Positions 1-64,000 of a stretch of 64,000 nt of DNA are shown here, in pieces (position 1 is the first letter of the stretch; each line of letters begins with the position of its first letter). The translations under genes and the position numbers were made by a program. The DNA is from Candidatus Limnocylindrales bacterium (GTDB taxonomy: Bacteria > Moduliflexota > Moduliflexia > Moduliflexales > JAUQPW01). The stretch spans positions 1 to 64,000 of the forward strand of contig DATMBG010000042.1 of NCBI GenBank assembly GCA_035559535.1. Reading direction: 5' to 3'. Under the pieces are notes generated by a model. The model was not told where the DNA came from. It saw only the letters and a list, made by a program, of their open reading frames with translations, and ran no database searches.

Positions 1-56
1 CCGCCCCTACATACTCCCATACCCCCATACCCCCACACTCCCATACGTATTCTTCT

Positions 57-1400
57 TCACGATACTCCTGGAATAAAAGGAACCCGAAGTGGGTCGATAC
101 TTCGGGCGGGAGGTAAGGGAGGATCTATGAAGGGAATGCCGAGTTTTTGAGCTAAAAGTTTCAGGTAAAGATAAGGCTCAGTGTAAGAGGTGGAAGCCTC
201 AATCTGAGAACCCTCATGCCATTCATTCCAGGCTTGAATGACGATATAATCCGGCCGGGCCGTCAATGCAGCAGCAATCTGATTTTCCCAGTTTAATCCA
301 CCGGCCCGGGGACTGGTTGGAGCCGGAGAATCCCCGGGTCGCCATTCATCGTCATTAAATCCCGGCATAATAGGAATCATGGCATCTTTCTTCCATTTAC
401 GAGAATCATTCACGGCGAATTGATCGACTTGAATTCGTTTACTCTGCTCCGCAGTAATCATGCCGTTAGGAGTCCAGTGGGTGAAGCAATCGACTCCGGT
501 ATTTGCCCATTCCTGGGTAATAGGACTTCCGAATACGGCATCTGGAATAAAGTAGAAATAGACTTGGGCTACCATGGCAATCACATAGATAGGCTCGTTA
601 ACCTGTGCTTTGACACCATCGACCAGTTCTTTAAATACGGCAGGAGTTAAGGCCACATCAAAGTAGGGAATAACAATGACCGGTCTTCCACCGAACCGGA
701 GGTAGGCCCCATGACCTTTCCAAAGGTTAAGCATGGTGGCAATTCGGTTGGCAGCCTCCTGTGTGGTACCTCGAACAGAAGGTCTACGAGAAGGTTGAGG
801 AGCAAAAATACCGGGATGAACTCCTTCACGGCGGATCCGATTTGCTATTTCTTCAACGGCATCATGTTTATGGGAAATGAGGGGTTGGGGTTTTCCATCT
901 TTAATACCTCGAACCGAACCCAATGCCGTAAAATGATCTACAAAGGCGATCTTGAAATTCTCCTCATAGGCTACATCCAGGAGCTTGCTGGTTACATTCT
1001 GCTCGGTTACCCAATCGTTCATATACAGAAAAAATCCTTCGAGACCTGCTGCCTTGGCTGCACGAATTTGCCATCTGAGCACTTCCGGATCGGTACTGTC
1101 GTAAGGACCTATGTAAGGATAATCCCCTGGAGCTCCTATCCAGATATCCCTGCGCCAGCCTTCAGGTCCTTTGATTCGTCTTGGATCCTTACCTGGATAG
1201 GACCACTGGGCAAATCCACCACTCTCATTCCGAAAATAATGAAAGTAAAATGCAAAGACTTTCGGAATTTCGTATTTGGGAGGAGGCGTCGGGGGAGGTT
1301 TTGAATCATGGTTATCATCGCCATCAAAAAAGGGGATATGACTGCAGCTTGCTAAGGTACTTAAAATTCCTACCAGGAAGATTAAGATAATTTTCTTCAT
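57..1400 (-). CDS. Lipoprotein with glycoside hydrolase family 99-like domain
   Basis: Lipobox LASC after hydrophobic N-terminus; YPYIGPYDSTDPEVLRWQI and AWNEWHEGSQIE motifs typical of GH99-like proteins. Confidence 0.7.
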   Translation of the reverse strand: MKKIILIFLVGILSTLASCSHIPFFDGDDNHDSKPPPTPPPKYEIPKVFAFYFHYFRNESGGFAQWSYPGKDPRRIKGPEGWRRDIWIGAPGDYPYIGPYDSTDPEVLRWQIRAAKAAGLEGFFLYMNDWVTEQNVTSKLLDVAYEENFKIAFVDHFTALGSVRGIKDGKPQPLISHKHDAVEEIANRIRREGVHPGIFAPQPSRRPSVRGTTQEAANRIATMLNLWKGHGAYLRFGGRPVIVIPYFDVALTPAVFKELVDGVKAQVNEPIYVIAMVAQVYFYFIPDAVFGSPITQEWANTGVDCFTHWTPNGMITAEQSKRIQVDQFAVNDSRKWKKDAMIPIMPGFNDDEWRPGDSPAPTSPRAGGLNWENQIAAALTARPDYIVIQAWNEWHEGSQIEASTSYTEPYLYLKLLAQKLGIPFIDPPLPPARSIDPLRVPFIPGVS

Positions 1401-1425
1401 TTATCCATCCCCCATTCCCTTCCCA

Positions 1426-1530
1426 GTGGATGGGAGGGGAGTGTGGGGTATGGGGGTATGGGAGTGTGGAAGTGTAATACCCCCATACTCCCATACCCCC
1501 ATACCCCACACTCCCCTCCCATACTTCCAT
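1426..1530. repeat. Inverted arrays of 8-bp tandem units (TGGGAGTA/TGGGGGTA/TGGAAGTG); other copies at 9-46, 2656-2766, 8466-8574, 25996-26107, 52017-52079
   Basis: G-rich arm followed by a complementary C-rich arm in several intergenic spacers. Confidence 0.85.
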
Positions 1531-1572
1531 TTAGGGTTATCCTGTCCCACAGACAGCGATCACTGGACAAAA

Positions 1573-2649
1573 TTATAAAACCCCTACTAAGCTATTGTCC
1601 CCCAACATAAACCTATAAGCCCTGGGTTTCGAGGAGGATTTGCGCACCTCGACATTCTTACCTATGAGACTGTCTTCGATGCGGGCATTGATATCGGAAA
1701 TGGTGCTATTTTCCAGCAAAATGCTATGCTCAATTTCACTGTTCTTGACGAGAACGTTATAATGAATGGAAGTAAAAGGCCCTATATAAGAATTAATAAT
1801 TTTAGAATTCTCTCCAATAATAGCCGGACCTCGAATCGTGCTATTGATAATCTCAGCCCCCTTAGAAATCACCACCTTACCGTAAACTTCAGAGCTACTA
1901 TCGATATAACCTTCATTTTTACTCTCAAAAGTATCTAAAACGATGCGATTCGCTTCCAGAAGGTCTTCTAATTTTCCCGTATCCTTCCACCAACCTTTAA
2001 CCAGACAGGGATGAACCTCATACCCCTTATCGATGAGATATTGAATGGCATCGGTAATCTCGAGCTCATTGCGAAAACTCGGTTTGATCTGTTTAACGGC
2101 CTCGAAAATAGGGGGGTTAAACATATAAACCCCCACAAGGGCCAGATTACTTTTGGGGTGTTGAGGTTTCTCCACAAGCCTTACCACACGCCCATTTTCT
2201 AACTCTGCAACGCCAAACTGCTGGGGATTGGGGACCTCGGCCAGAAGAATCTGAGAACCAAAAGAAGGACGAGAACCGTTCTTCCTGAATTCATCCACCA
2301 GACTGGAGATTCCATCTTTAATCAGGTTATCTCCTAAATACATGACAAAACAATCGCCCTTAATAAATCTCTCGGAAATAAGAACTGCATGGGCCAGTCC
2401 TAAAGGAGCTTCTTGCTCGATATAGGTAATCTGTACCCCCCATTTAGAACCATCTCCCACCGCTGCTATAATTTCATTTTTTGTATCCCCTACTACGATA
2501 CCGATATCCGTGATTCCGGCATCCCGAATAGCCTCTATCCCATAGAACAGGACCGGCTTATTGGCTACAGGAACCAACTGTTTCGCACTGGTGTGGGTAA
2601 TAGGTCGTAGCCGGGTCCCCTTACCACCGCTGAGAATTAAACCTTTCAT
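1573..2649 (-). CDS. Glucose-1-phosphate thymidylyltransferase, long form
   Basis: MKGLILSGGKGTRLRPITHTSAKQLVPVANKP, LEITDAIQ, WWKDTG and a C-terminal hexapeptide region; start corrected to ATG 2649 because the upstream extension is repeat DNA. Confidence 0.92.
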   Translation of the reverse strand: MKGLILSGGKGTRLRPITHTSAKQLVPVANKPVLFYGIEAIRDAGITDIGIVVGDTKNEIIAAVGDGSKWGVQITYIEQEAPLGLAHAVLISERFIKGDCFVMYLGDNLIKDGISSLVDEFRKNGSRPSFGSQILLAEVPNPQQFGVAELENGRVVRLVEKPQHPKSNLALVGVYMFNPPIFEAVKQIKPSFRNELEITDAIQYLIDKGYEVHPCLVKGWWKDTGKLEDLLEANRIVLDTFESKNEGYIDSSSEVYGKVVISKGAEIINSTIRGPAIIGENSKIINSYIGPFTSIHYNVLVKNSEIEHSILLENSTISDINARIEDSLIGKNVEVRKSSSKPRAYRFMLGDNSLVGVL

Positions 2650-2766
2650 AGAAGGATAGAAAGTATGAGGGTGTGGGAGTATGGGAGTATAGGTAAATCT
2701 CCCACACTTCCACACTTCCACACCCCCATACCCCCATACTCCCACACCCTCATACTCCCACACTCC

Positions 2767-5019
2767 TTAAAATCTGAGTGATCCAATTCTTCCCAGATGT
2801 TTAAATTCTAAAGTTACAATAAATCGTCGATCTGAGGTAATGGTACCGGTCGCAATATCCTGTTGGGTAAATTCAGAAATGAGGTTCCAGCATTGACCAT
2901 TATAAGCCAGTTGCAGCGTGTCTTCCACTCGATCCTGATCTTCTATATTGAATCGGGTCCGGTACTGGATACCCAACGTATTCCATAATTTAACCCCCGC
3001 TTGAAGATCTAAGAATTGGGTCTCATCTATCACAGAATTTGCAACCCGATCTACTACCAGATTTCGTCGCCATAGCACGGCCAGATTAAATTTATCCTTG
3101 TAGTTGGTGTAGAGATCCACACCGGATCCAACCAGGGCCTTGACATAGACATCATAGCTCGCCGTGAATTGAAGTCGATTCGAACTACCGGGAAAAACCT
3201 GGAGGGTTCCGATGATGTTGGAAAATCTAAAATCCGGTTGGGTAAAGTTAACGCTTTGTGAAAGTTGTAAAGAGACGAATTCTTTGGTTTCAAATTGAGG
3301 TTTCGATTCGGAATCCGAGGTGGAAGAGGGGGTTGCAGATGTTGTTGAAACTCCGGTCTCTTCCTCCTTAGGTTTGATTTTTCTTCTGGCCAGCAACCGA
3401 TTTGTCAAAGCGTAGGTAAGCTGATTTTGTTGACTGATCCGATCGATGCTGTCAAAGCTGGGTAAATCGCTTTGATCGGTGTTTTGAATAAAATTGTAGG
3501 TGAGGGAAGGCTCGATTAAATGTTTAATCTTGGTAATGGATTTATCCTCACCCCGGTCAAAGATTCTATCAAATCTGGGACCATTCAAATCCAGACTGAA
3601 GCCAAACTGACCTCGATCGACCGGATTACTTTTACTATCCGGGTTTGCTGCCGTAACGATGTCATCGGTATAGAGGGTTTCCCGGTAATTCAATTTGGGC
3701 GTCAGAGTTAAGGCTCTTCCCAGAGTTTTAAGGGGTATCGAGATGGTAGGATTAATATCTAACCGGGAGAACTCCAGTTGGGTTTTATTATTGACATCCC
3801 GACGGATGGTGGAGAAAACCGTGTCTTGCTGAAAAAAGACCGGGGAATCGAAAAGTCTTTGATTAAAACTACTGAATCGTATCTCGGGTAATCGATAATC
3901 GGTTTGCTGGATGACACTGGATGGATCAACGTTTGCCGGTACAACATTTTCCAGACGATCAAAAAGAATTCTCACCAGATTATTTTGTCCAAAGCGTTTG
4001 GTGAAAGAAACATCCGACGTAAGGCTCTGCCGGGTCCGTTCATCCAGACTGTTATCGAAATCACGAAGAAAGGTTCGATCCGAGACCAAATTTACGTTAG
4101 CCAGGGTTTCAAAATCCAGGGGGAGGGTCTGACGATGACTGAATCGTAAATCACCTCTATCCGAATGCTCTACCCGATCCCTTATGACACGACCCAGGAA
4201 ACTTCCCCGGGTATTCTCATTATAAATATAGCGGTAATCCAACTCCAGCTCATGACCCCGGATATCATAAAAGTTGTGGGTTAAAGAAAGGTCCTGGCCT
4301 TCATTGATGGCCCAAAAGAAGGTATTACCCAGATGAAAGCCCTTACTTCGACTGGACCCAATATCAGGAACCAGGAAGCCAGTCTGACGCTCTTCCTTGA
4401 TAGGAAATATCAGATAAGGGGTAAACAAAATGGGAATACCCTGGATAAACAGCAAGATATTTCGGCCTATGAAGTAATCTCCTTTATGGATGGTGGCCTT
4501 GGAGCTTTTAAACTTCCAAAAAGGAAGAAAAGAACTACAGGCCGTAAAACTGCCACGATCGATTTTAAAGGATTTCTCGCCAATTTTCTCTATCCGCTCA
4601 CCGGTAATATATTGATCTGGCTGAATTACGGCATCTCCTTTATAAACAATCCCCAATTCAGAATTAATGTTAAATTCAAGTCGTTCGGCCCGCAAGACAT
4701 CACTTCCTTCTGAATAGACCACCTCTCCAATGGCCACCATATCTCCCGTCTCCTCATTTAGTTCGACCCGATCTGCTCGTAATCGGACATCTCGATACTT
4801 TATATCTACATCCCCTTCCATAATATAGAGGCCCGTTTCAACATCTTTCTCTAAAGATTCGGCGTTGATGGTTAAAGGTTCATTGGGTATAATTTTGAAT
4901 CGATCCTGACGGGAGGTATTCGATGGGGTTGCAACCGAGCTGGTCTGGGCTGCAACGGAATGAAAGAACAGATCGTTTACAGTGAATACAACTAAAAAAC
5001 TTAAAATCAAAATCCGCAT
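2767..5019 (-). CDS. lptD: LPS-assembly outer membrane protein LptD
   Basis: Signal peptide, OstA-like N-domain with FTAC..W, RQTGFLVP motif, C-terminal YxxQCW and beta-barrel-like composition. Confidence 0.85.
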   Translation of the reverse strand: MRILILSFLVVFTVNDLFFHSVAAQTSSVATPSNTSRQDRFKIIPNEPLTINAESLEKDVETGLYIMEGDVDIKYRDVRLRADRVELNEETGDMVAIGEVVYSEGSDVLRAERLEFNINSELGIVYKGDAVIQPDQYITGERIEKIGEKSFKIDRGSFTACSSFLPFWKFKSSKATIHKGDYFIGRNILLFIQGIPILFTPYLIFPIKEERQTGFLVPDIGSSRSKGFHLGNTFFWAINEGQDLSLTHNFYDIRGHELELDYRYIYNENTRGSFLGRVIRDRVEHSDRGDLRFSHRQTLPLDFETLANVNLVSDRTFLRDFDNSLDERTRQSLTSDVSFTKRFGQNNLVRILFDRLENVVPANVDPSSVIQQTDYRLPEIRFSSFNQRLFDSPVFFQQDTVFSTIRRDVNNKTQLEFSRLDINPTISIPLKTLGRALTLTPKLNYRETLYTDDIVTAANPDSKSNPVDRGQFGFSLDLNGPRFDRIFDRGEDKSITKIKHLIEPSLTYNFIQNTDQSDLPSFDSIDRISQQNQLTYALTNRLLARRKIKPKEEETGVSTTSATPSSTSDSESKPQFETKEFVSLQLSQSVNFTQPDFRFSNIIGTLQVFPGSSNRLQFTASYDVYVKALVGSGVDLYTNYKDKFNLAVLWRRNLVVDRVANSVIDETQFLDLQAGVKLWNTLGIQYRTRFNIEDQDRVEDTLQLAYNGQCWNLISEFTQQDIATGTITSDRRFIVTLEFKHLGRIGSLRF

Positions 5020-5054
5020 CTATCTTATCCCTCACTTCACTCACGATTGGAAAA

Positions 5055-7241
5055 TTAATCATTGGCAACCGATCGAACGAACCATTTGCCAGCTTTTTTT
5101 TCAAGGGCATAATGGATGTTCTTTAATTCTCCCTTTTTGGATTCCTCGACCACCAATACATCTGCCTGCTCACCGGTCACGTTTATATTTTTAACCTGAT
5201 AGGAATAACCCGGAATACTTCGTTTAATCAAAGCATTCCAGACCGTCTCTTCGATCTCATTTTCACCAGACTTCGCCGCAGCCGAAGTAACTCCTGTTTT
5301 AGAGGTTGTTTTAGGAGTGGCCTCAGTGGCTGGCATAGATTTTAGACTCGCCTTAACATCCGATTTGGATGGTTTCTCAGGGATCGAGGGGGTTGATGGA
5401 GAGGGAGAGTTCGTTGCGGGTTGCGTAGAGGTACGGGTAGATTTGAGATCTGCCCGTGTCAGAGGGGAAGGACTGTCTCCGGTGGAAGATCTACGATCAG
5501 AAAATCCACTGTCGGAAAAAGATTCTGCCTTCCCATAACCAACAGGTTTTGTCAGTTCAAACGGGTTAGAATCTGGAGGAGTAGACCAATGGGTTTCCCT
5601 CCAGTAGGGATCATCCCGCGTGATCCAGGTTTCTAATCCTTCCTGCACCCGAAGGTTGTAGGCTTCTCTCTCTGCACTCCATCGATCGGGATAGGTACCT
5701 ACCCTCACCCGGAAGAAATGACCCAGTCCAGGGACATAAATTTCTGAGATATAGGCCGGATACCCTCTTCTTTTCAATCGATCTTGCAGTTTTACAGCGT
5801 TATAGTGGGTTCGGTTCGCTGCGACCTGAATGGTATAATTCCCTCTAGGTACAGGGGCTAACCGCATACCCGGCGGTGGAACTTCATAATCGGGTTGCAA
5901 AGGCGGAGCGGTATAGATTTCAGGGGGTTCTCCCGGAGGGGATGGAGGCTGCCTGTAGGGTTGAGCAGGAGGCGGTACCAAAGGTTGAGGGGATCTCCCG
6001 TAAGACGATACCGGAGGTTCTGTAAAGGTCTCTGGAGGTCTTTCATAAACTGGTGGCGGAGGCACCGCAAAGGGAGGAGGACCTTCATAAGCCGGCCTTG
6101 GAGGCCCCGCAGAGGCCTGTGAAGGTTCCAACGACTGAGCAGAGGGAGGTGGTGCATAGGCCTGTGGAGATTCTGAATAAGAAGGGGCAGGACGGGGGTA
6201 AAAGTAGAAACTATCCATATCTGACATGGTTTTAGAACCGGAACGGAAGACCACCCGAGCCCTATAAAGTCCGGATTTAAAGAAAGGAGCTCCTGAAGCT
6301 AAAAAACTGATAGAATCGGCGGTTAAATTTGGATTCCTGGCCTTCAATTGCTCAATCCCATCGGGATCTATCACATACAGATCCACCCCGAGCGCCGGCG
6401 TACTCTTGTTAAAACGTAAGGTAACAAAATCCCCGGTATAAGCCGGATTGGGATAAATATCTGCAATGTGGATCTCCGGATTATATTCATAGTCTCCGCC
6501 GGTAATATTTTTGTAAACATCTACCTCTACCCGCTTAATAACAAAGGCATCACTTCCTGTCATGGCAATTTCAATGGGAAGTCGTCCATCCGGACCCACA
6601 AGACTTCCAGGATCTCGATTAATTCGATCTGATTGATATTTGTTGGAAGGGTAGCGAATCCTCCAGCTCTCATTTCGATTAGACGGCTCTGTTAAATCGC
6701 CATAGATCAGATCATCGGCAAATTGAAATACCTTCGGTTTCCAGGCATCTCCAACCCGTCGGGTTACCTGACCAATATTACGACCTCCTATGAGAATAGT
6801 TGGACCTACGTCGGGGTTACTACTTTCTGAATAACCGTCGATCCAAACTTCTAAGATATCCGATTTATCCAGTCTTCCAACCGGAACCGCATAACGAATG
6901 GCTCCACCTTCTAAATGATTGGAGCCTATATGAATCCAGCCGGTATCCTCTCGCCGCAAAACGTCCCCACTGATCCCAATTTGATCTCGGACCAAATCTA
7001 TTTTAAAGGCTTTGACCCGCCACTCGGTGGGGTTTCCTCTCAGGGTGGTACTCTGCCAGTCTGCCAGGGCTTCCGGGAATCCTATCTGGAAGCCATCCTT
7101 CCATAGGTTTCCCATTCGTCCTGCTGACAAACCCGGGACAGATTCTAAACCTGTCGAAGGAACAAGCCTCAGGGATGGCCCTACCAGGATGAAACCTAAC
7201 ACTACACACCCTACCAAACTTAAATGCACCGATTTTTTCAT
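5055..7241 (-). CDS. SPOR domain protein with Pro-rich linkers
   Basis: YTIQVAA...FRVRVGTY SPOR motif; N-terminal signal/TM segment; long Pro/Ser-rich regions. Confidence 0.7.
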   Translation of the reverse strand: MKKSVHLSLVGCVVLGFILVGPSLRLVPSTGLESVPGLSAGRMGNLWKDGFQIGFPEALADWQSTTLRGNPTEWRVKAFKIDLVRDQIGISGDVLRREDTGWIHIGSNHLEGGAIRYAVPVGRLDKSDILEVWIDGYSESSNPDVGPTILIGGRNIGQVTRRVGDAWKPKVFQFADDLIYGDLTEPSNRNESWRIRYPSNKYQSDRINRDPGSLVGPDGRLPIEIAMTGSDAFVIKRVEVDVYKNITGGDYEYNPEIHIADIYPNPAYTGDFVTLRFNKSTPALGVDLYVIDPDGIEQLKARNPNLTADSISFLASGAPFFKSGLYRARVVFRSGSKTMSDMDSFYFYPRPAPSYSESPQAYAPPPSAQSLEPSQASAGPPRPAYEGPPPFAVPPPPVYERPPETFTEPPVSSYGRSPQPLVPPPAQPYRQPPSPPGEPPEIYTAPPLQPDYEVPPPGMRLAPVPRGNYTIQVAANRTHYNAVKLQDRLKRRGYPAYISEIYVPGLGHFFRVRVGTYPDRWSAEREAYNLRVQEGLETWITRDDPYWRETHWSTPPDSNPFELTKPVGYGKAESFSDSGFSDRRSSTGDSPSPLTRADLKSTRTSTQPATNSPSPSTPSIPEKPSKSDVKASLKSMPATEATPKTTSKTGVTSAAAKSGENEIEETVWNALIKRSIPGYSYQVKNINVTGEQADVLVVEESKKGELKNIHYALEKKAGKWFVRSVAND

Positions 7242-7346
7242 AAAGCCTCCTTTTTCTGGGACGTTAGGTCAAAAACTCATGGCCTTAGAATCGAAGCTTA
7301 GTTAATGGTAATCACACTTCTCTAAAGGTATAAAACCGTATTCTTC

Positions 7347-7631
7347 TTATTCACCTTGATTGATAATGGCTTCCTTAAATTCCTTTCCTGGCTTAAATTT
7401 AATCGTTCTACCCTCGCTAATCGGAGCTTCCTCCCCGGTACGCGGATTACGGCCTGTTCTGGCTTTCCGTTTGCGAACCCTAAAAACCCCAAACCCTCTA
7501 AACTCCAGGCGCTCTTCATTTTTAAGAGCCTCCTTGAGGATGGTTAAAAGGGACTCCACCGCTTCACTGGCTTTGGTTTTTGTTAGTCCTGTTTCTTTGG
7601 CAACTCTATTGGCTATCTCTACCTTGGTCAA
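7347..7631 (-). CDS. HU/IHF family DNA-binding protein
   Basis: MTKVEIA, GFGVF, RTGRNPRTGE, FKPGKE; GGAGG SD upstream of a TTG start. Confidence 0.93.
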   Translation of the reverse strand: MTKVEIANRVAKETGLTKTKASEAVESLLTILKEALKNEERLEFRGFGVFRVRKRKARTGRNPRTGEEAPISEGRTIKFKPGKEFKEAIINQGE

Positions 7632-8172
7632 AACGACCTATCCTCCTTTCCTAAAAATAAAATGATCTCCTTTAACCTAAAATCTCTTTACCTGAATTTA
7701 AAATGAATCTTGAAAATCCCTTTAAAATCTAGGGTTTCCATGGTTAAGCATCAAGCGTGACTATAAATATAACATTCTTATTTATTTTGCAAGAAAAAAA
7801 GAAAGAATCCACCAGAAAAGTTTAAGGAAGAAGTTTGATTAGCCTGAAAACCTGTCACCCTGGAGATGGGAAGGTGACTCTGCAGAGCTACCCGACCCTT
7901 TCTCCCACATTTCCACGCCGATCAGGTATAACCTTTCGGAAGAGGAATCGGTCGGTCACCTTTACTCTTAGTGAATAGAGTATGGCTTATCAAATCGGGT
8001 ATAAACCCGATTAAACGAAGCAATGGCGCTTCTGGAAGAGATACCCTAAGCTGGAAGTTACTACCCTGGGAAGGATTCCTGACTTGGGAATTTCCGTTAA
8101 CACCCATAAAAAATGAGGAAAAAAGATGGAATCTTTTTTCCTCTGACCCGGTTAAGGATCTCTTTAAACGAC

Positions 8173-8454
8173 TTAGCTTTTACCTCCGGCAATGGCAGGA
8201 ATAATGGCTACTTCATCTCCATCATGAACCGGTGTATGTTCTCCTTCCATAAACCGAATATCGCGGTTATTGATATAAATATTCACAAACCGTTTAAGGG
8301 TCCCATCCGGGTTGTAGAGCTTTTCTTTCATCCCCGGATATTGTTTCTCCAGGTTCTCAAAAACCTCCCGGATATTTCCTCCTGAGGCTTGTATCTCATC
8401 CTTATTTCCTGTTAATTTTCGTAAAGGGGTTGGAATACGTACCTGAACAGGCAT
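8173..8454 (-). CDS. MoaD/ThiS/CysO family sulfur carrier protein
   Basis: MPVQVRIPTPLR...FVNIYINNRDIRF...IIPAIAGG-KS; start corrected to ATG 8454. Confidence 0.9.
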   Translation of the reverse strand: MPVQVRIPTPLRKLTGNKDEIQASGGNIREVFENLEKQYPGMKEKLYNPDGTLKRFVNIYINNRDIRFMEGEHTPVHDGDEVAIIPAIAGGKS

Positions 8455-8585
8455 ACTACCCTGCTGGTATGGGAGTATGGACGTGTGGGCGTGTGGAAGT
8501 ATGGAGGTATATAATAAATACTTTACTTTCCATACTCCCATACTCCCGCACTTCCACACGCCCACACACTTATACTCTCTTCTCT

Positions 8586-9770
8586 CTAAGCATGGGCCAT
8601 GCTGCAAACAGCCCCGGTGGCAACAAATTCATCGTAGTCTATAAACTCTTTGATTTCCGGATTTTTTCCGCAAACCGCGCAATTGGGATCACGACGGATC
8701 TCCAATTCACGAAACTCCATATTCAAGGCATCATACAGGATTAATTTTCCCATCATGGTAGAACCGATACCGAGAAGAAGTTTGAGGGCATCGGTAGCCT
8801 GTAACAAACCAATAACCCCGGGTAACACGCCCAGGACTCCGGCCTCGTCTCAGGTTGGGGCTAACTCTGCCGGAGTGGGTATGGGATAGAGACATCGATA
8901 GCAAGGCCCTTTACCCGGAATAAAGGTCGTAGCCTGCCCTTCAAATCGAAAAATACTCCCATAAATATTGGGTTTACCATAAAAGACACAGGCATCATTG
9001 ACCAGGTATCGGGTCTTAAAATTATCACTTCCGTCGATGATCACATCGTAGTCCTTAATAATATCAATATTATTCACCGAAAGCCTCTCGGCATAAGGAA
9101 TGACGGTAATCCCCGGATTGAGTCTTTTGAGCGTATCTTGGGCAGATTCTACTTTGCTCTTACCTAACCACTCGGTATTATGCAGGATTTGCCGTTGCAA
9201 ATTCGATTCGTCTACCACATCTGAATCTACAATCCCCAGAGTTCCTACACCGGCTGCAGCCAGATAATAAGCCGCAGGAGAGCCCAGCCCACCCGCTCCA
9301 ATTAATAGAACTTTGCTTTCTAAAAGCTTGATTTGTCCTTTTTCTCCAACTTCTGGAATAAGAATCTGACGACTATAACGGGCCCGTTGTTCAGGAGTTA
9401 AGAACTTTGGTTTTACCACTTTATACTGGGCATTTTTCCAGGCATTAAAACCTCCCACCATGGATTGTACATTTTTATAGCCCATGTCTTTCAAGGTTTT
9501 GGTGGCTAAGGCAGATCGAACTCCGCCTGCACAATAAACGACGATGGGAGTATCCTTATCTGGAACTGCATTTTCGATCCTTAATTCCAGAAAACCCCTT
9601 GGAATAAATACCGCATTTTCAATGGCCCCTTCATCAAACTCTTCCTTTTCTCGCACATCTACGAGAACAAGCTTATCCCCTTTTTGAAGTCGCTCATGAA
9701 CTTCGTGGGGTGTCACCTCCGATATTTCCTTTTTTACCTGTTGTAGCAGTTGATCCTTGGTTAAACTCAT
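8586..9770 (-). CDS. moeB: Rhodanese-MoeB/ThiF fusion (MoeZ-like) sulfur-carrier adenylyltransferase; candidate selenoprotein (U307)
   Basis: Rhodanese YCAGGVRS, RYSRQ, GAGGLG, NLQRQ and CYRC. ORFs 8850-9770 and 8586-8828 are in frame and joined by TGA 8850-8852, giving LAPT*DEAGVLGVLPGVIG; the second Zn-ligand motif CAVC lies after the TGA. Confidence 0.88.
8815..8849 (-). promoter_or_regulatory. Candidate SECIS hairpin of moeZ
   Basis: CCTGGG-CGTGTTA-CCCGGG stem-loop; loop begins 20 nt after the UGA. Confidence 0.5.
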
Positions 9771-9829
9771 ACGACCAGAAGCAAGAGGTAAGAAACAAGA
9801 AATTTTATTTCTTGCCCCTTGTTTACTGT

Positions 9830-10303
9830 TTAATCTTTAACTTGAAAAGCTTCCTCCTTAAAATCCTTTATCCTTTCATCCCATATAAAAATTCGGGCAT
9901 TTTTTACTTTTCCTCCATAAACCGAAACGACCATATGAAAGGCATCAGGATACATAGGTTCTCCCCACTCTCCGGAGAGAGCCATATATTTATCTTCCTG
10001 AGAAAAATAAGCTTCGTGTTCAGGATGAGAATGATAGAACCCCTTAATTTCTTCCTTTTGCTCTTCGGCTTGTTGAAAAACCCGCATCATCTCCTGAGGC
10101 TCCATATAATAAGCAATTCGGGCGTCACGCTTGTATTTATTCGGATCTTTCCGGTGCAGCTCATTTTGAATATTTGTGATCCGATAAACCCTCCAGATGT
10201 CCTGATCCTTAGGACCTGTTATAATACCACAACATTCCTCGGGGTAGGTTGCTTCGGCATGTTGATAAATTTCCTCCAATTTAGATCTCTGAATATATAT
10301 CAT
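9830..10303 (-). CDS. JAMM/M67 metallopeptidase (Mec-like CysO-cysteine peptidase)
   Basis: YPEECCG and YHSHPEHEAYFSQED JAMM motif; lies between cysM and moeZ. Confidence 0.88.
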   Translation of the reverse strand: MIYIQRSKLEEIYQHAEATYPEECCGIITGPKDQDIWRVYRITNIQNELHRKDPNKYKRDARIAYYMEPQEMMRVFQQAEEQKEEIKGFYHSHPEHEAYFSQEDKYMALSGEWGEPMYPDAFHMVVSVYGGKVKNARIFIWDERIKDFKEEAFQVKD

Positions 10304-11265
10304 AATCGGTCTTCTGTACTGAGATACCTTTCTCCACTATCTGGCAAAATAGTTACAATCACCCCCTGGGTAAGCTGCCGACCTACCTCCATAACCCCAA
10401 CTAAAGCGGCCCCTGCCGAGTGGCCTATTAAAAGTCCCTCTTCCCGGGCCATCCTGTGGGCCATCTCATAGGCATCATTGGTATTCACGTTGATTTTCAT
10501 GTCGGCAAACTTTTCATCGTAAATTCCAGGAACAATAGAAGTAGCCATATGCTTTAACCCTTCGATCCCATGCAAAGGCTCACCGGGTTCTACAGCAATG
10601 ATTTGAATGTTGGGATTGTACTCCCGCAGTCGCTTTCCCGTTCCCATGAGAGTTCCACTGGTTCCCAGAGCTGCTACAAAGTGGGTAATACGACCTTTGG
10701 TTTGGTTGAAGATTTCTACCCCCGTGGTTTCATAATGGGCTTTGACATTGGCAGGATTATTATACTGATCTGGCATGAAATACTTACCAGGATTTTCATA
10801 GTAAATTTTACGGGCTAATCGAATAGCCCCATCAGAACCTTCAAAAGGACTTGAAAAATGAATTTTAGCCCCGTAAGCCCTTAAAATCTTTTTTCTTTCC
10901 TCGCTGGCATTCTCAGGAAGGACAATTTCAACCCGGTACCCGGTTACACTGCCAATCATAGCCAGGGCAATACCGGTATTACCCGAGGTCGGCTCCAAAA
11001 TAATTTTATCCTTGGTTAACCTGCCGGATCTTTCCCCTTCCCGTAACATCATCAAGGCAGCCCGATCCTTGACAGAACCACCCGGATTGAACCATTCTGC
11101 CTTGGCATAAACCTCTACCCCTCCTAACTCCTGGCTTAAACTTTCAATCTTTATCAAAGGGGTATTACCAATCTGACTCAGTATGGACCCAGATCGAAGA
11201 CTCCCTTCAACAGTTCTATTCGGCCTCGGGGCTTTTACATTACTATCTAAGGTGGCTACCATCAT
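10300..11265 (-). CDS. cysM: PLP-dependent cysteine synthase (CysM-like)
   Basis: IGNTPL, NPGGSVKDR, PTSGNTG, GTSGT, PDSGERYLST. Confidence 0.88.
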   Translation of the reverse strand: MMVATLDSNVKAPRPNRTVEGSLRSGSILSQIGNTPLIKIESLSQELGGVEVYAKAEWFNPGGSVKDRAALMMLREGERSGRLTKDKIILEPTSGNTGIALAMIGSVTGYRVEIVLPENASEERKKILRAYGAKIHFSSPFEGSDGAIRLARKIYYENPGKYFMPDQYNNPANVKAHYETTGVEIFNQTKGRITHFVAALGTSGTLMGTGKRLREYNPNIQIIAVEPGEPLHGIEGLKHMATSIVPGIYDEKFADMKINVNTNDAYEMAHRMAREEGLLIGHSAGAALVGVMEVGRQLTQGVIVTILPDSGERYLSTEDRL

Positions 11266-11526
11266 CTCTCTACTCCTTGTTTGAATGAAAATGGCTCAAC
11301 TTTTTGAGTCTGCTTCAAAATGTTCGTCGGTTTCTTGAGACAACAAAAAATAAAAATACCTGACTCTTTTGTCAAGATTCAGAATTTAATATATTCTGCG
11401 CTTTAAGTTTTGACAAGGGGAATTTTCCGTTTCCAAACCTTTCTCCTCCACTTTTAGAGAAGAAATAAAACAGACTTCAAGCTATTTCCCCTTATACCGA
11501 CTTTATAGTGAAATTCGACCCAAGCA

Positions 11527-11551
11527 TAGGGCACGTTGTAGCGTGCCCTAC
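11527..11551. repeat. GTAG-type REP-like palindrome; related copies at 33501-33527, 36160-36187, 43498-43523
   Basis: TAGGGCACG-TTGTAG-CGTGCCCTAC and similar hairpins ending in CCCTAC. Confidence 0.7.
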
Positions 11552-11758
11552 CAGATAGGGATAATTTCAACATGAATCTGGTATAACTTTTTCCTGAGCC
11601 TGAAAGTTAGAGCCCCTCTTCCGTCCTGCTGCTTTCAAATGAAGAACCTTTCTATATTTCATAGGGCCCTCCAATAGTCCCTAAGCAGGGATAGGCGGGA
11701 AACCGATCTTCGGGGGATTAGAAAAGTAGCATGGGGGTATAGCCTCCCGACAAAGCTA

Positions 11759-11787
11759 TTGACAAGCCGGGGAAGTCACTCTAGAAT
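11759..11787 (+). promoter_or_regulatory. Sigma70-type promoter of rnhA
   Basis: TTGACA-N17-TAGAAT. Confidence 0.65.
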
Positions 11788-11864
11788 TTACTAAGATTTT
11801 GAGAGGCTTTTCCATGGATAAGGAGGAGGACCGTTTTATTTGTTCATCGTAAGAGTGGAGAGGA

Positions 11865-12353
11865 ATGAGCCAGCTTAAGAAGGTGATCATGTATACCGAT
11901 GGGGGATGCCTGAAAAATCCCGGTCCGGGAGGTTATGGGGTGGTCTTGCTTAACGGAGATCACAGAAAAGAATTGTCCGGTGGATTTCGACGGACAACGA
12001 ATAACCGTATGGAAATCATGGCGGCCATCGCCGGTCTTCAGGCCCTTAAGACCCAATGCGAGGTAACCCTTTATACCGATTCGCAATACCTGGTTAACGC
12101 CATGACGAAAGGATGGGTGAAACGATGGCAGGCAAACGGTTGGATGAGAAACAGGGAGGAGAAGGCTCTCAACTCTGATTTATGGGAGCAACTGCTCCGA
12201 TTATGCCAACAGCACAAAGTTGAGTTTGTATGGATTCGAGGGCATGCGGGTAATTCGGAAAATGAGCGCTGCGATCAACTGGCTAAACAAGCCGCCCGGC
12301 AGAAAGATTTACCTGCTGACCTAGTTTATGAGAGTCAGGAAGGACAGAGATGA
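11865..12353 (+). CDS. rnhA: Ribonuclease HI
   Basis: [38 protein letters not shown]. Confidence 0.96.
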
Positions 12354-12441
12354 CCCTAGTAAGGGCTTTAAGTAAAAGCTTTTAAATTTCAAAAGATATC
12401 TTAACGTTCCAACCAAATTGTTTGTAGAGGAGAACCCTAAC

Positions 12442-13353
12442 ATGAAACAATTCCTTAGACGACTGGTGAGGAAGCGGCGTGCTTTTTCTCATATCTGGAG
12501 GAAAATCCGACAACCGGTTATCATTGCCATTGGAGCCATTATAGCTGCCTTTGGCTATAGCCTTTTTCAGGTACCCTTCAACCTTGCAGCAGGTGGGATC
12601 AGCGGAATCGGCATTATCATCAATCACTTTACCGGCTGGCCGGTAGGCGTTCTGTATTTAATCATGAACATTCCTCTCTTGACCCTGGGTTACTTCTATT
12701 TAGGGCGCTGGCAGTTCTTGATTTACACCATGCTGGCCGTTTTTATCTTTTCCATGGCAACGGATCTATTCATTGCCTTCTTTCCTGTGATCCTGACCCA
12801 GTATCCCATTACTACCGACATACTGCTGAGCACGGTCTATGCCGGATTGGTTTCCGGTATTGGAGTAGGGATTATTTATCGGGCAGGGGGGACGATTGGG
12901 GGTACAGGGATCGTGGGCCGTATCCTCCAGCAGAAGACCGGGATTCCCCTGAGCCAGATATATCTATATACCGACGGGATCATTATCCTGGCTGCAGGAT
13001 TTGTATTTGGCTGGGAAACTGCCTTACATGCTCTCTTGACCCTGTTTCTGAATGGATTGGCCTCCGATTTCGCCCTGGAAGGACCCAGTACCGTCCGTAC
13101 GGTGGTTATTGTCACGGATCGTCCCGAGGAATTAACCAAAGCCCTGATGGAAGGGTTACATCGGGGGGTTACTCACTGGCAGGTGATCGGGGGTTATACC
13201 CATCAACCCCATTTTATTGTCTGGTGTGCCGTATACCGTCCGCAGGTTATTGAAATGAAACGAATTGTAGCATCGGTGGATCCTAAAGCCTTTGTGGTAA
13301 TTGGCAATGCTCACCAGGCCCTGGGATCCGGTTTTATTCCGCTGAAACGTTGA
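12442..13353 (+). CDS. YitT family membrane protein (C-terminal DUF2179-type domain)
   Basis: LAAGGISG, GGTIGGTGI, HRGVT, DPKAFVVI; ATG 12442 with SD. Confidence 0.85.
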   Translation: MKQFLRRLVRKRRAFSHIWRKIRQPVIIAIGAIIAAFGYSLFQVPFNLAAGGISGIGIIINHFTGWPVGVLYLIMNIPLLTLGYFYLGRWQFLIYTMLAVFIFSMATDLFIAFFPVILTQYPITTDILLSTVYAGLVSGIGVGIIYRAGGTIGGTGIVGRILQQKTGIPLSQIYLYTDGIIILAAGFVFGWETALHALLTLFLNGLASDFALEGPSTVRTVVIVTDRPEELTKALMEGLHRGVTHWQVIGGYTHQPHFIVWCAVYRPQVIEMKRIVASVDPKAFVVIGNAHQALGSGFIPLKR

Positions 13354-13677
13354 TCGTTCCGAAACTTCCAGAAAATCCAGGCGGCAGTCTTGAGAGAAAC
13401 TCACAGATAAAAGTTTAGTGCCTTTATATCAGATTTCCTTCAAAAATTTTTTACACCCCCTCAATTTTAAAAGTAAGTGAAAAATTTTAAAAGAAAAAAC
13501 TCGAAAATATTTTATATTCTTATTTCTCGGCTTCATGATTCTTTTAATGATCCGGTAACTCATTTATTCAAAGTTGAAAGTTCATCCCGGAGAATTTAAT
13601 ATATAAACTTGGAAAGCCCAAAAGCCATCCCTGGGATGGGTTCTGATCAGGAGATTAACCAAGGAGGTGTATCGACG

Positions 13678-14172
13678 ATGTTAGGATTAACCAAGTGGAA
13701 TCCCTTTAATGAAATCTTCACCATTCAAAACGAACTGGACAATCTCTTTGATAGAATTTGGGGTGATACCGTGAGAAGCAGGTTTGTAACAGGTCTGAGT
13801 CCCTGGAGTTACCGGAGTGGTCACTGGTACCCTGCCATGGAATGTTTCGTTAAAGGCGAGGAATTGGTGGTACGGGCGGTATTGCCCGGCATAGATCCGA
13901 AAGAAGTTGATATATCCGTATTGGGAAATCAACTGATCCTCAAAGGCGAACGTAAACCCCTGGAAGGGATGAAGAGTGAAGATTATTATTTTAGCGAAAT
14001 TCCCTATGGAAAGTTTGAACGAACCATTACCCTTCCGAGAAAAGTAGATGCGGAACAGATCCATGCAAAATATAAAGATGGGGTTTTGGAAATTACCTTA
14101 CCGGCTTCCGATATTGTTCCTAAAAAGGTTCCTGTGATGGTTGAGACCGGTGAAAAAGCCTTGAATGCCTGA
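13678..14172 (+). CDS. Hsp20/alpha-crystallin small heat shock protein
   Basis: LPGIDPKEVDI, YGKFERTITLP, AKYKDGVLEITLP; AAGGAGG SD before ATG 13678. Confidence 0.93.
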   Translation: MLGLTKWNPFNEIFTIQNELDNLFDRIWGDTVRSRFVTGLSPWSYRSGHWYPAMECFVKGEELVVRAVLPGIDPKEVDISVLGNQLILKGERKPLEGMKSEDYYFSEIPYGKFERTITLPRKVDAEQIHAKYKDGVLEITLPASDIVPKKVPVMVETGEKALNA

Positions 14173-14234
14173 TTAACCTAATTAAATTGAAAACCCATCC
14201 CCGGGATGGCCTTCTCAACAAGCCCTTCCTCAAG

Positions 14235-14278
14235 AAGCTTCTCCCCTCTGCCTCCACCAGGAGGGGAGGAGCTTTTTT
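14235..14278 (+). terminator. Rho-independent terminator after hsp20
   Basis: GCTTCTCCCCT...AGGGGAGGAGC stem followed by a T run. Confidence 0.65.
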
Positions 14279-14720
14279 ATTATCCCGGCTTCCTTTTACC
14301 CACTCCGGTAAACTTACAACCGGTGTATCCGTATCAATTTAGTAGGTGGAAAAAGAAACACCCCTCTGGCCCCCCTGCAGGGGGGGACCGACCTCGACCT
14401 GGGGTGGCTGCTGCTGAAGTTCCCCCCTGCAGGGGGGCCAGAGGGGTGTTCAGACAGAAAAAGTGCCACCTTCTAAATTGTTATAGTCACCACAACCGGT
14501 AAAAAAGTTGACATGGGATCAAAGGGGTGATTAAAATATCCATAGATCTGGTTACAATACTGACTTTATATTGAAATTCAAGTTGAGTGCAAAGGCACGT
14601 AAGCAACATACCCTTACCGTCCAGGAATAATTTCAAAATGAAGTGGGGATAGGGTATGATCCCACTATTTACCGGCGAGATAAATTCGCTCACCATATAT
14701 CCTTATCAGGAGGTAACAGG

Positions 14721-15710
14721 ATGCGTTATTTGACGGGTTTAATTTTTCTGTTTTTTACGTTGTTTGGAGAAGTCTGGGCCTTAGAGGCCGGAAAAGTAGA
14801 CATTACTCTATGGCCCGTCCCCTGGAAGAATACACGACCCCGGGATCCTTATGTAGACCAGCAAAATCGAGTTTGGTTTGTTGGACAGGCAGGGGATTAC
14901 ATTGCTTATCTCGATCCAGAGAGCTCTCAATTCAAGCGATATGATCTGGAATCGGGCACCGGTCCGCACAATTTGATTGTGGATGCCAAGGGATATGTAT
15001 GGTACGCAGGTAATTTAAAAGCCTACATCGGAAAATTAGATCCCAAGACCGGAAAAGTTGCCCAATATGCGATGCCCAATCCTGCTGCACGAGATCCCCA
15101 TACCCTGGTCTTTGATCAAAAAGGCGATATCTGGTTTACAGTCCAGGGAGGAAATTTTGTTGGAAAACTCTCCACTCAGACCGGTGAGATTCAGCTAATT
15201 TCCGTCCCAACTCCCCAGGCACGGCCCTATGGAATCATCATTGACTCAAAAAATCGTCCCTGGATTTGTGAATTTGGGAGTAACAAACTGGCCACCGTAG
15301 ATCCCAATACCTTGAAACTCCAGGAGATCTCCCTACCCCGTGAATCGGCCCGACCCCGTCGGATCGTTGCAACTTCCGATGATAAGATCTGGTATGTAGA
15401 CTATGCAGAAGGTTTTTTAGGGCAGTATGATCCGACTACCGGTAAATTCAACGAATGGCCGCTGCCGGCAGGAACTGATTCCAGGCCTTATGGGATGGCT
15501 GTAGACGATCAGGATCGTATTTGGATCGTTGAGACCGGCCCTCAACCCAACCGATTTGTAGGCTTCGACCCAAAGACCCATCAGTTCTTCAGTGTTACGG
15601 AAATCGAAAATGCAAGGGGATCGGTACGTCATATGTTCTTCCATAAGCCCTCTCAAACGGTCTGGTTTGGAACGGATAGCAACTATATCGGACGAGCCCG
15701 ACTTCATTAA
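14721..15710 (+). CDS. Secreted Vgb (virginiamycin B lyase)-like beta-propeller protein
   Basis: Signal peptide; repeated P-x-x-x-x-x-D-x-x-G/N-x-(I/V)-W-F blades; AGGAGG SD. Confidence 0.8.
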   Translation: MRYLTGLIFLFFTLFGEVWALEAGKVDITLWPVPWKNTRPRDPYVDQQNRVWFVGQAGDYIAYLDPESSQFKRYDLESGTGPHNLIVDAKGYVWYAGNLKAYIGKLDPKTGKVAQYAMPNPAARDPHTLVFDQKGDIWFTVQGGNFVGKLSTQTGEIQLISVPTPQARPYGIIIDSKNRPWICEFGSNKLATVDPNTLKLQEISLPRESARPRRIVATSDDKIWYVDYAEGFLGQYDPTTGKFNEWPLPAGTDSRPYGMAVDDQDRIWIVETGPQPNRFVGFDPKTHQFFSVTEIENARGSVRHMFFHKPSQTVWFGTDSNYIGRARLH

Positions 15711-15722
15711 TCCTTCATAACA

Positions 15723-16295
15723 ATGGGAAGGCGTTTAATCTGGCTTATTTTATCCGGTAGTTTTGGGGTCATCCTGGTATTATCCCATCTTCTGAAAACA
15801 ACCCTGGCCTATCCCGAACATCCTCCCTTGGCTCACACCGGAGGCTTTGGCGAACCGACCTGTCAACAATGTCATTTTGATCAAACCCTCAATGATCCTG
15901 AGGGGTCTTTAACTCTGGAAGGCTTACCCGAGACCTATACCGCCGGTACCCGGTATCGATTAACGGTTAGCCTAAAGAGGTCGAATATGCGTAAAGGCGG
16001 TTTCCAATTGGCAGTTCGCTTTAAAACAGGAAAGCAGGCAGGCTCCTTACGAGCCGTGGATGAACGGGTGGAGTTGGTTCAAGAGGCCCCTTCTGAGATT
16101 CAATATGCTCAGCATACCAGGGCCGGAACTTCTCTGGTATCTTCAGATATGGCAAGATGGACTGTGGAATGGATGGCCCCCACAACAGGCAAGGAGGTCG
16201 TAATATGTAATGTGGTTGCCAATGCTGCAAACGATGATGCCTCTCAGTTCGGTGACTACATTTATGTAAGAGATTTTCTCAGCAAAGCACGGTAG
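15723..16295 (+). CDS. Secreted Reeler/choice-of-anchor V-like protein with one CxxCH
   Basis: HTGGFGEPTCQQCH, GFQL, WTVEWMAP, NAANDD. Confidence 0.65.
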   Translation: MGRRLIWLILSGSFGVILVLSHLLKTTLAYPEHPPLAHTGGFGEPTCQQCHFDQTLNDPEGSLTLEGLPETYTAGTRYRLTVSLKRSNMRKGGFQLAVRFKTGKQAGSLRAVDERVELVQEAPSEIQYAQHTRAGTSLVSSDMARWTVEWMAPTTGKEVVICNVVANAANDDASQFGDYIYVRDFLSKAR

Positions 16296-16315
16296 GTTAA
16301 ACGTCCCGTTTGACA

Positions 16316-17788
16316 CTATCCTGGAAATTCTAAAGCCCGTTGAAGAGCTCTAAGATTTATCGGCTTGGTAAAGTGATGGTCAAAGCCGGCTTCTCGGGCT
16401 CGTTGTGGGTCTTCTTTTTGTCCATAGCCTGTCAAGGCGATCAATACTACCTGAGAGAGCTGAGGTTCCTGTCGAAATCGTCGGGCTACTTCGTAGCCGT
16501 TTATTCCCGGTAGATCAATATCCAGTAACACAACTTCCGGTCGATAAGAGGTCGCCAACTCAATGGCCGTTGGGCCATCCTGGGCGATCTGGACCTCATG
16601 GCCCCATAACTTCAAGAGCTTACCCAAACTAACCGCCGCGTCGGTATTGTCGTCTACCACCAGGATGCGTCGATGGGGAGGGTTCTTGCCCCCGGAGGCA
16701 GGTTGAAATTTTTTCCAGGGGGTTTCTGGCGAAACCGACAAAAGGGGTAGTTGGACAACAAATTCACTTCCCTGGCCCGGGCCTGCGCTGTAAGCAGAGA
16801 TCTTTCCACCGTGCAGTTCTACCAGACTCCGTACCAGCGTAAGTCCTATTCCCAGACCTCCCCGTAATCGATCTTGAGAGCCATTCACCTGCGTGAAGAG
16901 ATCAAAAATACGATCCACCATCTCTGGAGGAATGCCTATTCCGGTATCTCGCACCCGAAGTACGGCCTTTTCTCCTTCTCGATAAACCGTCAGCCAGATC
17001 TGACCCCCGGGATCTGTATATTTGGCGGCATTATTTAACAGGTTGACCAGAACCTGCTCCAACCGAACAGGATCGGCTTCTAGATACAAAGGTTCTGAAG
17101 GTAAAGAAACCGATACCTTATGTTTACGGGCTTCGATAAAAGGACGGCTGGTATCCAAGGCATGAGTGACAACCGTGGTCAGGTCCAGAAGTTCCTTACA
17201 TAACTCGATTTTCCCACAGGTGATTCGGGAAATATCCAGCAGATCTTCAACCAATCGGTTCATGTGCCGAAGCTGTCGTTCCACCACTTCTACAGGCCAC
17301 CTGAGATCTGGGTTATGGGTATTTTCCAGACGCAATATTTGAACAGCATTCAAGCTAGAGGTAAGAGGGTTGCGTAGCTCATGGGCGAGCATGGCCAGAA
17401 AGGTATTTTTGCGTTTATCGGCTTCTGCCAGTTCTGCCACCCGCTGTTTAAGCTCTTTCTCTAATCGCCTCCGGGTCTCAGTAAGGGAACTGATCAAAAG
17501 AGCTACGAGCACAAATACACTAAGCTCCAGCATATCATCTAATCCAAAAGTCAGGGAGTGGGTTGGAGGCATAAAAAAATAGTCGATCATCCAAGCAGAT
17601 AGAAAGGTTGCCCATAATCCCGGTCCCAGGCCTCCATACCAGCTACTAATGGTCACAGCCGCAAAAAACAATGGATCGGCGCTTGGTTCAATCAGTGGCC
17701 ATAACCCATAAGTTAACAACAGAGCCAGAATCACAACTGATATAGCCATTCCATAACGTAACCAGATGGGGTTTGTTGTTTCCGGCAT
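16316..17788 (-). CDS. Hybrid sensor histidine kinase (DUF4118-like TM, HisKA, HATPase, REC)
   Basis: LAHELRNPL, NLLNNAAKYT, DTGIG, GLGIGL, LVVDDN, LLDIDLP, TKP. Confidence 0.93.
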   Translation of the reverse strand: MPETTNPIWLRYGMAISVVILALLLTYGLWPLIEPSADPLFFAAVTISSWYGGLGPGLWATFLSAWMIDYFFMPPTHSLTFGLDDMLELSVFVLVALLISSLTETRRRLEKELKQRVAELAEADKRKNTFLAMLAHELRNPLTSSLNAVQILRLENTHNPDLRWPVEVVERQLRHMNRLVEDLLDISRITCGKIELCKELLDLTTVVTHALDTSRPFIEARKHKVSVSLPSEPLYLEADPVRLEQVLVNLLNNAAKYTDPGGQIWLTVYREGEKAVLRVRDTGIGIPPEMVDRIFDLFTQVNGSQDRLRGGLGIGLTLVRSLVELHGGKISAYSAGPGQGSEFVVQLPLLSVSPETPWKKFQPASGGKNPPHRRILVVDDNTDAAVSLGKLLKLWGHEVQIAQDGPTAIELATSYRPEVVLLDIDLPGINGYEVARRFRQEPQLSQVVLIALTGYGQKEDPQRAREAGFDHHFTKPINLRALQRALEFPG

Positions 17789-18105
17789 ATCTTCCCTCCT
17801 ACTCTAGGAACAGATACCGACAAAATAATATCTTTATCATACGTCGACCGATCGGGAAGTACAAGAAATTTTTCTGGGAAGTTCGAGGACGAGAACTTCA
17901 ACAAACCATAGAGTAATTTTATTAAATAATGTAATTTATTCTATAAGGATTTTATATTTCGGTAAGATAAGTAAGGGTTACCCGTTTATGCCGGTTAATT
18001 TACTGCGAAGTATGGTACCTGGAAAAGCCTTTATTCTAAATTGCAGGAATCCCACCGCGATATGGGTTGAGCCTCTGCCCTGTCTCGGGGGGTGGAGGTC
18101 GGATC

Positions 18106-19443
18106 ATGTCATCTAAGCTTCAACAGGATAAAATGGAGGATTCTTTTACCTCCGATGAGCTTCGGGAAGCATGGCCTCTGCTTTTAACGGTAGATCGTGT
18201 GGAGTTTTTTAAACAGCTGCCTCAGGAAGATGCCGAGGAGTTCTTCTTCAGTTTGCAGGCCAGAGAACAGTTAGAGCTTTTATTGGCCCTTAAGCCGACA
18301 GAACGCCGGACCTGGATGCGATTGCTGGAACCGGATGATGCAGCGGATGTGATTCAAGAAGCCCCTCCCGAGGAAAGAGAGGGCCTTCTTGCCCTTCTCG
18401 ATGATACCACCCGCAAGGAAGTGTCTGCGCTTCTTGCCTATGCCGAGGATGAAGCCGGTGGATTGATGAATCCCCGTTATGCCAGAGTCCGTCCGGATAT
18501 GACCGTGGATGAGGCCATCAGTTACCTGCGAAAGCAAGCGCGGGAACGGGTTGAGACCATTTATTATGCTTATGTATTGGATGCCCAACAGCATTTGCTG
18601 GGAGTCGTATCGTTTCGTGAGCTTTTCTCAGCCCAGGGGAATAAAAAAATTCGGGATGTGATGCGCACCGATGTGATCTCTGTACCCGAGGATATGGATC
18701 AGGAAGCGGTAAGTCGTTTATTGGCCCAGTATGACCTGATGGCTATTCCGGTTGTGGATGGTGAAGGACGTATGAAGGGGATTGTAACTGTGGATGACAT
18801 TGTAGACGTCGTTCAGGAGGTGGCCACAGAAGATATTCAAAAAATCGGTGGTATGGAGGCCCTGGATGCTCCCTATCTAAGGATTGAGTTCTGGCGTATG
18901 ATCAAGAAGCGGGCCGGCTGGCTTTCCGCTCTTTTCCTGGGTGAGATGCTGACCGCTACGGCCATGAGTTACTATGAGCAGGAAATTGCACGGGCCGTTG
19001 TACTGGCTCTTTTCATCCCGCTGATTATCAGCAGTGGGGGAAATTCAGGCTCCCAGGCCTCTACTCTGGTGATTCGGGCTATGGCCCTGGAAGAGATCCG
19101 ACTACGGGATTGGTGGCGAGTACTTTTTCGGGAGTTTTTGGCAGGGATCGCCTTGGGGGTTATTTTAGGAACCATCGGTCTCATGCGTATTCTCCTGTGG
19201 CCGTCTAAACAAACCATCTACGGAGAACATTACCTCATGGTTGGCCTTACCGTTGCCTGTAGCCTGATCGGTGTGGTAACCTTTGGAACCCTCGCCGGTT
19301 CTGCACTTCCCTTCATCCTCAGACGATTGGGATTTGACCCGGCCAGTGCCTCCGCTCCGTTTGTGGCAACCCTGGTCGATGTTTCCGGACTCGTTATCTA
19401 TTTCACTATCGCCAGTCTCATATTAAAAGGAACCCTGCTGTAA
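18106..19443 (+). CDS. mgtE: Magnesium transporter MgtE
   Basis: AGGLM, CBS pair, GIVTVDD, SGGNSGSQ, DPASASAPFVATLVD. Confidence 0.95.
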   Translation: MSSKLQQDKMEDSFTSDELREAWPLLLTVDRVEFFKQLPQEDAEEFFFSLQAREQLELLLALKPTERRTWMRLLEPDDAADVIQEAPPEEREGLLALLDDTTRKEVSALLAYAEDEAGGLMNPRYARVRPDMTVDEAISYLRKQARERVETIYYAYVLDAQQHLLGVVSFRELFSAQGNKKIRDVMRTDVISVPEDMDQEAVSRLLAQYDLMAIPVVDGEGRMKGIVTVDDIVDVVQEVATEDIQKIGGMEALDAPYLRIEFWRMIKKRAGWLSALFLGEMLTATAMSYYEQEIARAVVLALFIPLIISSGGNSGSQASTLVIRAMALEEIRLRDWWRVLFREFLAGIALGVILGTIGLMRILLWPSKQTIYGEHYLMVGLTVACSLIGVVTFGTLAGSALPFILRRLGFDPASASAPFVATLVDVSGLVIYFTIASLILKGTLL

Positions 19444-19710
19444 GCCTCCGAAACTTTCTTTATCTAAAAGAGCAGAATAAAGCTAACGACGAATCCTTCA
19501 AGTTTTTTCCTTGATTTTTTTAACTAGAAGATATTACGTAGCTATGAGTTCTTTGCCACTGGCGAATTCCGAATGAAGACTCGTATATTGTAAGTACTGA
19601 GTTTAATTTCTGTTAAGGTTTAGTACTTTGTAAAGCTAGATTTGAATAAGCGTTCTGCCCTCATCCCCAACTTCCTTCTCCCGAGGCTTCGGGAGGGGGA
19701 CCAGGGGCAC

Positions 19711-19888
19711 ACGCGCCAGGATAAGCTGAAAAGCCCCATCAGGGGCAGACAGTTGGGAGCCCCCGACTTGCGTCGGGAGATTCAGAATTTTTTTCAAGCT
19801 CCCTGGCAGCGCCTGTTAAACAGGTTGCCCCGCTGGGGCTAACCAAATTGTCAACCGGAGACGGTTAACCTACTTATCCCGGTGCGTA
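19711..19888. mobile_element. MITE-like element with ACGCGCCAGGATAAG / CTTATCCCGGTGCGT terminal inverted repeats, nested in a palindromic repeat
   Basis: Same TIR sequence at 36067-36248 and 36289-36360; shares internal GCTGAAAAGCCCC with the 36289 copy. Confidence 0.55.
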
Positions 19889-19980
19889 GAAGGGCCGGGG
19901 TGAGGGTAAAGAGTTCTGCTGATTTAATTTAGTACGGGTCGTTTTCAATAATTTCAATAAAAAAAGAGGTGTAAACAACT

Positions 19981-20463
19981 ATGGACATTATGGAATCGGG
20001 TGGATCCTGGAGTTCAGGATATCTTCTCTCTAAATTAGAAGAAGCTATTGCCTGGGCAAGGAAATATTCCATCTTTCAATACCCCTTTGTAACGGCCTGT
20101 TGCGGTATGGAGTATATGGCAACAGCCTGTTCCCATTATGATATTGACCGGTTTGGGGCCGGGTTACCCAGGTTTTCACCCCGTCAGGCAGATGTACTTT
20201 TTGTGGTGGGTACCATCAGCCACAAGCTGGCTCCAGTACTTAAAAAAGTCTATGACCAGATGTGCGAACCTAAATGGGTCGTTGCTTTTGGCGTATGTAC
20301 CTGTACGGGAGGTTTTTACGATAACTATGCGACGGTTCAAGGGATCGATACCATTATTCCGGTGGACATCTACATACCGGGTTGCCCGCCACGTCCCGAA
20401 ACCGTCCTGGATGGTCTCATGAAACTCCAGGAAAAAATCCAAAAACAAAAACAACTGGTTTAA
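19981..20463 (+). CDS. nuoB: NADH-quinone oxidoreductase subunit B
   Basis: TACCGME, SPRQAD, GCPPRPE. Confidence 0.96.
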   Translation: MDIMESGGSWSSGYLLSKLEEAIAWARKYSIFQYPFVTACCGMEYMATACSHYDIDRFGAGLPRFSPRQADVLFVVGTISHKLAPVLKKVYDQMCEPKWVVAFGVCTCTGGFYDNYATVQGIDTIIPVDIYIPGCPPRPETVLDGLMKLQEKIQKQKQLV

Positions 20464-20476
20464 TAGGGAAAACACC

Positions 20477-20968
20477 ATGAGTGACGAAAGCCTTACCCTT
20501 CAGCTCCTGAAAGAGCAATTCCCGGATAAAATTATAGAAACCCATTCTTATCGTGGGGATGATACGGCCATTGTAAAGAAGGAAGCCATTCTGGAAGTTC
20601 TAAAATTCCTTAAAGAAGATGCCCGGTTGAAATATAATTTTTTGATGGATCTGGCCGGAGTGGATTATTTGACCTATAAAAAGGACCCTCGGTTTGAGGT
20701 GGTGTATCATCTTTACTCGTTGGAGTATAACCGACGTGTACGGATCAAAGCTCCGGTTGATGAAGATGATCCGGTAATTGATTCTGCAACCCCGCTATGG
20801 GAGGCTGCTAACTGGTATGAGCGCGAAGTTTGGGATATGTTTGGAATTAAATTTAGGGGCCACCCCAACCTCAAACGGTTGTTGATGTATGAAGAGTTTG
20901 TCGGACATCCTCTCAGAAAGGATTATCCCATAAACAAACGCCAACCCCTTATAGGACCAAAGATTTAA
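20477..20968 (+). CDS. nuoC: NADH-quinone oxidoreductase subunit C
   Basis: RFEVVYHL, ANWYEREVWDMFG, GHPLRKDYP. Confidence 0.96.
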   Translation: MSDESLTLQLLKEQFPDKIIETHSYRGDDTAIVKKEAILEVLKFLKEDARLKYNFLMDLAGVDYLTYKKDPRFEVVYHLYSLEYNRRVRIKAPVDEDDPVIDSATPLWEAANWYEREVWDMFGIKFRGHPNLKRLLMYEEFVGHPLRKDYPINKRQPLIGPKI

Positions 20969-21053
20969 GTCCTGAAGGTTGAGTACCGGGTGCTGAGAGA
21001 AAAGCTTCACTGAGTACTCCCTACTCAATCCTCAGGACTCAGGACTTATAGGT

Positions 21054-22397
21054 GTGTCAGATCTGAGTAAAGAACTTAAGACAAAACATATGTTTTTAAA
21101 CATGGGTCCCTCGCATCCGGCCATGCATGGGATTATCCGTATCATATTGGAACTGGACGGGGAGACGGTGGTCAATTCCGAGGTAGAGATCGGATACCTC
21201 CACCGGTGCTTTGAGAAACATGCAGAAAACAGTACCTACAACCAGGTAATTCCTTATACGGACCGGTTAAATTATGTGTCTCCACTGATTAATAATGTAG
21301 GCTACGCCCTGGCGGTGGAGAAACTTCTGGGAATAGAGGTCCCCGAGCGATGTAAATATATCCGGGTTATCATGAGTGAGATTTCCCGGATTACAGATCA
21401 CCTGACCTGTATCGGAGCCTCTGCCATGGAGTTGGGTGCCTTTACGGCCTTTCTTTATATGATCAAAGCCCGGGAGCTCCTCTATGAGCTTATCGAAGCG
21501 GTGACCGGAGCTCGATTGACCATTTCGTACACCCGGGTAGGTGGCGTAAAGGCAGACCTGCCGGAAGGATTTGCCCAAAGGACGAAACAGGCCTTTGCAA
21601 AGGTCCGGGAAATCCTGGATGAGGTCGACAAGCTTCTCACACGGAACCGCATTTTTATGGACCGAATGAAAGGAGTGGGTGTCATTTCCAAAGAAGATGC
21701 CATCAGTTATGGGTTTACAGGCCCTCTCCTTCGAGCCTTGGGGGTGGAGTATGATGTACGAAAAGCCAATCCTTATTTGGTTTACGACAGGCTAGACTTT
21801 AAAATTCCCCTGGGTTCCAACGGGGATAATTACGACCGGTACCTGGTTCGCATGGCAGAAATGGAACAAAGTATGCGAATTGTAGAGCAGGCTTTGGAAC
21901 AGATACCTTCAGGACCTATCAACGTGGATCACCGGGGGGAGATTTTGATACAACCAGCGGATATGGTCGATCGAGCCAAATTGGGACAAACTAAAGATCT
22001 CCTTATTACGGAGATTTCCCTTTCACCCAATTTGGAAGGATCCGAGGAAAAGGTCTATCCGGCCATTAATGCCAACGAAAAACGGGTTGTCTTACCTCCC
22101 AAGGAAGAAACCTACGGCAATATCGAAGGACTCATGAATCACTTCATGTTGATTATGGATGGGTGGGGAATCCGACCCCCCAAAGGGGAAGTTTATTTCC
22201 CTGTGGAAGGAGCCAATGGAGAGTTGGGGTTTTATATCATCAGTGATGGAACCGATAAACCGTACCGCGTACGGGTCCGACCTCCGTGTTTTCAATTAAC
22301 CGCAGCCCTCCCTAAGATGATCAATGGCGGCATGGTTGCCGATATTATTCCCACGTTCGGGTCTATTAACATGATTGGAGGAGAATTGGATCGATGA
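21054..22397 (+). CDS. nuoD: NADH-quinone oxidoreductase subunit D
   Basis: NMGPSHPAMHG, GYLHR, DRLNY, C-terminal GELDR. Confidence 0.96.
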   Translation: MSDLSKELKTKHMFLNMGPSHPAMHGIIRIILELDGETVVNSEVEIGYLHRCFEKHAENSTYNQVIPYTDRLNYVSPLINNVGYALAVEKLLGIEVPERCKYIRVIMSEISRITDHLTCIGASAMELGAFTAFLYMIKARELLYELIEAVTGARLTISYTRVGGVKADLPEGFAQRTKQAFAKVREILDEVDKLLTRNRIFMDRMKGVGVISKEDAISYGFTGPLLRALGVEYDVRKANPYLVYDRLDFKIPLGSNGDNYDRYLVRMAEMEQSMRIVEQALEQIPSGPINVDHRGEILIQPADMVDRAKLGQTKDLLITEISLSPNLEGSEEKVYPAINANEKRVVLPPKEETYGNIEGLMNHFMLIMDGWGIRPPKGEVYFPVEGANGELGFYIISDGTDKPYRVRVRPPCFQLTAALPKMINGGMVADIIPTFGSINMIGGELDR

Positions 22398-22912
22398 GCT
22401 TGTTAGAGATTTCTACCGAAGATAAATCCGTAAAACCCTCTATTTCGTTTTCCCCGGAGGCTAAAGCCAAATTTGAAAAGATCTTGACCCTCTATCCACC
22501 GGGTACGCAAGCGCCTTTACTTCCGGTACTCCATCTGGCTCAGGAGGAGTTTGGCTATCTTTCTCTGGAGGTTCAAGAATACGTTGCAAAGCTGATGAAT
22601 CTGCCGGTTACAACCGTCCATGAAGTTGTATCCTTTTATACCCTCTTTAAAAAGGAGCCTACCGGAAAGTATTGGATCCAGGTCTGTACCAATCTTTCTT
22701 GTAACCTGAGGGGTTGTGAGAAAATCGTCGATTACATCTCCAGAAAGCTGGGAATTCAGGTCGGACAGACCACGCCTGACAAGAAATTTACTTTGACCAC
22801 CGTAGAATGTTTATGTGCCTGTGAAATGGCTCCTATGATGCAGATCAACGAAGACTACTATGGCTATCTTACAGAAGCCAGGGTTGATGAAATTTTGGAT
22901 AACTTGAGGTAG
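22394..22912 (+). CDS. nuoE: NADH-quinone oxidoreductase subunit E
   Basis: VVSFYTLF, CTNLSC and ECLCAC 2Fe-2S ligands. Confidence 0.95.
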   Translation: MSLLEISTEDKSVKPSISFSPEAKAKFEKILTLYPPGTQAPLLPVLHLAQEEFGYLSLEVQEYVAKLMNLPVTTVHEVVSFYTLFKKEPTGKYWIQVCTNLSCNLRGCEKIVDYISRKLGIQVGQTTPDKKFTLTTVECLCACEMAPMMQINEDYYGYLTEARVDEILDNLR

Positions 22913-23011
22913 GTCAAACGCCTCGTTTGACATTTGAGACCGGAGACTTGAAACGAGAGACCGGAAGCTCGATTTTCCAGCCTCTCGCCTCAAGTTTCCT
23001 GCCTCTCAGGG

Positions 23012-24289
23012 ATGGCTGAACTGGTTTTAACTAAAAACTTTGGGGTTCCGGATTTTCACAAGATCGAGGGGTACATCCGGTGCGGTGGTTACGAGGGTTT
23101 GAAAAAAACACTGGAAGAATTTACACCGGATCAGGTGATTGAAGAAGTAAAAAAATCCAACCTGCGCGGACTGGGAGGAGCCGGTTTCTCAACCGGAATG
23201 AAGTGGAGTTTTGTTCCCAAGGATTCTCCAAAGCCCAAGTATTTGGTGATTAATGCCGATGAAGGGGAACCGGGAACCTTTAAAGATCGATACCTCCTTG
23301 AAAAAGCCCCCCATATGCTTATCGAAGGAGCCGTCATTGCTGCTTACGCCGTGGGAATCCATACGGCCTACGTGTATATTCGGGGAGAATACGTAAAGCC
23401 CGCGAAAATTCTCCAAAATGCCATTGAAGAAGCCTATGCACATGGATTTTTGGGGAAAAATATTCTGGGAAAAGGGTTCGATCTGGACCTGATCATCCAT
23501 CGAGGTGCAGGGGCCTATATCTGTGGAGAGGAAACCGGATTACTGGAATCCCTGGAAGGAAAGAAAGGGTGGCCCAGACTTAAACCCCCCTTTCCGGCTA
23601 TTGTTGGACTTTTTAAATGCCCCACCGTCGTGAACAATGTAGAAACCCTTTCCCAATTACCCCATATCATGAAAAATGGGGCAGCCTGGTTTGCCAATAT
23701 CTGCCAGGGAGCTCCCAAATGCGGTGGAACCCGAATCTTTAGTGTAAGCGGCCATGTCAACAGACCCGGGATTTATGAATTACCTCTGACCGTGACCCTG
23801 CGGGAAATTATCTACGACCATGCCGGGGGAATTCCAGGTGGAAAAAAACTCAAAGCCGTTATACCGGGAGGTTCTTCCGCACCGGTATTAACCGCCGATG
23901 AAATCGATGTGAAAATGGATTTTGATTCCCTCATGGCCGCAAAAACCATGGGGGGATCGGGGGGCGTAATCGTCATGGATGAAGATACCTGTATGGTCAA
24001 GGCGCTCTATGTCCTTGCTAAATTCTATGCCCATGAATCCTGCGGTCAGTGTACCCCCTGTCGGGAGGGAACCGGCTGGATTGCTAAGATTTTACACCGA
24101 CTGGTCCACGGGGAAGGCCGTCCTGGAGATCCAGACACCCTTAAATCAGTAGCCGATAATATCGCAGGTAATACCATCTGCCCCTTCGGAGATGGGGCAG
24201 CCTGGCCGGTTCAAAGTTTTGTGAAAAAGTTCCGAAGCGAGTTCGAATACCACGCCAAGGAAAGAAAGTGTGATATTTTAAAGACATAA
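23012..24289 (+). CDS. nuoF: NADH-quinone oxidoreductase subunit F
   Basis: LRGLGGAGF, NADEGEPG, GAGAYICGEE, ESCGQCTPCREG. Confidence 0.97.
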   Translation: MAELVLTKNFGVPDFHKIEGYIRCGGYEGLKKTLEEFTPDQVIEEVKKSNLRGLGGAGFSTGMKWSFVPKDSPKPKYLVINADEGEPGTFKDRYLLEKAPHMLIEGAVIAAYAVGIHTAYVYIRGEYVKPAKILQNAIEEAYAHGFLGKNILGKGFDLDLIIHRGAGAYICGEETGLLESLEGKKGWPRLKPPFPAIVGLFKCPTVVNNVETLSQLPHIMKNGAAWFANICQGAPKCGGTRIFSVSGHVNRPGIYELPLTVTLREIIYDHAGGIPGGKKLKAVIPGGSSAPVLTADEIDVKMDFDSLMAAKTMGGSGGVIVMDEDTCMVKALYVLAKFYAHESCGQCTPCREGTGWIAKILHRLVHGEGRPGDPDTLKSVADNIAGNTICPFGDGAAWPVQSFVKKFRSEFEYHAKERKCDILKT

Positions 24290-24375
24290 CCCACGAAGAA
24301 CCGGAAGGGTCCATCGGCAGAAAGACTTTTTTCCCCTGCCTGCTTCTTCAGGTTCCTCGGGGTTCATGTTCTCTT

Positions 24376-25995
24376 ATGCCCACATTAACCATTGACGGAA
24401 AAGAAATCACTGTTGAAAAGGGAACAACGATTATCCAGGCAGCCGAAAAACTGGGAATCGAAATTCCTCGCTATTGTTACCATCCGGGACTCAGTATAGC
24501 CGGAAACTGTCGGATGTGCCTGGTGGAGATTGAAAAGTCCCCTAAACTCCAGATCTCCTGTTATACCCAGGCTGCGGATGGAATGGTCGTTCATACGACC
24601 AGTGAGAAGGTGAAAGCGGCCAGGCGGGCTATCCTGGAATTTTTATTGATTAATCACCCGGTAGATTGTCCCGTTTGCGATCAGGCCGGTGAATGCTGGC
24701 TTCAAATTTATTATATGGAACACGGATTGTATAACTCCCGGTTCATGGAAAATAAAGTTCGTAAACACTTCAAAGCCACCCCGATCGGACCCTGGGTTAA
24801 TCTGGATTCAGAACGCTGTATCCTCTGTTCCCGCTGCGTCCGATTTACCAGTGAAATAACCAAAACCTATGAGCTGGCCCTGGTGAACCGGGGAGATCAC
24901 TCGGAAATTACCATATTCCCGGGTAAAGAGTTGAACAATAAATACTCCGGAAACGTAGTAGATATTTGTCCAGTCGGAGCCTTAACCGATCGAGATTTTC
25001 GGTTCCAGTGCCGGGTCTGGTATCTGGATAAACAGGAATCCATCTGCCCCGGATGTAGTCGGGGCTGCAACATTGAAATCCACTATAACGTTCAACGCGC
25101 CCACCACGCCGGAGGACGTAGAGTTTTAAGAATAAAACCACGTTTTAACCCCGAGGTCAATAAATGGTGGATCTGCGATGAAGGACGCTATGGCTACAAA
25201 TTTATAGATGATAAAAGCCGGATTCAAATGCCTTATCTGCAAGAAGGAGAAGTTCTGGTGGAAACAGATTGGAAAGTAGTACTGGATAAGGTGGCTTCAA
25301 CCCTTCGGTCGATTCTTACCACCTACGGAACCGAAAGTATTGGGGTTATCGCATCTCCTCAGTTAACCAACGAAGATCTCTACCTCATCCGAAAGCTCTT
25401 TGTGGAAGACCTCAGACTCCCCCACGTGGATTTTAAGGTTCCTGTGAAAGAGAAAGGGTACGAAGATGATTTTCTGATCAAAGCCGACAAGAACCCTAAC
25501 ACCCGGGGGGCTGAAGAGCTTGGGTTGGGAGCCAGAGAAGGCTCTTTGAATGTGGAAAATATGCTGGAAGCAGCCGGTACGGGCAGACTCAAGGCTTTGT
25601 ATGTCTTCGGACAGGATCTAACCAACTTCTTTGGAGAAGAAAAAATTAAAGAGATCGCTTCTCGCCTGGAGTTACTGGTTTTCCAGGGAAGTAATCTGAA
25701 TCCAACCGGACAATACGCCCATGTCATCCTACCCTCCGCTACCTATGCGGAGAAAGATGGTACATTTACCAACTTTGAAGGTCGGGTTCAACGGATCTAC
25801 AAAGCCGTGGAACCTTTAGGAGAATCCTTACCGGATTGGGAAATCATCATTAAACTGGCCAGGTTGATGGGATTTTCTTATCCTTATCAATCCGCCCGGG
25901 AAATCTTCGAAGAAATCGCAACGGTGATTCCTGCTTTTAACGGGTTGAGTTATAAGGTAATCGGCAGTCAGGGTGCAAAGCTCGCAACAGTCTGA
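24376..25995 (+). CDS. nuoG: NADH-quinone oxidoreductase subunit G, short form
   Basis: IPRYCYH, GNCRMC, NHPVDCPVCDQAGEC, CILCSRC, CPVGALT. Confidence 0.93.
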   Translation: MPTLTIDGKEITVEKGTTIIQAAEKLGIEIPRYCYHPGLSIAGNCRMCLVEIEKSPKLQISCYTQAADGMVVHTTSEKVKAARRAILEFLLINHPVDCPVCDQAGECWLQIYYMEHGLYNSRFMENKVRKHFKATPIGPWVNLDSERCILCSRCVRFTSEITKTYELALVNRGDHSEITIFPGKELNNKYSGNVVDICPVGALTDRDFRFQCRVWYLDKQESICPGCSRGCNIEIHYNVQRAHHAGGRRVLRIKPRFNPEVNKWWICDEGRYGYKFIDDKSRIQMPYLQEGEVLVETDWKVVLDKVASTLRSILTTYGTESIGVIASPQLTNEDLYLIRKLFVEDLRLPHVDFKVPVKEKGYEDDFLIKADKNPNTRGAEELGLGAREGSLNVENMLEAAGTGRLKALYVFGQDLTNFFGEEKIKEIASRLELLVFQGSNLNPTGQYAHVILPSATYAEKDGTFTNFEGRVQRIYKAVEPLGESLPDWEIIIKLARLMGFSYPYQSAREIFEEIATVIPAFNGLSYKVIGSQGAKLATV

Positions 25996-26121
25996 GGGTA
26001 TGGGAGTGTGGAAGTGTGGGAGTAGAGAAGTATGGGGGTATGGGAGTGTGGAAGTGTGGAAAGTAAAGTATTTATTTTGTACTTCAACACCCCATACTCC
26101 CACACCCTTGGTTAGATAGAA

Positions 26122-27159
26122 ATGGATTTAGCTATTGAAGTCATTAAGGTTGTCGTTGTTCTCTTCGGAGTCTTGAACCTGGCAGGGTTATTGACCTGGG
26201 TGGAGCGCAAACAGAGTGCGGTCATGCAAGACCGGATTGGGGCCAATCGTGCATCCATTCTGGGGATTAGAGCTTTTGGACTTTTTCATCCCCTGGCAGA
26301 TGCGGCTAAATTGATCCTTAAAGAGGATTTTATACCGGAAGGTGGTAACAAAGTTTTACACACCTTGGCTCCCTTTGCGTCGCTGTTCTTTGCCCTGCTC
26401 GCGTTCGCAGCAATTCCATTTGGTAATGTGCTGATCCTGGATGGAAAGGAAATTAACCTGCAAATCGCCAATCTGAATGTGGGGATCCTTTACATTTTTG
26501 CCATGATGTCCATGGGAGTTTACGGAGTTGTTTTAGCCGGATGGTCTTCCAACAATAAATATTCCCTTCTGGGAGGACTACGAGCTTCCTCACAAATGAT
26601 ATCCTATGAAATCACCATGGGTGTTTCCATCATGGGAATTATCATGGTCTATAATTCCCTGGATCTCCAGGAAATTGTCCGAAGACAAGGCGAGCTTCTT
26701 TGGGGTTTTATCCCCAAATGGGGGGTCATTACACAACCTCTGGCGTGTCTGCTGTTCATGACTGCCATCATTGCAGAAACCAAGCGGATTCCCTTTGATC
26801 TTCCAGAGGGAGAGTCGGAAATTATCGGTTACTTCACCGAATATAGTGGGATGAAATTTGGGATGTTCTTCATGACTGATTTTGTCGAAACGGTCCTGGC
26901 AGCGGCCTTGATGACCACTCTGTTTTTTGGTGGATGGCAAATTCCCTATGTCCATGGAAATAGCCTGACTATCGTTATTTTACAGGTTCTGGCTTTTACG
27001 TTAAAAGTGATCTTCTTCTGCTGGTTCTTCATGCTCATTCGGTGGACCCTTCCAAGGTTCCGATACGATCAATTAATGAAACTCGGGTGGAAGATGATGC
27101 TTCCCCTTTCCCTGGCCAATATCTTCGTCACAGGATTGGTAATCCTGTTATGGAACTAA
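26122..27159 (+). CDS. nuoH: NADH-quinone oxidoreductase subunit H
   Basis: ERK..QDRIG, KYSLLGGLR, PFDLPEGESE, RWTLPRFRYDQLM. Confidence 0.96.
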   Translation: MDLAIEVIKVVVVLFGVLNLAGLLTWVERKQSAVMQDRIGANRASILGIRAFGLFHPLADAAKLILKEDFIPEGGNKVLHTLAPFASLFFALLAFAAIPFGNVLILDGKEINLQIANLNVGILYIFAMMSMGVYGVVLAGWSSNNKYSLLGGLRASSQMISYEITMGVSIMGIIMVYNSLDLQEIVRRQGELLWGFIPKWGVITQPLACLLFMTAIIAETKRIPFDLPEGESEIIGYFTEYSGMKFGMFFMTDFVETVLAAALMTTLFFGGWQIPYVHGNSLTIVILQVLAFTLKVIFFCWFFMLIRWTLPRFRYDQLMKLGWKMMLPLSLANIFVTGLVILLWN

Positions 27160-27352
27160 AAAGAGGTCTTAAAAAATTTTAATTTTCTTTAGGAAGAGGT
27201 ATTAAAAATTGGCAATCTGGTTGCACAGATGAAAATTTCAAGAATATCCTGGAGATCTTGTTTCATTATCAAACATATTTCCGATGAAACCAAGGAATCC
27301 TGGGATTCAGAGATGGGTGAAGGCACCCCTGTTGAGTAGGTTATAAATTTCT

Positions 27353-27874
27353 ATGAGGAAAGAAGAATTGACTTTTTGGGAGCAACTTTATATCCCGCAA
27401 ATTTATGAAGGTTTGAAGGTTACGGCCCGTCATTTCTTTAAAAACATGAAAGGCCATATCGCCCGTTTGTTAGGAAGGCCTGTAAAGGATGATGAAACCG
27501 TCACCATCCAGTATCCTGAAGAACGTCGACCCCTATCTCCTCGACTTCGGAGTTTACATCGTCTGGTAAAACGGGCAGATGGAACCCCACGTTGTGTTGC
27601 CTGTATGATGTGTGAAACCATTTGTCCGGCCCGATGCATTTATATTGTCGCTGCTGAGCATCCGAATCCTGATATCGAGAAGCGACCTGCCCGCTTCGAT
27701 ATCGACCTGGGCAAGTGCATCTTTTGTGGCTACTGTGTCGAAGCCTGTCCAGAAGATGCCATTCGGATGGATACAGGAATACTGGAATTTGCGGCCTATA
27801 CCCGTCAAGACATGATCTATACCATGGAAAGATTGCTGGCCCATGAACCTATGAAAATAACCTCACAAGGTTAA
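27353..27874 (+). CDS. nuoI: NADH-quinone oxidoreductase subunit I
   Basis: TIQYPEE; two 4Fe-4S motifs CVACMMCETICP and CIFCGYCVEACP. Confidence 0.95.
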   Translation: MRKEELTFWEQLYIPQIYEGLKVTARHFFKNMKGHIARLLGRPVKDDETVTIQYPEERRPLSPRLRSLHRLVKRADGTPRCVACMMCETICPARCIYIVAAEHPNPDIEKRPARFDIDLGKCIFCGYCVEACPEDAIRMDTGILEFAAYTRQDMIYTMERLLAHEPMKITSQG

Positions 27875-27948
27875 CGACTTTAGTTGAGTAGGAAGAAGTC
27901 CTAAAAGAAAGTTCCCGGCTTTTTAAAAAAGAGGGGTTACTAAATTTT

Positions 27949-29958
27949 ATGCATCCAACACAAAGTCTTTTGGGTTTCATTTTTTTCTGCCTTCTATTGG
28001 CAGTTTCCATAGGAATCTTTTCCTATCTTCTCTATCGGCGTTATGATTTAATGCGCCGGGCACAACCCGAGAATCGTTTCGATGAAATAAGCCGAAGAAT
28101 CAAAGAAACCCTTATTTACGTTTTCGGACAGAAGCGTCTTTTCAAAGGGAAGTATTTCCTGGCGGGGGTTCTCCACGCCCTTATTTTCTGGGGATTTTTG
28201 GTTGTATCCATCCATACGATCCATATGATAGGAGGCGGTTTCGTGCAAGGATTTCATTTGCCTTATTTGAGTCCCCAGACCCGATTGGGAGCTTCTTACG
28301 CTTTTGTGCGGGATATCTTTGAGGTTTTGGTTTTGGTCATGGTTCTGGCGGCTGCCTATCGTCGGGCGGTACTCCGTCCCCCGCGAATTACCCGGTCCTG
28401 GGATGCCGTCTTGATATTGACCCTGATCGGAACTCTCATGGTAACCGATTTCATCCTCCATGGGGCTGAAACGGCTTTACAGGGTTATGAAAATACCAGA
28501 TCTCCCGTTGGAGCCGTTCTGGCCAGCTTTTTTAATGGATGGAGATTACAGGAAACTACCCTTCAAGTTTTACAGGGAACTGCCTGGTGGCTTCATCTGG
28601 GAGTTCTCCTCTTCTTCCTGGATTATCTGCCCCTTTCTAAACATTTCCATGTCATTACCTCCTTACCCAATGTGTTTTTTAGAAATTTCCACAAGAACGC
28701 TCTCAAACCCCTTGACCTTGAAAACGCAGAGACTTTTGGGATCCACAAACTTGAGGACCTTACCTGGAAAAATATCCTGGATATTTACACCTGTACAGAA
28801 TGTGGCCGTTGTCAGGATGCCTGCCCGGCCCACTTTACGGGAAAACCTTTGAATCCCAAGAAGATCAATGAGGATCTGCGCGAGTACATTTACCAAAAGG
28901 ATTCTCTGGGGACCTGGAATCGGAGGAACGGAGGGGAAGAAGAGTTAGAACTCCCCTTGGCCGGGGGAGTGATTCATGAAGATGTTCTCTGGGCCTGTAC
29001 AACCTGCGGGGCCTGTGAGGAACAATGCCCTCTTTTTATCGAGTTTATCGACCGCATTGTGGGGATGCGTCGCCATCTGGTTCTCATGGAGAGTCGATTC
29101 CCGGAAGAGACAAAAACTACCTTTAGAAATATGGAAAACACCGGTAATCCCTGGGGTTTAAGTCCGGACTCCCGGGCAGACTGGGCAAAGGAATTGGGAG
29201 TTAAACAGCTATCCGAGGAGGAAGAGGTAGAAATTTTGTATTGGATAGGTTGTGCCGGAGCCTTTGAAGATCGAAACAAGAAGGTAGCGCGCTCGGTGGT
29301 TCAGTTACTCAAAAAGGCCGGGGTGAAGTTTGGCATCCTGGGGAATGAAGAGGGTTGCACTGGGGAATCGGCCCGTCGAATTGGAAATGAATATCTGTTT
29401 CAGATGCTGGCCCGATCCAATATTGAAACTTTAAACCGATACAAGGTCAAGAAAATATTGACGCATTGCCCCCACTGTTTTAATACTATAAGAAACGAAT
29501 ACCCTCAATTCGGAGGAAATTATGAGGTCGTCCACCATACGCAGTTTATAGCCGATTTGATTCAACAAGGGAGACTCAAACCTACGAAGGCGTTGGAAAA
29601 AACCGTGACTTATCACGATTCATGTTATCTGGGAAGGCATAATGGCATTTATGAAGCCCCTCGAAAAATTTTACAGGCAATCCCTGGAGCTAAAATGGTG
29701 GAATTGCCGCGGAACAGGAAAAACAGTTTTTGCTGTGGAGCGGGAGGAGGTCGTATGTGGATGGAAGAGAACCAGGGAACCCGGGTTAACCTGGCCCGGA
29801 TAGAAGAAGTGGTAGAATCTAAAGCAGAAGTACTCGGAACCGCCTGTCCTTTCTGCCTTATCATGTTGGGGGATGGGGTCAGACAAATTGGAAAAGAAGA
29901 GTCCCTGAAAACCGTTGACCTGGTTCAGTTATTGAGTGAATCCATAGAAATGGATTAA
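27949..29958 (+). CDS. Membrane-bound Fe-S oxidoreductase with CCG domains (FadF/HdrD-like, NarI-like TM domain)
   Basis: TM helices with conserved His (LHALIFWGF, SKHFH), CTECGRC..CP, CTTCGAC..CP, CPHC, YHDSCYLGR, CCGAGGG, ACPFC. Confidence 0.88.
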   Translation: MHPTQSLLGFIFFCLLLAVSIGIFSYLLYRRYDLMRRAQPENRFDEISRRIKETLIYVFGQKRLFKGKYFLAGVLHALIFWGFLVVSIHTIHMIGGGFVQGFHLPYLSPQTRLGASYAFVRDIFEVLVLVMVLAAAYRRAVLRPPRITRSWDAVLILTLIGTLMVTDFILHGAETALQGYENTRSPVGAVLASFFNGWRLQETTLQVLQGTAWWLHLGVLLFFLDYLPLSKHFHVITSLPNVFFRNFHKNALKPLDLENAETFGIHKLEDLTWKNILDIYTCTECGRCQDACPAHFTGKPLNPKKINEDLREYIYQKDSLGTWNRRNGGEEELELPLAGGVIHEDVLWACTTCGACEEQCPLFIEFIDRIVGMRRHLVLMESRFPEETKTTFRNMENTGNPWGLSPDSRADWAKELGVKQLSEEEEVEILYWIGCAGAFEDRNKKVARSVVQLLKKAGVKFGILGNEEGCTGESARRIGNEYLFQMLARSNIETLNRYKVKKILTHCPHCFNTIRNEYPQFGGNYEVVHHTQFIADLIQQGRLKPTKALEKTVTYHDSCYLGRHNGIYEAPRKILQAIPGAKMVELPRNRKNSFCCGAGGGRMWMEENQGTRVNLARIEEVVESKAEVLGTACPFCLIMLGDGVRQIGKEESLKTVDLVQLLSESIEMD

Positions 29959-30189
29959 GAAAATCTCTACTCCCGGTCAGATACTCTTTTTCGTGAAGGG
30001 GAGGTAAGGGATTTCTCCTAAGGTTCAGGTGGGAGGTTTAAGGCTTTTAAAAATCCCACGTAAGGTACCGACTAAGAGCTAAGAGGCTTAGAAGGTAAAG
30101 AGGTAGATAACGGATCCAAGATCGCGAAATGGGAAGAAGTAGATCTTTGTTCCGTAATCTCCGGATTTAGGTTGAAAAGGAGAATCATT

Positions 30190-30684
30190 ATGCGAGCAAC
30201 TATGAGATTACAGGTCGGTGATGAAGCACCGGACTTTACCCTTCCGGCCACGGGTGAAACTGCCGGAAAAGGTCAAGAGCGAAAGAATATCAGTCTGAAG
30301 GATTATCGAGGGAAGAAAAACGTACTCCTGGCTTTTGTTCCTGCGGCCTTTACAAAGGTTTGAAGTGCCCAGATGCCTGCTTACGAGGAAGATCTGGCCG
30401 AGTTTAGCAGGTATGACACCCAGGTACTGGGTATCAGCACGGATAATGTACCTTCCCTGGAGAATTGGGCGAAAAGCATGGGTGGGTTATCTTATCCACT
30501 TCTGAGCGACTTCTGGCCCCATGGTCAGGTTGCCCTTAAATATGGAATCTTAAGGGAAGAGGGGATATGTGAGAGAGCCCTGTTTGTCATTGACAAGCAA
30601 GGAATTATTCGATATATCGATATCCACCCCATCGGGGACCAGCCGGATAATGCTGAAATTTTCGAGGTGTTGAAAAAACTCTAG
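30190..30684 (+). CDS. Peroxiredoxin (AhpE/AhpC-TSA family); candidate selenoprotein (U58)
   Basis: ORFs 30172-30363 and 30373-30684 are in frame. The joined sequence [14 protein letters not shown] puts TGA 30361-30363 at the peroxidatic Cys of PxxxTxx[10 protein letters not shown] and ERALFVID follow. Confidence 0.9.
30369..30397 (+). promoter_or_regulatory. Candidate SECIS hairpin of the peroxiredoxin
   Basis: CCAGAT/ATCTGG lower stem, CCT/AGG upper stem, loop starting with G 15 nt after the UGA. Confidence 0.5.
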
Positions 30685-30852
30685 TCGGAAGTATACCCGG
30701 GCAGGTCCCCCTTTGAATTTTAAACTCCTTACGTGGGATAAATCTTTTTACCGATAGTTTAAACCAGACCGGGTGAATTCGGGGGGAAGGGGGGTGGAAA
30801 AGGATTTTTCTGAAAAGGGATTCCCCCGCAAATAGTCGAGGACTAAAAGTTC

Positions 30853-30881
30853 TTGATTCTTAATCGGTATTCTCGTATATT
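30853..30881 (+). promoter_or_regulatory. Sigma70-type promoter of clpC
   Basis: TTGATT-N17-TATATT. Confidence 0.45.
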
Positions 30882-31013
30882 ATCAATAGGAAAGCGTTAT
30901 ACGATGATTCCTATCATCAGCGAATAAAATTCGCCGGAACTCGGTTTAATGAGTTATTAAATAAAAAAGGGTCTCTGCGTGACAATGGGTTAAAAATTTA
31001 TAAGGAGGTTCCG

Positions 31014-33470
31014 ATGTTCGACAGATTTACAGAGCGAGCACGTAAAGTGATTATTTTAGCCAGAGATGAGGCCAGTCGTCTTAAACATGATAGTTTAGAC
31101 TGTGAGCATCTCTTGCTAGGCCTTATTCGAGAAGGGGGAGGGATTGCCATAGCAGCCCTGCAAAAACTAGGTGTAGACCCCGATCGGCTGCGACAGGAAA
31201 TCGAAAGCCGATTGGTCAGGGGTAAAGAAGCACCCTCGCTCAGTGAAATACCCTTTACGCCTGCTGCTAAGAAAGTATTAGAGCTTTCAATAGAGGCTTC
31301 TCGTCAACTAGGCCACAATTATATCGGTACAGAGCATTTGTTATTAGGGCTCGAAAAGGAGCGAAATAGCCTGGCTGCTAAGGTCCTCAGGGATTTTGGG
31401 ATAACTGAGGAGAAACTAAAAAGACAGATTTTATGGCTTTTAGGAACTCCTCAAGAAACTACAAAAGAACAAGAAGAATTTAAAGTACTTAAACATTTCA
31501 GTGTAGATCTTACGCAGTTGGCCCGAGAAGGTAAAATTGATCCGGTCATTGGGCGGGATGACGAAACGGAACGAGTCATCCAGATCCTGAGCCGGCGAAC
31601 GAAAAATAATCCTATTTTATTAGGAGAACCCGGAGTCGGTAAAACGGCTATTGTGGAAGGACTGGCTCAGAGAATCGTCAATGGAACGGTACCGGAAATT
31701 CTCCTCAACAAGCATGTGATCACCTTAGACCTGGCTGCTCTGGTTGCAGGAACTAAGTATCGAGGTCAGTTTGAGGAACGGCTAAAAGCCGTTATGAAAG
31801 AAATCAAAAGCTCTGACCGGATTATTATGTTCATCGATGAGATTCATACCTTGGTCGGAGCCGGTGCCGCCGAGGGTTCCATTGATGCTTCCAATATGCT
31901 AAAACCCTCCTTATCTCGAGGGGAAATCCAGTGTATTGGGGCTACAACTCTGGATGAATACCGTAAGTATATCGAAAAAGATGGAGCTCTGGCACGACGT
32001 TTCCAGACGGTGATTGTAAATCCTCCGAAGGCGGAAGAAACCATCAGTATTTTGAAAGGCCTACGGGAAAAATATGAAAGCTTCCATCGGGTCAAGATCC
32101 CCGATGAAGTTATTAAGACGGCGGTTCGACTGTCCGAACAGTATATAACCGATAGATTTTTCCCGGATAAGGCGATTGATGTGATCGATGAAGCCAGTTC
32201 CAGACGGAAACTTCATGGTTACATGTACCCACCTAGCTTTAAGGAGCTCGAGGAAGAGATTCAACAGGTGAATATGCAGAAAGAGAGCGCGGTCCTGGAA
32301 CAAGATTTTGAGAAAGCGGCAGAGCTAAGGGATAAAGAACGTCAGCTACGGGCTAAGTTGGAAACCATGAAGGTGAACTGGCGGGAAAATCGAGAGAAAA
32401 TCACCCCTGTTGTTACAGAAGAAGATGTAGCCCATGTGGTTTCCAAGTGGACCGGAATCCCGCTTTATAAACTGGAAGAGACCGAAACCGAGCGACTCCT
32501 GCATATGGAAGAAGAGCTTCATAAGCGCGTGGTGGGACAGGATGAAGCCATTAAAGCAATCGCCAAGGCCATTCGACGCTCCCGTACCGGACTCAAAAAT
32601 CCAAAACGACCGGTTGGCTCCTTTATATTTCTCGGACCTACAGGGGTAGGAAAAACTGAATTGAGTAAAGCCTTAGCTGAATTCCTCTTCGGCAGTGAAG
32701 CGGCTTTGATCCGAATCGACATGTCGGAGTACATGGAAAAGTTCTCGGTATCCCGATTGGTTGGAGCCCCTCCGGGTTACATCGGATACGATGAAGGCGG
32801 GCAGCTCACAGAGAAGGTTCGGCGTAGACCTTACTCGGTTATCTTGCTGGATGAAATCGAGAAAGCGCACCCGGATGTCTTCAATATCCTGCTCCAGGTT
32901 TTAGAAGATGGTCAGTTGACCGATAGTATCGGACATGTTGTAGATTTCAAAAATACGGTCATCATCATGACTTCTAACGTGGGAGCGCGAATGATCGAAA
33001 AGCGGACTTCTTTAGGGTTCCATCAGCAGGATGAAGAGGTGACCTATGAAAAGATGAAAGAGCTGGTGACCTCGGAGTTAAAAAAGGTCTTTAACCCGGA
33101 ATTCCTGAACCGAATCGACGAGGTAATCACCTTCCATACCTTACAAAAAGAGCATATTAATCAAATCGTGGATATTATGATCGGCCAGGTTAATGCCCAA
33201 CTTGCGAAGAAGGGAATTACGCTGGTGCTTGAACCTGAGGCAAAAGAATGGCTGGCCAATAAAGGATACAATCCAAGCTATGGAGCACGACCTTTACGGC
33301 GCGTGATCCAAAAGTATGTGGAAGATGCCTTGGCCGAAGAAGTCTTAAAAGGTCGATTTAAAGAAGAGACGGTTGTTCGCGTGGTTGTGGAAGAGGAAAA
33401 TAAGCTTGGATTTATCGAAGAACCTTCTAAAACCGAGGAAAAATTGGAAGTTATCGAAAAGGGAATCTAA
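31014..33470 (+). CDS. clpC: ATP-dependent Clp protease ATPase ClpC
   Basis: [12 protein letters not shown], two Clp-N repeats, two Walker A motifs ([16 protein letters not shown]), UVR middle domain, LGF loop. Confidence 0.95.
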
Positions 33471-33628
33471 AAGACCGTTGTTAAATACCATCTCCTATAA
33501 TAGGGGCGGGCTTAAACCCGCCCCTATTACGTTTAACGGATTCTTGAACCTATTTTTTTACTTTACTAAAATCGATGTGAGCAGGGATACTCATATTGAG
33601 CTTAGTAAAGTAGAGGCCATTCAAAATA

Positions 33629-34552
33629 ATGAGAAACGTCATTATTATCGGATCCGGCCCAGCGGGACTCACAGCAGCTATTTATACCGCCAGAGCTAAT
33701 TTGAACCCCCTTGTTTTTGAAGGATATGGAGCGGGAGGCCAACTGATGTTAACCACCATGGTGGAAAATTTTCCGGGGTTTCCTGAAGGTATTTTAGGCC
33801 CCCAGTTGATGGAAGATATGCGCAAGCAAGCAGAACGGTTCGGCGCAGAGTTGATTCGGAAAGATGTGACCGGGGTAGACCTCTCTCAAAGACCTTTTAA
33901 AATCCAGGTGGAAGAAAACACCTACGAAACTAAATCCCTGATCATCGCCTCAGGGGCTTCCGCAAAGCTATTGGGACTTGAATCGGAAAAGAAGTTGATG
34001 GGACGAGGGGTTACAACCTGTGCAACCTGTGACGGTTTTTTCTATCGAGGTCAAGAGGTGGCCGTTGTAGGTGGCGGAGATTCCGCCATGGAGGAAGCAA
34101 TCTTTCTTACAAAATTTGCAACCAAAGTGACCGTTATCCACCGACGAGATAAACTACGAGCCTCTAAAATCATGCAGGAAAAGGCGTTTAAAAATCCAAA
34201 AATCGAATTCATGTGGAACTCGGTTGTAGAAAAGGTCCTCGACGAAAACCTGGGTAAGGTTACCGGCGCTTTGATCAGAAACGTTAAAACGGGAGAATTG
34301 ACCGAGAAAAAATTTTCAGGTCTCTTTGTAGCCATCGGACATACTCCCAATACCCAATTATTCGCCGGGCAATTGGAACTGGATGAGCAGGGATATATCA
34401 TCACCCGAAATGGAACCCATACCAGTGTCCCCGGCGTCTTTGCTGCCGGAGATGTCCAGGACCACGTTTATAGACAAGCCATTACAGCCGCTGGAAGTGG
34501 GTGTATGGCAGCCATGGATGTGGAAAAATTCCTGGAACACTCCGAACCTTAA
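33629..34552 (+). CDS. trxB: Thioredoxin reductase
   Basis: GSGPAG, CATCDG, GGGDSA, HRRD, YRQAITAAG. Confidence 0.97.
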   Translation: MRNVIIIGSGPAGLTAAIYTARANLNPLVFEGYGAGGQLMLTTMVENFPGFPEGILGPQLMEDMRKQAERFGAELIRKDVTGVDLSQRPFKIQVEENTYETKSLIIASGASAKLLGLESEKKLMGRGVTTCATCDGFFYRGQEVAVVGGGDSAMEEAIFLTKFATKVTVIHRRDKLRASKIMQEKAFKNPKIEFMWNSVVEKVLDENLGKVTGALIRNVKTGELTEKKFSGLFVAIGHTPNTQLFAGQLELDEQGYIITRNGTHTSVPGVFAAGDVQDHVYRQAITAAGSGCMAAMDVEKFLEHSEP

Positions 34553-34713
34553 ATCCAACAGGAAAATAGCTTTTCCGGCTTCGGACTCCCGGCTGAAGCC
34601 GGGTTATTCCCTGTAAGTCCGAATTGCCTTTATCGAAGAAAGCGATTATATTGTCATTATAGGCTTCATGATAGGTTATTCACTTAAAAATTGAAAAAGG
34701 AGGAGGATAGTCT

Positions 34714-35037
34714 ATGATAACCGTAACAGACGCAGCCGCATCTAAAATCAAGAGTCTTCTGGAACAGCAAGGTAAACCGGGATACGGATTAAGGATGCGG
34801 GTTGTGGGCGGTGGATGTTCAGGATTGCAATATCAGTTAAACTTTGAGGAAAAAGCCAATGCAACGGATAGGGTTCTCGAAACAAAGGGGATTAAAATCT
34901 TCATCGATATGAAAAGCTCGCTTTATCTGGTTGGATCGGAGTTGGACTATGTAGATGGACTTATGGGAGCTGGGTTTAAAATTAATAATCCCAATGCCAA
35001 ATCCACCTGCGGTTGTGGAGAATCTTTTCAGGCTTAA
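34714..35037 (+). CDS. IscA/ErpA/HesB A-type Fe-S carrier
   Basis: GGGCSG and CGCGESF. Confidence 0.94.
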   Translation: MITVTDAAASKIKSLLEQQGKPGYGLRMRVVGGGCSGLQYQLNFEEKANATDRVLETKGIKIFIDMKSSLYLVGSELDYVDGLMGAGFKINNPNAKSTCGCGESFQA

Positions 35038-35288
35038 AACTCTGTAGGGCTCAGCCACAAAGACACGAAGACCCCCGGGTTGAAAGTCGAAGGGGAGAGC
35101 ATAGTTGCCGGGAGCCTTTCTCTTCAGGGAGAAAGGTACGTGTCTTTGTAGCTGAGTGGCCGGGTTTTTAGAAAATTTTCTTGCCTTTCTACTCCTACCT
35201 CTGATAATAATACCTTTAATATCGTCATCTTAGTTTCACAGATTTTAATTTTAGTAGTCTTTGGATTCCGAAAAACCGTACGCGGAGT

Positions 35289-35930
35289 ATGGGAGATACG
35301 ACCCTATTACAAATCGCCCTGGACTGTACCACCATCCAGGAAGCTCTTGAAATTTCCCGGCAGGTCGAGAATTATGTGGATATTTTAGAAGTAGGAACTC
35401 CTCTCTTAAAATCGGAAGGGCGAAGTGCCATTGTGCACCTTCGAAATCAATTTCCGAATAAGCCGATCTTTGCAGACACCAAAACCATGGATATGGGAGA
35501 CTTAGAGGCCCGCATTGTATTTGAAGCAGGTGCCGATATTATGAGCGTGTGCGGAGTCGCTTCCATAGAGACCATCGAAGCGGCTATAGATCAGGCCAGA
35601 TTGTTGAACAAACAAATTCTTATTGACCTGATTGGGGTTCATGATAAACTCCAGTGTGTAGAACGCCTTCGATGGACGAAGCCCAACTTCATCGGCATAC
35701 AAACCGGAATCGACGAGCAGAGGAAGGGTAAGTTTCCCTATCAGGATCTAGAAATTATCTCTCAGGCCGTTTCTTTCCCCCTTGTTGTGGCCGGAGGTAT
35801 TAGCCTGGATGACATTCCTTACCTTATGATGTTTCGTCCTGCCATTATTGTGGTTGGAGGATTTATAACAAGGGCTAAAGATCTAAAAGCAGCCGCAGAA
35901 ACCATTAAGGAGGCGATCTGCAAGGGATAA
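35289..35930 (+). CDS. 3-hexulose-6-phosphate synthase / OMP decarboxylase-HUMPS family protein
   Basis: LQIALD, EVGTPL, ADTKTMDMG, VAGGI. Confidence 0.8.
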   Translation: MGDTTLLQIALDCTTIQEALEISRQVENYVDILEVGTPLLKSEGRSAIVHLRNQFPNKPIFADTKTMDMGDLEARIVFEAGADIMSVCGVASIETIEAAIDQARLLNKQILIDLIGVHDKLQCVERLRWTKPNFIGIQTGIDEQRKGKFPYQDLEIISQAVSFPLVVAGGISLDDIPYLMMFRPAIIVVGGFITRAKDLKAAAETIKEAICKG

Positions 35931-36066
35931 ATCCTTAAGAATCGAAGCAGGCTTTCCGGGACCTCCTCGAACCTCCAGGGGTAAGTTTCTTAACTTTCAG
36001 GGGTAGGTTTTCTGAACCTAGCCCCTCCGACTCTCCTTCCCTATAAGGGAAGGGGAGAGCGGGGTA

Positions 36067-36360
36067 TACGCGCCAGGTTAAGACGCCCCTACCCGGTCCC
36101 TCCCCCGTTTCCCAAGGGAGGGACCTTCCCTTCAAAGTTCCTTCCCCTGCAAACCTAAGGTAGGGGCGCAAGGCCTTGCGCCCGTACAACGTCGCGTCTG
36201 ACATTTAGGAGACCCTCCTCATAGATCTCACCCTTATCCTGGCGCGTATGGGAAAGTGGGGACCCGGATGATTTCGGCGAGGGTAGAAGCGCCAGGATAA
36301 GCTGAAAAGCCCCGGTCAAGGGGCGAACAGGGGGTGGCTCCCAACTTATCCCGGCCTGTA
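36067..36360. mobile_element. Two MITE-like elements (36067-36248, 36289-36360), the first containing a GTAG-type REP
   Basis: TACGCGCCAGGTTAAG...CTTATCCTGGCGCGTA inverted termini; internal GTAGGGGCGCAAGGCCTTGCGCCCGTAC. Confidence 0.55.
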
Positions 36361-36449
36361 GGTTCTTCCCCCCACTTACCAGGGAAGGGACTTTGGGAGG
36401 AAGTCCCCCCTCCCTTGCCATAGCGGGAAGGGGACCGGATCTGATGGGA

Positions 36450-38213
36450 TTATCTCGGTGCTTGAGGTTGTCTACCGGCCGGAGGTTGACTACCCGTAGG
36501 AGGCTGGCTGCTGGCAGGGTACTGTCCACCAGTAGGAGATTGACCACCGGTAGGGGAAGATCGGGAGGTTCCTGCAGAGACGGTGATATATCTTTTTTCG
36601 GTTTCGCTAAACCGGGCTTCGACGACCTGGACATTATTTCTAAATATGACGATACCGGGGGTTTTATTTAATTCTTGCTGAATTTGATTTCCTATCTCAA
36701 TGGCCAGATTGGAAGCTTCTGCATCGGTAGTCTGGGGTAAAACATTAATTCCTATCAGGGTAGCCTTATCCAAATCTTCATTTCTGAAGGAGACAATTTG
36801 CGGATGAGTCGACAAGAGGGTCGCCCGTAGGGTAATAGCTTTCTGCTCTTCAGGGGAGAGTCCGGATCTTTCGGTGGTTTCTTGTCTTAACCGGGTCAAC
36901 ATCTCTTCTTTGGTGGCGGGTTTAGGAATCCGGGGTACTTGGGGTGCCGGGATCTGAAGAGCTTCCAAGTCTCTTCGAATCCACTGCCGGACCTCTGCCT
37001 GGCGGGGGCCTCCCAACTCTAAATAGGTGCGGTAAAGTTCGATGGCTTTTGCCTTATCCTTTATCACTTCATCCATAAGAATGGCCATATTTAAATAAGC
37101 ATCGGCATTGCGAGGGTCTAATTTTAAGATTTTAGTATATTCTGCCATGGCTTCCCGGGTCTGCCCGTTTCTGTAATACCAGTTTCCTAAAGCCAGATGG
37201 GCCCGATCGTAAGTATCCAGACCCCCATTGGAATTTACAATGCCAATGGTCAGATTATGCAACCGATCCAGGGTAAAATAGGTCGATAAAGGAGGAATGG
37301 TAGAAATCTCCAACCGATAAACTCCCGGTTTTAAAATATGGGGAGAGTCCCCGATGGCAGCGTCCAAAAGTTTCACATCGGTCAGATTTTCGAAGACTTG
37401 ATAGATGGAGTAACGGAGTCGACCTGTTTTTTGGGCAAGGCGGATCAAGTCTTCTTGCGTATGGGTATGGGTATTTAAAAAGTCTCCGTGACCCCGGACA
37501 GCTATACAGCTCAATCCGCGCACAGCATCTTCCGAAGGAGGATTAATTCCGATAACATGGATAACCTGCCCTGTTCTGGCCTGGTCTACTCTCTCAAAGG
37601 TTACTGCGCAGGTATCGGTCTGTCCTATATCACAGGTTTCTTGTCCATCGGATAAAACAAATACGACTTTCCCTCCATTCAGGTTTTGAAAGTCTTTGAT
37701 GGAATCCCGGATAGAGTAAAAAAGGGGAGTCAATCCCTTCGGTTGAATGCCTGGAAGGGTTTCCAATATTTTAGATCCGTTTCCTTTTTCAAAGGGGACC
37801 AGAAGGGTCGTATCCAGGCAATTGTTATCGTATTGACCCCCGTTTACGCGCAGGGCGAACCGGGTGTGCTTGGGGAGATGCTCAACAAGGGTGGTTATCA
37901 GATGTTTGGCAACATCAAGTTTTGTCCGACCCTGTAAGTCCATTTCAGACATAGTTTTGGAAGCATCCAGAATAATCTCTACATTAAGGACTTCTTCATA
38001 GGTAAGATGGGTAGCAACCGGTTTAATGTTTTCATCCAATTTTACAATATTAACCTGGGAAATTTCGGGCTCAGGCCTTGTTTTAGTAGAGACCTGGGTT
38101 TTCAAAAAGGCATCCAGGGCAAAAACTGGAGATCCTGAGGCAAAACTTAACAGCACCATCCAGAAGCAAACTGCTTTAATGGACTGATTAAACGTTTTCA
38201 TAGGGGTCCTCAC
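36450..38213 (-). CDS. Secreted VWA + TPR domain protein with C-terminal hexapeptide repeats
   Basis: MIDAS-like ILDASKTM, GLTPL, LSDGQETC; TPR AHLALGNWY..NADAYLNMA; SPTGGQ-like repeats. Confidence 0.8.
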   Translation of the reverse strand: MRTPMKTFNQSIKAVCFWMVLLSFASGSPVFALDAFLKTQVSTKTRPEPEISQVNIVKLDENIKPVATHLTYEEVLNVEIILDASKTMSEMDLQGRTKLDVAKHLITTLVEHLPKHTRFALRVNGGQYDNNCLDTTLLVPFEKGNGSKILETLPGIQPKGLTPLFYSIRDSIKDFQNLNGGKVVFVLSDGQETCDIGQTDTCAVTFERVDQARTGQVIHVIGINPPSEDAVRGLSCIAVRGHGDFLNTHTHTQEDLIRLAQKTGRLRYSIYQVFENLTDVKLLDAAIGDSPHILKPGVYRLEISTIPPLSTYFTLDRLHNLTIGIVNSNGGLDTYDRAHLALGNWYYRNGQTREAMAEYTKILKLDPRNADAYLNMAILMDEVIKDKAKAIELYRTYLELGGPRQAEVRQWIRRDLEALQIPAPQVPRIPKPATKEEMLTRLRQETTERSGLSPEEQKAITLRATLLSTHPQIVSFRNEDLDKATLIGINVLPQTTDAEASNLAIEIGNQIQQELNKTPGIVIFRNNVQVVEARFSETEKRYITVSAGTSRSSPTGGQSPTGGQYPASSQPPTGSQPPAGRQPQAPR

Positions 38214-38418
38214 AGGTTAATCTACGGGTTTCTGTCGTCAAGGGAGTTCACTTAAAGTCATATCTCCCTTGCTACAGAGGTTTTCGGGCTTTGGAGTAGG
38301 TCATTTTTCGCTAAGTATCAGAAATTTTATAGTTTGTCAAGAGCAAAACGTAAAAGATAATGTCAAATTCTGGTTTTCTGTTGGAGGGTTCGGGGGAGGA
38401 AGTTTTACGTTTAAAACA

Positions 38419-38447
38419 TTGACAAAAAGAGACTCAACTATTATATT
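38419..38447 (+). promoter_or_regulatory. Sigma70-type promoter of dnaK
   Basis: TTGACA-N17-TATATT. Confidence 0.65.
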
Positions 38448-38566
38448 AAGGTTGTAATCATATTAATTGTCAAAAGTTTTAGGGTAGGGAAGGTTTTGGA
38501 TCTAATACTTCCATTTCATGACCTAAACAGTTTTCCACCGAGTAAAAACGGGGAAGGAGGTTATTC

Positions 38567-40486
38567 ATGGCTAGCAGTAGCAAAGTTATAGGAATCGATT
38601 TAGGAACGACGAACTCCGTAGTGGCTATTATGGAAGGTGGCGAGCCTACGGTTATCGTTAATCAGGAAGGGAGCCGGTTAACCCCATCGGTAGTAGCTTT
38701 TACAAAAGATGGTGAGCGGTTGGTAGGAAGGATTGCAAAGAATCAGGCCATTACAAACCCTGAAAATACGATCTTCTCTATCAAACGGTTCATGGGACGG
38801 CGGTACGAAGAAGTAACGGAAGAAATTAAAATGGTCCCTTATAAAGTGGTGAGAGCTCCCAACGGGGATGCCCGGGTTGAAATTATGGGTAAGCAGTATT
38901 CCCCACCGGAGATTTCTGCCATGATCTTGCAGAAACTGAAACAGGCGGCAGAAGATTATCTGGGACAAAAGGTTACTCAAGCAGTTATCACCGTGCCGGC
39001 TTATTTCAATGATAGTCAACGACAGGCGACCAAAGATGCCGGTAAAATTGCAGGTCTTGATGTCCTTCGGATTGTCAACGAGCCTACCGCGGCAGCTTTA
39101 GCCTATGGACTTGATAAAAAGAAAGATGAGACCATCGCCGTCTTCGATTTTGGAGGAGGAACCTTTGATATCTCCATTCTGGAGGTTGGAGAAGGGGTAG
39201 TCGAAGTAAAGTCTACCAATGGAGATACCCATTTGGGTGGAGATGACCTGGATCAAAGGATTATCAACTGGTTGGTCAGCGAATTCAAAAAAGATTACGG
39301 CATTGACCTGAGTAAAGATCGAATGGCTTTACAACGGCTTAAGGAAGCTGCAGAAAAGGCCAAGATGGATCTCTCCACGGTTATGGAAACGGAGATTAAT
39401 CTTCCTTTCATTACAGCAGATGCTTCAGGTCCCAAACATCTTAATATGAAGTTGACCCGAGCTAAATTTGAGCAGATGGTCGCAGATCTGCTGGAGAGAA
39501 CCTTAGAACCTACCCGACGGGCTTTGAAGGATGCCGGCCTTGCACCCAGTGATATCGATGAAGTGGTTCTTGTGGGAGGATCTACGCGAATTCCAAAGAT
39601 CCAGGAAATGGTGAGACAATTCTTTGGAAAAGAACCTCATAAAGGGGTTAACCCGGATGAAGTGGTGGCGGTGGGTGCTGCTATTCAGGCAGGAGTTCTT
39701 GTCGGAGAAGTTAAAGACCTTCTCCTCCTGGATGTTACTCCGCTCTCTCTGGGGATTGAGACCCTGGGTGGTGTGACCACAAGGCTCATCGAGCGGAATA
39801 CAACCATTCCAACCCGAAAAAGCGAGATTTTTACAACGGCGGCGGATAATCAAACCAGTGTAGAAATCCATGTGGTTCAGGGCGAACGAGAAATGGCACG
39901 GGATAATAGAACTCTTGCTAGGTTCCATCTGGTAGGAATACCTCCGGCTCCTAGAGGAGTCCCCCAAATTGAGGTGACCTTTGATATCGATGCCAACGGT
40001 ATCGTTAATGTCTCGGCCAAGGATTTAGCTACCGGTAAACAACAGCAGATTACCATTACTTCTTCCAGCGGCTTAACCGACGAGGAAATCAAGAGAATGA
40101 TAAAAGATGCCGAGGCCCATGCCGAGGAAGACAGGAGAAAACGGGAAGAGGTAGAAGTTCGAAACCAGACAGACTCCCTCATTTACAGTACCGAAAGACT
40201 CCTTAATGAAAACCGGGCCAAACTTTCGGAAAGTGATATCAGACCCATTGAAGATGCACTGGCAGAAGCTAAAAGGGCCTTAGAATCCGGTGACGTTTCA
40301 CGTATGCGGCAGGCCAAGGATAATCTGACCCGGGCTTCTCATCGTCTCGCAGAAGCCATGTATCGGCAGGCTGGTGGACAGCAAACCGGTGGATATACCC
40401 AAAGTGGACCCGGCCCAGGTGGAGCAACCGGTGGATCTAAAGGTGGCGATAACGTAGTGGATGCGGAGTTCGAAGATATTAAGTAA
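38567..40486 (+). CDS. dnaK: Chaperone DnaK
   Basis: [44 protein letters not shown]. Confidence 0.98.
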
Positions 40487-41336
40487 GTAATGCTCGAAGC
40501 CGATTCAGATTTTTTCGGTCTGACTCGGCTTCTTTTTTTTTGTCCTTGGGAGTCTCCAAAATCTTAGGAACCTCTTTGAAACGTTCATCTTTCAGGAAGC
40601 ATCGAAAGGCTTCCAGTCCTAAACACCCTTCTCCAATATGCTCGTGCCGATCCACCCGGCAACCCAGCCCTTTTTTAGAATCGTTGACATGGATGGCTTT
40701 GACTCGGGATAAACCCACCATCCCATCCAACTCCTGTAAAATTCTCTGATAACCCTGTTCGGTGCGAATATCATAGCCGGCTGCCAGAAGATGACAGGTA
40801 TCCAGACAAACCCCAAACCGGGGCTTCTCTTCCACCTGTTCCAAAATCTCGGCGAGATGCTCAAACCGATAACCCAAATTAGTTCCCTGCCCCGCCGTAT
40901 TTTCCAACAAAATCATCACCCGAGATCCCGGGGTTTTCTCCAAAGCCCAATTTAAAGATTCTGCAATGCGTCTGATTCCCTCTGACTCTCCGGCTCCCAC
41001 ATGGGACCCGGGATGCATGACCAGATAAGGAATATCCAACTGATCACATCGCTTCAATTCAATAAGAAAAGCTTCTCGAGACTTCTGAAGAAGCTCCAGG
41101 TCCGGAGAACCCAGATTAATCAAGTAGGAATCATGGGCCACCACCGGGCTAATCCCGGTTTCTTTTTGGGCCTCCTTAAACTTTAAGATCTCCTCCTCGG
41201 TTAGATCTTTAACTTTCCATTGATTGGAATTCTTCGTAAAAATCTGAATCGTCGTACATCCCACTTCTTTTCCCCGCAGAAAGGCCTTATAAAGCCCTTC
41301 GGATATCGACATATGCGCACCGAGTAACTCACTCAC
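40479..41336 (-). CDS. nfo: Endonuclease IV
   Basis: [42 protein letters not shown]. Confidence 0.96.
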
Positions 41337-41583
41337 CCTGGAGTCCCTCCTCCCATAGATCCACCCTTAGAAACCGAATCGGAGTCTGAACCCAAAGTAC
41401 TCCGAACCCTTCAGGGCCGGATCCCCTCCCCTTGAGAAAGATTATTTCACTTTACTAAACTTAACATCCACAAAACAGATAAGCAAATCCAGTTTTTAAT
41501 CTTCCACAAAAAATTTCCCAAAGATCCAACAGGATTATACTCACTTCATGGACAAAAAAAATTAATTTTTTCTTGTCTTACCG

Positions 41584-41611
41584 TAACCATTCGCCTGCTT
41601 TTAGGATTTCT
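41584..41611 (+). promoter_or_regulatory. Candidate ECF sigma promoter, copy 1, at the head of the metal island
   Basis: TAACCATT-N11-AGGATTTCT, repeated with identical spacing at 42507-42534. Confidence 0.6.
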
Positions 41612-41711
41612 TTAAATGAAAGGGAGAAAGATGGGGGTTTAATAAAGTGACCGATGAAAAACCCATATCTTGCGTAAAACCTTTTTAATTTTAAGGAAGG
41701 AGGTTGAGGAT

Positions 41712-41768
41712 ATGCTCCGCAAACGATGGATGCTCCGCGCGGTTGCACGTTGCCGCGAGGGTTGTTAA
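41712..41768 (+). CDS. Candidate 18-aa leader peptide MLRKRWMLRAVARCREGC
   Basis: AGGAGG SD 8 nt upstream; C-terminal CxxxC; embedded in a long nested inverted-repeat region. Confidence 0.5.
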   Translation: MLRKRWMLRAVARCREGC

Positions 41769-41916
41769 CCTGGGTCCTGGGTATGACGTTAAACTGCCCA
41801 GAAGAAGATAAAGGACCCAAACCAGATCGGTGAAGGGGTTTTTATGGCAAACGCGAGCAAGACGACCGGAGATTTAATTTGGAGCGAAGGATATCTGGGA
41901 GTCTAAACGTCAGGAA

Positions 41917-42348
41917 ATGTCAAAGGCCCTTTTGAAAAAAATGGGAATTCTAGGGACCTATTTTTCTACCACTTTTGCCCTGGGTTGCTGCGGATTTGGT
42001 CCGTTTCTTTATCTGGTGTCAGGGCTTTCGGCTCTAGGTCTGGGGTTCTTGGCTAATTTGTCGTTACCGATTCTGTATACCTCCTTGGGAATGACGGTAG
42101 TCGGGCTTTTGATCTCCTATCGCCATCATCGCCATCCTTTACCCTTCATCTTAGGTCTGGTTGGCTCCGGTATGATTCTCTATCCTTTCCATGAAGCCCT
42201 GGATGTCTGGATTTTCCGGATTTTTTTCTCTACAGGCCTGGCTCTGTTAACCCTGGGGGTTATTTGGGACTTGATAAATCCCAGGAGATGGCTGCATAAA
42301 GGATTGAGACAAGGAGAAGGCTGGACCCCTTCCCTACTACGAAGGTAG
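41917..42348 (+). CDS. MerC-like mercury transporter
   Basis: Four TM segments, Cys pair in TM1 (LGCCG), SYRHHRHPLPFILG loop. Confidence 0.7.
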   Translation: MSKALLKKMGILGTYFSTTFALGCCGFGPFLYLVSGLSALGLGFLANLSLPILYTSLGMTVVGLLISYRHHRHPLPFILGLVGSGMILYPFHEALDVWIFRIFFSTGLALLTLGVIWDLINPRRWLHKGLRQGEGWTPSLLRR

Positions 42349-42506
42349 AGGTTGATGACTTCTCAGTTACGTTCTTCTCGTTGAATCTGCCTCGCTCTTT
42401 ACTTCCACTGAGATTTTGCCGATCTGTTCCAATCGAAATCACTCACCTGGTTTAGAGTCGGTCAGGTTGCCGGGTTAAAAAATTTAAAATTTTTTCCCAT
42501 AGATGA

Positions 42507-42534
42507 TAACCATTTTCATGTTTTAAGGATTTCT
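42507..42534 (+). promoter_or_regulatory. Candidate ECF sigma promoter, copy 2, directly upstream of the ECF gene
   Basis: TAACCATT-N11-AGGATTTCT ending 31 nt before the sigma ATG. Confidence 0.6.
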
Positions 42535-42565
42535 ATTTACAAAGTAGGTAAAGCCATAGGGGATC

Positions 42566-43150
42566 ATGGGGTATTCGTTTAATAAAATGACCGATGAAGA
42601 GCTCATGGCTCAAGTTCAGAGGGGGGATCAGGCTGCCTTTGAGGAATTATTCAAACGCTACGATCGAAAAATCTTCAATTACTTCCTTCGTTACCTGGGA
42701 GATGAAGAGTTGGCTAAAGACCTTTTTCAAGAAACCTTCCTCCGGGTGTTTCAATTCAGCAAGTCCTATAAGCCGACCACTCACAGTGGACGTTCCTCTT
42801 CTTTTGCAGCCTGGCTCTATACCGTTGCCCGGAATGTGTATAGAAAACAATGGGGACGAGAACCGGTTGAGGGGCGTATGGGAGAGTCCACGTGGGAGAT
42901 GTTAGAAGAAGTTCCAACCCCTAACGCCACGCCTCAGCAGGCAAGGGCCGATCAGGAATTGGTGGAAAAGATCAAACAGGCCCTGGACGCCCTTCCTGAA
43001 AGCCAGCGGGAGGTGGTGATCCTTCATAAGTATCAGGGACTCAGTTATCCTCAAATCGCTCAAGTCCTGGGATGCTCGATAAGTTCTGTGAAGCAAAGGG
43101 CTTTCAGAGCCTATCAGAGCCTCAGGCAGCAATTAGCCGAATATGCCTAA
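42566..43150 (+). CDS. ECF RNA polymerase sigma factor
   Basis: TDEELM, GDQAAFEEL, DLFQETFL, FAAWLYTVARN, LPESQREVV..GLSYPQIA. Confidence 0.93.
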   Translation: MGYSFNKMTDEELMAQVQRGDQAAFEELFKRYDRKIFNYFLRYLGDEELAKDLFQETFLRVFQFSKSYKPTTHSGRSSSFAAWLYTVARNVYRKQWGREPVEGRMGESTWEMLEEVPTPNATPQQARADQELVEKIKQALDALPESQREVVILHKYQGLSYPQIAQVLGCSISSVKQRAFRAYQSLRQQLAEYA

Positions 43151-44084
43151 AGAAGAAGGTGAAACGAACATGTGTAACTCCATTGTTGAACAACTGCCCG
43201 CTTATATCGCCGGGGAGCTGGGGGCTGAAGAGAGGGGAGAAGTAGAAAGACATCTGGCTCACTGCGTCTCCTGCACTTCAGAGCTTAAAGCCTTTCAGAG
43301 AACCTGGGATCTGCTGGATCAATGGGAGGATGTGGTCCCATCTCAGGAGCTTCGGAACAGTGTCCTGGCTCAAGTTCAGAAATTAACCGATGCCAAAAGG
43401 ACCAGAAGAGTCGATGGGTGGAGGTACTTTAAAGGCTTTTCCCACATTGTGTATGGCACCTTGACAGCCGTCCTTTCTGTGTTGCTTCTGGTTAGTAAGG
43501 GCGACCCGGCGGGTCGCCCCTACACAGAACCGTTAACCCTTGAGTTTATTCTGGGCTTTAGTGTACTCTGGACCGGCCTTTATATCCTGGCTTTCTGGTT
43601 GGCCGCCGGGAGGGGAGATCCGACAGTTTCACCTGTAAACTTCGATAAAGTCTTTGGACCTGTAGACTTAGCCCGTATTACCTATGTAGGATTGGTTGCC
43701 ATTGTCATTTCCCTGGTTATCTCCTGGCTGGTTCCCATCCACAGTGTCGTAAAATTCTGTCTAACCCAACCCGGCTTGCAGGGGATCAAGGATAAAATCT
43801 CCATAACCGGGTTCTATTTTCTGTTTGGAGGATTGTATGCCTGGATTCCCTTGCTGATGGTAGCTTCCTTTGAAGGAAGAAAAGTCTCTGGGAGCCCTGT
43901 CAGCTACGGGGTATTAACCGGGGTTATCTTTGTGCTCTTAATGGTACCGGGAATTTTCCTTCAATGTGGCTCTTTAACCCTGGGTATGCTGGTAAGTTGG
44001 ATCTTAGGGACGGCATTGGGATCCATGGCCGGGGGTGTTACCGGCTATTGGATCGCGTTCCGGACCCGGGAGGTTTCCTTATGA
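43143..44084 (+). CDS. Zinc-binding (zf-HC2/ZAS) anti-sigma factor with multi-pass membrane domain
   Basis: HLAHCVSC (HxxxCxxC); overlaps the ECF stop codon; about 6 TM helices with two loop Cys. Confidence 0.82.
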   Translation: MPKEEGETNMCNSIVEQLPAYIAGELGAEERGEVERHLAHCVSCTSELKAFQRTWDLLDQWEDVVPSQELRNSVLAQVQKLTDAKRTRRVDGWRYFKGFSHIVYGTLTAVLSVLLLVSKGDPAGRPYTEPLTLEFILGFSVLWTGLYILAFWLAAGRGDPTVSPVNFDKVFGPVDLARITYVGLVAIVISLVISWLVPIHSVVKFCLTQPGLQGIKDKISITGFYFLFGGLYAWIPLLMVASFEGRKVSGSPVSYGVLTGVIFVLLMVPGIFLQCGSLTLGMLVSWILGTALGSMAGGVTGYWIAFRTREVSL

Positions 44085-44320
44085 CCGAACAAACCTGTAA
44101 TCGGCTCATGAAAACAGGAATGATTGGAGCCATCCTTGCGGCTATCTGCTGTTTTACCCCGGTTTTGGTTATCTTACTGGGCTTGGTGGGACTCAGTACC
44201 GTAGTAGGCTACCTGGACTATGTTCTCATTCCGGCCCTGGGAGCATTTGTGATTCTGGCCGCGTATGCGGTCATTAAAAAGAGACAGTTAGCCTGTTCCG
44301 ATATTCCTAAGGAGGTTTAG
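44081..44320 (+). CDS. merF: MerF mercury transporter
   Basis: GAILAAICCFTPVLVILLGLVGLS..GYLDYVLIPAL; start ATG 44081. Confidence 0.9.
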   Translation: MTEQTCNRLMKTGMIGAILAAICCFTPVLVILLGLVGLSTVVGYLDYVLIPALGAFVILAAYAVIKKRQLACSDIPKEV

Positions 44321-44323
44321 CCG

Positions 44324-45157
44324 ATGAAAACGATTACGACTTTTTCAGCTTTGATTCTCTTTTTAATAGGATCCTTTGTTTTACAGAATATGGTTGCAGC
44401 GGACGTCCCGCTTCAAAAAACAGTTCTCAAAATCCAAGGCATGGTCTGCGAAGCATGTCCGCCCAAGATTAAAAAAGCCCTGGAAGGGTTAGATGGCGTG
44501 AAGAAAGTAGAGGTTAGCCTGGAGAAGGCCGAAGCCTATGTGGAATCGGAACCGGGAAAAGTTACCACCGAACAGATGATACAGGCAGTGGACCAGGCCG
44601 GATTTAAAGCTTCTCCGGCAGCAGAGAATTTTTCAGAGATAACCTTGAAGGTGGAGAATATCAAAGGACCCGAAGATGAGCTTAAGATCAAGCCGGCCTT
44701 GGAGAAGATAGAAGGGGTGAGAAAGGCTTTAGTCGATGCCGAGAAAAAAGAGGTGTTTATAGACTATCTAAAGGATAAGGTAACGGTTCAACAGCTCACC
44801 CAGTCTTTAACCAAGCTAGGCTATCCCCCTCTTTCCCCCTTAACGACCCAGGTAGGGGATTTCCTGGTAACCTTACAGATCCATCCAAAACCTATCAAAG
44901 ACCAGGAAGTCCATTTTGACGTAATCTTACAGAGCTCTGATGGGAAACCTGTCTCCGATGCAGAGGTTCAAGTGGATTTGAGTATGCCCGGGATGACCAT
45001 GGGGGAGATGCGATTTAAAGCGGAACCCGCCGGAGAGGGACGGTATACAGGAAAAGGGAAGTTTTCCATGGAGGGCAAATGGAGAATTGCCATCCGAATT
45101 AATCAAGGGGGACAGAAAAAAATCGCCAACTTCGATATGGAGGTTCCTGAGCAGTAG
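44324..45157 (+). CDS. Exported MerP-like HMA protein: HMA (GMVCEAC), Cys-less HMA and YtkA/FixH-like domain
   Basis: Signal peptide; GMxCxxC; second ferredoxin-like repeat with GPED; LSMPGMTMG...GRYTG..FSMEGKW. Confidence 0.82.
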   Translation: MKTITTFSALILFLIGSFVLQNMVAADVPLQKTVLKIQGMVCEACPPKIKKALEGLDGVKKVEVSLEKAEAYVESEPGKVTTEQMIQAVDQAGFKASPAAENFSEITLKVENIKGPEDELKIKPALEKIEGVRKALVDAEKKEVFIDYLKDKVTVQQLTQSLTKLGYPPLSPLTTQVGDFLVTLQIHPKPIKDQEVHFDVILQSSDGKPVSDAEVQVDLSMPGMTMGEMRFKAEPAGEGRYTGKGKFSMEGKWRIAIRINQGGQKKIANFDMEVPEQ

Positions 45158-45210
45158 GGGGTAGGGCGTTGGCCCGTTGGCCGGCAAATACCCAAAAAGG
45201 GGGTGTTCCC

Positions 45211-45735
45211 ATGAAAGATTTAAAAAAAATTTTATTAAGCCTTTTATTAACCTTTACTCTCATAGCTGCCTTCCTTCCTAAGGCAACTGTTGCCGAAATT
45301 GAAAAGGCTGTTATTAAAGTCAAGGGAACTTTGAGGTGTGTATTCTGAGCTTATGGGATTGACAAATCCGTGGGACGCCTGGAAGGCGTCAAGAAATCTG
45401 AGACCGATTGGAAAGCCGGTTTAACCGTGGTTACCTTCAAGGAAGGGGCCTCGTTGGATCCCAATCAACTGGCAAAAGCCATGGACGCAGCCGGATTTGG
45501 AGCGGATGAGATTACCCTTATCGCCAGGGGAAGCCTGACCGAAGAGAAAGGCTATCCGGCCTTTAAGGTCAGTGGCAGTAATCAAATTTTTCTGCTGGCA
45601 GAGAACGAAGTCCTCAACCAACTTAAAGCCTTGGGCTCCGGGAAAGAAGCAACAATCACAGCCAAAGTGGAGATGAAAGAAGAGGGGACTCCATTTACCC
45701 TGATCCTTGAAAAGGTTGAGTCGCCTACCCTGTAG
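45211..45735 (+). CDS. Exported HMA domain protein; candidate selenoprotein (CVFU, U46)
   Basis: ATG 45211 with signal peptide reads ...VKGTLRCVF*AYGIDKSVGRLEGV; TGA 45346-45348 is in frame with ORF 45370-45735 and aligns with Cys in in-window paralog 58613 (PYCAYGLEK). Confidence 0.85.
45349..45390 (+). promoter_or_regulatory. Candidate SECIS hairpin(s)
   Basis: GGATT-GACA-AATCC, then perfect GACGCCT-GGA-AGGCGTC after the UGA. Confidence 0.5.
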
Positions 45736-45821
45736 GTTGAATTTTGTCTGTTATCCCTGGTCGATTGTCCGGGGTTAAAGGCAAAGAACAAAAAACAACG
45801 GACAACAGACCAGGTTGAGTA

Positions 45822-46883
45822 ATGGGAGAGTTTCTTAAAGAAGTTCTAATATTTATCTATGCCACAGCTAACCATACCTTTTTAATGATGTATTGGGTTT
45901 GGCTTCCGGCTTTTCTCCTCTCCGGCTACCTGTTCACCCGATGGCATCGGGATCCGGTTGATAAGATTCTGCAGGATCGGACCTTGACCTTTAACTCTCT
46001 TTTGCAGGCTGTCAAGTTAGGTGCCTCTTATTCCACGGACCGTCGTAAGGGGCTGGCGGCTGTTGTGGGTTTATTTGAAAAAGGGGTGGTCCCTTTTCCC
46101 CTGATTTTCGCGTTCTGGCTCGCAAGCCAGCACCTGATTCTTTATTCCCTCTCCTTTTTCATGGCCCTGGTTGGAGGCGAGTTCTTTGTGGGACCTGCCG
46201 TGGCCGCGTTGGCTATGATAAGCTTGACAACCCTTTTCTTGAGCCAGATTCCCGAGAATACCTGGGAAGAGGCCAGGAAGCGGTTACGTATCTCCTCACC
46301 CTCCATCCCCCTCTCCCAAAGCTTTGGGAGAGGGGACATAAGGGGTGTGGGTAACCCTCTTCCACAAAGCTGGGGAGGATATTTTCGATATGTAGGCAGG
46401 GAGATCAAAGTGATCTGGAAGAACGTCATCTTGGGGATTATTCTGGCAGGGTTTATTGCGGCCGCCGGACGAACCGAATGGTGGATAGATTTCTCAACAG
46501 TGGGCGGTGGCGGAGTTTTCACGGAAATTTTAAACGTAATTCTCGGAGCGACTATTTCTCTGGTCATCCCCTTATCCCCGGTGGGACATCTCTTCGTAGC
46601 TGCTTTCCTTTGGAAAACCTATACCGTAACCTACGGAGGGATTTTGGGCTTTTTTCTGGCCAGCGCCCTGGACCTCAGAAATTTCTGGGCTTATGGGAAG
46701 CTCCTGGATCCCAAACTGGGGTTGACCGTGGAAGCTTTGGGATTTGCCTCGGCCATCCTGGGTGCTTTGGTCGTGGTGGTCCTGCTCCGGATCGTGGGAT
46801 TTGAAGTAACCCACGCTCCGTTGTTCCATGAGTACGTGGATAAGATCATGATGTTCTTCTCCCTGGGGGGAAAGATGATGTAA
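45822..46883 (+). CDS. Predicted permease (DUF318/ArsP-like architecture)
   Basis: Two TM bundles separated by a soluble loop; IWKNVILGIILAGFIAA, YGGILGF. Confidence 0.6.
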   Translation: MGEFLKEVLIFIYATANHTFLMMYWVWLPAFLLSGYLFTRWHRDPVDKILQDRTLTFNSLLQAVKLGASYSTDRRKGLAAVVGLFEKGVVPFPLIFAFWLASQHLILYSLSFFMALVGGEFFVGPAVAALAMISLTTLFLSQIPENTWEEARKRLRISSPSIPLSQSFGRGDIRGVGNPLPQSWGGYFRYVGREIKVIWKNVILGIILAGFIAAAGRTEWWIDFSTVGGGGVFTEILNVILGATISLVIPLSPVGHLFVAAFLWKTYTVTYGGILGFFLASALDLRNFWAYGKLLDPKLGLTVEALGFASAILGALVVVVLLRIVGFEVTHAPLFHEYVDKIMMFFSLGGKMM

Positions 46884-46899
46884 AAGGAGGTAAGGAAAA

Positions 46900-47811
46900 G
46901 TGAAAAAGGTTATGCTTTATATGGCTCTATCCAGCTTTTTAATCCTGGGAAGTGCTTTCTCAACCCCTCACCCCTTTGGTCCCCCTCTCCCAAAGCTCTG
47001 GGAGAGGGGGAAGGGGGTGAGGGCTGCCACCCCAGATTGCCGAATTGCCTTCCATACCAAGAGGGGAGAGAAAGAATTTAGAATTTCTACCATTCGAATA
47101 GACGGAACAGATATAAAGGACCTGACCTCGGGCCACTGGGACAGTAATCCCTGGTTTTCTCCGGATGGAAAGCAAATCGTCTTTGACCGGGATGAGGAGA
47201 TTTATATCGCGAACACCGATGGAAGTGAGCCGAGAAATCTGACCCATAACCCAAAAGCTAACTCCTGCCCGACCATCGCTGGAGGTAAGGTCGCTTTCCA
47301 GACGAACCGGGATGGGAATTTTGCGATCTATGTGGTGAATACGGATGGAACCGGACTGCAACGATTGACCCAGGAACCATCTAACAATGCCTGTCCGGCC
47401 TTCTCTTCCGATGGAAAGCGACTCGCTTTTGTCTCGGATCGGAACGGCCCCATGGAGATCTACGTAATGAATATTGACGGAACCGGACTCAAACGGCTCA
47501 CTTCTAACGCTGGAAATAACATGGATCCCGCCTTCTCCCCCGATGGGAAAAAGATCGTCTTTACTTCGGACCGAGATGGAAACTTTGAGATCTACCTCAT
47601 GGACAGCGACGGCCATAATCAAACCCGGCTTACCTATAACAATACGTCCGATATCCAACCTGCTTTCTCTCCCGATGGGAAACAGATTGCCTATGAGCGG
47701 GGTGGCAATATTTATGTGATGGACCTTGAGAAACGAGAAGAAAGGCCACTGACCCAGGGAGCTGTATACCGGGGCGGTCCTTCCTGGGATCCTAACTGTG
47801 TTTCTGAATAA
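46900..47811 (+). CDS. Exported TolB-like PD40 beta-propeller protein
   Basis: Repeated PAFSPDGKxIxFxSDRDGNFEIYxM motifs; signal peptide. Confidence 0.88.
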   Translation: MKKVMLYMALSSFLILGSAFSTPHPFGPPLPKLWERGKGVRAATPDCRIAFHTKRGEKEFRISTIRIDGTDIKDLTSGHWDSNPWFSPDGKQIVFDRDEEIYIANTDGSEPRNLTHNPKANSCPTIAGGKVAFQTNRDGNFAIYVVNTDGTGLQRLTQEPSNNACPAFSSDGKRLAFVSDRNGPMEIYVMNIDGTGLKRLTSNAGNNMDPAFSPDGKKIVFTSDRDGNFEIYLMDSDGHNQTRLTYNNTSDIQPAFSPDGKQIAYERGGNIYVMDLEKREERPLTQGAVYRGGPSWDPNCVSE

Positions 47812-47827
47812 GGAAGGATAGAGTGCT

Positions 47828-48436
47828 ATGAAAAGTTTTAACCTTTTTTCAACCCTTCGACCAGCCTGTCCTGAGCGAAGCCGAAGGGCTCAGGACGCAG
47901 CCTGGCTGAGTATAGCTCTAACGCTTTTGATCTCGCTGTTTTCTTTACACCCAAGTTCGGTTTATGCTGAGGACCTTCGGAAAGTGACCATCAAGGTAGG
48001 TTGGATGCTCTGTGAAAAGTGACCTCCGGCGGTGAAAGCAGCTTTGGAGAAGCTGGAAGGTGTAAAAAAAGTTGAGGTCAGTCTGGAGAAGGCTTCAGCT
48101 TATGTGGAGTATGAGGCTAGAAAGGTCACTCCGGATCAGATGGTAGCGGCAGTGAACCAGGCGGGATATATGGCGTTTCTTCCTCCCAAGGATCTGGTGG
48201 AGATCACGTTAGCCATCGAAGGTCTCAAGGGTCCTGAGGATGAGCTGAAAATCAAACCGGCCCTGGAGAAGGTGGATGGGATCAGGAAGGCTTTGGTGTA
48301 TACAAAGGAAAAGGAGGTCTATGTGGAATATATGAAAAATCAGATTACCCTTCAACGGATCACTGAAGAGATCTCGAAACTGGGCTATAAGGTGATCCTG
48401 CCTTCTGTTGAAGGGAAAGAAAGGTGCCAAAGATAA
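47828..48436 (+). CDS. Exported MerP-like tandem HMA protein; candidate selenoprotein (CEKU, U65)
   Basis: ORFs 47828-48022 and 48032-48436 are in frame; WMLCEK*PPAVKAALEKLEGVKKVEVSLEKA aligns with paralog 44324 GMVCEACPPKIKKALEGLDGVKKVEVSLEKA. Confidence 0.9.
48023..48055 (+). promoter_or_regulatory. Candidate SECIS hairpin
   Basis: CTCCGG..GAAA..TTGGAG stem-loop, or the alternative CAGCTT-TGGAG-AAGCTG. Confidence 0.45.
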
Positions 48437-48457
48437 AATTTAACGAAGGTTTGATTC

Positions 48458-48691
48458 ATGAAATCGACCCAGGAAAAGAGAACCCTGAAGGGATATTTGC
48501 TTTTGGTCACGGCTTTTATTACCTGTCCCTGCCATCTCCCTTTAACGTTGGTTTTACTAGGGGGAACAGCTTGGGGTGGGTTTATCGCAGCAAACCAGAC
48601 GCTAATTTTTGTTGTAGCTCTGGTTTATTTCCTTTTTGCATTAGTTTTTGGTTTGAAAATCCTTAGCAAAGAAGTGGAGGATCGGTCATGA
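48458..48691 (+). CDS. merE: MerE-like mercury/methylmercury transporter
   Basis: GYLLLVTAFITCPCHLPL..LLGGTAWG, the MerE CPCHLP signature. Confidence 0.85.
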   Translation: MKSTQEKRTLKGYLLLVTAFITCPCHLPLTLVLLGGTAWGGFIAANQTLIFVVALVYFLFALVFGLKILSKEVEDRS

Positions 48692-48785
48692 GTTCCTAGT
48701 CCCTAGTCCTTTGCCTATAGTCCACACTCAGGTGAAGGACAAGGCATGAAGAACCCAAGTCGATCTCTAAAAGGAGGGTATTCAC

Positions 48786-49025
48786 GTGACGTCTAAAAAA
48801 GTCATTGTCTATAGTTCCACCGGTTGAGCCGCTTGTAAGCAGACGAAAGAGTTTCTTTCGCAAAAAGGGGTTGCGTTCACGGACATTAACGTTAGCGAGA
48901 ATCCGGAAGCTCTGGATGAAATGGTTCAGAAGGCTGGAGGAACCATGGCAACGCCTACGGTCCTCATCGGGGATGAGGTGGTCATAGGATTTAATCCCAA
49001 ACGATTGATGGAGCTTTTGGCTTAG
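48786..49025 (+). CDS. Glutaredoxin/NrdH-like protein; candidate selenoprotein (UAAC, U14); missing from the ORF track
   Basis: AAGGAGG SD, GTG start, MTSKKVIVYSSTG*AACKQTKEFLSQKGVAFTDINV...ATPTVLIGDEVVIGFNP; TGA 48825-48827. Confidence 0.9.
48844..48860 (+). promoter_or_regulatory. Candidate SECIS hairpin of the glutaredoxin
   Basis: Perfect CGAAAGA-GTT-TCTTTCG; loop G is 23 nt after the UGA. Confidence 0.55.
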
Positions 49026-49102
49026 GTGGCTTGTTGGTTAGGTCGTCAGGTTGGTCACCAGTAACCTGACGACCTGGCTACCCAAGCAAAGGAGGTCATT
49101 CT

Positions 49103-49762
49103 TTGAAAGCAGGAAAATTTAGTCTACTATCTACGCTGATGGCATTGATTTGTTGTTTTGGCCCTATAGCCCTATTGGCTATAGGGCTGGGAAGTGCCGG
49201 ATTAACCGTTGGCTTGTTAAAATATAAAAGGGTTTTTCTCTCTCTAGGTCTAACAGCTTTGGCTTTTTCCTATTATCTATACTTTCGAGAGAAGACCCGC
49301 TGTACCACCCAGGGATGCCAGATGGTCAACACGAGGTTTAACAAGGCCTTGTTGATCTTTTCAACCCTCACGGTCCTGACCTTTGTGGTTTTTTCTTATC
49401 TCCCTTACTCCCATGCCAATCATCCGTCATCGGACCAGGCAGCTTTGGTTGCCGCCGCTTCTACGCCTCAAGTGCTCTATTTTTGGGAACCCTGTCCCAC
49501 CTGCGCAGTCTTAAACCCCCTTGTAGAAAGCCTGGAGAAAACCTACCAGGGAAAAGTACGCTTCCGGTGGGTCAATATGATCACAGATGATGACTCGCTC
49601 CGGCTGGCCCGGCAGGAAAATCTAAAGGCAATTCCTTATCTGGTCTTTAAATCCGCGGATGGGCAGCCGGTGGACTATATCGTTGGTTTTTTTACTTACG
49701 AAACAGCCAAAGAGAAGATTGAAAATCTTTTAAAAAACAGAAAGCAAGATCAGAGAGGTTGA
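49103..49762 (+). CDS. MerT-like transporter fused to a thioredoxin domain
   Basis: ICCFGPIALLAIG, loop CTTQGC, three TMs, then WEPCPTC...AIP thioredoxin fold. Confidence 0.8.
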   Translation: MKAGKFSLLSTLMALICCFGPIALLAIGLGSAGLTVGLLKYKRVFLSLGLTALAFSYYLYFREKTRCTTQGCQMVNTRFNKALLIFSTLTVLTFVVFSYLPYSHANHPSSDQAALVAAASTPQVLYFWEPCPTCAVLNPLVESLEKTYQGKVRFRWVNMITDDDSLRLARQENLKAIPYLVFKSADGQPVDYIVGFFTYETAKEKIENLLKNRKQDQRG

Positions 49763-49842
49763 CGGTTAGAGAGGAAACGCAGTTATTCTCTCATCGCAAC
49801 CTATCTGAATAATCCAATAACAGCTAAGGAGGGATTAAGAAT

Positions 49843-50433
49843 ATGAGAAATCGGCCAAAACAAACCTTCGTTCCATGGGCAGTCCGCGTCATCCTGGGAA
49901 GTTTTATTCTTTTCATTTTGATGCTCTGGTTTGTAGTAAAACCTGGAGAGGCTGAGAATCAGGCTTTAAAAGCCCTTGGGGGATCAGAGGTTAAGGAAGC
50001 TCTAGAAGCCCCGGATTTTATCATACAAACTCCAGATGGAAAAGCGCTTCACCTGAAGGATTATCGGGGCAAGGCCATTCTCCTCAACTTTTGGGCGACC
50101 TGGTGTGGCCCTTGTGCCAAGGAGCTTCCTAAAATGGCCAAGCTTTATGAGCAGTATAAGGATAAAGGGTTCGTTCTGATAGGGGTATCCCTGGATTTTG
50201 GGAATCCGGAGGTGGTCAAAGCATTTCTGGAAGAACGTGGATTAAATTTTCCGGTTGGCATCGATACAGAAAAGGAGGCGGTTAAAGCCTATGGAGTTCG
50301 CGGACTTCCCACCAGTTATTTTATCAATCCACAGGGGAAGGTGGTTGGATGGCTGACAGGAGAGAGGGACTGGGAGGGTGAGGCCGCCCATCATTTAATC
50401 AAGTCCTTGTTAGACCAAGCCCCTAAGGGGTAA
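49843..50433 (+). CDS. TlpA/ResA family membrane-anchored disulfide reductase
   Basis: APDF, LNFWATWCGPCAKELP, YGVRGLPTS. Confidence 0.92.
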   Translation: MRNRPKQTFVPWAVRVILGSFILFILMLWFVVKPGEAENQALKALGGSEVKEALEAPDFIIQTPDGKALHLKDYRGKAILLNFWATWCGPCAKELPKMAKLYEQYKDKGFVLIGVSLDFGNPEVVKAFLEERGLNFPVGIDTEKEAVKAYGVRGLPTSYFINPQGKVVGWLTGERDWEGEAAHHLIKSLLDQAPKG

Positions 50434-50447
50434 ACCTCTCAATTTTT

Positions 50448-50580
50448 GTAACTATTCAGGCCCTCACCCCTAACCCCTCTCCCGAGGCTTCGGGAGAGGG
50501 GGAACGAGGAGAAGAGATTCTAACCTCTTACCCTCTCCTACAGCGTGGGAGAGGGGCTGGGGGTGAGGGTGAACAGTTAC
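50448..50580. repeat. MITE-like GTAACTATTCA...TGAACAGTTAC element containing CCCTCTCCC/GGGAGAGGG palindromes
   Basis: Inverted termini; palindrome family also at 19659-19700, 46294-46351, 46964-47023, 60705-60786. Confidence 0.65.
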
Positions 50581-50614
50581 CAAATTTTAAACCTTAACTT
50601 TAGAGGAGGAGACC

Positions 50615-51100
50615 ATGTTCAAAAAATTTAAAGTTTATACGTTCGGCATACCCCTATTAACCCTTGCATTAATGGGCATATTCATGCTCCCTACAAGCCT
50701 GATCCTGGCTCAGGATGGACGGGTCGAGAAGGTTTCTAATTCTCCATTTGATAAAACCATCAAACAACTGGAGGATGCGATCACGGCTAACAAAGTGATG
50801 GCTGTCAACAAAATTGACCATCAAAATATGCTCACCATGGTAGGGATGAACATCAAAGGGAGCAAAACGTATGAGGTGTTTCGCCCCGATTTTGGTAAGA
50901 TCCTTTTTGAGAGCAATCCCGCTGCCGGGTTGGAGATACCCTTAAGAATCTATGTCTACGAAAATAAGGAGGGAAAAACCGTGGTCAGTTACCATAAGCC
51001 TTCAGTGGCTCTGGCAGTTTACAAGAATCCCAAGCTGGATGAGCTGGGTAAGACTCTGGATGGCATTCTTCAGGCCATTGCCGATAGCGCCACAAAATAA
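50615..51100 (+). CDS. Exported DUF302 family protein
   Basis: Signal peptide; IDHQ, GLEIPLRIYVYE, VSYHKPS. Confidence 0.75.
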   Translation: MFKKFKVYTFGIPLLTLALMGIFMLPTSLILAQDGRVEKVSNSPFDKTIKQLEDAITANKVMAVNKIDHQNMLTMVGMNIKGSKTYEVFRPDFGKILFESNPAAGLEIPLRIYVYENKEGKTVVSYHKPSVALAVYKNPKLDELGKTLDGILQAIADSATK

Positions 51101-51188
51101 TTTAAATCCAGGGGTTAGTTGTTAGGGGCTGGGGATGAGTGCGGACCCCTAACCCCTTTAGTTTTACTTTGAAAGCGAGGTTAGTCTT

Positions 51189-51998
51189 ATGGTTGATAAA
51201 TTCCTTTATACTTCGATAATCCTTATGGCCATTGTAGCCTTCATAGTCGGAGGCGCTCTGGTGATCCTAGGGCTTATAAAAAGACATCGGCATACCAAAG
51301 AACTGCTGCTGACTTTGATAGTTCTGGCGAGTGTTGGAGTTTCTCCAAACCTTACCGTCTTCAGCCCGGCCGGGTTCATCTCCTGGAGCACGTATTTCTG
51401 GTATCTGGTAGTTCCAGGTTTCATCCTATTTATAGGGATCCTGATCTATGCCTATGTCTCCGGTGAGCAAAGGCTCTTCAACCGGATGTGGGCCGGGATG
51501 TGGGCTGGGTTCGCAGCGGCTATTGCTTTAGATATAGTACGACTCACGGGATTTAAGCTGGGTTACATGCCCGGCAACATGCCACGGATGTTCGGAGTTA
51601 TGATCTGGGGAAACATGCTGGAAGGCCCCAATGCCTTATCTGATTTTATTGGGTATGCCTACCATTTCTGGAATGGATGTGCCTTCGGGATTGTATACGC
51701 CCTAATTTTCGGCAAGACAAGCTGGATCGGTCCCTTAATCTACTCAGCGGCTTTTGTTGAGATCGGGATGATGATTAGCCCGGCCATGCTCTCCATGGGA
51801 GTGGGACCCTTTGGGATCAACTTTGGTCCGGGGTTGTTTATGGTAAGCCTATTAGCTCATATTGCCATGGGTATCGTGATGGGAGTTATCCTCCAGCGAT
51901 ATGTCCGGGACCAGGGTACGATTCTGAAGTTGCTCCCCTTTGGGGAAGAAAGGTCAGGGGAAGTGCTGACGGGCTATGGTCAAACTTCCAGAAGCTGA
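51189..51998 (+). CDS. Hypothetical multi-pass membrane protein, Met/His-rich
   Basis: About 7 TM segments; MPGNMPRMFG, YHFWNGC, AHIAMG. Confidence 0.7.
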   Translation: MVDKFLYTSIILMAIVAFIVGGALVILGLIKRHRHTKELLLTLIVLASVGVSPNLTVFSPAGFISWSTYFWYLVVPGFILFIGILIYAYVSGEQRLFNRMWAGMWAGFAAAIALDIVRLTGFKLGYMPGNMPRMFGVMIWGNMLEGPNALSDFIGYAYHFWNGCAFGIVYALIFGKTSWIGPLIYSAAFVEIGMMISPAMLSMGVGPFGINFGPGLFMVSLLAHIAMGIVMGVILQRYVRDQGTILKLLPFGEERSGEVLTGYGQTSRS

Positions 51999-52092
51999 AA
52001 GGGCAGCTGGAAAACCAGTGTGGGAGTATGGAGGTGTGGGAGTGCGGGAATTACTCCCACACCTCTATACTCCCACACCAGTCGAGGTTCTT

Positions 52093-53529
52093 ATGAAGCA
52101 AAAAGAAAAGCCATCACATTACGATTTAGTCATCCTGGGATCCGGTTCGGCAGCTTTTGCTGCGGCCATCAAAGCCTCTGAATTAGGGGCTCGGGTGGCC
52201 ATGACGGAAAGCCGGGTCGTGGGTGGGACCTGTGTCAACCGGGGATGTATCCCGAGTAAAAACCTGATTCGAGCCGCTGAGATTTATTACAGCGCTCGTA
52301 ACCAGCCCTTTGACGGCATTGAGCTGGAGCAGAAAAGGTTGGACTTTGGTCGTCTCATCGCCCAGAAGGATGAGCTGGTAGAGCGGCTCCGATACAAAAA
52401 ATATATCAGCATTGCCGAAGAGGATGAGCGAATAACTATCTTTACCGGACCAGCCCGGTTCATCTCCCCCCATCAGGTTCAGGTTGGGGATCAAGTTCTT
52501 CAAGCAGAGAAGTTCCTCATTGCCACAGGAGGGAGAACCCAGATTCCCGATATTGAAGGATTATCGGAAGTGGGGTACCTCACCAGCGATTTGCTGGCCA
52601 GCGGGGAGAGCATGGAGCTCAAGGAATTACCTCAATCTTTGCTGATTATTGGAGGGGGATATATCGCAGCGGAACTGGGTCAGATGTTCCAGCGGTTCGG
52701 AACGCAGGTCACGATGATCGAGCGAGGATCCCGGCTCATCAAAACTTTTGATGAAGAAGTGGCGGCGGTTTTAAGGAAGGTCCTGGAGGAAGAAGGGGTG
52801 AAGCTGGTGTTTGAGGCAAATCTGGTTAAGGTTATCCAACAAGAAGGGCAGGTTCGTCTGACCGTTGAAGTCAGGGGTCAGAAACAAGATCTGGTCGGTG
52901 AGAAGCTGTTGTTAGCTACCGGTGTTGTACCTAACACGAAGGATCTGGGCTTAGAAAAGGTGGGCGTTAAGCTCGACCCGCAAGGCTTTGTGAAAGTGAA
53001 CGAAGAAATGAGAACCACGGCTTCCCATATCTGGGCGGCAGGGGATGTGACCGGAGCGCCTTTAGCCACGCCGGTGGGAGCCCGGGAAGGGGTGGTGGCC
53101 GCTGAGAACATGCTGAACCCCAAGGCTCATAAAAAGATGGACTATTGGGCCATTCCGAGGGCGATCTTTACCGATCCAGAGGTAGCCAGCGTAGGATTAA
53201 CGGTTCAGCAGGCCAGAGATCAAGGCTATGAGGTAGATGCTAACTGCCTGGATCTGGCCCATGTCCCCAAGGCGGCTGCCATTCGGGATACTCGGGGGCT
53301 GGTGAAAATGGTCATGGATAAAAAGACCCGACAGGTTTTAGGAGTCCATTTGATAGCCCATCGGGGAGCGGACATCATCCATGAAGCGGCCCTGGCGGTT
53401 AAGTTTAAGCTCACAGCGGATGATCTCATCGAAACGGTTCATGTTTATCCAACCCTATCCGAGGCTATCCGGATGGTGGCCCAGACGTTTACAAAGGATG
53501 TCTCTAAGCTGAGCTGCTGTGCCGAGTAG
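52093..53529 (+). CDS. merA: Mercuric reductase without NmerA domain
   Basis: GSGSAAFAAA, GGTCVNRGCIPSK, HVYPTLSE, C-terminal LSCCAE; start corrected to ATG 52093. Confidence 0.93.
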   Translation: MKQKEKPSHYDLVILGSGSAAFAAAIKASELGARVAMTESRVVGGTCVNRGCIPSKNLIRAAEIYYSARNQPFDGIELEQKRLDFGRLIAQKDELVERLRYKKYISIAEEDERITIFTGPARFISPHQVQVGDQVLQAEKFLIATGGRTQIPDIEGLSEVGYLTSDLLASGESMELKELPQSLLIIGGGYIAAELGQMFQRFGTQVTMIERGSRLIKTFDEEVAAVLRKVLEEEGVKLVFEANLVKVIQQEGQVRLTVEVRGQKQDLVGEKLLLATGVVPNTKDLGLEKVGVKLDPQGFVKVNEEMRTTASHIWAAGDVTGAPLATPVGAREGVVAAENMLNPKAHKKMDYWAIPRAIFTDPEVASVGLTVQQARDQGYEVDANCLDLAHVPKAAAIRDTRGLVKMVMDKKTRQVLGVHLIAHRGADIIHEAALAVKFKLTADDLIETVHVYPTLSEAIRMVAQTFTKDVSKLSCCAE

Positions 53530-53638
53530 GTCAAACGTCTCGTTTGATTAGGAAAAGTCAGGGATCAGATCCAGAGAACCTGGAATGAGTACTTTCTGAT
53601 CTCTCTTACCTGTGAGACCTGGGAAGAGGGGGACTCTT

Positions 53639-56062
53639 ATGAATGAAAATATCTTGACAAACGATGGGCAGGCCTTTGGCTACCCAGGGATTCCACCCAG
53701 GTGGACCTTGAGTTCAAAGGAAGGGGTGGGAACGGCCTATTCCACGTCCAGCCGGGTATGGTTCACTATATCCCATGGCATCCTCACTGAGGTTTACTAT
53801 CCCACCATAGACCGTCCGCAGATCAGGGATCTCCAATTTCTCCTCAGTGACGGCGAAACCTTTTTTCATGAAGAAAAGCGCAACCTGGTTAGCGAAGTCG
53901 AGTACCTCGAGCGAGACACCCTGGGCTATCGCATCGTGAGCACCGACCCTGAAGGGCGATATCGGATCATCAAGGAGATTCTCTCTGATCCTCATCAATC
54001 TTGTGTGTTAGTACACGCCCGAATCGAAGCTATTGAGGCTTCAGAAGATTGGTTAAACCGCTTGCAGGTTTATGTATTGATGGCGCCTCATCTGGAGGTG
54101 GGCGGATGGGGCAACTCAGCCCGGAGGTTTCATGCTGCCGGCTGTGACCTCCTCGTAGCATGGAAAGGCCGTACCTATCTGGCAATGGGAGTGAATGTGG
54201 GGTTCACCAAGACATCTTGCGGCTATGTGGGTTTCAGTGATGGCTGGCAAGACCTCCACGACAACTTTCAGATGGACTGGCAGTTCCAACGGGCTGAGAA
54301 TGGGAATGTCGCGGTCATCGGGCAAATAGACCTTGCGAAAGACAAAGAGTTTACGCTAGGATTGGCCTTCGGTGACGGACTCCACGCAGCAGTAACCACC
54401 CTCACCCAATCACTGAGCGTACCCTTCGCCGATCATCGAGAAAAATACATCGCCCAGTGGTACCGTGTCTGTTGCGATATACCGGAGCTGGATAAGTACT
54501 CCGGGGACGGAGGACGGATCTATCGGATCAGCCATAGCTTGCTGCTGGCCCACGAAGACAAAACCTTTGCGGGTGCCTTGATCGCCTCAGCGAGCATTCC
54601 TTGGGGGGACGCCAAGGGGGATGAAGACCTCGGTGGCTATCATCTGGTATGGACCCGCGACATGGTTCACAGTGTTACAGGATTGCTGGCCTGCGGGGAC
54701 CTGATAACCCCCCGCAGAGCCCTTATCTATCTGGCCTGCTCGCAGCGTCCAGATGGGGGTTTCCCACAAAACTTCTGGCTGGATGGAACGCCTTACTGGA
54801 GCGGCATCCAACTCGACGAGGTCGCCTTCCCTGTGATCCTCGCCTGGAAGCTCTGGAAGGCTGAAGCCTTGGGTGAGTTCGATCCTTACCTCATGGTCAG
54901 GGCCGCGGCCACTTACTTGATTCGTCAAGGTCCCATGACCCAGCAGGAGCGCTGGGAAGAGAACAGCGGATACTCCCCCTCGACCCTTGCAGTGACTATT
55001 GCGGCTCTCATCTGCGCAGCCGACTTTGCCAGATCTCGTAGGCAGGAAAAGCTCGCCGTTTTCCTGCAGGATTATGCGGACTTCCTGGAGTCCCATGTCG
55101 AGCGCTGGACGGTGACGACCCAGGGGGGTCTATTGCCAGAGATTCCCAGGCATTACATCCGCATCCATCCGACGGATATCCACGATCCCGCTCCGGACGA
55201 AGATCCCAATCGTGGCATGCTGGCAATTCGCAACCGGCCACCGGGGGAGCCCTGGGAGTTTCCGGCCAAAGACATCGTCGATGCCGGTTTCCTGGAATTG
55301 GTCCGTTACGGCCTACGCAAGCCAGGAGACCCGCTTATCGAGGATTCGCTCCAAGTCGTGGACGCTGTGCTCAAGGTAGATACCCCCTTCGGTCCCTGCT
55401 GGCATCGCTACAACCATGACGGATACGGCCAGCGTCCGGATGGCGGCCCATTTGAAGGATGGGGAAAGGGACGGGCCTGGCCGCTTCTCACAGGGGAGCG
55501 GGGCCACTATGAGCTTGCAGCTGGCCGCGACGCGAGACCATACATCCGCGCGATGGAGGGATTCGCTTCCAGAGGTGGCCTGCTTCCTGAGCAGGTGTGG
55601 GATGAAGCAGACCGGCCTGAGATCAAGATGTACCTGGGGCGGCCTGCGGGCTCGGCCATGCCTCTGATGTGGGCCCACGCCGAATATATCAAACTGTTAC
55701 GGTCTGTTGCTGACGGCCAGGTGTTCGACCTGATCCCAATTGTAGCCGAGCGCTATCTGGTCGGACGGGGGCGCAAGGACCTTGAGGTGTGGAAGCCAAA
55801 CCGTCAGGTCCGGCAAGTGGTACCGGGGCAGGTGCTGCGGGTTCAGGCACCAGCAGCTTTCTGGCTGCACTGGACGGATAATGAGTGGCAGGACGTTTAC
55901 GATACACGGTCAACGCCAACGGCCCTTGGTATCGAGTTCGTGGATATCCCAATTGCGTTAGAGCAGCGTGCCCCGATCCGCTTTACCTTCCGATGGGTGG
56001 AAGGAGATCACTGGGAAGGTAAAGATTATGCAGTGACCATTGACCACAAGACACCGCGATAA
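53639..56062 (+). CDS. Glycoside hydrolase family 15 (glucoamylase/glucodextranase-like)
   Basis: TEVYYP, ASASIPWG, GYHLVWTRD, QERWEE, LPEQVW, MPLMWAHAEY. Confidence 0.9.
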   Translation: MNENILTNDGQAFGYPGIPPRWTLSSKEGVGTAYSTSSRVWFTISHGILTEVYYPTIDRPQIRDLQFLLSDGETFFHEEKRNLVSEVEYLERDTLGYRIVSTDPEGRYRIIKEILSDPHQSCVLVHARIEAIEASEDWLNRLQVYVLMAPHLEVGGWGNSARRFHAAGCDLLVAWKGRTYLAMGVNVGFTKTSCGYVGFSDGWQDLHDNFQMDWQFQRAENGNVAVIGQIDLAKDKEFTLGLAFGDGLHAAVTTLTQSLSVPFADHREKYIAQWYRVCCDIPELDKYSGDGGRIYRISHSLLLAHEDKTFAGALIASASIPWGDAKGDEDLGGYHLVWTRDMVHSVTGLLACGDLITPRRALIYLACSQRPDGGFPQNFWLDGTPYWSGIQLDEVAFPVILAWKLWKAEALGEFDPYLMVRAAATYLIRQGPMTQQERWEENSGYSPSTLAVTIAALICAADFARSRRQEKLAVFLQDYADFLESHVERWTVTTQGGLLPEIPRHYIRIHPTDIHDPAPDEDPNRGMLAIRNRPPGEPWEFPAKDIVDAGFLELVRYGLRKPGDPLIEDSLQVVDAVLKVDTPFGPCWHRYNHDGYGQRPDGGPFEGWGKGRAWPLLTGERGHYELAAGRDARPYIRAMEGFASRGGLLPEQVWDEADRPEIKMYLGRPAGSAMPLMWAHAEYIKLLRSVADGQVFDLIPIVAERYLVGRGRKDLEVWKPNRQVRQVVPGQVLRVQAPAAFWLHWTDNEWQDVYDTRSTPTALGIEFVDIPIALEQRAPIRFTFRWVEGDHWEGKDYAVTIDHKTPR

Positions 56063-56098
56063 CCAGACACTTAAGTGACCCCAAAAGGAGGTAAATCC

Positions 56099-56752
56099 AT
56101 GGAAAAGAAAAAATTAGACCTGGAGGAGATAGTTGCCCTGATAAGGAATTCATTACCAAAACTCAGCGCAGAAGAGCAAAAGGTTTTTGTACAAATATAT
56201 CGGCTTTTGGCCGTAGGTCAACCCGTGCCCCATGACAAAAAGCCACAAACGCTTCACGTCTCAAATGACGTTGTAAACGATATTCTGAGTCGATGGTGGG
56301 GGATCTATTATGATGAAAAAGATCGTATCATAGGGTTTTGGGGACTGACCCTAAAACCCATGTCACACCGTTTTGAGGTCAACGGTCATACGCTGTACAC
56401 CTGGTGCGCCTGGGATAGTTTATTTATCCCTGAGATTATCCAGAAAACTGCTCGTGTAGAGTCTACCTGTCCTGTGACGGGAGCCAAGATCCGGCTTACG
56501 GTAACCCCGAAAGACGTCAAGCAACTCGACCCGGCTGGTGCCGTTATGTCTTTTATAACACCAGAAGCTGCCAAAATTCGCGAGAATGTGATTGCCAACT
56601 TTTGCCACTACGTGTATTTTTTCAGTTCTGCGGAAGCAGGTACTACCTGGATTTCAAAGACCCCGGGAACCTTCCTTCTTTCCATAGATGAGGCCTATTA
56701 CCTTGGGCGAAAGAAAAATGAGTTTCAGTTCAAGGAGGCTTTAGTAATGTAG
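56099..56752 (+). CDS. merB: Organomercurial lyase
   Basis: YTWCAWD (catalytic Cys/Asp), STCPVTG, FCHYVYFF; GGAGG SD before ATG 56099. Confidence 0.9.
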   Translation: MEKKKLDLEEIVALIRNSLPKLSAEEQKVFVQIYRLLAVGQPVPHDKKPQTLHVSNDVVNDILSRWWGIYYDEKDRIIGFWGLTLKPMSHRFEVNGHTLYTWCAWDSLFIPEIIQKTARVESTCPVTGAKIRLTVTPKDVKQLDPAGAVMSFITPEAAKIRENVIANFCHYVYFFSSAEAGTTWISKTPGTFLLSIDEAYYLGRKKNEFQFKEALVM

Positions 56753-56786
56753 CCAATATAATAAATCTGATGAACTTAAAAAACCC

Positions 56787-56818
56787 TTGACCTTCCAGCA
56801 TACTGGAAGGCTTATCCT
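56787..56818 (+). promoter_or_regulatory. MerR-family promoter/operator
   Basis: TTGACC-N20-TATCCT with perfect dyad CCTTCCAG-CATA-CTGGAAGG overlapping the -35 and spacer. Confidence 0.85.
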
Positions 56819-56886
56819 AAAAGTATCCTGGGAATCATGAACGGCTCTAAAGAAATTGTTTTATAGAAGTAAGGAGGTGATCCTGG

Positions 56887-57039
56887 ATGGCTCTCAAGGA
56901 AGGCGAGATTTACCAATGTCCCGATCCTAATTGTGGGTGTGAAATTACCGTGACGAAGGCACCTGCGTCAGGCAAGGGCGGTAATTTACCACCGCGTTGC
57001 TGCTGCGGTAAAGAGATGATGCTAAAGAGTAAGCAATAA
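56887..57039 (+). CDS. Small Cys-rich desulforedoxin-like protein (50 aa); missing from the ORF track
   Basis: AAGGAGGTGA SD; MALKEGEIYQCPDPNCGCEITVTK...PPRCCCGKEMMLKSKQ. Confidence 0.85.
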   Translation: MALKEGEIYQCPDPNCGCEITVTKAPASGKGGNLPPRCCCGKEMMLKSKQ

Positions 57040-57173
57040 AGACCGTCGCAGAAGGGGAAAATCCCCTTCTGCTACCCTGAGAATTATTCACAATATTCAG
57101 GGATATTCTCCGATTTCTAGACATAAACAACTCAAATCAGCGTGTAACATAAAAAAGAAAGAGAGCAAGAAAT

Positions 57174-58178
57174 ATGAATAACTCTAACAAAGGAAAAATT
57201 ATCTTTGTCTCCATGGCTTTGGTCCTTCTGGCCATAACCGTGATTGGGCTCTTTTCCCTGGCCACGTCTCCGGCTCAGGCCGCCAGTCTCACGCTGGCTT
57301 ACGTAGCCGGACTTTCAATGATCCTGTTACCGTGTACGTTACCTGCTCTGCTTGTAATCGTTCCACTATCCATGGGCAAGGGCTATCAAAAGGGTTTTCT
57401 TATCGCTTTGTTCTTTTCCATTGGAATGGCGATCACACTGACTGCCTATGGAGTAGCTATGGCAGCCCTAGGGAAGATCCTCTATCTGGACCGGGCGACC
57501 CTTTTGATGTGGTTGGTCGCGGGACTGGCGGCTTATCTCTTTGGGCTGTCGGAGTTAGGATTAATTTCCTATAAAGGACCGTCCTATTCCGGGTCTCTGC
57601 CTGGTTTTATGGCAGGATCACCGACTAATTATTTCAAAGCCTTTTTGATGGGAATTCTACTTGGAAACGCCGGGATCGGCTGCCCCAATCCGGCCTTCTA
57701 TGTGTTGCTAACCTATATAGCTGGAATAGGAAACCTTATGACAGGAGGGATTCTTGGACTCATTCATGGTCTTGGCCGCGCCACACCTCTCCTGGCCATC
57801 TCGATCCTGGCCATTTGGGGAGTCAATTCCATGGGGTGGATCCTTAACAAGAAGGAGGCACTGCAACAACTGGTGGGGTGGGGGCTTATTGGTTTTGCCG
57901 CTCTCATCACCCCAAAACCCATCTTCGGCCATGCCTGGTGGGAAGAGTCTATTTTTCATAAAGTTTGGAATAGGGTAGTAATGATTATCGGTGGTGAGCA
58001 GATTGCCGAAAGCGCTTATGTGGAAAAGCAACTGGGCGATATGCCAGTTCATGACCCGTTGCTGCTCTATGGCCCCTGGATCTTTCTGGCCCTGCTAATT
58101 GTAATTCCAATCCTTTGGGGCTATGCTAAAAACCTTCAAAAGAAGGAGGTAAATAGGTATGTGGAAAAAACCGCTTAA
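57174..58178 (+). CDS. CcdA/DsbD-TM family protein
   Basis: AGLSMILLPCTLP and GIGCPNP transmembrane Cys pair. Confidence 0.8.
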   Translation: MNNSNKGKIIFVSMALVLLAITVIGLFSLATSPAQAASLTLAYVAGLSMILLPCTLPALLVIVPLSMGKGYQKGFLIALFFSIGMAITLTAYGVAMAALGKILYLDRATLLMWLVAGLAAYLFGLSELGLISYKGPSYSGSLPGFMAGSPTNYFKAFLMGILLGNAGIGCPNPAFYVLLTYIAGIGNLMTGGILGLIHGLGRATPLLAISILAIWGVNSMGWILNKKEALQQLVGWGLIGFAALITPKPIFGHAWWEESIFHKVWNRVVMIIGGEQIAESAYVEKQLGDMPVHDPLLLYGPWIFLALLIVIPILWGYAKNLQKKEVNRYVEKTA

Positions 58179-58362
58179 GATTTTGGGTGTGATAGCACTG
58201 CTGGTTCTGATGCCGGTTCTGGTGCAGGCTCATGGCGATGACCAGGTAACGGTAAATAGCCTCTTCGGCCCACTCCTAGCCATTTTTACGATTTTCATCC
58301 TTGTCCCTCTAGGTAAGGTCGCTATTCGAGGGATCAAGAAGCAGAAGGAGGAGAGAATATGA
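58159..58362 (+). CDS. Small hypothetical membrane protein
   Basis: AAGGAGGT SD; signal-like segment ending VQA-HGDD plus one TM. Confidence 0.65.
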   Translation: MWKKPLKILGVIALLVLMPVLVQAHGDDQVTVNSLFGPLLAIFTIFILVPLGKVAIRGIKKQKEERI

Positions 58363-58616
58363 TTCATCTGAAACTACTGACCACCTCTGGTTGTTCTCGT
58401 TGCGACCGGGCCAAACAAGTTATCGAGAAGGTCTGGCCTGATTTTCCCGATGTGAAAGTGGAGATCATCAACCTCATAGATCACGCGGAGCTTGCTGTCC
58501 AGTATGGTGTCATGGTCTCCCCAGCCCTGGTTATCAATGAGAAGGTGGCCTTTGTGGGTGGAGTCAGCGAGAATCAGTTGAGAGAAAAACTCATGCAAGT
58601 CGGAGAGTACCCATGA
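58359..58616 (+). CDS. Small thioredoxin/glutaredoxin-like protein
   Basis: TSGCSRC, YGVMVSPALVIN. Confidence 0.85.
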   Translation: MIHLKLLTTSGCSRCDRAKQVIEKVWPDFPDVKVEIINLIDHAELAVQYGVMVSPALVINEKVAFVGGVSENQLREKLMQVGEYP

Positions 58617-58927
58617 AAGTCTTTTATGTGTCACTGACGGTGATATTCTTACTTGCCCTTGCTGTGACGATCTTGTTAAGATCGGGCTTCCTTTTGGCAG
58701 GAGAGGAAGAGATTATCCTGTCCGTTCCTGGCATCCCTGGCCCCTACTGTGCTTACGGCCTGGAAAAGCGGTTATTAGAGCTGGAGGGGGTTCAAAGGGT
58801 GGATTTGCTTTGGAAAGAAGAGAAAATCCGGGTGGTCGTTGCTCTGGGGAAGAGGGTGACTCTTGCCGAGATACGGGAAGCGATCCAGCGAGCTGACTAT
58901 CCCTATCCTTACACTATCTCACCATGA
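58613..58927 (+). CDS. Membrane-anchored HMA protein with a single Cys (GPYC)
   Basis: VPGIPGPYCAYGLEKRLLELEGV. Confidence 0.72.
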   Translation: MKVFYVSLTVIFLLALAVTILLRSGFLLAGEEEIILSVPGIPGPYCAYGLEKRLLELEGVQRVDLLWKEEKIRVVVALGKRVTLAEIREAIQRADYPYPYTISP

Positions 58928-59906
58928 AAAGATTTGGGATTCTTATAGCTCTGGCGATTGTTCTAGCAGTCCTTTTCTTTAGCCTGTTTCCGATAGATTC
59001 GCTTCGCTTACTACAAGTTATATCTCCCAAAGAGACGTATCGGGCTATCTTGCAGTGGGGCCAGGAAGGAGAAGGAGCAGGAAACTTTCGTCACCCTATG
59101 GGGCTTGCTTGGGAAGGCGGATTTCTTTACGTGGCTGATGCAGAAAACGGAGCGATTGAAAAGTTCCAAGACGACGGATCCTTTGTGCCCAATGGAAGGG
59201 TTTTAAAAGACCGGTAGCTGTAGCAGCGGTAGGAGATTTCGTTTATGTCGCCGATTTTCTCGCCGATCAAATTTCTAAGCTCCATAACGATGGTACCCTA
59301 ATTGTTCAATGGGGGCAGCATGGAAAAGGCGATGGGGAATTTGACGCCCCTACTGGAGTCGCGGCAGACCACTACGGTCAGGTTTATGTGACCGATTTTT
59401 ACAATCACCGGGTCCAGAAATTTACCGCTGATGGAAAATTCCTGCTCCAGTGGGGAAGCAACGGCCGTTGGAGTGGGAGATTCCATTACCCTACTGATGT
59501 GGCCGTCAATAACCAAGGCGAGGTCTTTGTGGTGGATGCCTACAACCACCGGATCCAGAAATTTACTCGAGATGGACACTATCTTACCAAATGGGGTGGG
59601 ATCAGTTACGGCCTTTCAGGGAAATGGCCTGGCTGGTTTCGTCTGGCTAAGGCAGTGGCAATTGATCAGGAAGGCTATGTTTATGTGGCAGATGCCTTCA
59701 ATCATCGGGTGCAGAAGTTTACGGGCCAGGGGAAACTGGTTAGCTGGTGGGGAGGACTTGGCAGTGACCTGGGCCAGATTCACTATGCGGCTGGAGTTGC
59801 TGTAGACACGCAGAGATCTGTCTTCGTGAGCGATTTCTTCAACAACCGAATTGAAAAATTTGTCTCAATGGTTCCAAAACAATCGAAAAAGAATATTATT
59901 CCTTAA
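58924..59906 (+). pseudogene. NHL-repeat protein interrupted by a single-base frameshift near 59187
   Basis: NHL repeats in both 58924-59217 and 59388-59906; the second frame is open from AQWKGFKRPVAV at about 59187. Confidence 0.75.
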
Positions 59907-59924
59907 TACCTTTAAAGGATCATA

Positions 59925-60614
59925 ATGCACGGAACTCTCATGGAAATCTGGAGCGGAACGTCCGCTGCGGGTAGTATCATACTGCCTTTCTTGCTAGGCC
60001 TTTTGGGTTTTATCGAGCCCTGCTCGCTAGGGGCCAATCTCATCTTCCTTCAATACCTGTTACCCTTTACCCAGCGTGCCCGGATCCTTCAAAGCTTGCT
60101 TTTTACACTGACCCGAGCACTTTTTTTAAGCCTTATCGGACTGCTTGCGGCTCTCCTAGGCCAACAGTTCATTGGGATTCAAAGCCATTACATCCTCTTT
60201 TTGGGCACGTTGTATATGGTTTTCGGTTTGATCATTTTAATGAAAGGCCCTGTATGGAGCTTCACATTACCTTTTCCACGTCTCTCTGAGAGTTCCATGA
60301 CAACTCTGCTGGGAGGAGCCTTCGGTCTGGCGGTCCCGGCTTGTGCCAGTCCCCTGATCTTGGCCCTGCTTGGGAGGGCAGCTCTCTCGGGCCAGCTCTT
60401 GTTTGGGTTTTCAAGCCTCTTTGTCTTTGGTCTGGGACTGTCTCTTCCACTGGTGATAGCCGTCTACTCGGAAAAGGCCTGGGAAACAATGATACGTGTT
60501 GCCCGTCGTTATTCCTACAGCACGCAATATCTCATCGGAGGCATATTGGTTTTTGCTGGCTTCTACACCCTCTTCACCCGGAGTGGAAGCCTGCAAGCGA
60601 TTCTACAAAAATAG
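59925..60614 (+). CDS. CcdA-like cytochrome c biogenesis/DsbD-TM protein
   Basis: GLLGFIEPCSLG and VPACASP. Confidence 0.82.
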   Translation: MHGTLMEIWSGTSAAGSIILPFLLGLLGFIEPCSLGANLIFLQYLLPFTQRARILQSLLFTLTRALFLSLIGLLAALLGQQFIGIQSHYILFLGTLYMVFGLIILMKGPVWSFTLPFPRLSESSMTTLLGGAFGLAVPACASPLILALLGRAALSGQLLFGFSSLFVFGLGLSLPLVIAVYSEKAWETMIRVARRYSYSTQYLIGGILVFAGFYTLFTRSGSLQAILQK

Positions 60615-61088
60615 GCTTCGTTCACGCGTTCTCAAAATTAGACATGATAAAGACAATAACTACTACCCTGTTACCTTAATTTTAACCTCATAGGGCTGCT
60701 TTCACTCCCCAGCTCCCCTCTCCGCCCCCACCCCTTCCCTCCCCGTGGTCGGGGAGGGAGAAGAGGGAGAGGGGCCGGGGGTGAGGACCACTTAAACGTT
60801 AAACAAAACTAAGTAAACAGTGTACTACTCACCCAACTGTTTAATTTGGGTTTAATACCAAATCTACTTGAATATTGTGCATTGTCACCCTGAGCGAAAT
60901 GAAGGGTCTTGCCTCAGCCACGACAAGATTCTTCGCTATCGCTCAGAATGACACATGCAAGGTAATCATCTGAATTTGGTATAACAGACCGCTCCGACTG
61001 AACTTGCTACCATCAAGATTTCGGCGTAACGATCTCACAGTTTAAATGACAAATTTAATAAAGAGGAAACAAGTAGGAGGAATTTATT

Positions 61089-62192
61089 ATGGAGATAACT
61101 CAAAAAGAAAATCGCGCTCCAAAAAACGAAACAATTGCCTGTGAAATCAAACTCCAGACCCTCTTTGAAGGAATCACGGACGGGCTTTTAATGGTGGGCC
61201 AAGATCATACCATTGAAGCGGTTAACCAGGGGTTTCTATCTCTGATGGGCAAGTCTGCCAATGATTTTATCCACCAGGATTGCCACCAACCCTTTCAAGG
61301 GGCTGAACCTTCTCAGGAACCATGCCCCGTATGTATAACCTTTGAGTCCGGGAAACCTGTCCACCTGGAACGGGTCGGAATCGCTGAAAAGGGACGGCGA
61401 ATAGAGATGGAGATTTCCACGTTTCCTTTGAAAAATCCAGATGGAAAGGTCGTTCAAGCTATTGTCTATGTTAAAGATATCACCGAAAAGCGAACCCTTT
61501 ACCGGCAGGTAGCTGAGGCAGAGCGGTTAACAGCCGTGGAGCAGATCTGTGCTACGGTAGCCCATGAATTGATGAATCCCCTGACTTCTGTCCTGCTCAA
61601 TATAGAACTGCTGGAAGAGACCTTAACTGCTCCAGAGGTTCAGACCCAAGAGGCGAGGAAGAGTTTAGAAGTTATCAGATCTGAACTGGAACGTTTAGCC
61701 AGTATTGTAACCGAGTACCATGAGTTTACCCGGCTGCCGAAAACCAAACTGAAGCGTGGGAATATCAACACAATTTTAATGAAGCTTCTGGAGTTTTTAG
61801 CGTTAGAGCTCTATGAGAAAAGGATTTCAGTTCGGAAGGTCTTTGAGGCGGATTTACCAGAAGTACTCATAGATGTCAATCAGCTTCGGCAAGTTTTTCT
61901 TAATCTATTTCGAAATGCTATGGAAGCCATGCCCCAGGGAGGGCGGTTAGTTGTGACGACTCGAACGAGAGACGGAAAAGTTGAAATTGAGATAGTCGAT
62001 ACCGGGGTTGGCATTGACAAAGCAAATCTCGAGAGAATCTTTGAGCCCTTTTTTACCACCAAAGCCAAGGGGAGTGGGCTAGGGTTACCCTTGGTTCGGC
62101 AGATTCTTAAAGAGCATCGGGGAGAGATTGAGTGTATCAGTGAAAAGGGAGCCGGTACGACCTTTATCGTCTGGCTCCCTATAGCAAGATGA
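61089..62192 (+). CDS. PAS-domain sensor histidine kinase (NtrB-like)
   Basis: PAS with CH...CPVC, VAHELMNPL, NLFRNA, DTGVG, FEPFFTTK, GSGLGL. Confidence 0.92.
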   Translation: MEITQKENRAPKNETIACEIKLQTLFEGITDGLLMVGQDHTIEAVNQGFLSLMGKSANDFIHQDCHQPFQGAEPSQEPCPVCITFESGKPVHLERVGIAEKGRRIEMEISTFPLKNPDGKVVQAIVYVKDITEKRTLYRQVAEAERLTAVEQICATVAHELMNPLTSVLLNIELLEETLTAPEVQTQEARKSLEVIRSELERLASIVTEYHEFTRLPKTKLKRGNINTILMKLLEFLALELYEKRISVRKVFEADLPEVLIDVNQLRQVFLNLFRNAMEAMPQGGRLVVTTRTRDGKVEIEIVDTGVGIDKANLERIFEPFFTTKAKGSGLGLPLVRQILKEHRGEIECISEKGAGTTFIVWLPIAR

Positions 62193-62937
62193 GTATTTTA
62201 TCCGATAAAGATGGAAGCTATCTTCAGAGCGTTAAGGGGCGACAATGGGTGGTATTTTTCATCTACTCAGGTCAGTTTCATATACAGGGTCCAACCATCA
62301 TTTAGATCGACTCGAACTACGCCATAATCTCCACAGTCTTTCCCCATTTGCCCTAAACCCCTGGATAAACTCAAGACAGGCTTGTCCACGTGTTTCTTTT
62401 CTTCTATAATCCCCTTTAGAATTCCTACCTAAACCCCTGGATAAACTCAAGACAGGCTTGTCCAAGGGTGAACATCGCACCAACCACAGCGTCCGACCAA
62501 TAACCCATCTCAGTCGGAAATTGGCATCACCTCTTATACCAAATCAGTATTGAAATGGGGTATAAAGTAAGGACCGCCCCTCCCCAGGAGGCAACTTATT
62601 CAATCCGAGCTGTTTCAAATCATGGACTCCTTGAGAATTTAAGGTTAGAAAACCCTCTAAAGAGAATGAATCCCCTGGTTTTAGATTAGACAAACATAAA
62701 TCAAAAAAGTTGAAAATCAATAAAAATTTTCAGGTGATTTTTTGATTGCATCTCTAAGGAATTTAAGATATACAGGTAGAGTTTGAAAGTTAATGAATGT
62801 TTTCCAAATTTGTTTGGAAAGGATATAAACCCAGCAATAGGGGAGAGAGTGATTAACCCATCTCAGAGAACAAAAGCTTAAAGGATCCGGGCGCTACCTG
62901 GAGAGAAGGATTTAATTCCCAAAATAAAAAAGATTCT

Positions 62938-64000
62938 ATGTTAGAATTTTTGAAAAAGCTCCTGGCATTACCCCTAACCTCGATGGTGAGAACACTTGTT
63001 GTTTGGGGTTTTATTGATCTTTCGAAATTAGAAAAAGAGCTGAAAAGTGAACTCATCAAAGGATTGACCCTGATGACCCCGGATAATGCCCAATTGTACC
63101 ATTCAATCCAGCAAGAGTTGGCCGAGCATAAGCGGACGGAAGAACAGTTACAACAACGCATTGAGCAACTTCAGAGTATTTACCATCTCAACAGTGCCAC
63201 CAGCCGTGCAGAAGTTCTCGAAGAGATCTACACCGAAGCTCTGAACGCTTTGCAACGTACGTTGAAGGCGGATCGGGCTTCGGTGTTACTATTTGATCCG
63301 GATGGCATCATCCGCTTTAAAGCCTGGAGAGGACTTTCCGATAACTACCGAAAAGCTGGAGAAGGTCATTGTCCGTGGTCACGCCACGAAAAGAACCCAC
63401 AGCCGATCCTGGTTCCTGATGTGGAAAAGGAGCCGAGTTTGCAGTCTCTCCGACCCGCCATTTTAAAGGAGGGCATCCGGGCTCTCGGTTTCATTCCCCT
63501 GGTGTATCAAGGTCAGTTGTTAGGGAAATTTATGATTTATTATAACACCCTGCATGAGTTCACCGATGAGGAAGTTCAGTTGGCGCAAACCATCGCCAGT
63601 CATATTGCCTTTGCCATAGAGCGCAAGCGGGCGGAGGATGCGTTGCGAGAGAGTGAAGAACGATATGCCCTTGCTGCCCGTGGGGCTAACGATGGACTGT
63701 GGGATTGGAATTTGAAAACTGGTGAGATCTATTACTCTCCCCGTTGGAAGTCGATGCTCGGTTATGAGGAAAACGAGATCAAAAATAGCCTCGAGGAGTG
63801 GTTTAGCCGGGTGCATCCTGAGGACATTGAAAATTTAAAGGCACGAATCGATTTACATCTGGAAGGCCTCACTCCCTTTGAAAACGAACATCGGATGAAA
63901 CATAAGGACGGAACTTACCGCTGGATGCTAAGTCGAGGACTTGCAGTTCGAGATGCAGAAGGGAAGGCTTATCGCATGGCCGGTTCTCAGACCGATATTA
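62938..64000 (+). CDS. GAF-PAS signalling protein, 3'-truncated by the window edge
   Basis: Open frame from ATG 62938 to the end: GAF (ADRASVLLFD..GIRALGFIPL), SEERYALAARGANDGLWDW, PAS/PAC (RVHPED, DGTYRW, GSQTDI). Confidence 0.85.
   Translation, partial: MLEFLKKLLALPLTSMVRTLVVWGFIDLSKLEKELKSELIKGLTLMTPDNAQLYHSIQQELAEHKRTEEQLQQRIEQLQSIYHLNSATSRAEVLEEIYTEALNALQRTLKADRASVLLFDPDGIIRFKAWRGLSDNYRKAGEGHCPWSRHEKNPQPILVPDVEKEPSLQSLRPAILKEGIRALGFIPLVYQGQLLGKFMIYYNTLHEFTDEEVQLAQTIASHIAFAIERKRAEDALRESEERYALAARGANDGLWDWNLKTGEIYYSPRWKSMLGYEENEIKNSLEEWFSRVHPEDIENLKARIDLHLEGLTPFENEHRMKHKDGTYRWMLSRGLAVRDAEGKAYRMAGSQTDI

Follow-up and report, generated by a model that had tools for sequence, protein, structure and literature searches.

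Between a MerE-like transporter gene and a gene for a MerT-like domain fused to thioredoxin, the window (the whole stretch of 64,000 nucleotides of DNA that was analysed) carries a glutaredoxin reading frame with an in-frame UGA at codon 14, referred to here as Sec-Grx (Table 1). The Shine-Dalgarno region, GTG start, 79-codon frame, YSSTG-TGA-AAC stretch, cis-Pro motif TPT and GF motif claimed in a preliminary description of this DNA were all recovered in their places, as were the two mer neighbours. The cis-Pro region reads ATPTV (P57) and the GF motif occupies residues 68–69; P57, G68 and F69 are invariant among 11 Sec homologs. Purine-rich sites lie 12–13 codons 5' of the Sec codon in most of these 11 homologs and are weak or absent in some of them, for example L036 and L030. 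Ordinary gene finders miss the gene because the stop-like UGA codon lies inside the frame: with table 11, only shadow ORFs are obtained at the locus, namely the one already described at 48805–48987 (+) and a second at 48696–48863 (−).

Table 1 Features of the mer cluster and of the Sec-Grx gene, in order of position in the window.
Feature	Position	Strand	Remarks
MerC-like	41917–42348	+	cluster start
ECF sigma-like ORF	42566–43150	+	assigned by eye only; resembles, by eye, the sigma-70 match of locus L017
Anti-sigma zf-HC2	43143–44084	+	with the ECF sigma-like ORF, forms the sigma/anti-sigma pair
MerF	44081–44320	+	in cluster start region 41917–44320
Secreted HMA protein	45211–45738	+	in-frame TGA 45346–45348, C-x-x-U; NF041115 25 bits
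Secreted double-HMA protein	47828–48439	+	in-frame TGA 48020–48022, C-E-K-U; NF041115 94.9 bits, cut-off 95
MerE-like transporter	48458–48691	+	upstream neighbour of Sec-Grx; PF05052 2e-9; NF010310 47.1 bits, under cut-off 80
Shine-Dalgarno region AAAGGAGGG	48770–48778	+	GGAGG at 48773–48777, GTG 8 nt further on
Sec-Grx coding sequence	48786–49025	+	79 sense codons; GTG start, TAG stop at 49023–49025
UGA codon 14	48825–48827	+	YSSTG-U-AAC; aligned with first Cys of CxxC
SECIS-type hairpin	48843–48861	+	7 perfect pairs 48844–48850/48854–48860, loop GUU 48851–48853
13-bp perfect inverted repeat	49040–49075	.	10-nt spacer; between Grx stop and merT-trx
MerT-like membrane domain fused to thioredoxin domain	49103–49762	+	PF02411 33.2 bits (cut-off 32.9), PF00085 29.6 bits
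MerA core without NmerA	51976–53529	+	Cys-Cys pair at end; TIGR02053 542.7 bits, cut-off 454.45
MerB (alkylmercury lyase)	56075–56752	+	PF03243 115.7 bits; sole MerB found in genome

The surrounding mer cluster, which also has TlpA-like and CcdA-like genes, carries an ECF sigma/anti-sigma pair in place of MerR. Its MerA lacks the NmerA domain, as had been noted earlier: residue 49 corresponds to position 1 of the TIGR02053 model, the PRK13748 match starts from model position 90, and the protein has no HMA match. A terminator scan found no terminator-like site between merE, grx and merT, and both promoter and terminator scans of the locus were at chance level. The inverted repeat downstream of the Grx stop is not followed by a T-run, is not terminator-like in the scan and is degenerate in the same-genus ortholog.

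In a profile search, translated Sec-Grx matched the Pfam Glutaredoxin family PF00462 (58.3 bits vs a cut-off of 22.9, E 8.7e-16), and a match to PDB entry 7c10_A (E 1.3e-13) aligned Sec-14 with the catalytic Cys. An AF2 model (pLDDT 90.3) shows the order beta-alpha-beta-alpha-beta-beta-alpha and superposes on 7c10_A in Foldseek with TM 0.89/0.93, an rmsd of 1.0 Å and 43% identity, in agreement with the initial assignment of a Grx-fold gene whose Sec is the nucleophile of UxxC. The protein has no signal peptide and strand beta-1 begins at residue 6; Sec-Grx, predicted at 8.6 kDa for the full-length product, is thus cytoplasmic, as had been proposed, with helix 1 carrying the U-A-A-C site at its N-terminal end.

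Among NCBIfam models, none scored over its cut-off for Sec-Grx. By score it belongs neither to the YruB family (TIGR02196, 78.4 bits, under the cut-off of 88.55) nor to the NrdH-redoxins (TIGR02194, 57.1 bits, under 85.75), which are its best NCBIfam similarity and share the GF motif and a short form lacking the helix extension that binds GSH at the C-terminus, but have Cys where the window protein has Sec; moreover, the window locus has no nrd or rubredoxin context. The UXX-star glutaredoxin-like selenoproteins (NF041212, NF041211, NF041114) reach 64.6 bits, under the cut-off of 66, over model positions 1–65 of 70; Sec-Grx ends in ...MELLA, without UXX-stop, and lacks the Sec three residues before the C-terminus. 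SaoT (NF040730) was absent from the 20 families found at E <= 0.01 in the NCBIfam search, and PF00403, which stands for the HMA fold with GMxCxxC, gave no match in Sec-Grx, the likeness to NmerA, MerP and CopZ being functional only. A search of 5.8 billion protein clusters returned two matches at E <= 1e-10, one of which has Trp at the UGA position.

The protein kind is already known, because the closest solved relative, cGrx1 of Clostridium oremlandii (43% identity), is a proven selenoprotein; our literature searches did not turn up a description of Sec-Grx in a mer-operon context. Kim et al. 2011 reportedly studied cGrx1 experimentally as a selenoprotein Grx. The 7c10 structure is the native selenoprotein with Sec replaced by Cys (PMC7642778). 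cGrx1 (PDB 7c10/7c12) shares with the window protein its length, its fold, a Sec placed first in U/CxxC and a K-E-F-L-S stretch following that site, the active site being U-P-H-C in cGrx1 and U-A-A-C here.

Is UGA-14 read as selenocysteine? The genome of the window encodes the complete Sec machinery (selC, selA, selB and selD), which the preliminary description had named beforehand as a refutation test: a tRNA-Sec was found at 74.5 bits (ARAGORN call SeC/TCA), with SelA at 540 bits, the SelB wing domain at 75.7 bits and SelD at 388.6 bits, the latter with an in-frame TGA of its own. A global reassignment of TGA was rejected, since TGA ends 9 of the 30 window ORFs of >=250 aa. The TGA recurs at the same Grx codon at seven sites spread over 4 of 61 genomes, at 28 of 80 loci from species genomes (mapped by alignment, the remaining 52 being Cys-type) and at 64 of 80 metagenome loci (the remaining 16 Cys-type); both locus samples were drawn through peptide patterns and the loci are mutually related, so that these Sec and Cys counts are not independent trials. 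A same-genus ortholog with 92% identity differs at 17 codons, 12 synonymous and 5 non-synonymous, the changes being distributed 3/1/15 over the three codon positions, which indicates purifying selection on both sides of the TGA. Additionally, the genome holds a second, non-mer copy of Sec-Grx (G000:C6). For DnaK, the nearest titled relative is from a Candidatus Moduliflexus MAG (79%), with mostly Acidobacteriota next (68–78%), a weak indication of taxonomic placement.

The hairpin downstream of the UGA begins its stem 16 nt past this codon and reaches its loop 23 nt past it; the perfect 7-bp stem with a GTT loop was confirmed, the 23 nt given earlier being the distance to the loop. The hairpin encodes residues T-K-E-F-L-S, and an eighth, outer pair is A.C in the genus of the window. 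By itself it is not beyond chance: shuffled sequences fold as well as the 59-nt segment (-13.8; z -0.22), and a second hairpin of the same 7-bp/3-nt make-up occurs by chance at 48962–48978. Its significance comes instead from the conservation of TGA plus hairpin across homologs. In 11 sequences, 95.5% of cells are paired and two pairs show compensatory change (C-G to A-U in three sequences, A-U to U-A in two); the covariation score was reached by 0 of 500 shuffles, and slid controls were 41–72% paired. At least 7 of 8 stem positions pair in 26 of the 28 Sec loci from species genomes compared with 0 of 52 Cys loci, and a local MFE <= -7.5 is found in 25/28 and 0/52, respectively; among the 16 Cys forms of the metagenome set, which is pattern-biased, 4 keep >=7/8 pairs. 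Part of this conservation is coding constraint, because the hairpin overlaps the conserved peptide KEFLS.

Measured against the bSECIS model as given in PMC13188914 (loop of 3–9 nt with G among its first two nucleotides, stem of 4–16 bp, spacing of 16–37 nt, MFE <= -7.5), the window hairpin fits with its GUU loop, 7 bp and 23 nt and misses with its local MFE of -6.3, which places it among the weakest of the Sec loci. Rfam gave no SECIS or other relevant family at E <= 10 within 44000–50000; the matches in this interval are palindromes at 46299–46344 and 46973–47018.

The unexceptional 59-nt fold and the missing Rfam SECIS match would both suit a reading in which UGA-14 stops translation and the Grx frame downstream is a decayed pseudogene or is internally started. 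Such a frame, however, would not be expected to show selection on both sides of the TGA, nor to keep the TGA at the exact codon in 28 + 64 loci together with a co-varying hairpin; after codon 14 there is no in-frame start able to preserve the active site, and the Sec machinery of the genome is complete. We consider this reading very improbable, and predict with high confidence that 48786–49025 is a real selenoprotein gene of the cGrx1 type.

The association of Sec-Grx with mer genes extends well beyond the window. At 13 of 28 Sec loci vs 0 of 52 Cys loci in species genomes, MerT/F/E/C or MerB is encoded in the same orientation no more than 4 kb away, and a metagenome replicate gave 22/64 and 0/16; the MerB, MerF, MerE and MerC neighbours score over their Pfam cut-offs. 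In the tree, the mer-linked copies are spread over at least 5 subclades, and the link is conserved across lineages in several phyla, so that Sec-Grx is a mer-operon member by conserved same-strand co-location. Its steady neighbours are small transporters and MerB, not MerA. The link also follows the active site: the middle residues of U-x-x-C are only G/A/S/Q/T in 39 of 92 Sec loci, 30 of these 39 being mer-linked, compared with 5 of the 53 Sec loci where Pro or bulky residues take these places. The window protein, with AA between Sec and Cys, belongs to the former class, and the small residues of the mer-linked copies may hint at a metal site.

One might still suppose that Sec-Grx has a housekeeping role and stands in the mer cluster by accident, since its homologs are also found in unrelated settings (SNF2 helicase/ABC-2, MMPL/peptidase, TetR/AhpD-like) and no mer gene is nearby at 15/28 Sec loci and at 42/64, many of the latter on contigs of 1–2 kb. 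Against this, the link recurs in several phyla and at least 5 subclades, with the gene immediately beside mer genes and in the same orientation; it occurs in 0 of 68 Cys-type loci; it tracks a distinct active-site dipeptide class; and the genome retains a separate non-mer paralog. We judge an incidental position to be quite unlikely, and dedication of Sec-Grx to the mer system to be likely.

Within the mer system, our best overall explanation, which we hold with even confidence, is a cGrx1-type Sec-Grx of a mer-operon subgroup that takes part in Hg(II) relay. UGA-14 would be decoded as selenocysteine, aided by the hairpin 16 nt downstream, and the selenolate would attack Hg(II) held on the cytoplasmic Cys pairs of the small transporters MerE, MerT and MerF/MerC or, alternatively, on MerB once the C-Hg bond is cleaved; a Se-Hg-S chelate would then be closed by the resolving Cys, freeing the partner. 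In the window genome, the next step would be transfer of Hg(II) to the NmerA-less MerA, whose C-terminal Cys pair would receive it for reduction. By established selenium chemistry, the selenolate is more nucleophilic and is ionised at neutral pH. Sec-Grx probably handles mercury ions on the inner membrane side and an Hg-shuttle reading is plausible; that it binds Hg, with which partners, and in which direction it passes the metal are our inferences, and direct Hg(II) exchange by this protein, rather than pure redox upkeep, is in our estimate evenly balanced. The strength of the Hg-Se bond may hinder ready transfer to thiols. Also weighing against a relay, the sole characterised relative, cGrx1, is a disulfide/selenenylsulfide reductase and not a metal carrier (PMC7642778).

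Sec-Grx could instead be a dedicated reductant that keeps the Cys/Sec ligands of Mer proteins reduced and never carries Hg, its targets being MerB, the MerA tail and transporter Cys pairs, with periplasmic Sec-HMA proteins reached via CcdA/TlpA. Redox-active Grx/Trx proteins usually carry a Pro or aromatic residue between the two active-site residues; the mer-linked subgroup has lost it, which speaks against this role. cGrx1 is proposed (PMC7642778; review PMC13188914) to reduce a selenoprotein partner, as a GSH-recycled reductant that re-reduces Sec-containing MsrA; the window gene, by contrast, lies among mer genes and not beside msrA. Potential partners exist, in that the window cluster has other Sec proteins as well as its TlpA-like, Trx-fused MerT and CcdA-like genes, and at some mer-linked loci MerB and HMA proteins contain Sec; NC10-type loci, however, pair a Cys-containing MerB with a Sec-containing Grx. 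A CcdA/TlpA relay as conserved partner was rejected, because just 3 of the 28 Sec loci, the same-genus locus among them, have CcdA or TlpA next to Sec-Grx. A purely reducing role appears unlikely to us, though less so than an incidental position.

The preliminary description had suggested that Sec-Grx stands in for the missing NmerA domain; this is possible in this genus, where an NmerA-less MerA lies in the cluster, and cannot be the general role because none of 15 other genomes with a mer-linked Sec-Grx yielded a canonical MerA over the TIGR02053 cut-off, a count for which MAG completeness is not given. For the same reason, the last relay step, to MerA, is not general. NF010311 gave only flavoprotein matches of about 250–280 bits on five genomes, and seven of the best sub-threshold TIGR02053 matches keep the redox-active CxxxxC, lack the C-terminal Cys pair and have no mer neighbours. 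We propose, with considerable reserve as it is rather improbable, that Sec-Grx forms the cytoplasmic terminus of a mercury pathway that runs on selenium and needs no reductase. The module would comprise MerB, small Mer importers, Sec-MerP and Sec-Grx, without canonical MerA, in Methylomirabilota/NC10, Rokubacteria, Myxococcales, Nitrospirae-labelled, Syntrophobacteraceae and Verrucomicrobiota MAGs; Hg(II) or methylmercury would be taken up and neutralised on selenium, as a stable Se-Hg-S or as released HgSe. Selenium-mercury antagonism is known in animals, and such a pathway, if true, would be its bacterial counterpart.

Models of mercury resistance have the relay of imported Hg finish at NmerA or at bulk thiols, and NmerA is missing from many deep-branching MerA proteins; a conserved selenol-thiol protein encoded among transporters, MerB and MerA would be a concrete candidate for the cytoplasmic acceptor that is lacking. 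NmerA, reportedly described by Ledwidge et al. 2005 as the N-terminal HMA domain of MerA, would resemble Sec-Grx in offering a small cytoplasmic two-ligand site that passes Hg(II) from proteins to the MerA core. It differs in having an HMA ferredoxin-like rather than a thioredoxin fold and in being a dithiol, whereas Sec-Grx is a selenol-thiol on a separate polypeptide, and most genomes with a mer-linked Sec-Grx show no canonical MerA.

SaoT, a thioredoxin-like selenoprotein encoded at the SAO locus, is comparable in its small thioredoxin fold, its UxxC forms and its proximity to a MerB-family lyase (the MerB-like SaoL) and metal transporters, and is proposed in the preprint of Haft and Gwadz (10.1101/2022.07.06.499078) to touch a mercury-like metal. 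It is nevertheless of another family, and SAO is presented there as an ABC-transport system of anaerobes, argued to be non-resistance; the partners of the window Sec-Grx, unlike those at the SAO locus, are classical MerT/F/E/C, MerB and HMA proteins. Our literature searches gave no description of Sec-Grx in a mer context, and the supplementary alignments of 10.1101/2022.07.06.499078 could bear on a prior sighting.

Sec forms of Grx are nearly absent from protein databases and no NCBIfam model scores over its cut-off for Sec-Grx; therefore, the mer operons of several uncultured phyla are read with a hole. Selenium ligands in mercury-handling operons have been catalogued as MerT-like proteins (PF02411, C/SxxU) and the metal-binding UxxU family NF041115, which the two HMA proteins of the window match at 94.9 bits (cut-off 95) and 25 bits; a cytoplasmic Sec-glutaredoxin partner alongside these membrane and periplasmic parts did not come up in the accessible part of PMC13188914 or in our literature searches. 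Counting Sec-Grx and the two Sec-HMA genes, the cluster would hold three selenoproteins, which would link the selenium supply of these bacteria to the way they handle mercury. The in-frame TGAs of both HMA genes are conserved in the same-genus genome.

The UGA-containing glutaredoxin gene of the mer cluster (Sec-Grx) encodes 79 residues when its in-frame TGA is read as selenocysteine (Sec, U), with the UGA at codon 14 within the peptide YSSTG-U-AAC and a GTG start 8 nt 3' of a GGAGG motif. Translation table 11 yields shadow ORFs only at this place. On re-reading of the sequence, the frame, GTG, in-frame TGA, inverted repeat and shadow ORF (48805-48987) reported in a preliminary description were exact, confirming the observation of a UxxC glutaredoxin gene in the window. 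The proposed family also held with TGA read as U, since Pfam Glutaredoxin matched at 58.3 bits (E 8.7e-16); the best NCBIfam matches were all under cut-off (YruB, 78.4 vs 88.55; Uxx_star, 64.6 vs 66; NrdH, 57.1 vs 85.75). An AlphaFold model built from an 11-sequence alignment (pLDDT 90.3) has the order beta-alpha-beta-alpha-beta-beta-alpha, with residue 14 directly ahead of helix 15-26. Its top Foldseek matches were 3ic4 and 7c10_A, the latter with 43% identity, rmsd 1.0 Å and TM 0.89/0.93; 7c10_A was also the best solved-structure match (E 1.3e-13), Sec aligning with the first Cys of its C-P-H-C. This structure is Clostridium oremlandii Grx1 (cGrx1), which is natively a selenoprotein and was crystallised with Cys in place of its catalytic Sec (PMC7642778), and a 2026 review places Grx/PF00462/UxxC among the experimentally verified prokaryotic selenoproteins (PMC13188914). 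Sec-Grx is a genuine member of this already known family.

Searching 61 genomes with the Sec-Grx protein gave matches at E <= 1e-8 in 14. Seven of the matching loci, spread over four genomes, have exactly one TGA: the window's gene and its ortholog in the same genus (92% identity), a paralog present in each of the two genus genomes (58%), a pair of copies in G048 and a single copy in G014. In 7/7 of them the xxC site begins with the TGA. Window and ortholog differ at 17 codons, 12 of them synonymous (changes by codon position 3/1/15), and all but one lie 3' of codon 14. When species-representative genomes were scanned with a profile of the 11 sequences, we took the best 80 of 513 relatives, with TGA at the site in 28 (Sec loci) and Cys in 52 (Cys loci); 80 of 471 metagenome relatives gave 64 and 16, a ratio that is biased because one search pattern contains the KEFLS stretch. 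Sec forms are nearly invisible in the protein database, where the single Sec-Grx protein retrieved two matches at E <= 1e-10. The database protein P0002, encoded on a 445-bp contig, is 82% identical to the window's Grx and has Trp at the Sec position, the gene caller evidently having taken TGA as Trp. Among 121 proteins from two protein searches (the 120 best profile matches listed and P0003), the site residue is W in four, including P0002, and G in one, and the only names are 'glutaredoxin family', 'YruB-family' and 'NrdH'.

The preliminary description had hinged on Sec machinery being encoded, and the window's genome (58 contigs, 5.6 Mb, 95.8% complete) contains tRNA-Sec (74.5 bits, above the Rfam cut-off; SeC with anticodon TCA in ARAGORN), SelA (540 bits), the winged-helix domain of SelB (75.7 bits) and SelD (388.6 bits; G000:C29:76668-77594, L011). 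This SelD itself has one in-frame TGA, like Sec-containing selenophosphate synthetases. We rejected general reassignment of TGA, since it terminates 9/30 window ORFs of at least 250 aa. That the UGA of Sec-Grx is not read through is very improbable.

The hairpin 3' of the UGA is a perfect 7-bp stem with a GTT loop, as first described; the 23 nt then given is the UGA-to-loop spacing, the stem starting at 16 nt. By itself this hairpin is unremarkable: the 59-nt fold scored z = -0.22 against shuffles, and a chance hairpin of equal size (7 bp, 3-nt loop) lies in the same gene. Across 11 aligned Sec genes, the eight stem positions (nt 19-26 with 30-37, numbered from the U of UGA) are paired in 95.5% of cells, with compensatory changes at two pairs (A-U replacing C-G in three sequences and U-A replacing A-U in two) and a covariation score reached by 0/500 shuffles. 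Sliding the partner by 1-3 columns as a control left 41-72% paired and covariation nearly nil, and just 1-4 of the eight positions pair in 11 Cys homologs. At least seven of the eight pairs form at 26/28 Sec (exceptions L108 and L127) and 0/52 Cys genome loci, and at 63/64 Sec and 4/16 Cys metagenome loci; a local MFE of -7.5 kcal/mol or lower was found at 25/28 Sec and 0/52 Cys genome loci. Since the hairpin encodes T/A-K-E-F-L-S (E22, L24 and S25 invariant), its conservation is partly shared with the peptide. Compared with the bSECIS model of PMC13188914 (section 5), the hairpin of Sec-Grx agrees in its loop (GUU, beginning with G), its 7-bp stem and its spacing of 23 nt, but the local MFE, at -6.3, falls short of the model's -7.5, as this genus has A.C at the outer pair. 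Four Cys-type glutaredoxins (L232, L268, L288, L290) retain 7-8 of the eight pairs and are possibly recent Sec-to-Cys conversions.

The cluster runs in the order MerC-like, ECF sigma-like ORF (identified by eye), zf-HC2 anti-sigma, MerF, HMA+YtkA, secreted HMA with C-x-x-U, ArsP-type permease, PD40 protein, secreted double HMA, MerE, Sec-Grx, MerT fused to thioredoxin, TlpA-like redoxin, DUF302, membrane protein and MerA. No terminator-like site was found between merE, grx and merT. The cluster holds three candidate selenoproteins, and a same-genus genome has identical gene order and the same three TGAs. MerA passes TIGR02053 (542.7 bits) and has the C-terminal Cys pair; its alignment with PRK13748 starts at model position 90 and it has no HMA domain, bearing out the earlier claim that it lacks this N-terminal domain (NmerA).

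Features of the window in and around the mer cluster
Feature	Position	Strand	Detail
All genes of the span	41917-53529	+	
Paralog of double-HMA protein	44324-45157	+	C-E-A-C in place of C-E-K-U
Secreted HMA protein	45211-45738	+	TGA 45346-45348, second ligand position, R-C-V-F-U, kept in same-genus genome; 7-bp hairpin, GGA loop, about 30 nt past TGA
Palindromes, near-identical	46299-46344, 46973-47018		within ArsP-permease and PD40 ORFs
Secreted double-HMA protein	47828-48439	+	TGA 48020-48022, C-E-K-U, kept in same-genus genome; NF041115 (metal-binding selenoprotein) 94.9 bits, cut-off 95
Shadow ORF	48696-48863	-	
GGAGG	48773-48777		
Sec-Grx	48786-49025	+	TGA 48825-48827; TAG 49023-49025
Shadow ORF	48805-48987	+	
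Hairpin arms	48844-48850, 48854-48860		
Chance hairpin	48962-48978		
Inverted repeat	49040-49075		13 bp, perfect, 10-nt spacer, just 3' of Grx stop, no T-run; degenerate in same-genus genome
MerB	56075-56752		sole MerB of genome
CcdA/DsbD-like membrane proteins	57174-58178, 59925-60614		by eye only
Thioredoxin-like protein	58359-58616		by eye only; 85 residues, G-C-S-R-C
Small HMA-like protein	58613-58927		by eye only

A protein search with MerT-Trx led to loci in Methylomirabilis, Binatia and NC10 MAGs with the order ArsR, MerB, Sec-Grx, MerT, and the 80 genome loci were searched with the mer proteins of these and of the window. MerT/F/E/C or MerB lay within 4 kb on the same strand at 13/28 Sec and 0/52 Cys genome loci, and nearby at 22/64 Sec and 0/16 Cys metagenome loci (13/34 and 0/12 where one side spans at least 1.5 kb), counts over related sequences sampled through peptide patterns that are not independent trials. 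Beyond these 13, the Sec locus L096 has only MerR and Sec-HMA nearby. Independently, Pfam placed MerB (five), MerF (five), MerE (two) and MerC (one) over cut-off at linked loci; MerT there was under the Pfam cut-off. Linked loci are labelled Syntrophobacteraceae, Methylomirabilis, Udaeobacter, Nitrospirae, Rokubacteria, Methylomirabilota, Myxococcales and NC10, and in a tree of weak resolution (89 rows, 78 columns; near-duplicates L016 and L030 omitted) the mer label requires six changes and is found in at least five subclades, and the Cys label requires five changes. Several linked operons carry additional TGAs, in HMA proteins (G-M-T-U-G-T-U, C-S-S-U) and MerB.

Linkage also follows the active site. 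With both sets pooled (92 Sec loci), the Sec-x-x-Cys dipeptide consists only of G, A, S, Q or T in 39, and 30 of these 39 are mer-linked vs 5/53 with Pro or a bulky residue; the window's AA belongs to the small-residue class, whereas the PH of cGrx1 lies outside it. Redox-active Grx/Trx/NrdH sites normally have Pro or an aromatic residue between the active-site residues, and its loss may, judging from sequence, point to a site for ligand exchange or metal binding.

The preliminary description suggested that Sec-Grx could stand in for NmerA. This fits the window's genus, with its NmerA-less MerA in the cluster, but does not generalise, since MerA over the TIGR02053 cut-off was found in 0/15 other genomes with mer-linked Sec-Grx (MAGs, completeness not given), where the best scores were 373-400 bits vs a cut-off of 454.45. 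Seven of the best sub-threshold proteins (L130-L136, 374.7-399.7 bits) are MerA-like flavoproteins that retain the redox-active CxxxxC, with the C-terminal Cys pair in 0/7 and no mer neighbours; five end in W-L/F-A-W-(T/H)-R. Because MerA is not general, the steady neighbours of mer-linked Sec-Grx are small importers and MerB, and a CcdA/TlpA relay was rejected as a conserved partner (it is not conserved together with the gene), we rank Hg(II) exchange above a dedicated reductant, an incidental housekeeping Grx and absent read-through, in that order. With moderate confidence, we infer that the selenol-thiol site of mer-linked Sec-Grx would exchange Hg(II) with the cytoplasmic Cys pairs of transporters and likewise with MerB, and would then feed MerA in genomes having one. 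A dedicated reductant would have a precedent in cGrx1, the proposed reductant of Sec-MsrA (PMC7642778), and is a doubtful second; a housekeeping Grx beside mer genes by accident is improbable, and a reductase-free selenium sink is left with whatever likelihood the other four readings do not take up.

Among the papers listed by full-text literature searches, none dealt with selenocysteine glutaredoxins of mer operons. In the portions covered of Boyd and Barkay 2012 (PMC3466566), glutaredoxin, thioredoxin and selen- do not occur, and in those of Christakis et al. 2021 (PMC8261052) the one mention of glutaredoxin concerns a MerA-like enzyme of Synechocystis that Grx1 controls. Haft and Gwadz, in their preprint, note MerT-family selenoproteins and describe SaoT, which is another thioredoxin-like Sec protein, distinct from Sec-Grx, and neighbours the MerB-like SaoL. 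As far as these searches show, a mer-operon-dedicated Sec-Grx subgroup with a distinct active-site dipeptide has no earlier description.

Additionally, the genome has a second Sec-glutaredoxin (G000:C6:139309-139530, L029; 58% identity, U-R-P-C), flanked by an SNF2 helicase and an ABC-2 permease with no mer neighbours, whose hairpin shows compensatory changes. Translated in frame, the two palindromes give a P-L-P-K-L-W-E-R-G type insert, and Rfam returned only spurious miRNA-like matches there. The genes 3' of MerB, which include apparent NHL-type repeat proteins, may extend the cluster by a thiol relay (57174-60614); of these, the CcdA-like protein at 57174-58178 and the one of 85 residues again adjoin Sec-Grx in L096. 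In Myxococcales and Rokubacteria MAGs, MerB (L088, 3399-3989; L120, 2362-2955) has an in-frame TGA (S-L-U-T-T), by eye at the Cys position of the window's MerB (N-F-C-H-Y); read through, it matches Pfam MerB at 106 bits, and the adjoining MerP-like genes encode G-M-T-U-G-T-U.
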